The notes: generated from the letters alone by a model not told the origin. DNA of 39,105 nt from Candidatus Hydrogenedens sp. (GCA_049968235.1 JBMFRC010000028.1:1-39105); one strand, 5' to 3'; shown: positions 1-39,105, numbered from the stretch's first letter. A program made the numbers and translations.

Positions 1-858
1 ACTGTAGAGGTAGGAACATTAGTGAATCTTTGGGTATCCACAGGACCATGTCCTGAAGGCGAAGGCACTCCAGAAGGTACCCCCGAAGGTGTAGTTGAAG
101 GCACTCCAGAAGGCACGCCGGAAGGTACCCCCGAAGGTGTAGTTGAAGGAACGCCAGAAGGGACGCCGGAAGGCACCCCCGAAGGTGTAGTCGAAGGCGA
201 AGGTGAAGGCACAGTAGAGTATGCTATTGTTCCTTATGTAATAGGAGAAACATATGCATCTGCAAATTCACAGATTACATCTGCAGGTTTAACACTCGGA
301 AATGTTATAGAAGTATGCAGTAATACTTATCCTCTGGGAACGGTAATTGCTCAAGACCCGAGTGGTGGAAATACAGCGGAATTAGGTAGCCCTGTAGATT
401 TGGTCGTAGCATGTGGTCCTTGCGTGACCATTCCTGATATAGTAGGTGAACAACTTACAGATGCATTATCTACACTGATAGGCTATGGGCTATCCATAGG
501 AGATATTATTTCAGTGTGTGATAATACAGCTCCGATAGGGTCTGTATTGTCTCAAGATCCAACACCTGTAGAGAACACATGCACATTAGATACAACTGTT
601 GATTTGTATGTAGTTTGTGGGCCATGTATGCAGATAAGTTTCCCGTATGTAGTAGGAAATACAGAAGGATTAGCAATAAGTATTTTAACTGGGGGTGGAT
701 ATAGTGTAAATGATGTAATCTATGTATGTGATAATAATGTGCCGGCAGGATATGTGATAGACCAATATCCGCCATCCGATTTAAATACGCCACCGTTAGT
801 CAATACATGTAACCTTGATGTAGACCTGCTAATTTCAACGGGTCCATGTAAGAAGTAA
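1..858 (+). CDS. C-terminal portion of a secreted/cell-surface protein: Glu/Pro/Gly-rich (TPEG)n linker followed by three ~65-aa Cys-containing PASTA-like repeats; 5' end lies outside the window
   Basis: Frame 1 is open from nt 1 (no in-frame stop before the listed GTG at 22; the first codons encode ...TVEVGTLVNLWVSTGPC, i.e. the tail of a preceding repeat). Three repeats of pattern 'P.IVGe.y..A...L...GL..G.I..VC.N..P.G.V..QdP.......VDL.V.CGPC' resemble PASTA domains (PBP/STK-associated) but carry 4 conserved Cys each. Stop TAA 856-858. Confidence 0.6.
   Translation, partial: TVEVGTLVNLWVSTGPCPEGEGTPEGTPEGVVEGTPEGTPEGTPEGVVEGTPEGTPEGTPEGVVEGEGEGTVEYAIVPYVIGETYASANSQITSAGLTLGNVIEVCSNTYPLGTVIAQDPSGGNTAELGSPVDLVVACGPCVTIPDIVGEQLTDALSTLIGYGLSIGDIISVCDNTAPIGSVLSQDPTPVENTCTLDTTVDLYVVCGPCMQISFPYVVGNTEGLAISILTGGGYSVNDVIYVCDNNVPAGYVIDQYPPSDLNTPPLVNTCNLDVDLLISTGPCKK
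52..213 (+). repeat. In-frame tandem repeat array built from 12-nt units (acnccngaaggn = TPEG, gtagtngaaggn = VVEG), organised as 36/48-nt higher-order repeats; encodes EGEG(TPEG)2VVEG(TPEG)3VVEG(TPEG)3VVEGEGEG
   Basis: Direct reading: near-identical 12-nt units repeated 11 times with synonymous wobble variation (ggt/ggc, cca/ccg/ccc). Confidence 0.85.
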
Positions 859-879
859 TAAAAATTATAGATACATTCT

Positions 880-920
880 GGGTCTCTGATATTTCTCAAT
901 ATCAGAGACCCTTTAGTTTT
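880..920 (+). terminator. Rho-independent terminator downstream of the PASTA-repeat gene
   Basis: Perfect 14-bp inverted repeat gggtctctgatatt (880-893) / aatatcagagaccc (898-911) with 4-nt loop tctc, followed by tttagttttt. Confidence 0.8.
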
Positions 921-942
921 TATGGTAATAAATTAATTTATA

Positions 943-951
943 TGGTATAAT
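943..951 (+). promoter_or_regulatory. Candidate extended -10 promoter element (TGgTATAAT) for the 984 gene
   Basis: tgGTATAAT at 943-951, about 32 nt upstream of ATG 984; RBS aggag at 972-976. No good -35 (acceptable for extended -10). Confidence 0.35.
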
Positions 952-983
952 GTAAAATAAATATTTGAGGAAGGAGAATATCA

Positions 984-2717
984 ATGAGAACTGATTTTTT
1001 CAAAGGCTATGGAATTTTATTAATTATTTTATTCTGTTTTTTTTCAACAACTTCTTTTTCTCAGGAAATGCAAGCACTTATTGCATACTCAAATGGAACA
1101 ATAATTAAGTTGACAGAAGAAAATAAGAAATCCATATTTGGAGATGAAAGTTTACATCAAAAGGATTTATTTACTGCTAATGGTATTACATTTAATATGA
1201 CTTACCAAGATATTAATACAGGTTTTAATGACCCAACATTAGGTTCTCAAAGGAAAGCAGTATTACAAAGTGCTTTAGAGTATGTTTCAAGTGTATTAAA
1301 TACACCGGGAGGAAGGGTAGATATAAATGTATCCTCAGTTGTTTTAGCAGGGCAATACTTGGCGACTGCAGGTCCTATTGTTGTATGGTATTTACCTTTG
1401 ACTCCGGGAATCAATAATGGCTGTGTATTCCAACATTTATTAAATGGAAGTGTTGACCCGAGTGGACCAGATTATCCAGATATGCAATTAACTGTAAATT
1501 GGAATTATAACTACTATTTAGGGACAGGAGACCCGGGTCCAATGCAATTTGATTTATTGAGTATTCTTATTCATGAATTAACGCATGGGATTGGTTTTCT
1601 ATCGTCTATTGCATATAATGATTCAGTATGTGGTGGGGGGGCAAGACCTAATGGAACGGGTTGGACGGGTTCTCAACCAGATATTTATTCAGCATTTGAC
1701 ACTTTTCTGGTTACAGGAAATGGTAATTATTTTATAAATTCATCATTTTACTATACAGGTCAAAATAGTTATTTTCTCGGTGGTGATAATGGAGTATATT
1801 GTGCGGGTACGGAAGCAACGACTGTTTGGGGAACCAGACCGCGAATTTATGCACCATCTATTTTCGAGTGTGGAAGCAGTATCAGTCATTGGAATTCTTT
1901 AGGTGCCGTAATGGACCCAAGTATCCCGCCGGGAGTAAAGAAAAGAAACTATTTACCTTTTGAGGTTGCTTTTTTAAGGGATATGGGCTATGTAAATGCA
2001 AGTATTCCTTCAACGGAGGGAGAAGGAATGATTGAGGGAGAAGGAATTGCAGAAGGAGAAGGAGAACCTGCAGGATGTAATTATATAACAGATTGTCCGG
2101 ATTTTATTGAAGAGGGAAATCTGTTTTACACAGAATTATCAAATCGATTGGGAAATCCAACTATTAATTGGAACATTTCGGACCTGGATGGTTCTGGTAT
2201 TCCCGATTCATGGGAGGTAGCATTATTAAAGAAAATTTTATGTCAACCTGCTGTTTACTGGCGTTTAAATGCAACATGTGTATATCTGGAAAATTTATCA
2301 AAAATAAGAACAGAACCACAATATGAATTATGGTTACATCCTTATGAACATATTCTTGCAGGATTATTATCAATAAGTAGCGAGTTCCAATCTGTGTTTT
2401 CTATATTAAATCTCGTTAATGAATATCAGACGATAAAAAACGCTGAAAAAACGGTTAATGAAATTCTATCGGGTTGGGGTGATGCAGATAGAGATGGCTA
2501 TTCAAATCGGACAGAGTATAACAATTGCATTATCTTTGGTCTGGGACTAAATGATTACTTAATTGTAGCATTACATCCTGATTTAGATGGAACAGAAGCC
2601 CCGCAGGATGCTTTATCTGTTGGTCAAGGTATGAATATAGTGCTTTATTCTTTACCTATTCTAATTTTAGGTTTTATTTTACTATTAAGCCATCAATTAT
2701 CTTTATATCGCAAATAA
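984..2717 (+). CDS. Secreted HExxH-motif protein (putative zinc metallopeptidase) with Glu/Gly linker, thrombospondin-type-3-like Ca-binding Asp motifs and C-terminal hydrophobic anchor
   Basis: N-terminal signal peptide (MRTDFFKGYGILLIILFCFFSTTSFSQE); 'LLSILIHELTHGIGF' HExxH motif; 'EGEGMIEGEGIAEGEGEPAG' linker like the upstream gene; 'DLDGSGIPDSWE' and 'DADRDGYSNRTEY' DxDxDG-type motifs; C-terminal 'IVLYSLPILILGFILLLSHQLSLYRK' TM helix + basic tail. RBS aggag 972-976. Confidence 0.45.
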   Translation: MRTDFFKGYGILLIILFCFFSTTSFSQEMQALIAYSNGTIIKLTEENKKSIFGDESLHQKDLFTANGITFNMTYQDINTGFNDPTLGSQRKAVLQSALEYVSSVLNTPGGRVDINVSSVVLAGQYLATAGPIVVWYLPLTPGINNGCVFQHLLNGSVDPSGPDYPDMQLTVNWNYNYYLGTGDPGPMQFDLLSILIHELTHGIGFLSSIAYNDSVCGGGARPNGTGWTGSQPDIYSAFDTFLVTGNGNYFINSSFYYTGQNSYFLGGDNGVYCAGTEATTVWGTRPRIYAPSIFECGSSISHWNSLGAVMDPSIPPGVKKRNYLPFEVAFLRDMGYVNASIPSTEGEGMIEGEGIAEGEGEPAGCNYITDCPDFIEEGNLFYTELSNRLGNPTINWNISDLDGSGIPDSWEVALLKKILCQPAVYWRLNATCVYLENLSKIRTEPQYELWLHPYEHILAGLLSISSEFQSVFSILNLVNEYQTIKNAEKTVNEILSGWGDADRDGYSNRTEYNNCIIFGLGLNDYLIVALHPDLDGTEAPQDALSVGQGMNIVLYSLPILILGFILLLSHQLSLYRK

Positions 2718-2734
2718 AATATTTTAGAATCATA

Positions 2735-3850
2735 TTATTGCTTATAGTTATGTAAAATATTAAAAATTTCCTTAGCTGTGTTTTCCCATGTAAACAATTG
2801 TGCTCGTTTTTTGCCTTTAATAGATAATTGAGTTCTGAGAACCTCATCTGTTAAAACTTTATAAAGGTTTTGAGATATTTCTTTTATCTCATAAGGATTA
2901 ACAAGAATACCACTATCCGCTACAATTTCAGGGATAGATGAACAATTAGATGCAAGAACAGGTGTCTCACAGTTCATAGCCTCTATAATCGGTAGTCCAA
3001 AACCTTCCCATAGGGAAATAAGGACAAGTACCGTAGCAGAACTAATTAAAGCAACCTTTTCTTCTTCACTCTCAAGGTATCCCAAATAATGAATTTTATG
3101 TGCATATTTACTTTTTCTTATTTTGTTTAATATAGGTTCATATAACCAGCCTAAACTACCGACTATCACAAGGTGATGTAAAATTTCAGGATGGTTATCA
3201 CATAAATCTTCATATGCTTCAATGAGACGATTTATATTTTTTCTCGGCTGTATTCTACCCAAATAAAGAATATAAGGGTCATTAAGTCCATACTTTTCTC
3301 TTGTTTTATTTTGTTCCTCTTTAGATGCTTTTGTTACCTTATTACTCACTCCTAAATAAACTCTGTGTAGCCTACCTTCAATCTTTGGAAATCGTTCAAG
3401 TATAGACTGCCTTGAAGATTCACTAATAGTTATGAATAACTGATTTGTTTTTATTGCAAGATTTAATTCAAGTTTTGCTTTTAGTTGGGCTTTCCATGTA
3501 AACTCGCTGGGAAAATCATAGTATGCTATATCGAAAATTGTACATGATTTGGGACAATTTCCCCAGAAAGGTGTTTGAAGGGAAGGGGAATAAAAGATAT
3601 CCGGAGGGTTTGTGTTAAGTTCTTTGGGTAAAACTGTTTGTGTCCAAAATTTTTTCTTCTGTAAAATCTTAATTTCGATATTTTTACTTTCCTTTAATGG
3701 AAAAAAAGATTTCGGAGGAGAGTCCAGATATATTACTAATTTATCGTTATTTAATAAAGGAGCAATACCATTTAATAATTCATAACAAAATTGCCCACTA
3801 CCTACTTTGTGAATATCATTTGCCAATCTACCATCAAAACCGATAATCAT
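2735..3850 (-). CDS. Glycosyltransferase family 4 (GT-B, retaining) protein
   Basis: C-terminal 'ISLWEGFGLPIIEAMNCETPVLASNCSSIPEIV' is the GT4 E-x7-E sugar-donor motif region; typical ~370 aa length. Confidence 0.85.
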   Translation of the reverse strand: MIIGFDGRLANDIHKVGSGQFCYELLNGIAPLLNNDKLVIYLDSPPKSFFPLKESKNIEIKILQKKKFWTQTVLPKELNTNPPDIFYSPSLQTPFWGNCPKSCTIFDIAYYDFPSEFTWKAQLKAKLELNLAIKTNQLFITISESSRQSILERFPKIEGRLHRVYLGVSNKVTKASKEEQNKTREKYGLNDPYILYLGRIQPRKNINRLIEAYEDLCDNHPEILHHLVIVGSLGWLYEPILNKIRKSKYAHKIHYLGYLESEEEKVALISSATVLVLISLWEGFGLPIIEAMNCETPVLASNCSSIPEIVADSGILVNPYEIKEISQNLYKVLTDEVLRTQLSIKGKKRAQLFTWENTAKEIFNILHNYKQ

Positions 3851-4026
3851 TTGTAACCTCTTAAAAATATTTTATTTCCATATAAAAAAATGATAGAATT
3901 TAAAATGCGAAAATTAATATTTGACATTAATAAATTATTTACAATTGCTTTTACAATATAATATTATAGTTATGCTGATTGAAGCAATAAGAATGTTGGA
4001 ATGATAATATTCAAGAAGGATGTAAA

Positions 4027-6771
4027 ATGTTAAGTTGGCGAAAAGATTCTGAAATAGATAAAAAAAATGTTAACAAACCAAAAAGCCCGGTGGAAAAAGA
4101 AACCGGGACGAAGGGCAGAAATCAGGAAATCCAAGAGACACGAGGGGGGATGTCTCATAAAAGACTTGGGGATTTACTTCTTGAAGAGAAATTAATAACA
4201 TTAGAACAATTAGCAGAAGCGTTGAAAATTCAATCGGAAGAAGGTGGTTTTTTAGGGAGAATATTGGTAGAGAAGGGTTTCATAAAACAAGATGTTGTGT
4301 CTTCGTGTCTTGCTAAACAGTGTAAAATTCCTCATATTAATCTTGTAGAATATGATATTTCTCCAGAGGTTATACATCTTGTCCCGGAAGAAATTTGCAG
4401 GAGGAGATATTTACTCCCTATAGATAAATTAGGACGGATTTTGACTGTTGCTATGGTTGACCCTTTAGATACTGATGCTCTGGAGGAAGTACGGAATCAT
4501 TGCCCCGATTTAAGAATAAAACCAATACTATGTAGCTGGGATGATTTAAATCGGGCTTTTGATAAAGCATTTCGCAAGAGCAAACAAAGTGGAGATATGA
4601 TATCTGTTCTGACCTCAGATTCATTAGGTTTGAGAAAGGTAGAAACAGAAACATCAAAAGTAGAAAGCTCCGTTGAATCCGAACCTATTCTCCCTGCATC
4701 TATTCTGGAAGAAGTAGAAAAAACAGCCGAGAAGACAAAGGATATATTTCCTCATGAGACCCATATTCCTTCCCGTACTGAAGGAATGGGAGAAAAGACA
4801 ATACAAACTCCCATTGCTACTGAGGTAGTTGTTGATACATCCATTGTGCAGGCAATACATGAACTTCCCCGGATTCTCTCCGAGTCTATTCGCGAATCTC
4901 TCACACAGGTAAATATTAACATTCCGATGCCTCCACCGCCACCTACTCCAACTTCGTCTATTTCTGAAGAACGATTTTCAGAATTAATTCGGGAACTGAG
5001 TACTGTATATAAAGAATCCATTACTCAGGTGGCTCAAAATATATACTTAAAAATAAACGAAGATAGGGTAGAGGGACAAAACCAAATTGCAAGTGTTATT
5101 CAATCAAATATTGCAGGTGTTTTCCAGCAGGCTATTTTCACGATGGTAAGTCAATTGAAGGAAGAAATGTCTGTAAGAGAAAAGAACTTCCAGACAAATA
5201 CAGAACAGTTGGCACAGGTGATACGAAATGGTATAAGTGAGTTATCTAACCAGTTACTAAATTCAGTATCTAATGAAATTCAGAATTCAACTCGTTTTGT
5301 AGCACAAATTCCAGAAGAGGTGGCAAAAACTGTAGAAAAGGTCGTTGAAAAGATAGATAATACCGACCAAAAACTTTCATCACAGATGTCTATTGCAGAA
5401 AAAACGCAAGAAATTCTATTGACTGTAAAAGACTCTATTGTTAATGGACTTCAAACTACATTGGAGTCTGCAATAACCAAACTGGTAGAAGAGTTAAGGC
5501 AAGGAGAGGAAATAGGAGAACCTGACCCTGTTTTGTTAAATCTTACAGAAGCAATTAAAAAATTAGATGAAGCCATTCTTGAAAATCGTAAAGTACAGGA
5601 ATCACAGGTACAAAAATTTGCTCAGATTACAGAATCAGTTATCCAATCCGTTCAGCAGACAACAAACCAGGCAATTAAGGAAATTATTAAAGATAGAGAA
5701 CGGGAACATTTAGAAGTAAAAGAAGAAAAACCCAAAACCGACACCGTTATTCCTGAACTAAAAGAAGTTGTTGAACAATTAAAAGAATCTGTGCAAAAAA
5801 CACAAAAAATGCAAGATGTCCAGACAGAGAAGATAACCCGATTAACAGAAACAACACTGGAATCTGTGCAACAAACAGCCCAGTTGGTTGAAACTCTGAC
5901 TGTAATGGAGGGGAAACGGATAGAAACATTAGAAGAGAAAAAACGAAGGTTATCCGCAGTATCTCCGTTTGGGAATACTCATACAGTTCCACCAGAAGAA
6001 TTAGAGGAATCAGATAAAGAGGTTTGGAAAGCCCTTGAATCCGAACAACCTCTGGAAACACTTACTTTCGATAATTTTTTCCCCGGTTCTGTGAATGCAT
6101 TTACATTTAAATTGAGTAAAGCAGTAGCAGAAAATCCAGGGTCTGAATACAATCCCTATTTTCTATACGGCAATGTAGGTATCGGTAAAACGCATTTAAT
6201 TAGTGCTATTGGCAATGGCATACTTAAAAAACACCCCAAAAAAAGAGTGGGCTATGTATCTGCCAGTCATTTCTCAAGGAGGTTAGCAGAAGCGTTAAAA
6301 GAAGGAGCCTTAGACCTATTTCGTGAAAATTATTGTCATTGGGATGTGTTAATTCTTGATGATATTCAATTTTTAGGGGGAAAGGTAGATGCCCAGGAAG
6401 AATTTTTCCATGTATTTAATGTGCTTCATCAAAGTAAAAGACAAATTATTATTGCAAGTGATAAAGCTCCTGACCGTTTAGGTATGTTAGAACAAAGACT
6501 GGTGTCCCGCTTTTCCAGTGGTATCGTAGCGGAACTAAAATCGCCCGAATGGGAAACGCGAATGCAAATATTGCGAAATCAAATCAAAGAAGCAGGGGTT
6601 CAAGTCCCAGAAGAGGTATTGAGTTTAATTGCAATGCGGGTCCCCAATGATGTGCGTAAAATGATGGGTTCATTAAAAAAGATTATTGCCTTTGCAAAAT
6701 TGGTCGGACAAAGTATTACCTGTGAGATGGCAGATGAAATATTAAGTCATTTAGGAGTTGTAGCAGCGTAA
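4027..6771 (+). CDS. Fusion protein: N-terminal MshE-N/GspE-N (T2SSE_N, c-di-GMP-binding type) domain - ~450-aa Glu/Gln/Lys-rich coiled-coil/low-complexity linker with poly-Pro - C-terminal DnaA domain-III AAA+ ATPase module lacking DnaA domains I/II and the DNA-binding domain IV
   Basis: Residues ~42-180: two tandem 24-aa MshEN-type motifs 'RLGDLLLEEKLITLEQLAEALKIQ' and 'FLGRILVEKGFIKQDVVSSCLAKQ', then 'IPHINLVEYDISPEVIHLVPEEICRRRYLLPI...LTVAMVDPLDTDALEEV' (GspE_N fold signature). Residues ~680-914 (nt 6061-6771) match DnaA domain III: 'LTFDNFFPGSVN', 'YNPYFLYGNVGIGKTHLISAIGNGI' (Walker A), 'DVLILDDIQFLGGKVDAQEEFFHVFNVL' (Walker B/box), 'QIIIASDKAP...EQRLVSRFSSGIVAELKSPEWETRMQIL' (sensor I / Arg finger), 'NDVRKMMGSL' (sensor II). 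ORF ends about 20 aa later, with no HTH domain IV. RBS aaggat 4015-4020; alternative start ATG 4150 directly before the MshEN motif. Confidence 0.8.
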   Translation: MLSWRKDSEIDKKNVNKPKSPVEKETGTKGRNQEIQETRGGMSHKRLGDLLLEEKLITLEQLAEALKIQSEEGGFLGRILVEKGFIKQDVVSSCLAKQCKIPHINLVEYDISPEVIHLVPEEICRRRYLLPIDKLGRILTVAMVDPLDTDALEEVRNHCPDLRIKPILCSWDDLNRAFDKAFRKSKQSGDMISVLTSDSLGLRKVETETSKVESSVESEPILPASILEEVEKTAEKTKDIFPHETHIPSRTEGMGEKTIQTPIATEVVVDTSIVQAIHELPRILSESIRESLTQVNINIPMPPPPPTPTSSISEERFSELIRELSTVYKESITQVAQNIYLKINEDRVEGQNQIASVIQSNIAGVFQQAIFTMVSQLKEEMSVREKNFQTNTEQLAQVIRNGISELSNQLLNSVSNEIQNSTRFVAQIPEEVAKTVEKVVEKIDNTDQKLSSQMSIAEKTQEILLTVKDSIVNGLQTTLESAITKLVEELRQGEEIGEPDPVLLNLTEAIKKLDEAILENRKVQESQVQKFAQITESVIQSVQQTTNQAIKEIIKDREREHLEVKEEKPKTDTVIPELKEVVEQLKESVQKTQKMQDVQTEKITRLTETTLESVQQTAQLVETLTVMEGKRIETLEEKKRRLSAVSPFGNTHTVPPEELEESDKEVWKALESEQPLETLTFDNFFPGSVNAFTFKLSKAVAENPGSEYNPYFLYGNVGIGKTHLISAIGNGILKKHPKKRVGYVSASHFSRRLAEALKEGALDLFRENYCHWDVLILDDIQFLGGKVDAQEEFFHVFNVLHQSKRQIIIASDKAPDRLGMLEQRLVSRFSSGIVAELKSPEWETRMQILRNQIKEAGVQVPEEVLSLIAMRVPNDVRKMMGSLKKIIAFAKLVGQSITCEMADEILSHLGVVAA

Positions 6772-6851
6772 ATCCAAAGAAATATATGTGTTATAGGTTT
6801 CGTTATAATATATTATAAAAATTAAATTATAGTTGCAAATATTTTAGGAGA

Positions 6852-8579
6852 TTGAATGTGAGAATAGCTAAAAAACGATTACCCGAGATGCTTCTCGATT
6901 TAGGAGTTATTAACAAAGAAAAATTAAATGAATGTATAAAAATTCAACAGCAGACAGGTAAAAATCTTCAAGATATATTACTTGAAAAGAAGTATATATC
7001 AGAGGAAGAACTGGTGGAAACACTCAGCGAACAACTTCAAATTCCTCATATCCGTGTATCAAATTATGCAATCCCCAAAGAAGTACTTGCTGAAGTTCCC
7101 GAAGGACTTGCAAAACAATATCAAGTATTACCTATCTCTATAACAGGTGATATTTTAACACTTGCCATGGCAAATCCATTAAATATCCTTGCTTTAGATG
7201 ATATTCGAATGATAACAGGTAAGGAAATTGAGCCTGTGATTGCTATGCCCTCAGAACTTCGTGATGTGATAGAGAAAAACTATAGTGGTGATAGGGCATC
7301 GGAGATATATGCTTCTTTATTAGCAGAACATTCGCAACAAGATGAAGTTGAAGAATTTAAGACTTCATCCGAAGAAGTTGAGGATGTAAGTAAAATTGAA
7401 TCCGTAGAAGAAGATGAACCTGTAAAAAAAATGGCGCGTCTGATTGTTCTGGATGCTCTAGAAAGAGGAGCGTCAGACATACATATTGAGCCATTTGAAA
7501 AAATTATTCGCATTCGCTATCGTGTAGACGGTGCCCTCGAGGAAGCAAAATCACCTCCTAAGTCTATGCAATCAAATCTTATTGCTCGCTTTAAAATTTT
7601 ATCGGGTTGTAGAATTGATGAACATCGTCTCCCACAAGATGGTCGTTTCCGCATAAAATTTCGAGGTAGAGAGATAGATTTCCGTGTAGCATTTCTTCCT
7701 TGTAAATATGGCGAAAAGATAGTATTGCGTGTACTTGATAAGAGCAATTTGGTGTTGAATCTTGAAGATATGGGTTTTGAGCCTCAGCCTCTGGAAGCAT
7801 TATACCATGCGTTGAAATTACCCCATGGCATGATACTTTTAACGGGACCAACAGGAAGTGGTAAAACCACAACACTATACAGTTGCTTAACCCGCCTGAA
7901 TACAATAGAAACAAATATAGTAACTGTAGAAGACCCTATCGAGTATGAATTGTTTGGAATTAATCAGGTGCAGGTGCAATCCCGTATTGGATTTACATTT
8001 GCAGAAGCATTACGCCAAATTTTGCGTCAGGACCCTAATATTATAATGGTCGGGGAAATCCGTGATGGAGAGACAGCAGATATAGCAGTGAAAGCAGCAT
8101 TGACCGGGCACCTTGTGTTAAGCACATTACACACAAACGACGCCGCAGGTGTATTTCCTCGATTAATAGATATGGGTATAGAGCCATTCCTTGTCCAATC
8201 CTCTGTGGCTCTCGCAGCAGCACAACGATTATTAAAACGAGTTTGTAAAGAATGTAAAGAAAATATATCTGTAGATAGAAATGTGTTAGAACGTATTCAA
8301 TTTCATGGATTCCCCCACATTCCTAATCCTCAATTTGTCCGGGGCAGAGGTTGTCCAAAATGTAAGGACTCGGGATATAAAGGACGGATTGCCTGTCTGG
8401 AAGCCATGTTAAATTGGCCTGAATTGCATCCACTGGTTTTGAACCGTGCATCAGGTTATGAAATTAAGAAACAAGCAATTGCATGTGGAATGAAAACACT
8501 GCGACAAAATGCACTTGCCCTTGCTGCACGAAGTTTTACAACGATTGAACAGGTTCTTGAGCATACTATTGCTGATTAA
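6852..8579 (+). CDS. Type II secretion / type IV pilus assembly ATPase of the GspE/PilB/MshE family, with N-terminal MshEN-type domain
   Basis: TTG start with RBS aggag 6846-6850. N-term 'RLPEMLLDLGVINKEKLNECIKIQ' + 'LQDILLEKKYISEEELVETLSEQ' (MshEN-like tandem motifs) and 'IPHIRVSNYAIPKEVLAEVPEGLAKQYQVLPI'; Walker A 'LLTGPTGSGKTTTLYSCL'; Asp/His boxes 'IIMVGEIRDGETADIAVKAALTGHLVLSTLHTND'; tetracysteine Zn motif 'CKECKE...GRGCPKCKDSGYKGR'. Confidence 0.9.
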   Translation: MNVRIAKKRLPEMLLDLGVINKEKLNECIKIQQQTGKNLQDILLEKKYISEEELVETLSEQLQIPHIRVSNYAIPKEVLAEVPEGLAKQYQVLPISITGDILTLAMANPLNILALDDIRMITGKEIEPVIAMPSELRDVIEKNYSGDRASEIYASLLAEHSQQDEVEEFKTSSEEVEDVSKIESVEEDEPVKKMARLIVLDALERGASDIHIEPFEKIIRIRYRVDGALEEAKSPPKSMQSNLIARFKILSGCRIDEHRLPQDGRFRIKFRGREIDFRVAFLPCKYGEKIVLRVLDKSNLVLNLEDMGFEPQPLEALYHALKLPHGMILLTGPTGSGKTTTLYSCLTRLNTIETNIVTVEDPIEYELFGINQVQVQSRIGFTFAEALRQILRQDPNIIMVGEIRDGETADIAVKAALTGHLVLSTLHTNDAAGVFPRLIDMGIEPFLVQSSVALAAAQRLLKRVCKECKENISVDRNVLERIQFHGFPHIPNPQFVRGRGCPKCKDSGYKGRIACLEAMLNWPELHPLVLNRASGYEIKKQAIACGMKTLRQNALALAARSFTTIEQVLEHTIAD

Positions 8580-8611
8580 TATCCATTTCTTAGTATAAAA
8601 AGGCTTTTTGA

Positions 8612-9538
8612 ATGAAAAGAGGAAATCAAAAAAAAAGGAAAGTAGTGAATAGTTTTTTATTTATTTCCTTACTTTTATTTCTAGCTTCATGTGAAGGAAT
8701 CTACACAATACAGGGAAAAGTTTTTGCCATTAATGGAGAGCCTCTCCCCGGTGTATGTGTTTCCAGTCCCGAAATATTTAGCCATGTAATAACAAATGCA
8801 AAAGGGAGCTTTGTTTTTCGTTTTTCAAAACCCATTAGCAAGTTAGAGTTTATAAAATCAGATTATCTTCCGTTTACCATTTCCCTTCATTTCTCCGAAA
8901 AAAAATACATTACTCTAACGGATATATTTCTTACCCCCAAACCTTCATCTCCCGGTGTTTATTTCCTTGATAAAGAAAAAAATAGATATTTACCCTTAAT
9001 AAAAGGGAAAATAGAGAGAACCCAATTCCAAAAGCGAAATTCTGTTCCTTCTATAAAATTAAGTGAGATAGTACACATTAGAGATACTTTCCCACAACTT
9101 TATGTTTTTCGTTTACCACAATATGATATAACCTTGTATCAGATGAAAGAATATACTACCGGAGCAGACGAAACAAAACCTGACAAAAATTCAGATAAAA
9201 AGGAAAAACAGTCTGCTGAGAAAGATACGGAAGTATCTAAGGAAAGAAAAATATGGATTCCCGATAAACCTATTTTAACTTATGCTGAGTTCCTTTCAGA
9301 ACAGGATACAAGTTTGTTCCTATTTAAGCCTGTAAGTGAATTAAAACCCGGTGTCTATTGTGTAAATTGGCGAGCTTTTGAGGTACCTTTCCCGCGGATG
9401 AGCGAATGCTTTTTATTCTCTGTTGAAGAAGAACAAAAAGCGGAAGAATCTTCTGCAAAAACTCCTTTATCCGATACAAAAAAAGAGGACGAAAATAAAA
9501 AAACAGGGGATGGTAAAGTAGGTAAAAACAAATTGTAG
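8612..9538 (+). CDS. Lipoprotein of unknown function with N-terminal carboxypeptidase-regulatory-like beta-sandwich and Lys/Glu-rich C-terminal tail
   Basis: Signal peptide + lipobox 'LLFLASCEG'; 'GKVFAINGEPLPGVCVSS...TNAKGSFVFRF' resembles CarboxypepD_reg-like domains; C-terminal KKEDENKKTGDGKVGKNKL. Confidence 0.5.
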   Translation: MKRGNQKKRKVVNSFLFISLLLFLASCEGIYTIQGKVFAINGEPLPGVCVSSPEIFSHVITNAKGSFVFRFSKPISKLEFIKSDYLPFTISLHFSEKKYITLTDIFLTPKPSSPGVYFLDKEKNRYLPLIKGKIERTQFQKRNSVPSIKLSEIVHIRDTFPQLYVFRLPQYDITLYQMKEYTTGADETKPDKNSDKKEKQSAEKDTEVSKERKIWIPDKPILTYAEFLSEQDTSLFLFKPVSELKPGVYCVNWRAFEVPFPRMSECFLFSVEEEQKAEESSAKTPLSDTKKEDENKKTGDGKVGKNKL

Positions 9539-9655
9539 CAATATTTTTTGAGTTAGTCCTACAAATGATAAAATAAGCTATTATTTTTGGGTCTAAGAGG
9601 AATTGAAAATATAAAACATAATTAGAAAAATACTGTAAGTTTTGGATATAGAGTA

Positions 9656-10447
9656 ATGAAAGAGAAAAATACACAGGATAAAATCGACGATATGTTATCA
9701 AGAGATACATTAAAACTGAAATTAGAACAGTTTGAAGGTCCGTTTGAAATACTTCTTTATCTAATCAAAGAACAGGAAATAGACATATTTGATATACCGA
9801 TAGTTCAGATAACAGAACAGTATCTTGAAATCCTTGATTTAATGAAAGAACGGCAATTAGAAATTGCAGGTGATTTTCTTGTGATGGCAGCAACACTAAT
9901 TCAGATAAAATCGCGTATGCTTCTCCCTCCGGATACTGACGAAGAAGAGGAAATTGAAGAAGAAGACCCAAGATTAGAATTAGTAGAGCGTTTGTTAGAA
10001 TATCGAAAATTCAAGGAATTAGGGAAAAAATTAGGAGAATTGGAAGAACAACAATATGATTTTCTACCGAGAAAATTTCCTTCCTATTTAGAACCTTCTG
10101 TCCAGGAAGAATGGGTTGAAGTTACACTTGCGGATTTGATGAAAGCAATAAAAAGAGTATTGCGTTACCTTTTAGAGCCTTCTGTCCAATGGATAGAACT
10201 TGAAAAATATACGGTAGAAGAAAAGATTACCGAAATATGGGACACATTATCCAGGCAACAGAGTATTTCTTCCGTAGAACTTTTGAAAGAATGCAAAACA
10301 ACGATAGAAAAAGTATGTGTTATTTTGGCAATATTGGAACTATGCCGGCAAAGAAAAATAGTGTTCCGTCAACAACAGCCTTATGGACAATTTTTCTTGT
10401 ATGTAACAAAAAACTACGATGAGACCCCTGTTGATATAAGTGGCTAA
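9656..10447 (+). CDS. scpA: Segregation and condensation protein A (kleisin of the SMC-ScpAB complex)
   Basis: 'FEGPFEILLYLIKEQEIDIFDIPIVQITEQYLEIL...LEIAGDFLVMAATLIQIKSRMLLP' is the ScpA N-terminal signature; ~260 aa. Confidence 0.85.
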   Translation: MKEKNTQDKIDDMLSRDTLKLKLEQFEGPFEILLYLIKEQEIDIFDIPIVQITEQYLEILDLMKERQLEIAGDFLVMAATLIQIKSRMLLPPDTDEEEEIEEEDPRLELVERLLEYRKFKELGKKLGELEEQQYDFLPRKFPSYLEPSVQEEWVEVTLADLMKAIKRVLRYLLEPSVQWIELEKYTVEEKITEIWDTLSRQQSISSVELLKECKTTIEKVCVILAILELCRQRKIVFRQQQPYGQFFLYVTKNYDETPVDISG

Positions 10448-10838
10448 TTGGTTAGAAAAAATATTTCCTTTTATAAAAATAGATAGAGAACTTACACCCA
10501 GAGATTTGGGTAGGGAAGGAGAAAAAGAGGCTGTTCGTTTTTTGAAAAATCAGGGATTAAAAGTTTTGGGAACAAATGTCAGAATAAGAAAATATGAAAT
10601 TGATTTAATTGCCCGGGATGGCAATGAACTTGTTTTTGTAGAGGTAAAAACATGTCGCAATGATAAATGGAACTACCCAGAGGATAAAGTTAATTATAAA
10701 AAAAGGAAAAATTTAAGGAAAGCAGGGAAACAGTATATTATTCGATATGCCCCACATACCAAATATTACCGTTTTGATATTATTGCAATAACATGGGAGC
10801 CTACTCTATCTGTCCAGTGGATAAAAAATGCTTTTTAA
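10440..10838 (+). CDS. yraN: YraN family (UPF0102) endonuclease-like protein
   Basis: GTG start overlapping the scpA stop by 8 nt (translational coupling). 'GEKEAVRFLKNQGLKVLGTNVRIRKYEIDLIARDGNELVFVEVKTCRN' and C-terminal 'VQWIKNAF' match YraN (E. coli ...GEIDLIMREG..VFVEVRYRR...VEWIKDAF). Confidence 0.8.
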   Translation: MANWLEKIFPFIKIDRELTPRDLGREGEKEAVRFLKNQGLKVLGTNVRIRKYEIDLIARDGNELVFVEVKTCRNDKWNYPEDKVNYKKRKNLRKAGKQYIIRYAPHTKYYRFDIIAITWEPTLSVQWIKNAF

Positions 10839-10841
10839 CCT

Positions 10842-11939
10842 TTATGGATTATCTACCCATGATAGCCATTCAACTTTTCCCTGTGCGTCAATCATAAATT
10901 TCCTTGCCCTTAAATTCGATGAAGGACCTTCTTCATAATAGACGATAAGTATACTATCATCTTTTAATGTTACCATAGAAGGGTATGCCCCTATGCACGG
11001 GTCAACTAATATTGGTTCGTTCCATGAAACAGCATCATCTGTACTTATACTTATACAGGTTCCCTTGTGAGGTGAACGAATACCCATTAATAAAACTCCT
11101 GATGGTGCACGATATAAATAAGGAGAATGCCCCGGGAAAGGGAGTGCTTTACTGATGCTCCATGTTTTGCCCCCATCAGTAGATAATGAAAATCCCATAG
11201 GTAAGTCGCTATGTCCCCGTTGTGCAATAAATAGATTCTGATTCTTCAATATACATATATCCGGTTCCGCATCAAGTTTTAATGTCCCATAATCAATGTC
11301 AATAGGAGTAGACCATGTGATTCCTTTATCTTTCGAAAGAGATACTGCACCACAACCTCCTTTTCGTTCATCGGCATATAGACTAATGATTAATATACCA
11401 TCTGAAAGTGTTCGTATCGGAGAACTACAGTAATACTCAGAAAAAATTTGTTGAGGTTCCGACCATGTTTTTCCCCAATCTTCAGAAGAAATTATCCATG
11501 TTCCCAAGCCTTCCCATTGCTTGTCCTGATTTTTAATGGGTTTTAAAGAAAAGAAATTACAAATCAACTTTTTATTGTCAATCACTGCGATAGATGGGTC
11601 ACGGTCATCATAAGGACTATCATAAACAACAAAGGGCTTTCCCCATGTTTTCCCTTCATCTTCCGAAAATATTCCAGAAATTCGTCCTCCTTTAGGGTAT
11701 GTATCATTCGGCAATGATACATGGGCATAGCCATCATAAAAAACACAGAGTAATCTTCCATCAGGTAGTCTGCATATATCAGGGAAAGCCTCATAAGCAC
11801 CTCTACCACCATCTTTACATATAACAAGGTAGTCTTTTCCCTCTTGCAGGGGTAAGGATTGCCCCTCTGCATAAGCACAAACAGATAGAAGATACAACAG
11901 GAATATCCATTGCCAAAATATAAACTGTAGTCGTTTCAT
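10842..11939 (-). CDS. Secreted BNR/Asp-box repeat glycoside hydrolase (GH33 sialidase-like beta-propeller)
   Basis: Signal peptide; five Asp-box repeats 'SEDEGKTWGKP', 'SEDWGKTWSEP', 'SKDKGITWSTP', 'STDGGKTWSIS', 'STDDAVSWNEP' (S-x-D-x-G-x-T-W). Confidence 0.7.
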   Translation of the reverse strand: MKRLQFIFWQWIFLLYLLSVCAYAEGQSLPLQEGKDYLVICKDGGRGAYEAFPDICRLPDGRLLCVFYDGYAHVSLPNDTYPKGGRISGIFSEDEGKTWGKPFVVYDSPYDDRDPSIAVIDNKKLICNFFSLKPIKNQDKQWEGLGTWIISSEDWGKTWSEPQQIFSEYYCSSPIRTLSDGILIISLYADERKGGCGAVSLSKDKGITWSTPIDIDYGTLKLDAEPDICILKNQNLFIAQRGHSDLPMGFSLSTDGGKTWSISKALPFPGHSPYLYRAPSGVLLMGIRSPHKGTCISISTDDAVSWNEPILVDPCIGAYPSMVTLKDDSILIVYYEEGPSSNLRARKFMIDAQGKVEWLSWVDNP

Positions 11940-12034
11940 GTCATTTTCCTTTTATTTTGATTTGTTAATATGATATGTTAATAAATACTATAATAATCGC
12001 CATAAATAAATAACAAATGTAAGGAGGGAATGAC

Positions 12035-12571
12035 ATGAATAATTTACTTCAAGTAATTAAAGAACGAAGAACCATTCGTAAGTATCAAAACAAGCCTATA
12101 TCAGACGAACTGTTAAATACCATTCTGGAAGCAGGTAGATGGGCACAATCATGGGCGAATACACAGTGTTGGTATGTCATTGTAGTAAAAGATGAAAAAG
12201 TAAAAGAAGAACTCCAAAAAACAGTTCCCTCTGGCAATCCCTCATATCAAGCAATTGTAGATGCCCCTGTTTTATTATGCCTTTGTGCTAAGAAAAATAT
12301 ATCAGGTTTTTATAAGGGAAATGCATGTACTCCTTTTGGAGATTGGTTATTGTTTGATATGGGTGTCTTTGCTCAAAATATTGCTTTATCTGCTTATTCA
12401 TTAGGTTTGGGAACTGTAATTGTAGGGCTTTTAGACCAGAAATCCGCCCAGAAAATATTAAAACTTGGTGATGATAAAGAATTGGTTGCGTTAATGCCTC
12501 TTGGTTTCCCTGCTGATGTTCCCTCAGCACCCCCTCGTAAAGAAATAAAGGATTTTGTTCAATACATTTAA
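12035..12571 (+). CDS. Nitroreductase family protein (FMN-dependent)
   Basis: 'RRTIRKYQNKPISDELLNTILEAGRWAQSWANTQCWYVIVVKD' is the nitroreductase N-terminal signature; RBS aaggaggg 12020-12027. Confidence 0.85.
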   Translation: MNNLLQVIKERRTIRKYQNKPISDELLNTILEAGRWAQSWANTQCWYVIVVKDEKVKEELQKTVPSGNPSYQAIVDAPVLLCLCAKKNISGFYKGNACTPFGDWLLFDMGVFAQNIALSAYSLGLGTVIVGLLDQKSAQKILKLGDDKELVALMPLGFPADVPSAPPRKEIKDFVQYI

Positions 12572-15066
12572 TTTCCTATTTCTTCTTCGAGCAAGTTACA
12601 TTCAGAAATTCTTTTTTGCAAAGTGTTAATATAAAGGGTTTTTATCTCAAAACCCCGAAAAGAGACAGAAAAATTTAAATCAAGAGGAGGAATGTGTATC
12701 TCTGTCTCCTGTGTATTACCTGTGGGTTCAAATAATCGTAGAATATAACCATTCTTCTTTTCGGCTTTTTTGAAAGCAGAAAGCACAATCGAAGGGTTTT
12801 CTATAACAATTCCATTGATATAAGGGTTCCCTTTTTGCGTTGGGACAAAAGAAAGGAAGAAAGGTTTCTCATTATGTGCCAATGCTTCATTGTCTATTGT
12901 CCGAAATCTATCCTGTGCGTTTCCACCTGTTATCCAGAAACGGAATATACGTTCCCCTTGCTCCATTCGTGGAGTAAATCGGTCTTGAGGAACTAAGGGG
13001 CGGTTCTTGAAAGGTAAAGAAGAATAAGCAGGTGAGTGGAGTAATGAAAGACGAATGGTATTGTTTACAAAATCGGAACCGTAAATTCCATCATTGATAA
13101 TTGTTAGTGCCAGGTTTTTGTTCGGACTATAACCCGCAACCCATTTTTGTGAAACAACTTCATATTGTTCCCCGGGCAATTTATCTTTTCCAAAAACGAC
13201 CTGCCCTATATATTCAGTATCATTCCAGGGTAAAGGAACAGAGAGTTTTAACATACGATCTTTTTCAAACCAGAAAACACGAACCTGTATTTCTATTTCC
13301 GGAAGAAGTTTCGGTATTTTATAGTGAATAACAATGTATGAGTTATTGTATTTGAAGATAGCCTCAACAACAGTTCTTACCTCCCCATCTTCGATAATAT
13401 GAACGGGCGAATATTTATCTTTTTGAATACCACATATCTTGGGAACTTCTGTTTCATCTAATAAAGAGAAAACACCTTCGACCTCTTTGTAATTTAAAAC
13501 TTCACTTCCCCATGGATCTTCGTTATCTTTAATTACAATAGGGAGGAAAGCAGAAGTTTGAAGAAAATCATTGCCATTAATACGATAAAAATCTATGAGC
13601 CCTTTTTCAGCATTTATTCCTATATGGGTATTATTCCCTTTGATTTCTATAATTCCGTTTTTGATATTCAAATTGGATGGGGGTTTTTGGGGAAGTATTG
13701 TATCCGTTTTTATATCAATTTGCGTTATTTGTGAAGGGGGTAATGTGGTCGTAAAAACCATTTTCTTCCGCCAATCAACAGCCACATTTCCATGTTCTTT
13801 TTCTACCTGAGAAGGGATGAGATTTTTATTGATAAACATTTCCGGCAATACAAAAGAATCTTCAAAATTAAAATCAGGAAGGCAAAATTCTGCTTCAAAA
13901 ATTTGTTTTACAGGGAATGGATGTGGATTGTATGCAAATAGGGGAACAGTTCCCACAGAGGACATTTCATTTAGCCTGCATAAGGAAAAGAAACAACGTG
14001 CTTTAATCCGGGAAACAATATTTAATCCATGGTCCAAAATTTGTAATGCTGTATCTTCCACGGGGGGGATAGAAGAACCGGGTAATATATCGTGAAATTC
14101 AGCAAATAACAAATTTTCCAGTGCTTGATGTAATTCATTTGATGGATACTCCAATAATCCAAGAATAGCACATACACTTGCCATTTTCTCTGCCATGTAT
14201 AAATCGTTTTCTAATTTCCTGTGTTTTTGTTTTATCCGAATCTGTGAAGTGTAACAGCCCGGAGCCCATGGATTTAAGTCTCGTTCCAACTTTGGAAATG
14301 TTTTTTGTTCTTCCTGTAGTTCTTTGAAAAAAGAATCCGTTGTGGAATGAAAAATTTCGGGTTCATCGGTGGAATGAATGAGTTCCATTAAATCTTTACA
14401 ATCCTTAAAAGAAGGACCGCCACCATGGTTCCCTACACCCCACAAAACAAGCCCTATAAAATGGTCTGAGTGTTCTTTTATCCATTGTTCCACTTTTTCA
14501 CGGGCTTTACCCAAAGGGGCATTATACCAGCCCATAAAACGATATGCTATCACTTCTGAGCCATCATATCCTTTCCAGATAAATCCTTTTTCAGGTAACG
14601 AAAATATTTCTGCATGGGGTCTGCCAAAAAGATAGTACTTATAACCAGATTTTGCAAGGATTTGAACCAATCCCCGAGAATGTCCAAAAGGGTCAAAATT
14701 TATGGCTGTTTCGGGTTCCACTCCAAATTTCTCTTTGAAATAATTTTTCCCAATAAGAATCTGACGAACAAAAGATTCACCGGAGGGCATATTACAATCC
14801 GGTTGAAGAAACCACCCTCCCATGATATTCCACTTGCCCTTTTGCACTTGCATTTGAATTCTATTAAATAATTCAGGAGAATACATTTCTACCCATTTAT
14901 AAAGAATGGCTTCGTTATGGTTAAAGATAAACTCATCAAATTGCTCACATAATTCTACAGCGGTTTTAAAGGTAGAAAGGGTTTCACCAGCACCTTCTTC
15001 CCATTCCCACAGCCAGCATGGGTCTAAGTGTGCATTACACAAAAGATGTATTCGTCGTTTGTGCAT
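12568..15066 (-). CDS. Glycoside hydrolase family 38 alpha-mannosidase
   Basis: N-terminal 'IHLLCNAHLDPCWLWEWEEGAGETL...FIFNHNEAILYKWVEMYSPELFNRIQMQVQKGKWNIMGGWFLQPDCNMPSGESFVRQILIGKNYFKEKFG' is the GH38 N-terminal catalytic-domain signature; 832 aa. Converges on and overlaps the nitroreductase gene by 4 nt. Confidence 0.85.
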   Translation of the reverse strand: MHKRRIHLLCNAHLDPCWLWEWEEGAGETLSTFKTAVELCEQFDEFIFNHNEAILYKWVEMYSPELFNRIQMQVQKGKWNIMGGWFLQPDCNMPSGESFVRQILIGKNYFKEKFGVEPETAINFDPFGHSRGLVQILAKSGYKYYLFGRPHAEIFSLPEKGFIWKGYDGSEVIAYRFMGWYNAPLGKAREKVEQWIKEHSDHFIGLVLWGVGNHGGGPSFKDCKDLMELIHSTDEPEIFHSTTDSFFKELQEEQKTFPKLERDLNPWAPGCYTSQIRIKQKHRKLENDLYMAEKMASVCAILGLLEYPSNELHQALENLLFAEFHDILPGSSIPPVEDTALQILDHGLNIVSRIKARCFFSLCRLNEMSSVGTVPLFAYNPHPFPVKQIFEAEFCLPDFNFEDSFVLPEMFINKNLIPSQVEKEHGNVAVDWRKKMVFTTTLPPSQITQIDIKTDTILPQKPPSNLNIKNGIIEIKGNNTHIGINAEKGLIDFYRINGNDFLQTSAFLPIVIKDNEDPWGSEVLNYKEVEGVFSLLDETEVPKICGIQKDKYSPVHIIEDGEVRTVVEAIFKYNNSYIVIHYKIPKLLPEIEIQVRVFWFEKDRMLKLSVPLPWNDTEYIGQVVFGKDKLPGEQYEVVSQKWVAGYSPNKNLALTIINDGIYGSDFVNNTIRLSLLHSPAYSSLPFKNRPLVPQDRFTPRMEQGERIFRFWITGGNAQDRFRTIDNEALAHNEKPFFLSFVPTQKGNPYINGIVIENPSIVLSAFKKAEKKNGYILRLFEPTGNTQETEIHIPPLDLNFSVSFRGFEIKTLYINTLQKRISECNLLEEEIGN

Positions 15067-15098
15067 GATAAAAGTTCCTTATGCTCTCAAAAAATTAA

Positions 15099-15836
15099 TT
15101 AAGAGTCTGTAGAAATATCTTTTAAGTTAGATTCAAATTGTTTTCGAACTGCTTCAAGATGTCGAATTATGAGTAATTCTGCCAAATCCCCATCGCGTTG
15201 TTCAAAGGCTTCTAATATGCGCTCAGCAAGTCGGTCTAACTCCTGTTTCCCAATCAGAATGATATCCACCATCTCATTAATTTTAAGAAAGGCTTGCCAC
15301 ATTGTATTGTACAAAAGTTCATAAATCTGGTTTCTTGTTGCTTGAGAAAATAGGCGGAAAAAACGTTCATTTACTTTTTGTAATTCCTCCGGATTGTATA
15401 TGGTAGTTTTCCTCTTCTGGAATAGATAACGAAGTTCATCCAATTCTTCCTGAGTATGTCGTTCCGCAGCAAGACGGACAACCTGTCGGACCATATTGTC
15501 TCTGAATTCAAGAATGTCCTTAAGCAAAGGTAAATTTACTGTCCCATTTTCATCACGAATTAATGTGTCAAATAATTCAAGTCCTCCAATCAGATCAATG
15601 TCTTGGACAACAATACCAGACCCCTGTCGAATTTTGACCAACCCTAAAGCCTCTAATCTTTTTAATGCTTCTCGGACACTATGTCGTGTGGCTTTGAACT
15701 TTTCTGCTAATTCCCGTTCTGTGGGTAATTTTTCTCCCGATTTATATTCTTTATTAATAATTTTCCTGCATAGTTCATCTGCAATTTTTTTAGACCGTGT
15801 TGAAGCAAAGTTTTTTTCGTTTTTTTTCTTTTCCAT
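15099..15836 (-). CDS. GntR-family transcriptional regulator (FadR/FCD-type C-terminal domain) with Lys-rich N-terminal extension
   Basis: wHTH '[42 protein letters not shown]'; alpha-helical C-terminal effector domain. Confidence 0.85.
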
Positions 15837-15864
15837 AATTGTTCAACCAATTTTGAAATTTAAT

Positions 15865-15893
15865 TTGACAAAAGACCTTTTATTTGATATATT
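15865..15893 (+). promoter_or_regulatory. Sigma70-type promoter for the DUF1559 gene: TTGACA-N17-TATATT
   Basis: ttgaca 15865-15870, 17-nt spacer, tatatt 15888-15893; about 55 nt upstream of ATG 15949. Confidence 0.5.
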
Positions 15894-15898
15894 ATACA

Positions 15899-15915
15899 AA
15901 TTGGTTCATCCAATT
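15899..15915. promoter_or_regulatory. 17-bp perfect palindrome AATTGG-ttcat-CCAATT, candidate operator for the divergent GntR regulator
   Basis: aattggttcatccaatt is its own reverse complement in the 6-bp arms. A third copy of the half-site (aaCCAATTtt, 15845-15854) lies 45 bp upstream on the other side of the -35. It sits between the -10 and the RBS of the DUF1559 gene. Confidence 0.4.
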
Positions 15916-15948
15916 ATAAAAATTAATATAATCAAAGGAGAACAAAAA

Positions 15949-16893
15949 ATGAAACGAACTGGTTTTACACTCATCGAATTATTAGTTGTGATTGCCATTA
16001 TTGGTATCCTTGCTGCGATTTTACTTCCGGCATTGGCTCGCGCTCGTGAGGCGGCTCGCCGTTCTTCTTGTGCTAATAATTTAAAACAATGGGGACTCGT
16101 TTTTAAAATGTATGCCAACGAATCTCCCGGAGGAAAATTTCCACCCAGCGAATTAGAATTAGGCTGTGGTGCCCGTCCTTGTATGGCATTCGGTCCGTTA
16201 ATTAGTGTCATATATCCGGAATATCTTACAGACCCGGCGATAATCTTTTGTCCTTCCGATGCAAAAGATAGATTAGAAAACTTTATTGACCCTCAAACAA
16301 AAGAATTTACCATGTTACAAAAGATAGATGGAAATCGTCAGCAGGGTGTAGAAGGAATTGATGCAAGTTATACTTATGCCAATTTCGTATTTGACCGCTG
16401 TGGAGATGAATATGGCACAAAATCTACAGCAGCATTGCAAGCATTGGCTACTATAATTGGGAATCCTCTTGACCCATCAATTACGGAAGGCGCAGCTCAG
16501 TTTATTGAAGTAGTAGAAGATATGATTGATAAATTGAGACCTTATTTCCTTTCAAATGATGCAAATGGATTCAGGCGGGAGGCTGATAATGATAGACAGG
16601 TTTCGGATGGATTAGGTAATGGCGGAGGGAAAATTGTTTATCGCTTGAGAGAAGGTATAGAACGATTTTTGATTACAGATATTAATAATCCTGCTGCAAG
16701 TGCGAAGGCACAAAGTTCTATTTTTGTCATGTGGGATAATGTATCTGACCAGGTAGCAAAATTTAACCATATTCCCGGTGGTAGCAATATTCTGTATATG
16801 GATGGGCATGTATCCTTTGTTCGCTTTCCAGGTGAACCGCCCATGGTTGCTGAACTTGCTGCAATCATGCGAGTTTTCGATATTGCAGAATAG
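15949..16893 (+). CDS. Prepilin-type N-terminal cleavage/methylation-domain protein with DUF1559 (H-X9-DG) C-terminal domain (pseudopilin-like, Planctomycetota-type)
   Basis: ATG 15949 with RBS aaaggag 15934-15940. '[47 protein letters not shown]' is the class III signal/N-methylation motif + helix; C-terminal '[12 protein letters not shown]' is the DUF1559 signature. The listed ORF 15496-16893 is an artefactual upstream extension. Confidence 0.85.
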
Positions 16894-16923
16894 ATAATAC
16901 AATACCGCTTATATTATTTAAAT

Positions 16924-16962
16924 CAGCATACAGGATTTTCCTGTATGTTGATTTTTTTTTTT
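16924..16962. terminator. Bidirectional rho-independent terminator between the convergent DUF1559 and FAH genes
   Basis: 11-bp stem cagcatacagg (16924-16934) / cctgtatgttg (16940-16950, one G:U), loop atttt, followed by an 11-T run 16952-16962; A-rich on the opposite strand. Confidence 0.8.
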
Positions 16963-16963
16963 A

Positions 16964-17764
16964 CTAAATAACAGTGTTTATCAAAGTTCCAATTGATGAA
17001 ATCTTTATTTCTACAATATCCCCTTTGGACAAAGTTATTTTGGGAGAGCGTGCCCAACCTACTCCGGGAGGAGTTCCCGTAAAAATAAGAGTTCCTGCCT
17101 TTAATGTGGTATCCTGGCTTAAAAAAGATACTAACTCATAAGGAGAAAAAATCATATCAGAAGTATTGCCCGTTTGCATAATGTGATAATTTACTTTTGT
17201 AGTAATCTGCAATGATTCATTATCTTTAATATCTTTTATTGGAAGAACAAAAGGTCCCACAGGAGCAAATGTGTCAAAACTTTTCCCTCGCACCCATTGT
17301 CCTCCTCCCAATTCCATTTGCCATTTTCTCGCTGAGACATCATTTCCGATAGTAAAACCCAGAATATAGTTATTCGCTTCTTCTACTTTTATATTTTTTA
17401 TATCGGATTTAATAATAATTACTAACTCCCCTTCATAATCTACCTCATTACTACAAACCGCAGGAATTTGTATAGGCTCAAGGTGTGCTGTAATTGCAGA
17501 TGGATTTTTCATGAAAATAACAGGGTATTCAGGGATAGGTTTGTTGGTTTCCTTTGCGTGTCCCTTGTAGTTCAATCCAATACATAAGATAGCAGGAGCA
17601 TTAATAGGAGGAAGCCATTTCTGCGGTAGAATTTTTTTGTTCGTCATCTGTAACGAATTATCAAAGGGATTCCCTTTAAGTTCATATAAATTGTTATCTT
17701 CTGCAATTGTTATGTAAGAAATATCCCCTTGTTCGTTAATTACTTTACCCCATTTCATAAGCAT
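16964..17764 (-). CDS. Fumarylacetoacetate hydrolase (FAH) family protein (2-keto-4-pentenoate hydratase / oxaloacetate decarboxylase-like)
   Basis: 'LCIGLNYKGHAKETNKPIPEYPVIFMK', 'YEGELVIIIKSD', 'GTLIFTGTPPGVG' are FAH-fold signatures; 266 aa. Confidence 0.8.
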   Translation of the reverse strand: MLMKWGKVINEQGDISYITIAEDNNLYELKGNPFDNSLQMTNKKILPQKWLPPINAPAILCIGLNYKGHAKETNKPIPEYPVIFMKNPSAITAHLEPIQIPAVCSNEVDYEGELVIIIKSDIKNIKVEEANNYILGFTIGNDVSARKWQMELGGGQWVRGKSFDTFAPVGPFVLPIKDIKDNESLQITTKVNYHIMQTGNTSDMIFSPYELVSFLSQDTTLKAGTLIFTGTPPGVGWARSPKITLSKGDIVEIKISSIGTLINTVI

Positions 17765-17898
17765 TCCTTTCTATGGTGAGATTTGTCTTTTTAGTTTCCT
17801 TCAACAATTTATTTTGGATAGAATTAATTATAAAAATAAATCATAATATAAGTGAAACTATGCTTTTAAAATAACAACAAACTATAAGGAGAAAATCA

Positions 17899-18762
17899 AT
17901 GTCTATAACGAGACGAAAATTTTTGAAAGTAACGGGGATAGGAATTCCAACTTTAGGATTTTCACACTTCTTATTCGGTGATGAAAAGAAAACAGAATAC
18001 CCTGTCGCAGCATGTGATTGGTCCCTATGGACAGAAGGTCCTTCGGCTCTTGACCTTGCCAAACAAATCGGTTTGAATGGTATTGAAATTTCTGCAGGGA
18101 AACCAGATGATAAAATCGCTATTGCTAATTCTGAATTAAAAGAACAGTATAAATTAAAAATGCAAGAAACAGGAATAGTTATTCCGTCTATTGCCATGGC
18201 ACTTTTGAATGATGCTCCACTAGCCAGTGAACCCCGAACGATAAATTGGATTCTGGATACTATTGATTCTGCAAAGGAACTAAATGCAAAAGTAATATTG
18301 CTTGCTTTTTTTTGTAATGGAGATTTAAAAGATAAAAATGGATTGAAAAATAATGATGTAGTAGAGGTCGTAAATCGCTTAAAAGAATGTGCACCCAAAG
18401 CGAAGGAAAAAGGAATTATATTGGGTATTGAAAATACTTTATCTGCTCAACAAAATATGGAAATTTTAGAAAAAATAGGAAGTGATGCATGCAAAATATA
18501 CTATGATGTTGGCAATTCTACTTATAATGGCTATGATGTACCTGCTGAGATACGAATGCTTAAAGATAAAATTTGTCAAATACATTTTAAGGATGGTGCC
18601 TTCTATTTAGGTAAAGGTAAAGTAAAAATGGAGCCTATTGCGGAGGCTATCAAGGAGATTAATTATAAAGGCTGGCTTGTTTTAGAGACAGGCTTACCTA
18701 CGATGAACAAAATAAATGACTTTAAGAAAAATTTAGAGTTTCTACATCAATTATTCAGTTAA
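17899..18762 (+). CDS. Tat-exported sugar phosphate isomerase/epimerase (xylose-isomerase-like TIM barrel) family protein
   Basis: Twin-arginine signal 'MSITRRKFLKVTGIGIP'; TIM-barrel pattern with 'ILGIEN' and 'GWLVLETG' metal-site motifs typical of AP-endonuclease-2/xylose-isomerase-like fold. RBS aaggag 17888-17893. Confidence 0.7.
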   Translation: MSITRRKFLKVTGIGIPTLGFSHFLFGDEKKTEYPVAACDWSLWTEGPSALDLAKQIGLNGIEISAGKPDDKIAIANSELKEQYKLKMQETGIVIPSIAMALLNDAPLASEPRTINWILDTIDSAKELNAKVILLAFFCNGDLKDKNGLKNNDVVEVVNRLKECAPKAKEKGIILGIENTLSAQQNMEILEKIGSDACKIYYDVGNSTYNGYDVPAEIRMLKDKICQIHFKDGAFYLGKGKVKMEPIAEAIKEINYKGWLVLETGLPTMNKINDFKKNLEFLHQLFS

Positions 18763-18787
18763 CAATTAACAGTAAAGGGTATTAAAA

Positions 18788-20005
18788 ATGGCAATAGAAA
18801 ACATAAATAACAGTTCAAGACGGGAATTTATCAAAACAGCAGTTTTAGGAACAAGTGCATTAACAATTTTATCTCCGAAGATTGTTTTTGGAAGTGAATC
18901 TAATGAAAAAATTAAATTGGGTCTAATTGGTTGTGGTGGTAGAGGACGATGGATAGCACATCTATTTGAAAAAAATGCCCCTTTTAAGATAACAGCCGTA
19001 CATGATGTATTTCGTAAACGGGCTATGCGTGTGGCGGAAGAATGTAATGTCCCCGAGGCACATGTTTTTGTTGGATTAGAAGGTTATAAACAACTGTTAG
19101 AAACAGATATAGAAGCCGTTGCTATTGAGAGTCCACCCTATTTTCATCCTCAACAGGTCCTGTCCGCTGTAGAGAAAGGGAAACATGTGTATTTAGCAAA
19201 ACCTATCGCAGTAGATGTTCAGGGTTGTTTATCCTTGATAGATATTTCAAAAAAATATCAGGAAAAATTATGTCTACTTGTAGATTTTCAGACACGGAAT
19301 TACCAATTATTTAAAGAATGTGTAAAACGGATTCATGATGGTATGATTGGTTTGCCTGTTATTGGACAATGTTATTATTATTGTAGTAGGTTGGGAAAAC
19401 AAGCAGAGCCAGGGACTCCCGGTTCTAATTTAAAAAATTGGGTTTTTGATAAAGTGCTTTCAGGAGATATTATTGTTGAACAGAATATCCATGTAATTGA
19501 TATGGCAAACTGGTATTTAAAATCACATCCATTAAAAGCCTTCGGCTCAGGTGGTAGAAAAGCCCGAACCGATGTAGGTGATTGCTGGGACCATTTCTGT
19601 GTCCAATTCACATATCCGGATAATGTTATTGTTGATTTCAGTAGTGGTCAATTTACGTACGGTTATGATGATTTATGTATGCGACTTTATGGCTCTCTCG
19701 GAACAGCAGATACTCATTATGGAGGTATTGTTACTATTGAAGGAAAATCGGATAGCTGGGAAGGCGGAAAAAGTTCCGATATTTACGAAACAGGCGCGGT
19801 AAATAATATTAAAGATTTTTATGAATCTATAAAGAATGGTAAGTATTTAAATAATATAGAAGAATCTGCATATAGCAATTTAACAAGTATTTTGGGGAGG
19901 ATGTCTGCTTATCAAAATAGAACAGTTACATGGGAAGAAATGATACACTCAGGAGAAAAATTGGAAAAAGAAATAGAGATTTCAGAAGAAATCATTAATT
20001 CATAA
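18788..20005 (+). CDS. Tat-exported Gfo/Idh/MocA family NAD(P)-dependent oxidoreductase
   Basis: Tat signal 'SSRREFIKTAVLGTSALTIL'; Rossmann 'KLGLIGCGGRGRWIAHLF'; 'AVAIESPPYFHPQQVLSAVEKGKHVYLAKP' is the Gfo/Idh/MocA signature. Confidence 0.85.
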   Translation: MAIENINNSSRREFIKTAVLGTSALTILSPKIVFGSESNEKIKLGLIGCGGRGRWIAHLFEKNAPFKITAVHDVFRKRAMRVAEECNVPEAHVFVGLEGYKQLLETDIEAVAIESPPYFHPQQVLSAVEKGKHVYLAKPIAVDVQGCLSLIDISKKYQEKLCLLVDFQTRNYQLFKECVKRIHDGMIGLPVIGQCYYYCSRLGKQAEPGTPGSNLKNWVFDKVLSGDIIVEQNIHVIDMANWYLKSHPLKAFGSGGRKARTDVGDCWDHFCVQFTYPDNVIVDFSSGQFTYGYDDLCMRLYGSLGTADTHYGGIVTIEGKSDSWEGGKSSDIYETGAVNNIKDFYESIKNGKYLNNIEESAYSNLTSILGRMSAYQNRTVTWEEMIHSGEKLEKEIEISEEIINS

Positions 20006-20032
20006 TTCCAATCTAACAAACTCTAAATTCAG

Positions 20033-20062
20033 TCCCCTTGATAATTTTCAAGGGGATTTTTT
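20033..20062 (+). terminator. Rho-independent terminator after the oxidoreductase gene
   Basis: tccccttga (20033-20041) / tcaagggga (20048-20056), 9-bp GC-rich stem, 6-nt loop, then tttttt 20057-20062. Confidence 0.8.
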
Positions 20063-20108
20063 ATAAGAAGAGGGAATAAAATATTTTAATAAAATTATTA
20101 TTTTTAAC

Positions 20109-20137
20109 TTGACAAAGTGGATTTTAAGTGCTATTAT
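20109..20137 (+). promoter_or_regulatory. Consensus sigma70 promoter of the dcw cluster (Pmra): TTGACA-N17-TATTAT
   Basis: ttgaca 20109-20114, 17-nt spacer aagtggattttaagtgc, tattat 20132-20137; about 45 nt upstream of the mraZ start. Confidence 0.7.
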
Positions 20138-20183
20138 ATAGTAATCTATTAGCAATTTATTAATAATTTAATGGAGTAAAACA

Positions 20184-20657
20184 TTGATAATTTATCAATC
20201 AGAATATCATGTTACTCTGGATGATAAGAACAGAATATTAGTTCCTTCATCCCTAAAATCTATTATGTCCGATAATAACCATACAGTCTGGTATCTGACT
20301 CGCGGGTTTGAAAATAATCTTTTATTATTCCCCTCGCAGATTTGGAAAGAAATAACTGATAAATTAGAGCAATTGCCCACATTAAATCCGAAAGTACAAA
20401 TTCTTCGGCGCCGTTTTATCGGTGGTTCTGTTCAGGTTAGACCCGACGGGCAATATCGCATAACATTGCCAGCACCATTTCGGAACTGGGCAGAGATTAT
20501 GGATAATGCTGTGATAGCAGGCTGTGGTATGTATCTTGAAATATGGAATGAAAAGTTATGGGACAATTTCTTTAAAAACACTGATATTCAAACAGATATG
20601 AAAATTTTTATGGAGGAATTATTTCCACTAACGAATATAAATCAAAACCTATCATAA
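20184..20657 (+). CDS. mraZ: Transcriptional regulator MraZ
   Basis: TTG start, RBS ggag 20173-20176. Two tandem MraZ/SpoVT-AbrB repeats, 'YHVTLDDKNRILVPSSLK' and 'YRITLPAPFRNWAEI' (DxxxR motif in each half); first gene of the dcw cluster. Confidence 0.85.
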   Translation: MIIYQSEYHVTLDDKNRILVPSSLKSIMSDNNHTVWYLTRGFENNLLLFPSQIWKEITDKLEQLPTLNPKVQILRRRFIGGSVQVRPDGQYRITLPAPFRNWAEIMDNAVIAGCGMYLEIWNEKLWDNFFKNTDIQTDMKIFMEELFPLTNINQNLS

Positions 20658-20666
20658 TAGGAGCAA

Positions 20667-21017
20667 GTGGCTATGGACATGGAAAAACTTAATTATGGGC
20701 ATGTAATCCTCTTCAGAATTTCTGGCAGTCTTGATGAGGAAAATGTATGTAATTTGCGACTTGCCATCGCTGATTACATCAAAGGCAGAAAAAGTTGTGT
20801 GGTCTTGAATCTACAAGATGTAGAGATGATGGACCAGGTTTCCGCGGGATATTTGTTAGAATGTCTGCAAATGGCGAGGAGAAAAGGGGGAGACCTAAAA
20901 TTGGTCAAACCGAGCACCTTCATCGAACAACTATTCCGTTTTTTGGGTATATGGCATTATTTTGAAATATATACAACCGAAACAAGTGCCGTTAACGCAT
21001 TCAAACTAGCCGCATAA
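20667..21017 (+). CDS. STAS-domain anti-sigma-factor antagonist (SpoIIAA/RsbV-like)
   Basis: 116 aa; 'HVILFRISGSLDEENVCNLRLAIADYI...CVVLNLQDVEMMDQVSAGYLLECLQMARRKGGDLKLV' matches the STAS fold and the phosphorylatable-Ser region. RBS aggag 20650-20655. Inserted between mraZ and rsmH. Confidence 0.7.
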   Translation: MAMDMEKLNYGHVILFRISGSLDEENVCNLRLAIADYIKGRKSCVVLNLQDVEMMDQVSAGYLLECLQMARRKGGDLKLVKPSTFIEQLFRFLGIWHYFEIYTTETSAVNAFKLAA

Positions 21018-21024
21018 AAGAAAT

Positions 21025-21066
21025 AACTTTTCCAGTAAACAAATTTGCTGGAAAAGTTTTAATTTA
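21025..21066 (+). terminator. Intra-operon hairpin (possible attenuator / partial terminator) between the STAS gene and rsmH
   Basis: 11-bp stem aacttttccag (21025-21035) / ctggaaaagtt (21048-21058), 12-nt loop with internal palindrome caaatttg, followed by ttaatttatt. AT-rich stem, so probably weak. Confidence 0.45.
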
Positions 21067-21081
21067 TTATGTCAATAATTT

Positions 21082-22050
21082 ATGACCAATGAAAAACATC
21101 ATATTCCTGTAATGGCAAATGAGGTAATAAACCTCTTTCAAGAGAGAGAGAAGGGTATTTTTGTTGATGCAACAATAGGTGCTGGTGGACATACTTCTTA
21201 TATTCTCGAATATCTCTCCCCCCGTATGGTTGTGGGGATAGATAGGGACCCCAAAGCCATACAGATATGTTCAAAAAAATTTGAGAAAGAAAAACGAGTA
21301 AAAATATATCACGCAAATTACGCCGATATGGATAAAGTAATAAACATATTAGGTATCCAGGAGGTAGATGGAATTTTAATTGATGCAGGACTTTCCAGTT
21401 TTGCTTTAGATGATGAAGAACGTGGATTTTCTTTTCAGAAAGACGGGCCTCTGGATATGCGTATGAATACAGATGAGAAAGAAACTTTAGGAGATTTCTT
21501 AGACCGGACGGATGAACATACGCTCGCAAAAATTCTAAAAGAATACGGGGATGTTGTAAAGCCTTATTCTATTGCAAAAAAAATTATTATGCGTAGAAGG
21601 GAAGGAAAAATTAGAAAAGTTTCGGATATAGTACAAACGGTATTAGAAGATTTTCATTATGTTAATCATATTCCAGATGAAGTTCGTCAGGTATTTCAAG
21701 CATTAAGAATTGCCGTTAATAATGAATTATTTTTTTTAAGAAAAGGTCTATGGGCAGGATTGAAAATATTGGCAATACATGGACGATTTATCGTAATTAG
21801 TTTTCATTCAGGTGAAGACAGAATTGTCAAATCTATGTTTCGTTTCGTATCGCAACCATTACGGATTTTATCTCCAGAAGGTATTTTAAGAGAACAAATA
21901 TCTCCCATAGCGAGGAATTTAACACCGAAACCCGTCGCTCCTTCATCTGAGGAGATAAAAATAAATTCCAGAGCAAAAAGTGCAAGACTAAGAGCCATTG
22001 AAAAAATTTCAGATACATATATTCAACATTATATTTCAAAAGGGGTATAA
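21082..22050 (+). CDS. rsmH: 16S rRNA (cytosine1402-N4)-methyltransferase RsmH (MraW)
   Basis: 'HIPVMANEVINLF...GIFVDATIGAGGHTSYILE...GIDRDPKAI...DGILIDAGLSSFALDD' are RsmH SAM-MTase motifs. Confidence 0.9.
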   Translation: MTNEKHHIPVMANEVINLFQEREKGIFVDATIGAGGHTSYILEYLSPRMVVGIDRDPKAIQICSKKFEKEKRVKIYHANYADMDKVINILGIQEVDGILIDAGLSSFALDDEERGFSFQKDGPLDMRMNTDEKETLGDFLDRTDEHTLAKILKEYGDVVKPYSIAKKIIMRRREGKIRKVSDIVQTVLEDFHYVNHIPDEVRQVFQALRIAVNNELFFLRKGLWAGLKILAIHGRFIVISFHSGEDRIVKSMFRFVSQPLRILSPEGILREQISPIARNLTPKPVAPSSEEIKINSRAKSARLRAIEKISDTYIQHYISKGV

Positions 22051-22054
22051 AAGA

Positions 22055-22954
22055 ATGAGTAAAAAAGTTATACAAATACGAAAAGATGCCCTGTTCATAA
22101 GTTCCTTATATCTAATCCCGGTGTTTATTGTATCTGGAGTACTGGCTGTGGATTTATATATTAATGTCCAACGCTGGCATTATGATTATTTAACTATACA
22201 GGCAAAAAAGAATATTACACGATGGGTTAAAGATAAAAGTGAATTTAAAAAGCATGATAAATTAAAGGGAATAAGTAAGGATAGTAAAGGTGAACCTTCA
22301 ATAGAGCCTATAGATAATAAAGAAACAAAAGATATAAGGTCCATTTCTTTTTTTTCAAAGATACTCGACAAAATAGTTTTCTTTAGAGAAACCGAAGAGG
22401 AAAATCAAACTCAAGAAGAAGGACAAAATGTGCAAAAAGTAGAAGACATTAACTATGGACTCCAGGCGATGATGGCTGAAATAGAGATGTTGAAAGTTGA
22501 AAAGGTAAGATTAGAAAACTTGCAAAATTTGACAAGATTGGGATTTCAATTAGGTTTGGTGACTCCAAAACCAGAACAGGTAGTACGAATTACATATAGT
22601 AAAGATGAACGGGATAAATTAATACAAACTGCATCATCAGATATGTTATTTCCCCAAAAGCCTAAAAAGATAAATACCTCAGAAACGAAATATGCAGAAG
22701 GTGAAACAGATATTAAACAAAAAATAAAGAGAATAAAGGACTTGTTGAACAAACCTGCAATTTCTATTAAGGAATGGGTTATCAATAAAATTACAACTCC
22801 CGTAATTGCAGAATCAAAAAATAGTGTTAACGAGGAAACAAATGAAAGCAATGTGCCCAAAATGAATAAAGATGAAAAGAATTTACATCCTGATAAAAAT
22901 AATGATGATATAGATATCGATTCATTAACAGAGTTCTTGATGGAGAAACTATAG
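22055..22954 (+). CDS. FtsL-like bitopic cell-division protein with unusually long Lys/Glu-rich coiled-coil C-terminal extension
   Basis: Position between rsmH and ftsI; ATG 22055 (MSKKVIQIRKD) with RBS aaagggg about 22040. Single TM 'ALFISSLYLIPVFIVSGVLAVDLYI' followed by coiled-coil 'LQAMMAEIEMLKVEKVRLENLQNL'. 299 aa versus ~100-120 for typical FtsL. The listed ORF start 21998 overlaps the rsmH 3' end. Confidence 0.55.
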   Translation: MSKKVIQIRKDALFISSLYLIPVFIVSGVLAVDLYINVQRWHYDYLTIQAKKNITRWVKDKSEFKKHDKLKGISKDSKGEPSIEPIDNKETKDIRSISFFSKILDKIVFFRETEEENQTQEEGQNVQKVEDINYGLQAMMAEIEMLKVEKVRLENLQNLTRLGFQLGLVTPKPEQVVRITYSKDERDKLIQTASSDMLFPQKPKKINTSETKYAEGETDIKQKIKRIKDLLNKPAISIKEWVINKITTPVIAESKNSVNEETNESNVPKMNKDEKNLHPDKNNDDIDIDSLTEFLMEKL

Positions 22955-22965
22955 GGGATAATACA

Positions 22966-25359
22966 GTGAGCGGTATCTTACAAAAATCGCCTTTTGATAT
23001 AGAAGAAAAAATACCTCAGACAATCGACATAAAACGATTGGCTCTTTTGCAATTATTTTTGTTCCTTTTACTATGTGTAATTGTTATTCGTCTTGTTATC
23101 GTGTCTTTTTTCCCAAAGGGAATTGTTAAAGAATATGCTGATAAACATGATGGAATAATAAAACGCGAAAATCCCCGGGGAATGATTTATGATAGGTCAC
23201 AAAATCCTTTAGCCTATTCTGTTCTAATGCCTTCACTGTTTTGTTCTCCTGCGGATGTTTTATATCCGGATGAAATGGCGGAAAAAGTAGCCTCAAAATT
23301 AGGGTTGGATGTTGACTTTGTAAAAAAGAGGATGACACTTACAAATGATGAAGGAAAGAAATTACAGTATGTATTACTTCGAAGAGGAATTGATAATATT
23401 CCAAAAGCAGAATTAGAGAATTTTGTTTCAGAAATAAATAAATGGCAGAAAGAAGAATTAAAAAAATCCACAACACCCCAACGAAATATAAAACAGTCTT
23501 ACAAAGAGATATTGTTATCCTATTTTAACCGAAATCTGGATAAATCGAAGGATAATAGTAAACCCAAAGGAAATCCATTATTTATAAATTATGAATGGTT
23601 TCGCCAATATCCGCATCATGAAGTTGGAGGAAACATTATTGGCTTTGTAGCCATGAATGATGAAAATCGAGTAGGAGGTATGGATGGAATAGAAAAAGAT
23701 TGGGACAAATATCTTTATGCAGACCCTACGGAAATTTCCGGACGAAAGAACAGTTCGGGAAATATTCTTCCCTCCACTTCTCAAGAAAAAAGAGGACAGT
23801 ATCCGGGAGCCAATGTTCATCTTACAATTGATTTAGAGATACAACATGTTCTGGAAAAGGAATTAGACCGAAGGATTGAAGAATGTAATGCCGTAGATGG
23901 GATGGGTGTTATAATGGACCCATTTACAGGAGCCATTCTTGCTATGGCCTCTCGTCCCTCCTATGACCCCAATGACCCCGAAACAAGACAAGGTGATGCT
24001 CTCAAGAATAAAGTACTATATGAACTTATAGAGCCGGGTTCTACTTTTAAGATTGTTACTGCTAGTGCAGGAATTGAGAAAGGATATATTGATGAAAATA
24101 CGATTATTGATTGTGAAGGTGGCAGGATTCGAGTTGCCAGCAAAATTATCAAAGATGTCCATGGTATGGGGGCTGTCCCTTTCTGGAAATGTTTTGAACA
24201 ATCCAGCAATGTAGCTATGGTAAAAGTGGGAAGAACTGTGGGATTAGAAACTTTACGCGAATATGTAAAGAAGTTTGGATTTGGAACAAAAACACTCAAA
24301 GATATTTCTACAGAAAGAATAGGTGCTATTTCTACAAATAAGGCAGAAACAACTTTGAGTTCTATGTCCATTGGTTATGCTGTTATGGTTACACCCATTC
24401 AATTAGCGAGGGCTTATGCTGTAATTGCCAATGGTGGGTATCTGGTGGAACCCTATATTGTGGAAAAAGTAACTCTTCCTGAAGGTGATGTCTTATATGA
24501 ACATAAAGAGGAAGAACAGCCACAGGTAATAAAATCAGAAACTGCAGAAATTATGAGAACCTTATGTCATCAAGTTGTATTGAAAGGAACAGGGAAATCA
24601 GCAAATATTCCGGGGTATAAAGTAGGAGGAAAAACGGGAACTGCTCATTTAGCAAAAACTCAAAAACAAGGCGGTGGATATGACCCAGATAAAATTATCT
24701 CCATTTTTGCAGGGTTTGCCCCTGTTTCACATCCAAAAGTGGTTGCCGTAATTGTGATTCGCTATCCCATGTCAAAAATTCGGTATGGTGGATATGTTTG
24801 TGGACCCGTATTCAGAAATGTCGTTTATTATACACTAACCCGGCTAAAAGTTCCTCCAGACCCTACGATTTCCAATGATTTACTACAACAAGAAGGATTT
24901 ATTGCGGAAGAGAGTATAGAAAAGGACAATGACTCATTATATTTTGAGGATATTGACCCTCTATGGGTTCATGAATTGGTAAATGAAGAGTCGTCAGAGC
25001 TAAATAAAACGGTGATTACGGAAAACAAATCAGGCAAAATGAATAATAAGGAGAAGGAAAATAAGAAAGAAGAGGAAAAGTTAAAGAAACCTGTGTTTAA
25101 TCCTATGTCTGAGAAAGAAATTATTAAAATTGCAAAACAAACGGAAACTTTACCTGACCTTTCAGGATTAACAAAAATGAAAGCATTGAGTATCTTAAAT
25201 TCATTAAAAATAGATTACGAATGCCGTGGCTACGGAAGAGTCGTATCCCAGTTCCCTGTTGCAGGAACACCCTTAAAGGAAGTAGATATATGTTTATTAG
25301 ATTTTTCTGAAGATTTCAATTCGGGATTAGAGATGGTTTTGCCAAGAAAAGAGGATTAA
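22966..25359 (+). CDS. ftsI: Class B penicillin-binding protein / peptidoglycan D,D-transpeptidase FtsI with C-terminal PASTA domain and Lys/Glu-rich tail
   Basis: GTG start. N-terminal TM; SxxK 'GSTFKIV', SxN 'QSSNVAM', KTGT 'GGKTGTAH'; C-terminal 'LPDLSGLTKMKALSILNSLKIDYECRGYGRVVSQFPVAGTPLKEVDICLLDF' is a PASTA domain; 'NNKEKENKKEEEKLKK' low-complexity region. Confidence 0.9.
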   Translation: MSGILQKSPFDIEEKIPQTIDIKRLALLQLFLFLLLCVIVIRLVIVSFFPKGIVKEYADKHDGIIKRENPRGMIYDRSQNPLAYSVLMPSLFCSPADVLYPDEMAEKVASKLGLDVDFVKKRMTLTNDEGKKLQYVLLRRGIDNIPKAELENFVSEINKWQKEELKKSTTPQRNIKQSYKEILLSYFNRNLDKSKDNSKPKGNPLFINYEWFRQYPHHEVGGNIIGFVAMNDENRVGGMDGIEKDWDKYLYADPTEISGRKNSSGNILPSTSQEKRGQYPGANVHLTIDLEIQHVLEKELDRRIEECNAVDGMGVIMDPFTGAILAMASRPSYDPNDPETRQGDALKNKVLYELIEPGSTFKIVTASAGIEKGYIDENTIIDCEGGRIRVASKIIKDVHGMGAVPFWKCFEQSSNVAMVKVGRTVGLETLREYVKKFGFGTKTLKDISTERIGAISTNKAETTLSSMSIGYAVMVTPIQLARAYAVIANGGYLVEPYIVEKVTLPEGDVLYEHKEEEQPQVIKSETAEIMRTLCHQVVLKGTGKSANIPGYKVGGKTGTAHLAKTQKQGGGYDPDKIISIFAGFAPVSHPKVVAVIVIRYPMSKIRYGGYVCGPVFRNVVYYTLTRLKVPPDPTISNDLLQQEGFIAEESIEKDNDSLYFEDIDPLWVHELVNEESSELNKTVITENKSGKMNNKEKENKKEEEKLKKPVFNPMSEKEIIKIAKQTETLPDLSGLTKMKALSILNSLKIDYECRGYGRVVSQFPVAGTPLKEVDICLLDFSEDFNSGLEMVLPRKED

Positions 25360-25362
25360 AGA

Positions 25363-26850
25363 ATGAACCTTAGAGAAATGGCAGAAAAATGGAAATTAAA
25401 TTGTTTTTGCTCTATTTCTGATGAGGATATTTTAGGTATTACAGAAGATTCACGAAGAGTTCGGAAAGGTTTTATTTTTACAGCGATACCCGGAGAACAT
25501 TCTCAAGGTTGGGATTATATTCCGGAAGCCATAAATAAAGGAGCCATAGGAATTATTGGTTTACCACAGTTGCCGGAGGAATATTTAAATCTATTGAAAG
25601 AAAAAAATCTTCCGTATTTTGCTCATGAAAATCCGCGTTATATTTTGGGTGAAGTGGCACATTATCTTGCAGGAGATCCTACCCAATCAATGGTTGTAAT
25701 AGGAATCACCGGAACGAATGGAAAAACAAGCACTACTTTTTTGGTAGAAAGTATTTTGAAGGAAAAAGGAATTGCTACGGCGCGGTTTGGGACATTAGGC
25801 TATACTATCGAAGAACAGAGTGTAGAAGCAGTTCATACGACCCCTTTTAATGAAGAACTTGTTGCGTTGTTTTCAAAAGCGAGGGAGAAAGGGATTACCC
25901 ATGTAGTGATGGAGGTGAGTAGCCATTCCTTAGCACAGGACCGTGTTGCAGGAATTCATTTCACTGTCGGAGCATTCACAAATCTTACACAAGACCATCT
26001 GGATTATCATAAAACAATGGAGGAATATCTCAAAGCCAAACTTAAACTATTTGAAAATTTAGAGGGAGAGAATGCTTTTGGTGTTATAAATAAATCGGAC
26101 CCTTATGCAGAAGAGTTTATACAACATTGCAAATCGAGGTATGTTACTTATGGTATGAAGGGAGATTATTGGGCAAGCGATATAGAAGTGTCGATAAAAG
26201 AAACACGATTTCTATTACATACCCCAACAGGTGAAAGCGAAGTTAGACTATCTCTAATAGGTAAACATAACGTATTTAATGCATTATGTGCATCTGCTAT
26301 TGCAGGAGAAATGGGTATCACCTTGAAAGAAATTCAAAAGGGTTTAAAAAACTTAAAATCAGTTCCAGGACGTTTTGAATTAATTGAAGAAGGACAGGAG
26401 TTTACTGTTGTAGTAGATTATGCTCACACAGATGATGGCTTAAACCATGTGTTACAAACAGCACGAAATTTAACACGAGGTAAAGTTATTGTAGTTTTTG
26501 GTTGTGGAGGAGACCGGGATAAAACAAAACGACCGAAAATGGGAGCAGTCGCCGGGAAATGGGCAGACCTTATCATTTTAACCTCAGATAATCCGCGGAC
26601 AGAAGACCCCAAACGAATCTTGTTAGATATTGAAGTAGGTGTTCAAAAGATGGGGAAACACAAGGGAGATGATTACTTCGTTATTGAGAGTAGGGAAGAT
26701 GCTATACAATTTGCTATCGATAGGGCTAAATCAAATGATATAGTAGTAATTGCTGGAAAAGGACATGAACCGTATCAAATTATTGGAACACAAAAATTGC
26801 CTTTTGATGATAGGGAAGTAGCACGCAAGTTTCTGAAAGGAAAAATATAA
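25363..26850 (+). CDS. murE: UDP-N-acetylmuramoyl-L-alanyl-D-glutamate--2,6-diaminopimelate ligase MurE
   Basis: 'IGITGTNGKTSTTFL' P-loop; Mur ligase middle/C domains; 'DNPRTEDP' motif; position in the dcw cluster. Confidence 0.9.
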   Translation: MNLREMAEKWKLNCFCSISDEDILGITEDSRRVRKGFIFTAIPGEHSQGWDYIPEAINKGAIGIIGLPQLPEEYLNLLKEKNLPYFAHENPRYILGEVAHYLAGDPTQSMVVIGITGTNGKTSTTFLVESILKEKGIATARFGTLGYTIEEQSVEAVHTTPFNEELVALFSKAREKGITHVVMEVSSHSLAQDRVAGIHFTVGAFTNLTQDHLDYHKTMEEYLKAKLKLFENLEGENAFGVINKSDPYAEEFIQHCKSRYVTYGMKGDYWASDIEVSIKETRFLLHTPTGESEVRLSLIGKHNVFNALCASAIAGEMGITLKEIQKGLKNLKSVPGRFELIEEGQEFTVVVDYAHTDDGLNHVLQTARNLTRGKVIVVFGCGGDRDKTKRPKMGAVAGKWADLIILTSDNPRTEDPKRILLDIEVGVQKMGKHKGDDYFVIESREDAIQFAIDRAKSNDIVVIAGKGHEPYQIIGTQKLPFDDREVARKFLKGKI

Positions 26851-28200
26851 ATGCCCTGGAAATACTGTTTAGGAGATTTAGCGAAAGTTGTCGCTGGAAA
26901 ATTACAGGGAGATGAGCATCTTGAATTTAAAGGAGTATCTATAGATACTCGAACCATTCAACCTGGAGATGTTTTCTTTGCCTTACCCGGAAACAGAGTG
27001 GATGGACATCAATTCATTCAGGAAGCACTTAAAAAAGGTGCTGTCGCAGTTGTTATATCTAAAGATAATGCTTCACCTTCTATATATGTGCGAGATACTT
27101 TGCAGGCAATTCAAAAATTTGCTCGTTGGCATCGAACAAATCTAAAATCTCAGGTATTTGCAATTACAGGTTCCTGCGGTAAAACTACTACAAAAGAGTT
27201 GGTCTCAGCAGTTTTATCAAAAAAATATAAAGTAGTAGCATCCAGAGGTAATTATAACAATGAATTGGGTTGTCCCCTTTCATTATTACAGATGAATGAA
27301 GACACAGATTGGGGCGTGATTGAGATGGGTGCCGGTAAAGTAGGAGATATTGCAGAGTTATGTGCTATTGCATATCCGGAAGAATCAGTAATTACCACGA
27401 TTGCTCCTGGACATTTAGAACGGTTAGGAAGTTTAGAGGGCATAGCACGAGAAAAATCCAGTATTGCTAAATGCCTTCCTCCCTGGGGGTATTTTTATGT
27501 TAATATGGATAATCCCTTTTGTGTCTCAATAGGGAAACAAATTATTGCCAATAAGATTTATTATGGCAAAAAGGGAGATGTTCAATTAAAATCTGCGCGT
27601 AAAATTTCATTAGAAACAATGGAGGTAGAAATAGAACCTGTTGGTAAACTAATACTACCTTTGTGTTCTCAATCTCATTTATCAAACTTTTTACTTGCAA
27701 TAGCAGTTTCTTTGAAGCATCAGATACCTATTGATGAGCAAACTTTTGCAGAGACATATTATAAGACAGGAAGAATAAAGACATATCAAATTGGAGATTT
27801 TACTATCATTGATGATAGTTATAATGCTAATCCAGCAAGTATGAAATCCGCATTGGAATATCTTCAATTGACTGCTGTTGAAGGCTATCGTTGTGCAGTT
27901 TTGGGAGATATGCTTGAATTGGGAAACGATAGTGAAAAATACCATTATTTGTTAGGAAAACAAGCAGGGGAATGTGGGGTTGATAGTTTATTCTTATACG
28001 GAAACTATGCCCGGGAAATACAAAAAGGTGCTCTAGAAGCAGGAGTAAAGTGGGTAGTAATATGCACAAATCATGAAGAAATCGCAGATAAAATCATGAA
28101 AACACTTCTTCCGCACAGTCGAATATTGGTAAAAGGTTCGCGCGGAATGACTATGGAAAAGGTTACACAATATTTGAAAGAGAAAATAGTGAATGAATAA
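26851..28200 (+). CDS. murF: UDP-N-acetylmuramoyl-tripeptide--D-alanyl-D-alanine ligase MurF
   Basis: 'FAITGSCGKTTTKEL' P-loop; ATG overlaps the murE stop (taaATG); cluster position. Confidence 0.9.
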   Translation: MPWKYCLGDLAKVVAGKLQGDEHLEFKGVSIDTRTIQPGDVFFALPGNRVDGHQFIQEALKKGAVAVVISKDNASPSIYVRDTLQAIQKFARWHRTNLKSQVFAITGSCGKTTTKELVSAVLSKKYKVVASRGNYNNELGCPLSLLQMNEDTDWGVIEMGAGKVGDIAELCAIAYPEESVITTIAPGHLERLGSLEGIAREKSSIAKCLPPWGYFYVNMDNPFCVSIGKQIIANKIYYGKKGDVQLKSARKISLETMEVEIEPVGKLILPLCSQSHLSNFLLAIAVSLKHQIPIDEQTFAETYYKTGRIKTYQIGDFTIIDDSYNANPASMKSALEYLQLTAVEGYRCAVLGDMLELGNDSEKYHYLLGKQAGECGVDSLFLYGNYAREIQKGALEAGVKWVVICTNHEEIADKIMKTLLPHSRILVKGSRGMTMEKVTQYLKEKIVNE

Positions 28201-28255
28201 ATATGATTTTTATATAATTTTACATTTTTATAAAGAAGAACAAATAGAGGTATAG

Positions 28256-29737
28256 ATGCTTTATTACATTGCTATTTTACTACTTCCTTATATAGACATA
28301 ATAAATGTTCTAACTTATCACACAGTTAGAGCAGGGGGAGCCGTTTTTACATCCTTTTTTATTACACTTATGATAGGTCCCTTTGTTATACATAAATTAC
28401 GGGAAATGAAAATTGGTCAATATATCAAAAAGGAACATGTCGCAGACCTACACCAACTTCATAAAGGAAAAGCGGGAACACCTACAATGGGAGGTATTCT
28501 AATACTTGTCTCAACTTTTGTTTCCCTTTTAGTATGGGGTCGTCTTACAAATCGTTTTTTATGGCTTACAATGCTTGTTTTTTGTGCATTAGGAACATTG
28601 GGTTTCTCGGATGATTATATTAAATTAAAACGGAAACATAATGATGGATTACGAGCAAAAGATAAATTAATAGGACAAATCCTCATAGGGCTTATCTTCG
28701 GAATTTATTTGTATTTTAATCCTATAACTCCCGGAGCGGTTTATTTAACTCTATCTGATGTAAAAGACTGGTCAAATTTAAAAAATCAATTGATTCAAGG
28801 GCTAAATGAAAATGGAGATGCTCAACTTGTTTATATTTGTTCTCAAATTCCATCGTCATTGAAAGAACATTTATTACAATTAGATACAAAAAAAGAATTA
28901 GAAGTAGAAGAACAATTATTATTTATTCGAAGTCTTAATCAGGTAATTGATAGAGATGAATGGCAATACAATTCTTTATGGGACGGGAAAAAAAACCGAA
29001 CCGAAATTCAAATGTATTTAAATAGCAAGGATAAAAACAAACCTTTTCAAAAACAGCGATTGGGACGATTATTAATCGAGGATACTTTCAAAGATTCCTT
29101 TTATATCTCTACTTCTTCCTTACATACGAAGGTAGGCGTTCCCGGATTTAAAAATCTTTTCATTCCCTTAGGCATATTTTATATATTTTTTGTTGCTCTA
29201 ATTGTGGTGAGCGTATCAAATGCTGTAAATCTAACGGATGGATTGGATGGGCTTGCTATAGGTTCTTCTATTATTTCTGTTATGGCGTATGCCGGTATCG
29301 CATATATAGTAAGCCGTGCAGATTGGAGCCGGTATCTTTTTCTTACTTATGTGCCAGAGGCAAGTGAATTGTTTGTGTTTGGTTCCGCTTTATTAGGTTC
29401 AGGTCTGGGTTTCCTTTGGTATAATAGTTATCCCGCAGAAGTTTTTATGGGAGATACAGGGTCGTTATCTCTGGGAGGAGCCATAGCAGTTCTTGCGGTT
29501 CTAACAAAACAAGAATTATTACTCCCGTTAGTGGCAGGTATTTTTGTGCTTGAAGCAGGAAGTGTGTTATTGCAGGTGGCTTCGTTCAAACTTACGGGTA
29601 AAAGAATATTTCGAATGGCTCCCTTGCATCACCATTTTGAGTTATTAGGTTGGACAGAGACAAAAGTTACACTTCGTTTCTGGATAGTTGCTTTGTTATT
29701 TGCACTTTTGAGTTTAGGAACGCTTAAACTAAGATGA
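28256..29737 (+). CDS. mraY: Phospho-N-acetylmuramoyl-pentapeptide transferase MraY carrying a ~130-aa hydrophilic insertion
   Basis: 'KGKAGTPTMGGILIL', 'GFSDDYIKL', 'NAVNLTDGLDGLA', 'FMGDTGSLSLGGA', 'FRMAPLHHHFEL' are all MraY signatures. 493 aa versus ~360; extra residues ~160-295 (nt ~28720-29160) fall between the TM4 and TM5 equivalents. Confidence 0.9.
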   Translation: MLYYIAILLLPYIDIINVLTYHTVRAGGAVFTSFFITLMIGPFVIHKLREMKIGQYIKKEHVADLHQLHKGKAGTPTMGGILILVSTFVSLLVWGRLTNRFLWLTMLVFCALGTLGFSDDYIKLKRKHNDGLRAKDKLIGQILIGLIFGIYLYFNPITPGAVYLTLSDVKDWSNLKNQLIQGLNENGDAQLVYICSQIPSSLKEHLLQLDTKKELEVEEQLLFIRSLNQVIDRDEWQYNSLWDGKKNRTEIQMYLNSKDKNKPFQKQRLGRLLIEDTFKDSFYISTSSLHTKVGVPGFKNLFIPLGIFYIFFVALIVVSVSNAVNLTDGLDGLAIGSSIISVMAYAGIAYIVSRADWSRYLFLTYVPEASELFVFGSALLGSGLGFLWYNSYPAEVFMGDTGSLSLGGAIAVLAVLTKQELLLPLVAGIFVLEAGSVLLQVASFKLTGKRIFRMAPLHHHFELLGWTETKVTLRFWIVALLFALLSLGTLKLR

Positions 29738-31119
29738 TTACCCCTAATTTCACACCTGAAAAAATAAAAACATTAAATCGAGTGCTGATTATCGGTGCAG
29801 GAAAATCGGGACTGGCTTCTGCTAAGTTATTAAAGAAACAGGGAAAAGAAGTAATTATCAATGATATAAAAAATGAAGAAGAAATTCCAGAAACTGTCAA
29901 ATCAATTAAAGAATTATCTATTGATTATGTTTTTGGACAACATTCACAAGATTTACTAATAAAAACAGATTTTGTAATTGTTAGCCCTGGGGTATCCCCG
30001 CAAGTTCCATTAATAAAGTTAGCAATTCGGCATAATATCCCCGTTATCGGTGAGTTTGAATATGCTTATTATTTTACTCAATCTCCTATAATTGCAGTAA
30101 CAGGAACAAATGGGAAGACAACAGTTACTTCATGGATACATCATACATTAAAAGAATTAGGATTTAGTAGCATTTTAGCAGGGAATAATGATACTCCGCT
30201 GTCTGAGGTGATTGCAGAAGGTTGCCAGAAAGATTGGATTGTAGCAGAATTAAGCAGTTACCAATTAGAGTATAGTTATTACTTTCATCCTCATGTTGCA
30301 GTTGTTTTAAATGTTACTCCAGACCATATAACACGTCATCCTACAATGAAAGAGTATGCTGATGTAAAGAATAAAATATTTCATAATCAAAATGAACACG
30401 ATTTTGCCATAATAAATAAGGATGATAAATGGGTTGCTTCGATGGATATTCCCGCATCTGTAAGTAGGTATTATTTCTCGCTTAATCAAAAAATATATCC
30501 AGGTGCATGGATTAAAGAAAAGGAGAAAGCCTACATATACTTCAATGAAATGATTTTAGATAGTGTTGATAATTTGCCTTTAAAAGGTGTGCATAATTTA
30601 TCAAATGCCCTTGCAGTACTGACCTCCGTAACTGCTGTGTACAAAAGACCGGAACAGGTTTTAAAAGCAATGGTTTCTTTTAAGGGAGTGCCTCACAGAA
30701 TAGAGTTCTTAGGATGCAAAAATAGTATCGAGTTTTACAACGATTCTAAATCTACCAATATAGAAAGTCTCCGGGTTGCTTTAGAAACTTTTCAACAACC
30801 CATTATTCTGATTGCAGGTGGGCGGGGGAAAGGCTCAAGTTATCTACCATTACGCCCATTAATTCGGGAAAAGGTTTATTTCCTGGTTACAATTGGTGAG
30901 GATGCTGAAAATATAGAAAAATCGTTTTCCGATTTGGTAAAAACAGAGAGAGTTACTACTATGGAAGATGCCGTTAAAGTAGCATGGAAAAATGCTATTC
31001 CCCAATCGGTTATATTGTTATCGCCCGCATGTGCGAGTTTTGATATGTATCCTAATTATGAAGTGCGCGGGGACCATTTTCGAGAATGTGTGTATAAGTT
31101 ATTAGCAGAGGAGTTATAA
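29734..31119 (+). CDS. murD: UDP-N-acetylmuramoylalanine--D-glutamate ligase MurD
   Basis: 'IAVTGTNGKTTVTSW' P-loop; Rossmann N-term 'VLIIGAGKSGLASAKLL'; ATGA overlap with the mraY stop. Confidence 0.9.
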   Translation: MITPNFTPEKIKTLNRVLIIGAGKSGLASAKLLKKQGKEVIINDIKNEEEIPETVKSIKELSIDYVFGQHSQDLLIKTDFVIVSPGVSPQVPLIKLAIRHNIPVIGEFEYAYYFTQSPIIAVTGTNGKTTVTSWIHHTLKELGFSSILAGNNDTPLSEVIAEGCQKDWIVAELSSYQLEYSYYFHPHVAVVLNVTPDHITRHPTMKEYADVKNKIFHNQNEHDFAIINKDDKWVASMDIPASVSRYYFSLNQKIYPGAWIKEKEKAYIYFNEMILDSVDNLPLKGVHNLSNALAVLTSVTAVYKRPEQVLKAMVSFKGVPHRIEFLGCKNSIEFYNDSKSTNIESLRVALETFQQPIILIAGGRGKGSSYLPLRPLIREKVYFLVTIGEDAENIEKSFSDLVKTERVTTMEDAVKVAWKNAIPQSVILLSPACASFDMYPNYEVRGDHFRECVYKLLAEEL

Positions 31120-31122
31120 AGA

Positions 31123-32259
31123 ATGTATAGGGATTCATCCGCAATAATTATTATTACTGTTATTTTAACCATACTGGGTCTTATGGTCGGGTATAGCGTT
31201 GAAGGTTTGCGAACAGATTTACAATCTTTCTTAATAAAACAATTCATTCTTTTATTTATTGGCGGTGGTTGTTTCATTGCTCTACTCTTTTATGATTACC
31301 ACAAACTTTTTAAGCCTGGAAACTTCTGGCTTTTGTCGCTTATTTGTATACTAGGATTAATAGCAGTTTTATTTTTTGGAGAATTAAGAAATGGAGCTAG
31401 AAGATGGTTAAATCTTTTTGGAGTTTTTTCCCTTCAACCTTCCGAATTTGCGAAGATAGCTTTTCTAATTAATATAACATGGTATTTATCTCGTTTTTAC
31501 AGCAGGTTAAAGACAATTCGTTATGGAATTGTTTTACCTATTGTGATTACATTAATTTATTGTACTCTAATTATTTTAGAGAATGACCAGGGAACTCCCA
31601 CGATTATGATGATAACAGTCCTTTGCATGATATTTGTAACAGGCATATATAGAAGATATTTATTTATAGGTACAGGTATTTCTGTAGGTGCTTTTACCTT
31701 TGCCGTAATTTCTAAACCTCATCGAATTGACCGAATTATATATACATGGTTTCCTGAATGGGACCCCTCCGGAAAAGGATGGCATATTATCCAATCCTTA
31801 GTTTCATTCTATCGTGGAAATATTTTAGGTGTGGGCATTGGTGCTGGTGAACAAAAATTAGACTATTTGCCAGAAGCACATCGAGATTTCCCATTTTCAA
31901 TTATAGGCGAAGAAATGGGAATATTAGGAACTATCCTTATTGTAATACTATTTTTATTATTGATTTATTATGGTTTTGAAATAGCCCGAAAATCCCCAGA
32001 TTTTCAAGGTTCTCTCCTTGCTATAGGGATAACATGCATGATTGGGATTCAGGGAATTGTAATGATGCTGGTAAATATCGGGATACTTCCTGTAAAAGGA
32101 ATGTGTTTACCTCTAATTAGTAGTGGTGGTTCCTCCTTTATTGCTAACATGTTTATGTTGGGCTGTCTTGTAAATATCGGTTTTCAAGAAATACGAAAAG
32201 AATCCCCTTCTTATTGGAAAGCCTTTATTTTTGCAAATCTAAATAACCCATTAAAGTAA
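31123..32259 (+). CDS. ftsW: SEDS-family peptidoglycan glycosyltransferase FtsW
   Basis: 10-TM SEDS pattern; 'LQPSEFAKIAFLI', 'DFPFSIIGEEMGILG', 'GMCLPLISSGGSS' motifs; follows murD as in canonical dcw clusters. Confidence 0.85.
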   Translation: MYRDSSAIIIITVILTILGLMVGYSVEGLRTDLQSFLIKQFILLFIGGGCFIALLFYDYHKLFKPGNFWLLSLICILGLIAVLFFGELRNGARRWLNLFGVFSLQPSEFAKIAFLINITWYLSRFYSRLKTIRYGIVLPIVITLIYCTLIILENDQGTPTIMMITVLCMIFVTGIYRRYLFIGTGISVGAFTFAVISKPHRIDRIIYTWFPEWDPSGKGWHIIQSLVSFYRGNILGVGIGAGEQKLDYLPEAHRDFPFSIIGEEMGILGTILIVILFLLLIYYGFEIARKSPDFQGSLLAIGITCMIGIQGIVMMLVNIGILPVKGMCLPLISSGGSSFIANMFMLGCLVNIGFQEIRKESPSYWKAFIFANLNNPLK

Positions 32260-32276
32260 GATATTAAATATATATT

Positions 32277-33302
32277 ATGCTTACTGAGGAATTAAATTAT
32301 TTCTTACCGGAAGAAAGAATCGCCCAGCATCCGGTTAAACCTCGTGATTCTGCACGGTTATTGATAGTAAATAGGAAGGATACCTCTATAAAAGAGGATG
32401 TATTCCGTAATTTATTCCAGTATTTAAATAGTGGAGATGTTATTGTATTAAACGATACAAAAGTAATCTATGCAAGGTTATTGGGGCATAAAGAAAAAAC
32501 AGGAGGAAAGGTTGAAGTTTTTCTGTTAAAACAGATAAATGAACAGGATTGGATTGCTCTTGTAAAACCTTCAGCAAAAATTCCTGATGCAACAAGTGTT
32601 ATACTTCATGATAAAGTAAAAGTTGAAATTCGTGATTTTTTAGGTGAAGGAAAGAGGATTGTGCATTTCCCACAAGGGAATATTTTATCGGTTATTTACA
32701 AAATAGGATTAGTGCCACTTCCTCCGTATATTCGCAGAGAATCACCAGAACCTGATGACCGAATTCGTTATCAAACTATTTATGCAAAAAAATCAGGTTC
32801 TGTCGCTGCGCCTACTGCTGGTTTGCACTATACAAATCGTGTATTCAAAAAACTAAAAGAAAAAGGGATTGATATATGTTATATCACTCTTCATGTGGGT
32901 TATGGGACATTCAAGCCCATAACTACAGAAAAGGTAGAACAACATGTCGTAGATGCAGAGGATTTCTCTATTAGTGAAGATACTGTAACTTTGTTGAATA
33001 AGAAAAAAAAAGAAGGGAAAAAAATAATCGCGGTAGGAACAACGGTTACAAGAGTACTGGAAACTCAGTTTATTGATGGAAGATTTCAAGCAGGTTTTGG
33101 CTCAACAACAAAGTTTATATACCCTCCTTATAATTTTCAGGCGGTTGATATTCTACAAACAAATTTTCATCTTCCCCGGTCATCATTATTAGCTCTTGTT
33201 TTTGCTTTTGCAGGAAAGGAATTGATTATGAAGGCATACAATTATGCTATAGAGAATAAATTTCGTTTCTATTCTTATGGCGATACAATGTTAATCTTAT
33301 AG
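32277..33302 (+). CDS. queA: S-adenosylmethionine:tRNA ribosyltransferase-isomerase QueA
   Basis: 'LNYFLPEERIAQHPVKPRDSARLLIV', 'VAAPTAGLHYT', 'VGTTVTRVLE' are QueA signatures. Confidence 0.9.
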   Translation: MLTEELNYFLPEERIAQHPVKPRDSARLLIVNRKDTSIKEDVFRNLFQYLNSGDVIVLNDTKVIYARLLGHKEKTGGKVEVFLLKQINEQDWIALVKPSAKIPDATSVILHDKVKVEIRDFLGEGKRIVHFPQGNILSVIYKIGLVPLPPYIRRESPEPDDRIRYQTIYAKKSGSVAAPTAGLHYTNRVFKKLKEKGIDICYITLHVGYGTFKPITTEKVEQHVVDAEDFSISEDTVTLLNKKKKEGKKIIAVGTTVTRVLETQFIDGRFQAGFGSTTKFIYPPYNFQAVDILQTNFHLPRSSLLALVFAFAGKELIMKAYNYAIENKFRFYSYGDTMLIL

Positions 33303-33317
33303 ATTGAGGTAAAATTT

Positions 33318-34013
33318 ATGTTGCAAATATCGAAATATTTATATTTTGATTCAGCACACAGGAATGAATATAAGGGAGGAAAATATTCTCAACTACATGG
33401 ACATACCTTTTTTGCTGAAATAGTTGCAAAAGGCTCTTTACATCCTGATTATGGATGGATAGTCGATTTTAGCGAAATAAAGAAAAATATTGTTCCGATT
33501 ATTGATATATTAGACCATTCTTATTTAAATGAAATTGCTGGATTGGAGAAAGATGCAACTATCCCTGCAATAGAAAATTGGTTTCGGGAACAACTCAAAG
33601 AAAAACCATGGTGGTTTAAGGACATTCGTATCGGAATTATAGGTGATCTTGATTTTAAGCCATGTAGACTACCACCCGACAGAGACCTACCTGAATTGTG
33701 GAGTTTTTCTTTTGAGTCCGCTCAATCATTACCTCAGTTGCCTAGCTCTCATCCCTGTCATAATTTACATGGTCACAGTTATTTCGTAAAGGTAGGTTCA
33801 AAAGATATGGATAATCTCCCAAGTATATTGAAGAAAATATACGAGTTATTAGACCATCGTTGGTTGAATGAAATTCCAGGGTTAGAAAAAGCAACAAGTG
33901 AAATTTTAACCTATTGGATTATAGAAAAACTATACGAATATAAATATCCTCCCACTGTTGTTATTGTTCAGGAAACCCCCTCTTCTTATTGTATATGGAG
34001 AAATGACATATAA
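33318..34013 (+). CDS. queD: Two-domain 6-pyruvoyl-tetrahydropterin synthase-fold protein (QueD-like, tandem T-fold)
   Basis: Half 1: 'FDSAHRNEYKGGKYSQLHGHTF...GWIVDFSEIKK...LDHSYLNEIAGLE' (HGH present, catalytic Cys absent). Half 2: 'SHPCHNLHGHSYFV...LDHRWLNEIPGLE' (C-x3-HGH present). Typical QueD is ~120 aa, this is 231 aa. RBS gaggt 33306-33310. Confidence 0.7.
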   Translation: MLQISKYLYFDSAHRNEYKGGKYSQLHGHTFFAEIVAKGSLHPDYGWIVDFSEIKKNIVPIIDILDHSYLNEIAGLEKDATIPAIENWFREQLKEKPWWFKDIRIGIIGDLDFKPCRLPPDRDLPELWSFSFESAQSLPQLPSSHPCHNLHGHSYFVKVGSKDMDNLPSILKKIYELLDHRWLNEIPGLEKATSEILTYWIIEKLYEYKYPPTVVIVQETPSSYCIWRNDI

Positions 34014-34016
34014 AAA

Positions 34017-35684
34017 TTAATAGGGGCTTTGTGAACTGTTCTCTACCCCTGTTGAATAAGTGTCTTCAAATACTAAAATGGGTTGATTTCGAGAATTACG
34101 AGATTCATTAGCGGTAGTAACACGAATAGCAGCTTTATCTTGAAATACACAAGACCATTCACAAAAACCACAACCAATACATAAATCAGGGTCAACTTCT
34201 GGCTGCTTTATTTTTACAACTCTACCATCTCTGAGGGTAACATCTCTCTCTACAAGATAAATGGCTTTAGGTGATAGAGGGCAATGTTCTTCACATACAA
34301 GACATTCTCGTCCGTAAGAGTAAGGAATACACCTTCCTTTGTCGAAAGTAGCCAATCCAATTTTTGTCTTTTGTTTTTCTAATAACGGAATATGCTGAAT
34401 AGCCTGCGTGGGACATACCTGTCCACACATATTACAACCGTAAAGACAATAGCCTATTTTAGGCACAAGTTTAGGTGTCCAGAGTGCTTCCCATCCCCCT
34501 TCTATACCTGCGGGTTGTATCGCATTGGTTGGACATACCCGCATACACGCTCCACACTGAATACAACGTTGTAGAAACTCACGCTCACTTCTCGAACCCG
34601 GAGGACGAATAAGTGTTTCGGGGAAGGGCTGTCCTTGCTTTGATTGTGGAGCGACACGAAAACCAAGCAATCCAACAGTGCCGGTTGCCATTGCTGTTAA
34701 AATAGTTCTCCGTGGATAATCCAGTTTTCCCGTCGCAACAGACTTTTTGCCAGGCACACTAAACTGAAATGTAATTGAGTCCGAACGACATGATGCCACA
34801 CAATTCCAGCAGACAAAACATTCCGTTGGCAACCAATTTCCACGTTGGTCAGGTTGAGCTCCTGCTGGACATGACTTACTACATTGCCGACAGTTTGTAC
34901 ATGTGCTTTCATCGTTTTTTAGATGTAATAAAGGTTTTTGGGAAATCAGTCCCAACAGTCCTCCTAATGGGCATATATAACGACACCAAAAACGGGGTCG
35001 AATAAAATTCAGTCCAATTACCAAAAACAACGTTAAACTAATAATTGTTCCTTCTGTATAGAAGTTTTTTTGAGACATTCTAAAAACATGGGTTCGTAAC
35101 TTCTGATAGATAGGTTCTGAAATTTTTGTGATGTGAAATCCCAGTATTTTAGGGTCTTCTTTATATAATGCAGTGCTTGTTTCTTCTACTGCTATATGAA
35201 ATGCGGGGAATACACCTGTTGATAAAGCACGATAGAAAAAAGAAAAAGGGTCGAAAATACCAAACCAATGTCCTCCAAAAAGACTCATTCCTAACATGGC
35301 AAATAGGATAAAGTACTTAACCCGATGAGCAGGAGTCCGATTTTGATATTCCTTTCTTTTTTTCCCTAATTGTGCTAACCAACTAAAGAAGGTATGGAGG
35401 GTACCAAAAGGACAAAACCATCCACAGAAGACCCTACCTAACAGAAGGGTAATTATCATAGTGAAAACACATAGCAGGGATAATCCCGCTATTGTCCATG
35501 TGGATAAAAGTGTAAGTAGAAAAATAAGGGGGTCAAGATGAAAAAAAATTTTGTAATTCCCTGTCGGATTTCCCTCATCTAAAAAGTGTAAATCCCATGC
35601 CAGAATAATAAATAAGACAAAAAATAGTAATTGACAAAAACGCCTTATCCACTGTGTCCATGAACGGGGTTTTTTAAATTTCAT
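34017..35684 (-). CDS. Membrane-bound polyferredoxin of the NapH/MauN/CcoG/NosR-like family (N-terminal TM domain + six 4Fe-4S ferredoxin-type motifs)
   Basis: 'GRVFCGWFCPFG' and second 'FWCRYICPLGG' motifs in TM region; C-x2-C-x2-C-x3-CP clusters: CTNCRQCSKSCP, CFVCWNCVASC, CIQCGACMRVCP, CNMCGQVCP, CLVCEEHCP, CIGCGFCEWSC. Confidence 0.7.
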   Translation of the reverse strand: MKFKKPRSWTQWIRRFCQLLFFVLFIILAWDLHFLDEGNPTGNYKIFFHLDPLIFLLTLLSTWTIAGLSLLCVFTMIITLLLGRVFCGWFCPFGTLHTFFSWLAQLGKKRKEYQNRTPAHRVKYFILFAMLGMSLFGGHWFGIFDPFSFFYRALSTGVFPAFHIAVEETSTALYKEDPKILGFHITKISEPIYQKLRTHVFRMSQKNFYTEGTIISLTLFLVIGLNFIRPRFWCRYICPLGGLLGLISQKPLLHLKNDESTCTNCRQCSKSCPAGAQPDQRGNWLPTECFVCWNCVASCRSDSITFQFSVPGKKSVATGKLDYPRRTILTAMATGTVGLLGFRVAPQSKQGQPFPETLIRPPGSRSEREFLQRCIQCGACMRVCPTNAIQPAGIEGGWEALWTPKLVPKIGYCLYGCNMCGQVCPTQAIQHIPLLEKQKTKIGLATFDKGRCIPYSYGRECLVCEEHCPLSPKAIYLVERDVTLRDGRVVKIKQPEVDPDLCIGCGFCEWSCVFQDKAAIRVTTANESRNSRNQPILVFEDTYSTGVENSSQSPY

Positions 35685-35688
35685 GATT

Positions 35689-36624
35689 TTATACTACGAT
35701 TTCCTGATACTTTAGTTTATTTTTATAATCAATTTGACCTAAACCCGCCTCAAAAGCCTTTTTAACAGTTCCTATTTGATTTGGGTCATAATTTAATATC
35801 TCACATCCCAGAGCGTCCAATGCTACTATATCTGTAGATATAGCAACAGTGTTTACTCGTTTTACATCTTTTAAGTCCCCACCTTGAGGACCGTTTGCTG
35901 TAAGAACACGGATGGCATCAAGGATAGAAACCTTAGGTTTCATGTATGCGGTTATATCTTTAATACAGGTCGGCAGGTCCTGGTGAAACATTCTACGATT
36001 TTCTATGACACCCATATAATTTTTCATTGCAAGGGTTACAGTTGTTGAAGCGTGATGTTTGGCAACAGGAACACTAATGACAATATCTGATTCAATTATT
36101 TCAGGATATAGAGGTATCTTTTTTACTCGTTCCCCGCCTATTTCCATTTCCTTAAAACGACTACGGTCTACATATACCAGTTCAGCACCTGTTTCTTTTA
36201 CTACCGCAGAAATTCCACTGGTTACATAAGATTTTGTCGCATCGTTTACAGTGTTATCACCTACTTTAACCTTTTTTGCACCAGCGTTGAAACAGAGTTC
36301 AATTAATGTTCTTAGCAAATCCGGATTCGTATTGGCAGATTGTTCTGGTGTCCTATCCCATGCCATATTCGGTTTAATCCAAACAACATCTCCTTGCTTA
36401 ATGAAGCGTCCCATACCACCAATTGCGTCAACAGCTTTTTTTAGAAGTTTTTCTGCTATCTCTCGTGTGGGTTCTTCGGGGATAGGGTCTCCTTTCCATT
36501 TACAGACGACCATATCTAACGGTGAATTTGTATTTTGTGCATTGCCCATAATGGGCTGAAGGGCTAATGCCCCTGCACAACAACCTGTTTCAATCAGAAA
36601 TTGTCTGCGTGTCTTTTTTTTCAT
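35689..36624 (-). CDS. Tat-signal DUF362-domain protein
   Basis: 'MKKKTRRQFLIETGCCAGALA' twin-arginine signal; overall similarity to the DUF362 family (typically found next to or fused with ferredoxins). Adjacent and co-directional with the polyferredoxin gene. Confidence 0.5.
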   Translation of the reverse strand: MKKKTRRQFLIETGCCAGALALQPIMGNAQNTNSPLDMVVCKWKGDPIPEEPTREIAEKLLKKAVDAIGGMGRFIKQGDVVWIKPNMAWDRTPEQSANTNPDLLRTLIELCFNAGAKKVKVGDNTVNDATKSYVTSGISAVVKETGAELVYVDRSRFKEMEIGGERVKKIPLYPEIIESDIVISVPVAKHHASTTVTLAMKNYMGVIENRRMFHQDLPTCIKDITAYMKPKVSILDAIRVLTANGPQGGDLKDVKRVNTVAISTDIVALDALGCEILNYDPNQIGTVKKAFEAGLGQIDYKNKLKYQEIVV

Positions 36625-36754
36625 AATTTGTTCTCCTAATCTTATGTTTTAACAGGCTATTTGATGTATTACATTATACTATATTTTAACGATTATTTAT
36701 TCCTATTGTTTAGACATATCTAAATAGAAAGGTAGTTTCAATTTTCAATTATTG

Positions 36755-37702
36755 CTATGCATTTAATCTTTCTAAAAACCATTTCCCTAAATACACAAAA
36801 TCCTCGGACATTCCTTTCCATATATGAGGTGCATTTTCTTTAACAATCAACTTACAATCCCATTGTATTGCCCTAATTTTTTCATAAAAGTTTTTCGATT
36901 GCAAGAAAGGAACAATCATATCTTTGGTTCCATGAAGTAATAATACCGAAAGAGGATTCTCAACTTTTTCTATGGGAAAATATATTGGGGATAAATCTCT
37001 TAAATTTGTTTTCAATTCTTCCTCATTTAAATTTAATTCCTCTTCAAGAAAAGTTTTTCTCCTTGCAAGTCGTTTAAGAATCTCTTTTATATCAAAAGAA
37101 AGAGACGGTAATGAATAGAATGACAATAAATCCGTTGGAGAACAAAATAGGGCAGTTATAGGGATATATTTGTAATAAGGTTTTCTCTCTGCTGGAGAAC
37201 TACTGATAAATTTAGGTTCGTGAAGGAGGGCATTCATAGCCAGATGTCCCCCTGCGGATATTCCCATGATTCCCAACTTTTTTTTATTAATACCGAATTG
37301 CTCCATATGTAATAGTATATATTGAATCCCTGCCTGGACATTCCGAACCATTTGCATACCATTAAAAACCTGTATAGAACCTGGTGATAAAGCAAAGACA
37401 CTATACCCCTGGTTACATAAAACATCATAAACACCCAATCCAATATGCTGGATAAGTTGATGTCGGTCAGAGAACCAACCATTGGAAACAACATCAATAA
37501 TTCCATAGCCGTTAGCCTTATCTAAAGGCTGAAATACATCCATAGTCAATCCGACCCCATAGGCTTCTGCATATACAACATGAGATTGATGTTTATACAA
37601 TCCAGAGGTTTTGGGTCTTATAGTTAACCTACTTGCTGGATTGTATAATTCCTGAACAGGTCTTAATTTAATAGATGACTTTTCTCCCGGACGTCTTTCC
37701 AT
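36755..37702 (-). CDS. Alpha/beta-hydrolase-fold esterase/peptidase (S9/acetyl-esterase-like)
   Basis: Nucleophile elbow 'GISAGGHLA' (G-x-S-x-G), downstream 'HGTKDMIVP' (Asp) and 'APHIW' (His) complete the triad order of an alpha/beta hydrolase. Confidence 0.65.
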   Translation of the reverse strand: MERRPGEKSSIKLRPVQELYNPASRLTIRPKTSGLYKHQSHVVYAEAYGVGLTMDVFQPLDKANGYGIIDVVSNGWFSDRHQLIQHIGLGVYDVLCNQGYSVFALSPGSIQVFNGMQMVRNVQAGIQYILLHMEQFGINKKKLGIMGISAGGHLAMNALLHEPKFISSSPAERKPYYKYIPITALFCSPTDLLSFYSLPSLSFDIKEILKRLARRKTFLEEELNLNEEELKTNLRDLSPIYFPIEKVENPLSVLLLHGTKDMIVPFLQSKNFYEKIRAIQWDCKLIVKENAPHIWKGMSEDFVYLGKWFLERLNA

Positions 37703-37805
37703 ATTCTATCATTCTTTATTAATGATGGGTTGACTATTTGTTCACAATGAGAATAGTTTATTAAAATAGTTTCACTTTTTATAATTTAATTAGAAGATAA
37801 TAATA

Positions 37806-39105
37806 ATGTTTACAACTATCTCATTTTCAATTTGTATTATTACTCTTTTTTACACTCAGATACAGGTCGCTCCGGGGAGTTCTCTGACTACCCCTTTAAT
37901 TGCTGAAATTACAGCAGACCACCCTTTATTTCTATTTACTTGTAATGTCCAATCTACAGATGAAGAAAAAGTTAAAAATCAATGGGATTCTCTGGATAAT
38001 AACTTAAAACCCTTCTCCGCTTTATGGATAGATTTAGGGGCTAATACAATAATAGACCCCGGCAAAACGGAAGACTTATTGACCACTATTTTTCAGGATT
38101 TTAAGTGTCCTTTTGTCTTGAAAATTCCACAAATTATGAATAAAGAAACCTGCCCGGAATATCAAGAACTGGAGTCCCTATTTACTCGTTTCCCAAATAT
38201 GCTTGGAGTATCTATTCATGATTTCACATTAAATATGTATCCATCACAAAAATATGGAATTACTCCAGATTATGCCCACGTCTTATGGGTCTCAAAACTT
38301 ATACAGGTACTCGCTTCCTATGGTAGATTCTTATATTGGTGCATGGATTCAATAGAATGGGCTTATTTCTTCACAAATCCCGTTGGAGAGCCTTTATTTA
38401 ACATAGTAAAAAAATATGCTGACTATGTCATTCCATCTTATCGTTACAATGGTGATTTTTCTGTAATTGGACTGGGTGAAATGTTGGGTCTTTATACTTC
38501 AAATGTAGTAAATCATTTTGGGATTGTTTGTAATTCTTCATGGTATCACGAAAGTTTTATTATCGAACCCTGCTTATTGGGAAAATCACCAGAAGGGGCT
38601 ATTAGTATTCATAGCCCTATTTATAGAGCCATGATATTAAATGGAGTGCTTGCGGGGTCTGTCGTTTATGCAATTGAAGATGAAAATGCTTTATGGGGAA
38701 GGAAGGAACAGATACATTGGGACAGGGCAATACAGCCCACATTACGCGAACTCATTACATTAAACTCTATACCCCCAAAAAATTTAGTTTTACAACGGGT
38801 AAATACAGGTTTGCAATTGTTTCCTTCTACCAATCCGTTTGATTTTCAACAGAACTTAAAAGAGATAGATCCTCAAAGAAATGAAGGGAAAATGATTCAG
38901 ATTATATATGGTGATGCTTCCCACGGTAAGTTGCCTGTTATTGTCCCTGACAATGGAAGTTCTTATATTATCCCTATACTCCCTTCTTTTCTCACAAAAG
39001 AAGAAACAAGTTTCCTCCCTAATATTGTTGGATATAGGCCTTCTCATCCAGAATGGACATGGACTCAGGTATTATCCAATACTTCTCAACCTGTGGGCGA
39101 AGGAA
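37806..39105 (+). CDS. Secreted hypothetical protein, 3'-truncated by the window end (not in the supplied ORF track)
   Basis: ATG 37806 then 433 codons with no stop through nt 39104 (translated manually: MFTTISFSICIITLFYTQIQVAPGSSLTTPLIAEITADHPLFLFTCNVQ...). N-terminal hydrophobic signal-like segment; no family recognised. Confidence 0.55.
   Translation, partial: MFTTISFSICIITLFYTQIQVAPGSSLTTPLIAEITADHPLFLFTCNVQSTDEEKVKNQWDSLDNNLKPFSALWIDLGANTIIDPGKTEDLLTTIFQDFKCPFVLKIPQIMNKETCPEYQELESLFTRFPNMLGVSIHDFTLNMYPSQKYGITPDYAHVLWVSKLIQVLASYGRFLYWCMDSIEWAYFFTNPVGEPLFNIVKKYADYVIPSYRYNGDFSVIGLGEMLGLYTSNVVNHFGIVCNSSWYHESFIIEPCLLGKSPEGAISIHSPIYRAMILNGVLAGSVVYAIEDENALWGRKEQIHWDRAIQPTLRELITLNSIPPKNLVLQRVNTGLQLFPSTNPFDFQQNLKEIDPQRNEGKMIQIIYGDASHGKLPVIVPDNGSSYIIPILPSFLTKEETSFLPNIVGYRPSHPEWTWTQVLSNTSQPVGEG

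What the first reader, a model, noticed from the sequence alone, without database searches (positions are those of the whole stretch)
20667..21017. STAS-domain anti-sigma-factor antagonist inserted between mraZ and rsmH in the dcw cluster
The mraZ-rsmH(mraW)-ftsL-ftsI order is among the most conserved gene orders in bacteria. Here a 116-aa SpoIIAA/RsbV-like STAS protein is wedged between mraZ and rsmH. It is separated from mraZ by 9 nt and followed by an AT-rich hairpin (21025-21066) before rsmH. A partner-switching module embedded in the division/cell-wall operon suggests phosphorylation-based control of division or envelope synthesis, for example by sequestering an anti-sigma kinase or another STAS-binding partner.
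Basis: partly seen in the sequence, partly recalled or inferred. Interest (0 to 1): 0.6.

Follow-up and report, generated by a model that had tools for sequence, protein, structure and literature searches.

The report
Extra STAS gene in division operon
A small STAS-type protein (the anti-sigma-antagonist type) sits in the cell-division gene cluster in every Hydrogenedentota lineage sampled, directly after the cluster's repressor gene mraZ, but it has lost the serine that normally switches such proteins, so it probably acts through its amount rather than through phosphorylation.

Summary
A STAS-domain gene lies between mraZ and rsmH, most likely 20673-21017 (114 aa, ATG start). It matches Pfam STAS at 59.6 bits, and the AlphaFold2 model (pLDDT 94) superposes on SpoIIAA with TM 0.87.

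It is not a local accident. All 24 dcw loci retrieved from Candidatus Hydrogenedens and more distant Hydrogenedentes carry it, with STAS identity down to about 30%. Often it overlaps mraZ. In 50 of 53 loci from other phyla mraZ ends right at rsmH, and none of the 53 has a STAS gene there.

The phosphorylation reading is not supported. The residue opposite SpoIIAA Ser58 is Gln here. It is never Ser or Thr in 84 family clusters, against Ser in 92 of 101 other STAS proteins. No RsbW-like kinase or PP2C phosphatase is nearby.

The family has an almost invariant C-terminal Ala-Ala (FKLAA here), which resembles a ClpXP degron. One member is phage-borne.

Best reading: a phosphorylation-independent binding protein whose effect depends on its amount, made together with MraZ from a promoter carrying MraZ boxes. 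The partner is unknown (MraZ or a distant RsbW-like protein). No paper found describes it. It is a new variant of a known kind, of moderate interest.

The parts
20031..20058 (+). Terminator-like hairpin plus T-run after the upstream GFO/IDH/MocA oxidoreductase gene. It marks the 5' boundary of the dcw transcription unit.
   Evidence: 11 pairs, followed by TTTTATAAGA.
20109..20137 (+). Sigma-70-type promoter TTGACA-17-TATTAT (11 of 12 matches, with TG before the second hexamer) upstream of mraZ.
   Evidence: TTGACA is kept in the AT-rich relatives and L077, and in variant form (TTGACT, TTGTGT) in L078/L079.
20116..20131 (+). Two MraZ-box-like repeats (AGTGG at 20116-20120, AGTGC at 20127-20131, 11-nt period) inside the promoter spacer.
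   Evidence: L077 has four clean TAGTGGTA repeats, and L078/L079 have GTGG/GTGT arrays. The published MraZ operator is GTG(G/T) boxes separated by 6 nt (PMC12957436). Binding was not tested.
20184..20657 (+). mraZ (157 aa, TTG start).
   Evidence: PF02381 at 79.6 bits; TIGR00242 at 82.5 bits, below its equivalog cut-off of 98.35. The DxxxR motifs of both halves are kept.
20659..20663 (+). Shine-Dalgarno AGGAG for the STAS gene, 9 nt before the ATG at 20673.
   Evidence: TAGGAG-N9-ATG is kept in L008 and L005, with GGAG 8-9 nt before the ATG in L001 and L064.
20673..21017 (+). STAS-domain gene (114 aa). The phospho-acceptor position is Gln55. The C-terminus is FKLAA.
21025..21068 (+). AT-rich hairpin (21025-21058) plus a U-rich tail. 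It could be a terminator, an attenuator or an RNA-stability element between the STAS gene and rsmH.
   Evidence: z = -6.1. A hairpin of different sequence is present in L064 and L008, weaker ones in L001, L005, L078 and L079, and none in L062. Function is inferred.
21069..21092 (+). Conserved motif ATGTCAAKAATTTATGA. It forms a 7-codon out-of-frame mini-ORF overlapping the rsmH start. Unexplained.
21082..22050 (+). rsmH (mraW), 16S rRNA m4C1402 methyltransferase.
   Evidence: PF01795 at 298.9 bits; TIGR00006 at 280.3 bits against a cut-off of 154.3.
21998..22954 (+). ORF in the FtsL position (318 aa, no family match).
   Evidence: A no-Pfam gene occupies this position in all related loci.
22966..25359 (+). 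ftsI (PBP dimerisation, transpeptidase and PASTA domains). The rest of the dcw cluster continues to ftsW at 32259.

Best explanation
[quoted passage not shown] It encodes a single-domain, SpoIIAA-fold STAS protein that has lost the phospho-acceptor serine.

It most likely works as a phosphorylation-independent binding protein whose effect depends on its concentration.
1. It is transcribed with mraZ from a sigma-70 promoter that carries MraZ boxes. It is translated in step with MraZ, from a strong SD 15 nt after mraZ here and from overlapping ORFs in GC-rich relatives.
2. It is probably turned over through its conserved ssrA-like C-terminal Ala-Ala tail.
3. It acts by sequestering or modifying a partner protein.

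My single most likely partner is MraZ itself, making mraZ-STAS a two-gene regulatory module (about 0.3). Next is a SpoIIAB/RsbW-like protein encoded elsewhere (about 0.25).

Shown: STAS fold, gene position, conservation in every Hydrogenedentes dcw locus retrieved, loss of the Ser, absence of neighbouring kinase or phosphatase, purifying selection, conserved C-terminal AA.

Inferred: co-transcription, MraZ-box repression, proteolytic turnover, binding by sequestration, identity of the partner.
For: Family and fold:
- Pfam and NCBIfam STAS matches are above their cut-offs.
- The AF2 model has pLDDT 94.1. The best Foldseek hits are SpoIIAA 1thn_B/1th8_B (TM 0.87, rmsd 1.5) and RsbV 6m36.

Fixed position:
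- The order mraZ-STAS-rsmH-x-ftsI-murE is found in loci carrying P0005, P0008, P0009 and P0010 (46-95% identity) and in L008, Ca. Hydrogenedens terephthalaticus.
- The same order is found in L070-L076.
- It is also found in GC-rich lineages at about 30-35% identity with different upstream neighbours: L077, L078, L079 and L081.
- Several source names read Candidatus Hydrogenedentes or Hydrogenedens.
- mraZ and the STAS gene overlap by 11-23 nt in L077-L079 and are 1 nt apart in L081.

Controls: 53 rsmH loci from other phyla have no STAS upstream. In 50 of them MraZ ends at rsmH.

Family size: an exhaustive profile search of 1.84 billion representatives found only 2 clusters below 1e-30. The next tier is the 114-117 aa '...AA' proteins.

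Lost switch: the phospho-site column has 0 of 84 Ser/Thr, against 92 of 101 Ser in controls.

C-terminus: AA in 78 and VA in 5 of 84 family clusters, against 1 of 101 controls. The last model block has pLDDT 68, so the tail looks flexible. FKLAA fits the experimentally derived ClpXP consensus [L/F/Y/W]-[L/A/R]-L-A-A (PMC10862746).

Other support:
- RsfA is a precedent for a STAS antagonist regulated without phosphorylation (PMC7693655).
- dN/dS is about 0.05.
- The promoter and GTG(G/T) repeat arrays are present upstream of mraZ in all lineages.
Against: - No partner has been identified, and no binding, turnover or transcription data exist.
- STAS proteins have no known AbrB/MraZ-type partner.
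- The loop that docks into RsbW-type kinases is remodelled (DSSG to DQVS or SYMG), which weakens the RsbW-like option too.
- Most GC-rich members have Ser at the preceding column (64 of 84), so a shifted phospho-site in that subgroup is not excluded.
- In E. coli a terminal Ala-Ala is necessary but not sufficient for ClpXP recognition. Most family tails (F-R-E-A-A) have Glu where Leu is preferred.
- L062 has a 187-nt gap between mraZ and the STAS gene, so tight coupling is not universal.
- The STAS gene's GC3 (0.41) is higher than its neighbours' (0.23-0.32). This is unexplained.
Confidence: 0.55

Rival explanations
1. Canonical partner-switching. The STAS protein would be phosphorylated and dephosphorylated by an RsbW/SpoIIAB-type kinase and a PP2C phosphatase encoded elsewhere, and would control a sigma factor that acts on division or envelope genes.
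For: The fold and best structural matches are SpoIIAA and RsbV in complex with their kinases. TIGR00377 is just above its cut-off. A Ser is present near the site (S57 here, S54 in 64 of 84 family members). Kinases and phosphatases could lie outside the 39-kb window.
Against: The acceptor column never holds Ser or Thr in 84 clusters, against 91% Ser in controls. S57 and S54 are each absent from whole subclades. No kinase or phosphatase is found in any of about 12 distinct neighbourhoods, whereas the nearest canonical STAS (P0238) has both next door. The spore_II_AA equivalog scores 44.3 against a cut-off of 114.75.
Confidence: 0.08
2. A phosphorylation-independent antagonist of a GHKL anti-sigma factor encoded elsewhere (RsfA-like). 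Its level, set by the dcw promoter, would titrate the anti-sigma factor and so couple a sigma regulon to dcw transcription.
For: All characterised single-domain STAS proteins with a known partner bind RsbW-like proteins (PMC8256260). RsfA antagonises anti-SigF and is regulated by a disulfide rather than by phosphorylation (PMC7693655). The fold match to kinase-bound SpoIIAA and RsbV has TM 0.79-0.89.
Against: There is no candidate partner in any locus. The kinase-docking loop is remodelled. The RsfA-type Cys pair is not conserved (C26 and C64 are replaced in P0009-P0011, and C35 occurs only in the GC-rich clade). This reading does not explain why the gene must sit exactly after mraZ.
Confidence: 0.25
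3. A non-regulatory STAS role: an accessory subunit of a transporter or ABC ATPase (MlaB- or SulP-like), or a nucleotide- or lipid-binding protein that is only co-expressed with the dcw genes.
For: STAS domains also serve as MlaB and SLC26/SulP modules. Foldseek lists them further down (MlaB 7ch7_E TM 0.61, SLC26 STAS 0.66-0.86).
Against: No mla or SulP genes are adjacent in any locus. Sequence and structure are closest to the anti-sigma antagonist subgroup. The phage-borne copy has no transporter context.
Confidence: 0.07
4. A decaying remnant of a former partner-switching module, with no present function.
For: Loss of the hallmark Ser and absence of partner genes could indicate decay.
Against: dN/dS is about 0.05. 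Intact ORFs of 114-117 aa occur in 84 clusters across deep divergence, with invariant G18, N46, E103 and A106, A114 in 83 of 84, and family-specific R15, E63 and R89. The SD or ORF overlap with mraZ is conserved.
Confidence: 0.02

Closest known systems
SpoIIAA / RsbV (Bacillus anti-sigma factor antagonists; Pfam PF01740, TIGR00377)
   Same: Single-domain STAS protein of about 115 aa. Same fold (TM 0.87 to 1thn_B), with sequence matches above family cut-offs.
   Different: The phospho-acceptor Ser58/Ser56 is replaced (Gln here; never Ser or Thr in the family). There is no adjacent kinase/anti-sigma, sigma or PP2C gene. The gene is embedded in the dcw operon after mraZ. It has a conserved C-terminal Ala-Ala.
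RsfA (Rv1365c / MSMEG_1786), redox-regulated anti-SigF antagonist of mycobacteria
   Same: A STAS antagonist that is regulated without serine phosphorylation (PMC7693655). This shows that a phosphorylation-independent STAS protein can still be a working regulator.
   Different: RsfA is switched by a disulfide between two Cys residues and lies near an RsbW homologue. Here no Cys pair is conserved across the family and no RsbW homologue is nearby.
Non-canonical 'output' STAS-only proteins (SypA, RbaV, BtrV)
   Same: Single-domain STAS proteins that act on targets other than a classical anti-sigma factor, some of them unknown (PMC8256260).
   Different: Those keep the conserved Ser and are controlled by a kinase/phosphatase encoded in the same locus. 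This family has neither.
[quoted passage not shown]
   Same: Same genes in the same order, with a promoter carrying GTG(G/T) repeat arrays like published MraZ operators.
   Different: One extra gene lies between mraZ and rsmH in every sampled Hydrogenedentes locus. In 50 of 53 loci from other phyla MraZ ends directly at rsmH, and none of the 53 has a STAS gene upstream.
Regulators carrying ssrA-like C-terminal Ala-Ala degrons (for example sigma-AntA of Streptomyces, and M. tuberculosis anti-sigma factors)
   Same: A small regulatory protein ending in ...AA. FKLAA fits the E. coli ClpXP consensus [LFYW][LAR]LAA (PMC10862746; PMC7142297; bioRxiv 10.1101/491043, listed).
   Different: Degradation has not been tested here. 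Most family tails are F/Y-R-E-A-A, with Glu at the position where Leu is preferred in E. coli.

Membership tests
STAS domain superfamily (PF01740 / TIGR00377 anti-sigma factor antagonist superfamily) | Profile match above the curated cut-off | tested here: met
   PF01740 scores 59.6 against 22.6, PF13466 scores 35.8 against 29.2, and TIGR00377 scores 54.3 against 53.45.
STAS domain superfamily (PF01740 / TIGR00377 anti-sigma factor antagonist superfamily) | SpoIIAA-like alpha/beta fold | tested here: met
   The AF2 model has pLDDT 94.1 and pTM 0.87. Foldseek gives TM 0.87 and rmsd 1.5 to 1thn_B. The top 28 hits are all single-domain STAS proteins.
Phospho-regulated partner-switching antagonists (SpoIIAA/RsbV type) | Conserved phosphorylatable Ser/Thr at the N-terminus of helix 2 (SpoIIAA Ser58) | tested here: not met
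   Gln55 aligns with Ser58 in ungapped alignments. The column has 0 of 84 Ser/Thr in the family and 92 of 101 Ser in controls.
Phospho-regulated partner-switching antagonists (SpoIIAA/RsbV type) | Co-located GHKL serine kinase/anti-sigma factor (PF13581 HATPase_c_2) | tested here: not met
   None is found among the ORFs of at least 100 aa in the 39-kb window or in the 5-6 kb flanks of related loci. The rest of the genome could not be searched.
Phospho-regulated partner-switching antagonists (SpoIIAA/RsbV type) | Cognate PP2C phosphatase (PF07228 SpoIIE/RsbU) | tested here: not met
   None is found in the window or in the related dcw loci (same calls). The canonical comparator L080 has four.
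Phospho-regulated partner-switching antagonists (SpoIIAA/RsbV type) | Equivalog-level match to SpoIIAA (TIGR02886) | tested here: not met
   Score 44.3 bits against a cut-off of 114.75.
Phospho-regulated partner-switching antagonists (SpoIIAA/RsbV type) | Binds and antagonises an anti-sigma factor | not testable with these tools
   This needs binding assays or multimer modelling with candidate partners from a complete genome.
RsfA-type redox-switched STAS antagonists | Conserved pair of redox-responsive cysteines | tested here: not met
   C26 and C64 are invariant only among the closest relatives. C26 is Leu in P0009-P0011 and C64 is Leu in P0009. C35 is present in 68 of 84 members, the GC-rich clade only, without a fixed second Cys.
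ssrA-like C-terminal ClpXP degron | Terminal Ala-Ala preceded by hydrophobic or basic residues, consensus [LFYW][LAR]LAA | tested here: met
   The tail is FKLAA. The family ends in AA in 78 of 84 clusters and VA in 5 of 84, against 1 of 101 controls. The consensus is from PMC10862746.
ssrA-like C-terminal ClpXP degron | Accessible, unstructured tail and actual ClpXP-dependent degradation | tested here: inconclusive
   The last block of the model has pLDDT 68 against 96-97 for the neighbouring blocks, but DSSP still assigns helix up to residue 113. Degradation cannot be tested here.
MlaB / SLC26-SulP STAS modules | Fusion to, or operon with, a transporter or ABC ATPase (MlaFEDB, SulP) | tested here: not met
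   The protein is stand-alone with no transporter genes adjacent. The structural match to MlaB is only TM 0.58-0.61.
Canonical dcw cluster 5' end | mraZ immediately followed by rsmH | tested here: not met
   The STAS gene intervenes here and in all 23 related Hydrogenedentes dcw loci. In 50 of 53 loci from other phyla MraZ ends directly at rsmH.

The most novel reading that the evidence does not exclude
The STAS protein is a dedicated protein partner of MraZ, acting as an anti-repressor or co-repressor. It would be made in fixed ratio with MraZ and removed by proteolysis through its Ala-Ala tail. This would be the first protein-level input into the MraZ switch of the dcw operon and a new kind of STAS partner (an AbrB/SpoVT-fold DNA-binding protein). 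The phage-borne homologue would then be a tool for hijacking host division control.
Probability: 0.25. Interest if true: 0.75.

Novelty: new variant of a known kind. Interest (0 to 1): 0.55.

Why it matters
mraZ-rsmH is one of the most conserved gene pairs in bacteria, yet what signal controls MraZ, and why rsmH travels with it, is still unclear. Here every sampled lineage of a candidate phylum has kept a third small regulatory-type protein between them for a very long time. That protein has lost the usual phospho-switch and gained a degron-like tail.

If it binds MraZ or couples dcw expression to a sigma or anti-sigma circuit, it offers a natural experiment on how the dcw promoter is tuned. 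It would also broaden what STAS domains are known to do. The claim is testable with recombinant proteins even though the organisms are uncultured.

If the protein turns out to be just another STAS antagonist with a remote partner, the result is a modest addition to the catalogue of non-canonical STAS proteins.

Tried and rejected
1. Redox (RsfA-like) switch: C26 and C64 looked invariant in the first 9 sequences but are not kept in P0009-P0011 or the GC-rich clade. Rejected.
2. Nucleic-acid binding through a basic surface: median pI is 5.9 (close clade) and 6.7 (GC-rich clade) against 6.0 in controls. No support.
3. Genome-collection scan with RsmH to map the insertion across the phylum: it returned only one Hydrogenedentes genome (L008) plus 53 loci from other phyla. 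These served as negative controls but did not show how deep the insertion goes.
4. Metagenome scan with a MraZ alignment: only 7 close relatives, all with the STAS gene.
The next two (P0070 and alignment A6) and a tblastn of P0070 against 50,697 phage records found nothing. The phage copy is so far a single case.
6. Rfam and tRNA/tmRNA scans of the window: nothing. The hairpin is not a known RNA family.
7. PHROGs: no hit for the window STAS protein or for P0070.
8. Literature searches for STAS with mraZ, dcw or Hydrogenedentes: no paper describes the arrangement.
9. Cluster-member look-up for organism names: none added.
10. Modelling a MraZ-STAS complex: not attempted. The structure tool takes one chain and window-only sequences, and it reports no interface measure.

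Full report
**1. The observation**

The window contains an ORF at 20667-21017 (+).
- Its product matches Pfam STAS (PF01740, E 2.9e-16, 59.6 bits against a gathering score of 22.6) and STAS_2 (PF13466).
- It also matches the NCBIfam anti-sigma-factor-antagonist superfamily model TIGR00377 (54.3 against 53.45).
- Upstream lies MraZ (20184-20657, PF02381). Downstream lie RsmH (21082-22050, PF01795/TIGR00006), an ORF without family matches in the FtsL position, then FtsI, MurE, MurF, MraY, MurD and FtsW.
- All relatives are 114 aa. The Shine-Dalgarno AGGAG (20659-20663) is 9 nt from the ATG at 20673 but only 3 nt from the GTG at 20667. The CDS is therefore most likely 20673-21017.
- The hairpin reported after the gene is real: 21025-21058, with a 15-bp stem and a U-rich tail. 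The 74-nt segment folds at -21.6 kcal/mol, z = -6.1.
- An AlphaFold2 model is confident (pLDDT 94.1). Its best matches among solved structures are SpoIIAA (1thn_B/1th8_B, TM 0.87, rmsd 1.5 A) and RsbV (6m36).

**2. Where the window comes from and how widespread the arrangement is**

RsmH is 93% identical to that of Candidatus Hydrogenedens terephthalaticus (L008).

A word-indexed search found only 8 close STAS homologues. A profile search added three at 46-56% identity, followed by a gap down to generic STAS proteins of about 33%. Every one of the closer set that I looked up lies in mraZ-STAS-rsmH-x-ftsI-murE, as do seven metagenome loci found through MraZ.

An exhaustive HMMER search of 1.84 billion representative proteins gave only two clusters below 1e-30. 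The next tier is a set of 114-117 aa proteins with full-length matches that end in ...[F/Y]-R-x-A-A. Searching with these gave 72 proteins, several named Candidatus Hydrogenedentes or Hydrogenedens by their sources.
- Four subclades of this GC-rich tier (about 53-55% GC in L077-L079, about 30-35% identical to the window protein) were looked up. All four show MraZ-STAS-RsmH-x-FtsI-MurE, with unrelated upstream neighbours.
- In those loci mraZ and the STAS ORF overlap by 11-23 nt or are 1 nt apart (L077, L078, L079, L081).

By contrast, in 50 of 53 rsmH loci from other phyla the MraZ ORF ends directly at rsmH, and none of the 53 has a STAS ORF within 3 kb upstream. These phyla include Firmicutes, Patescibacteria, Proteobacteria, Omnitrophota, Fibrobacterota and Planctomycetota.

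The insertion is therefore ancient and fixed in the sampled Hydrogenedentota, and it is not a general feature of bacteria. The gene is under strong purifying selection (dN/dS about 0.05).

**3. The phospho-switch is gone**

HMMER alignments to four SpoIIAA structures run ungapped through the switch region. In them ...NLQDVEMMDQVSAGYLLE... pairs with ...NLGQLTFMDSSGLGVILG.... This places Gln55 opposite the phospho-acceptor Ser58.
- In an 84-cluster family alignment this column is Y (56), Q (9), N (7), F (6), R (2), and M, I, L, C (1 each). It is never Ser or Thr.
- In 101 other single-domain STAS representatives from the same search it is Ser in 92.
- The 17 nearest non-dcw relatives keep the canonical Ser, 15 of them as DSSG[IM]G.
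- The preceding column is Ser in 64 members, Asp in 19 and Glu in 1, so it is not a conserved acceptor either.
- No HATPase_c_2 kinase and no SpoIIE/PP2C phosphatase is encoded among the ORFs of at least 100 aa in the 39-kb window or in any related dcw neighbourhood.
- A canonical STAS just outside the family (P0238) sits in a textbook SpoIIE-STAS-HATPase_c_2-SpoIIE array (L080).

The 'phosphorylation-based control' reading is therefore not supported. A STAS protein that binds a partner remains plausible.

**4. What the family has instead**
- Family-specific conserved residues are R15, E63, R86 and R89 (14-28% in controls).
- The C-terminus is almost invariant: AA in 78 and VA in 5 of 84 clusters, against AA in 1 of 101 controls.
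- Here the tail is A-F-K-L-A-A. It fits the ClpXP C-degron consensus [L/F/Y/W]-[L/A/R]-L-A-A derived experimentally in E. coli, where terminal Ala-Ala was necessary but not sufficient (PMC10862746).
- Small regulators controlled through such tails are known, for example sigma-AntA (PMC7142297).
- The last residues of the model have lower confidence (block mean 68).

Turnover through this tail is an inference, not a result.

**5. Regulatory setting**
- Upstream of mraZ there is a near-consensus promoter (TTGACA-17-TATTAT, 20109-20137).
- GTGG and GTGC repeats 11 nt apart lie in its spacer (20117 and 20128).
- GC-rich relatives have clearer arrays, with four TAGTGGTA repeats in L077.
- The published MraZ operator is a set of GTG(G/T) boxes separated by 6 nt (PMC12957436). 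The DNA-contacting DxxxR motifs of MraZ are kept.
- MraZ, and with it the STAS gene, is thus probably autoregulated from this promoter (inferred).
- The hairpin between the STAS gene and rsmH recurs in relatives. L064 and L008 each have a strong stem, with a different sequence in L064. L001, L005, L078 and L079 have weaker ones, and L062 has none.
- The hairpin could make mraZ-STAS a more highly expressed sub-unit. No Rfam family matches it.

**6. Mechanism**

What is shown: a SpoIIAA-fold protein, fixed after mraZ in every sampled lineage of the phylum, without the acceptor Ser, without local kinase or phosphatase, and with a conserved degron-like end.

The best-supported reading is a phosphorylation-independent binder whose activity is set by its concentration. 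Synthesis would be coupled to MraZ and removal would go through the Ala-Ala tail.

The partner is unknown.
- I rate MraZ itself about 0.3. The reasons are the invariant adjacency, the overlapping ORFs, the two-gene unit delimited by the hairpin, and the lack of any other local candidate.
- I rate a distant RsbW/SpoIIAB-like protein about 0.25. The reasons are that all characterised single-domain STAS partners are of this kind, and that RsfA shows a STAS antagonist can be regulated without phosphorylation (PMC8256260; PMC7693655).
- Canonical phospho-switching, a transporter-accessory role and a decaying remnant are unlikely, for the reasons given under the rival explanations.

**7. A phage copy**

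One divergent family member (P0070, tail ...QRAA) is encoded on a phage contig, between a Holliday-junction resolvase gene and a DNA methyltransferase gene, just upstream of the terminase genes (L082).

No further phage copies were found.

This suggests the protein can act in trans without a neighbouring mraZ, and that a phage may use it to interfere with the host circuit. It is a single observation.

**8. Novelty and score**

Four of the paper searches, those aimed at this arrangement or lineage, found no description of a STAS gene in a dcw cluster or of this feature in Hydrogenedentes.

The protein is a member of the STAS superfamily. It fails the defining tests of the phospho-regulated SpoIIAA/RsbV type. 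I file it as a new variant of a known kind.

Interest is moderate (0.55). It touches the open question of what controls MraZ, and it is testable with recombinant proteins. The mechanism is not resolved, and the organisms are known here only from metagenome-derived assemblies.

Noticed in passing
L082:5001-5348 (phage contig ERZ27297427 k119_977229): A divergent member of the dcw-STAS family (P0070, ending QRAA, no Ser at the switch) is encoded on a phage genome, between a Holliday-junction resolvase gene and a DNA methyltransferase gene and just upstream of the small and large terminase genes. It may be a host-derived gene used to interfere with host division control.
   Followed up: partly
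window 21069-21092: The motif ATGTCAAKAATTTATGA is conserved directly before the rsmH ATG in all AT-rich relatives. It forms a 7-codon out-of-frame mini-ORF (MSIIYDQ*) overlapping the rsmH start, and no Shine-Dalgarno sequence is visible for rsmH. Unexplained.
   Followed up: partly
window 4027-6771 (+): A 914-aa protein combines an MshEN domain (residues 100-186) with a DnaA-type AAA+ ATPase domain (678-835). It lies next to a T2SSE/PilB-type ATPase that also has an MshEN domain (6852-8579). This is an unusual domain combination.
   Followed up: no
window 22-858 (+): This ORF has three PASTA repeats and probably continues beyond the left end of the window. It may be the C-terminal part of a PknB-like kinase or of a PBP.
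   Followed up: no
window 21998-22954 (+): The gene in the FtsL position is 318 aa, Lys/Glu-rich, without any family match, and overlaps the end of rsmH by 53 nt. It is 284-297 aa in close relatives and 188-208 aa in GC-rich Hydrogenedentes, much longer than typical FtsL.
   Followed up: no
window 28256-29737 (+): MraY is 493 aa. The MraY signature is at residues 72-84, but the Glycos_transf_4 match covers only 295-416. This suggests an extra segment of more than 100 aa inside the enzyme.
   Followed up: no
window 31123-34013: The dcw cluster ends after ftsW and is followed by queA and a PTPS-family gene. murG, murC, ddl and ftsQAZ are not in this window.
   Followed up: no
L080:3856-12187: This is a canonical partner-switching locus. 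A STAS gene and an RsbW-like kinase gene are flanked by four GAF- or HAMP-SpoIIE phosphatase genes. It served as the comparator, and its organism is unknown.
   Followed up: partly
P0048, P0087, P0110, P0119, P0158 and others: A wider set of STAS proteins has Tyr or His in place of the phospho-Ser ([N/S]-Y-[M/L] motif) but different lengths and no AA tail.
   Followed up: no
window 20673-21017: The GC3 of the STAS gene (0.41) is higher than that of mraZ (0.32), rsmH (0.23) and ftsI (0.27). The cause is unknown.
   Followed up: no
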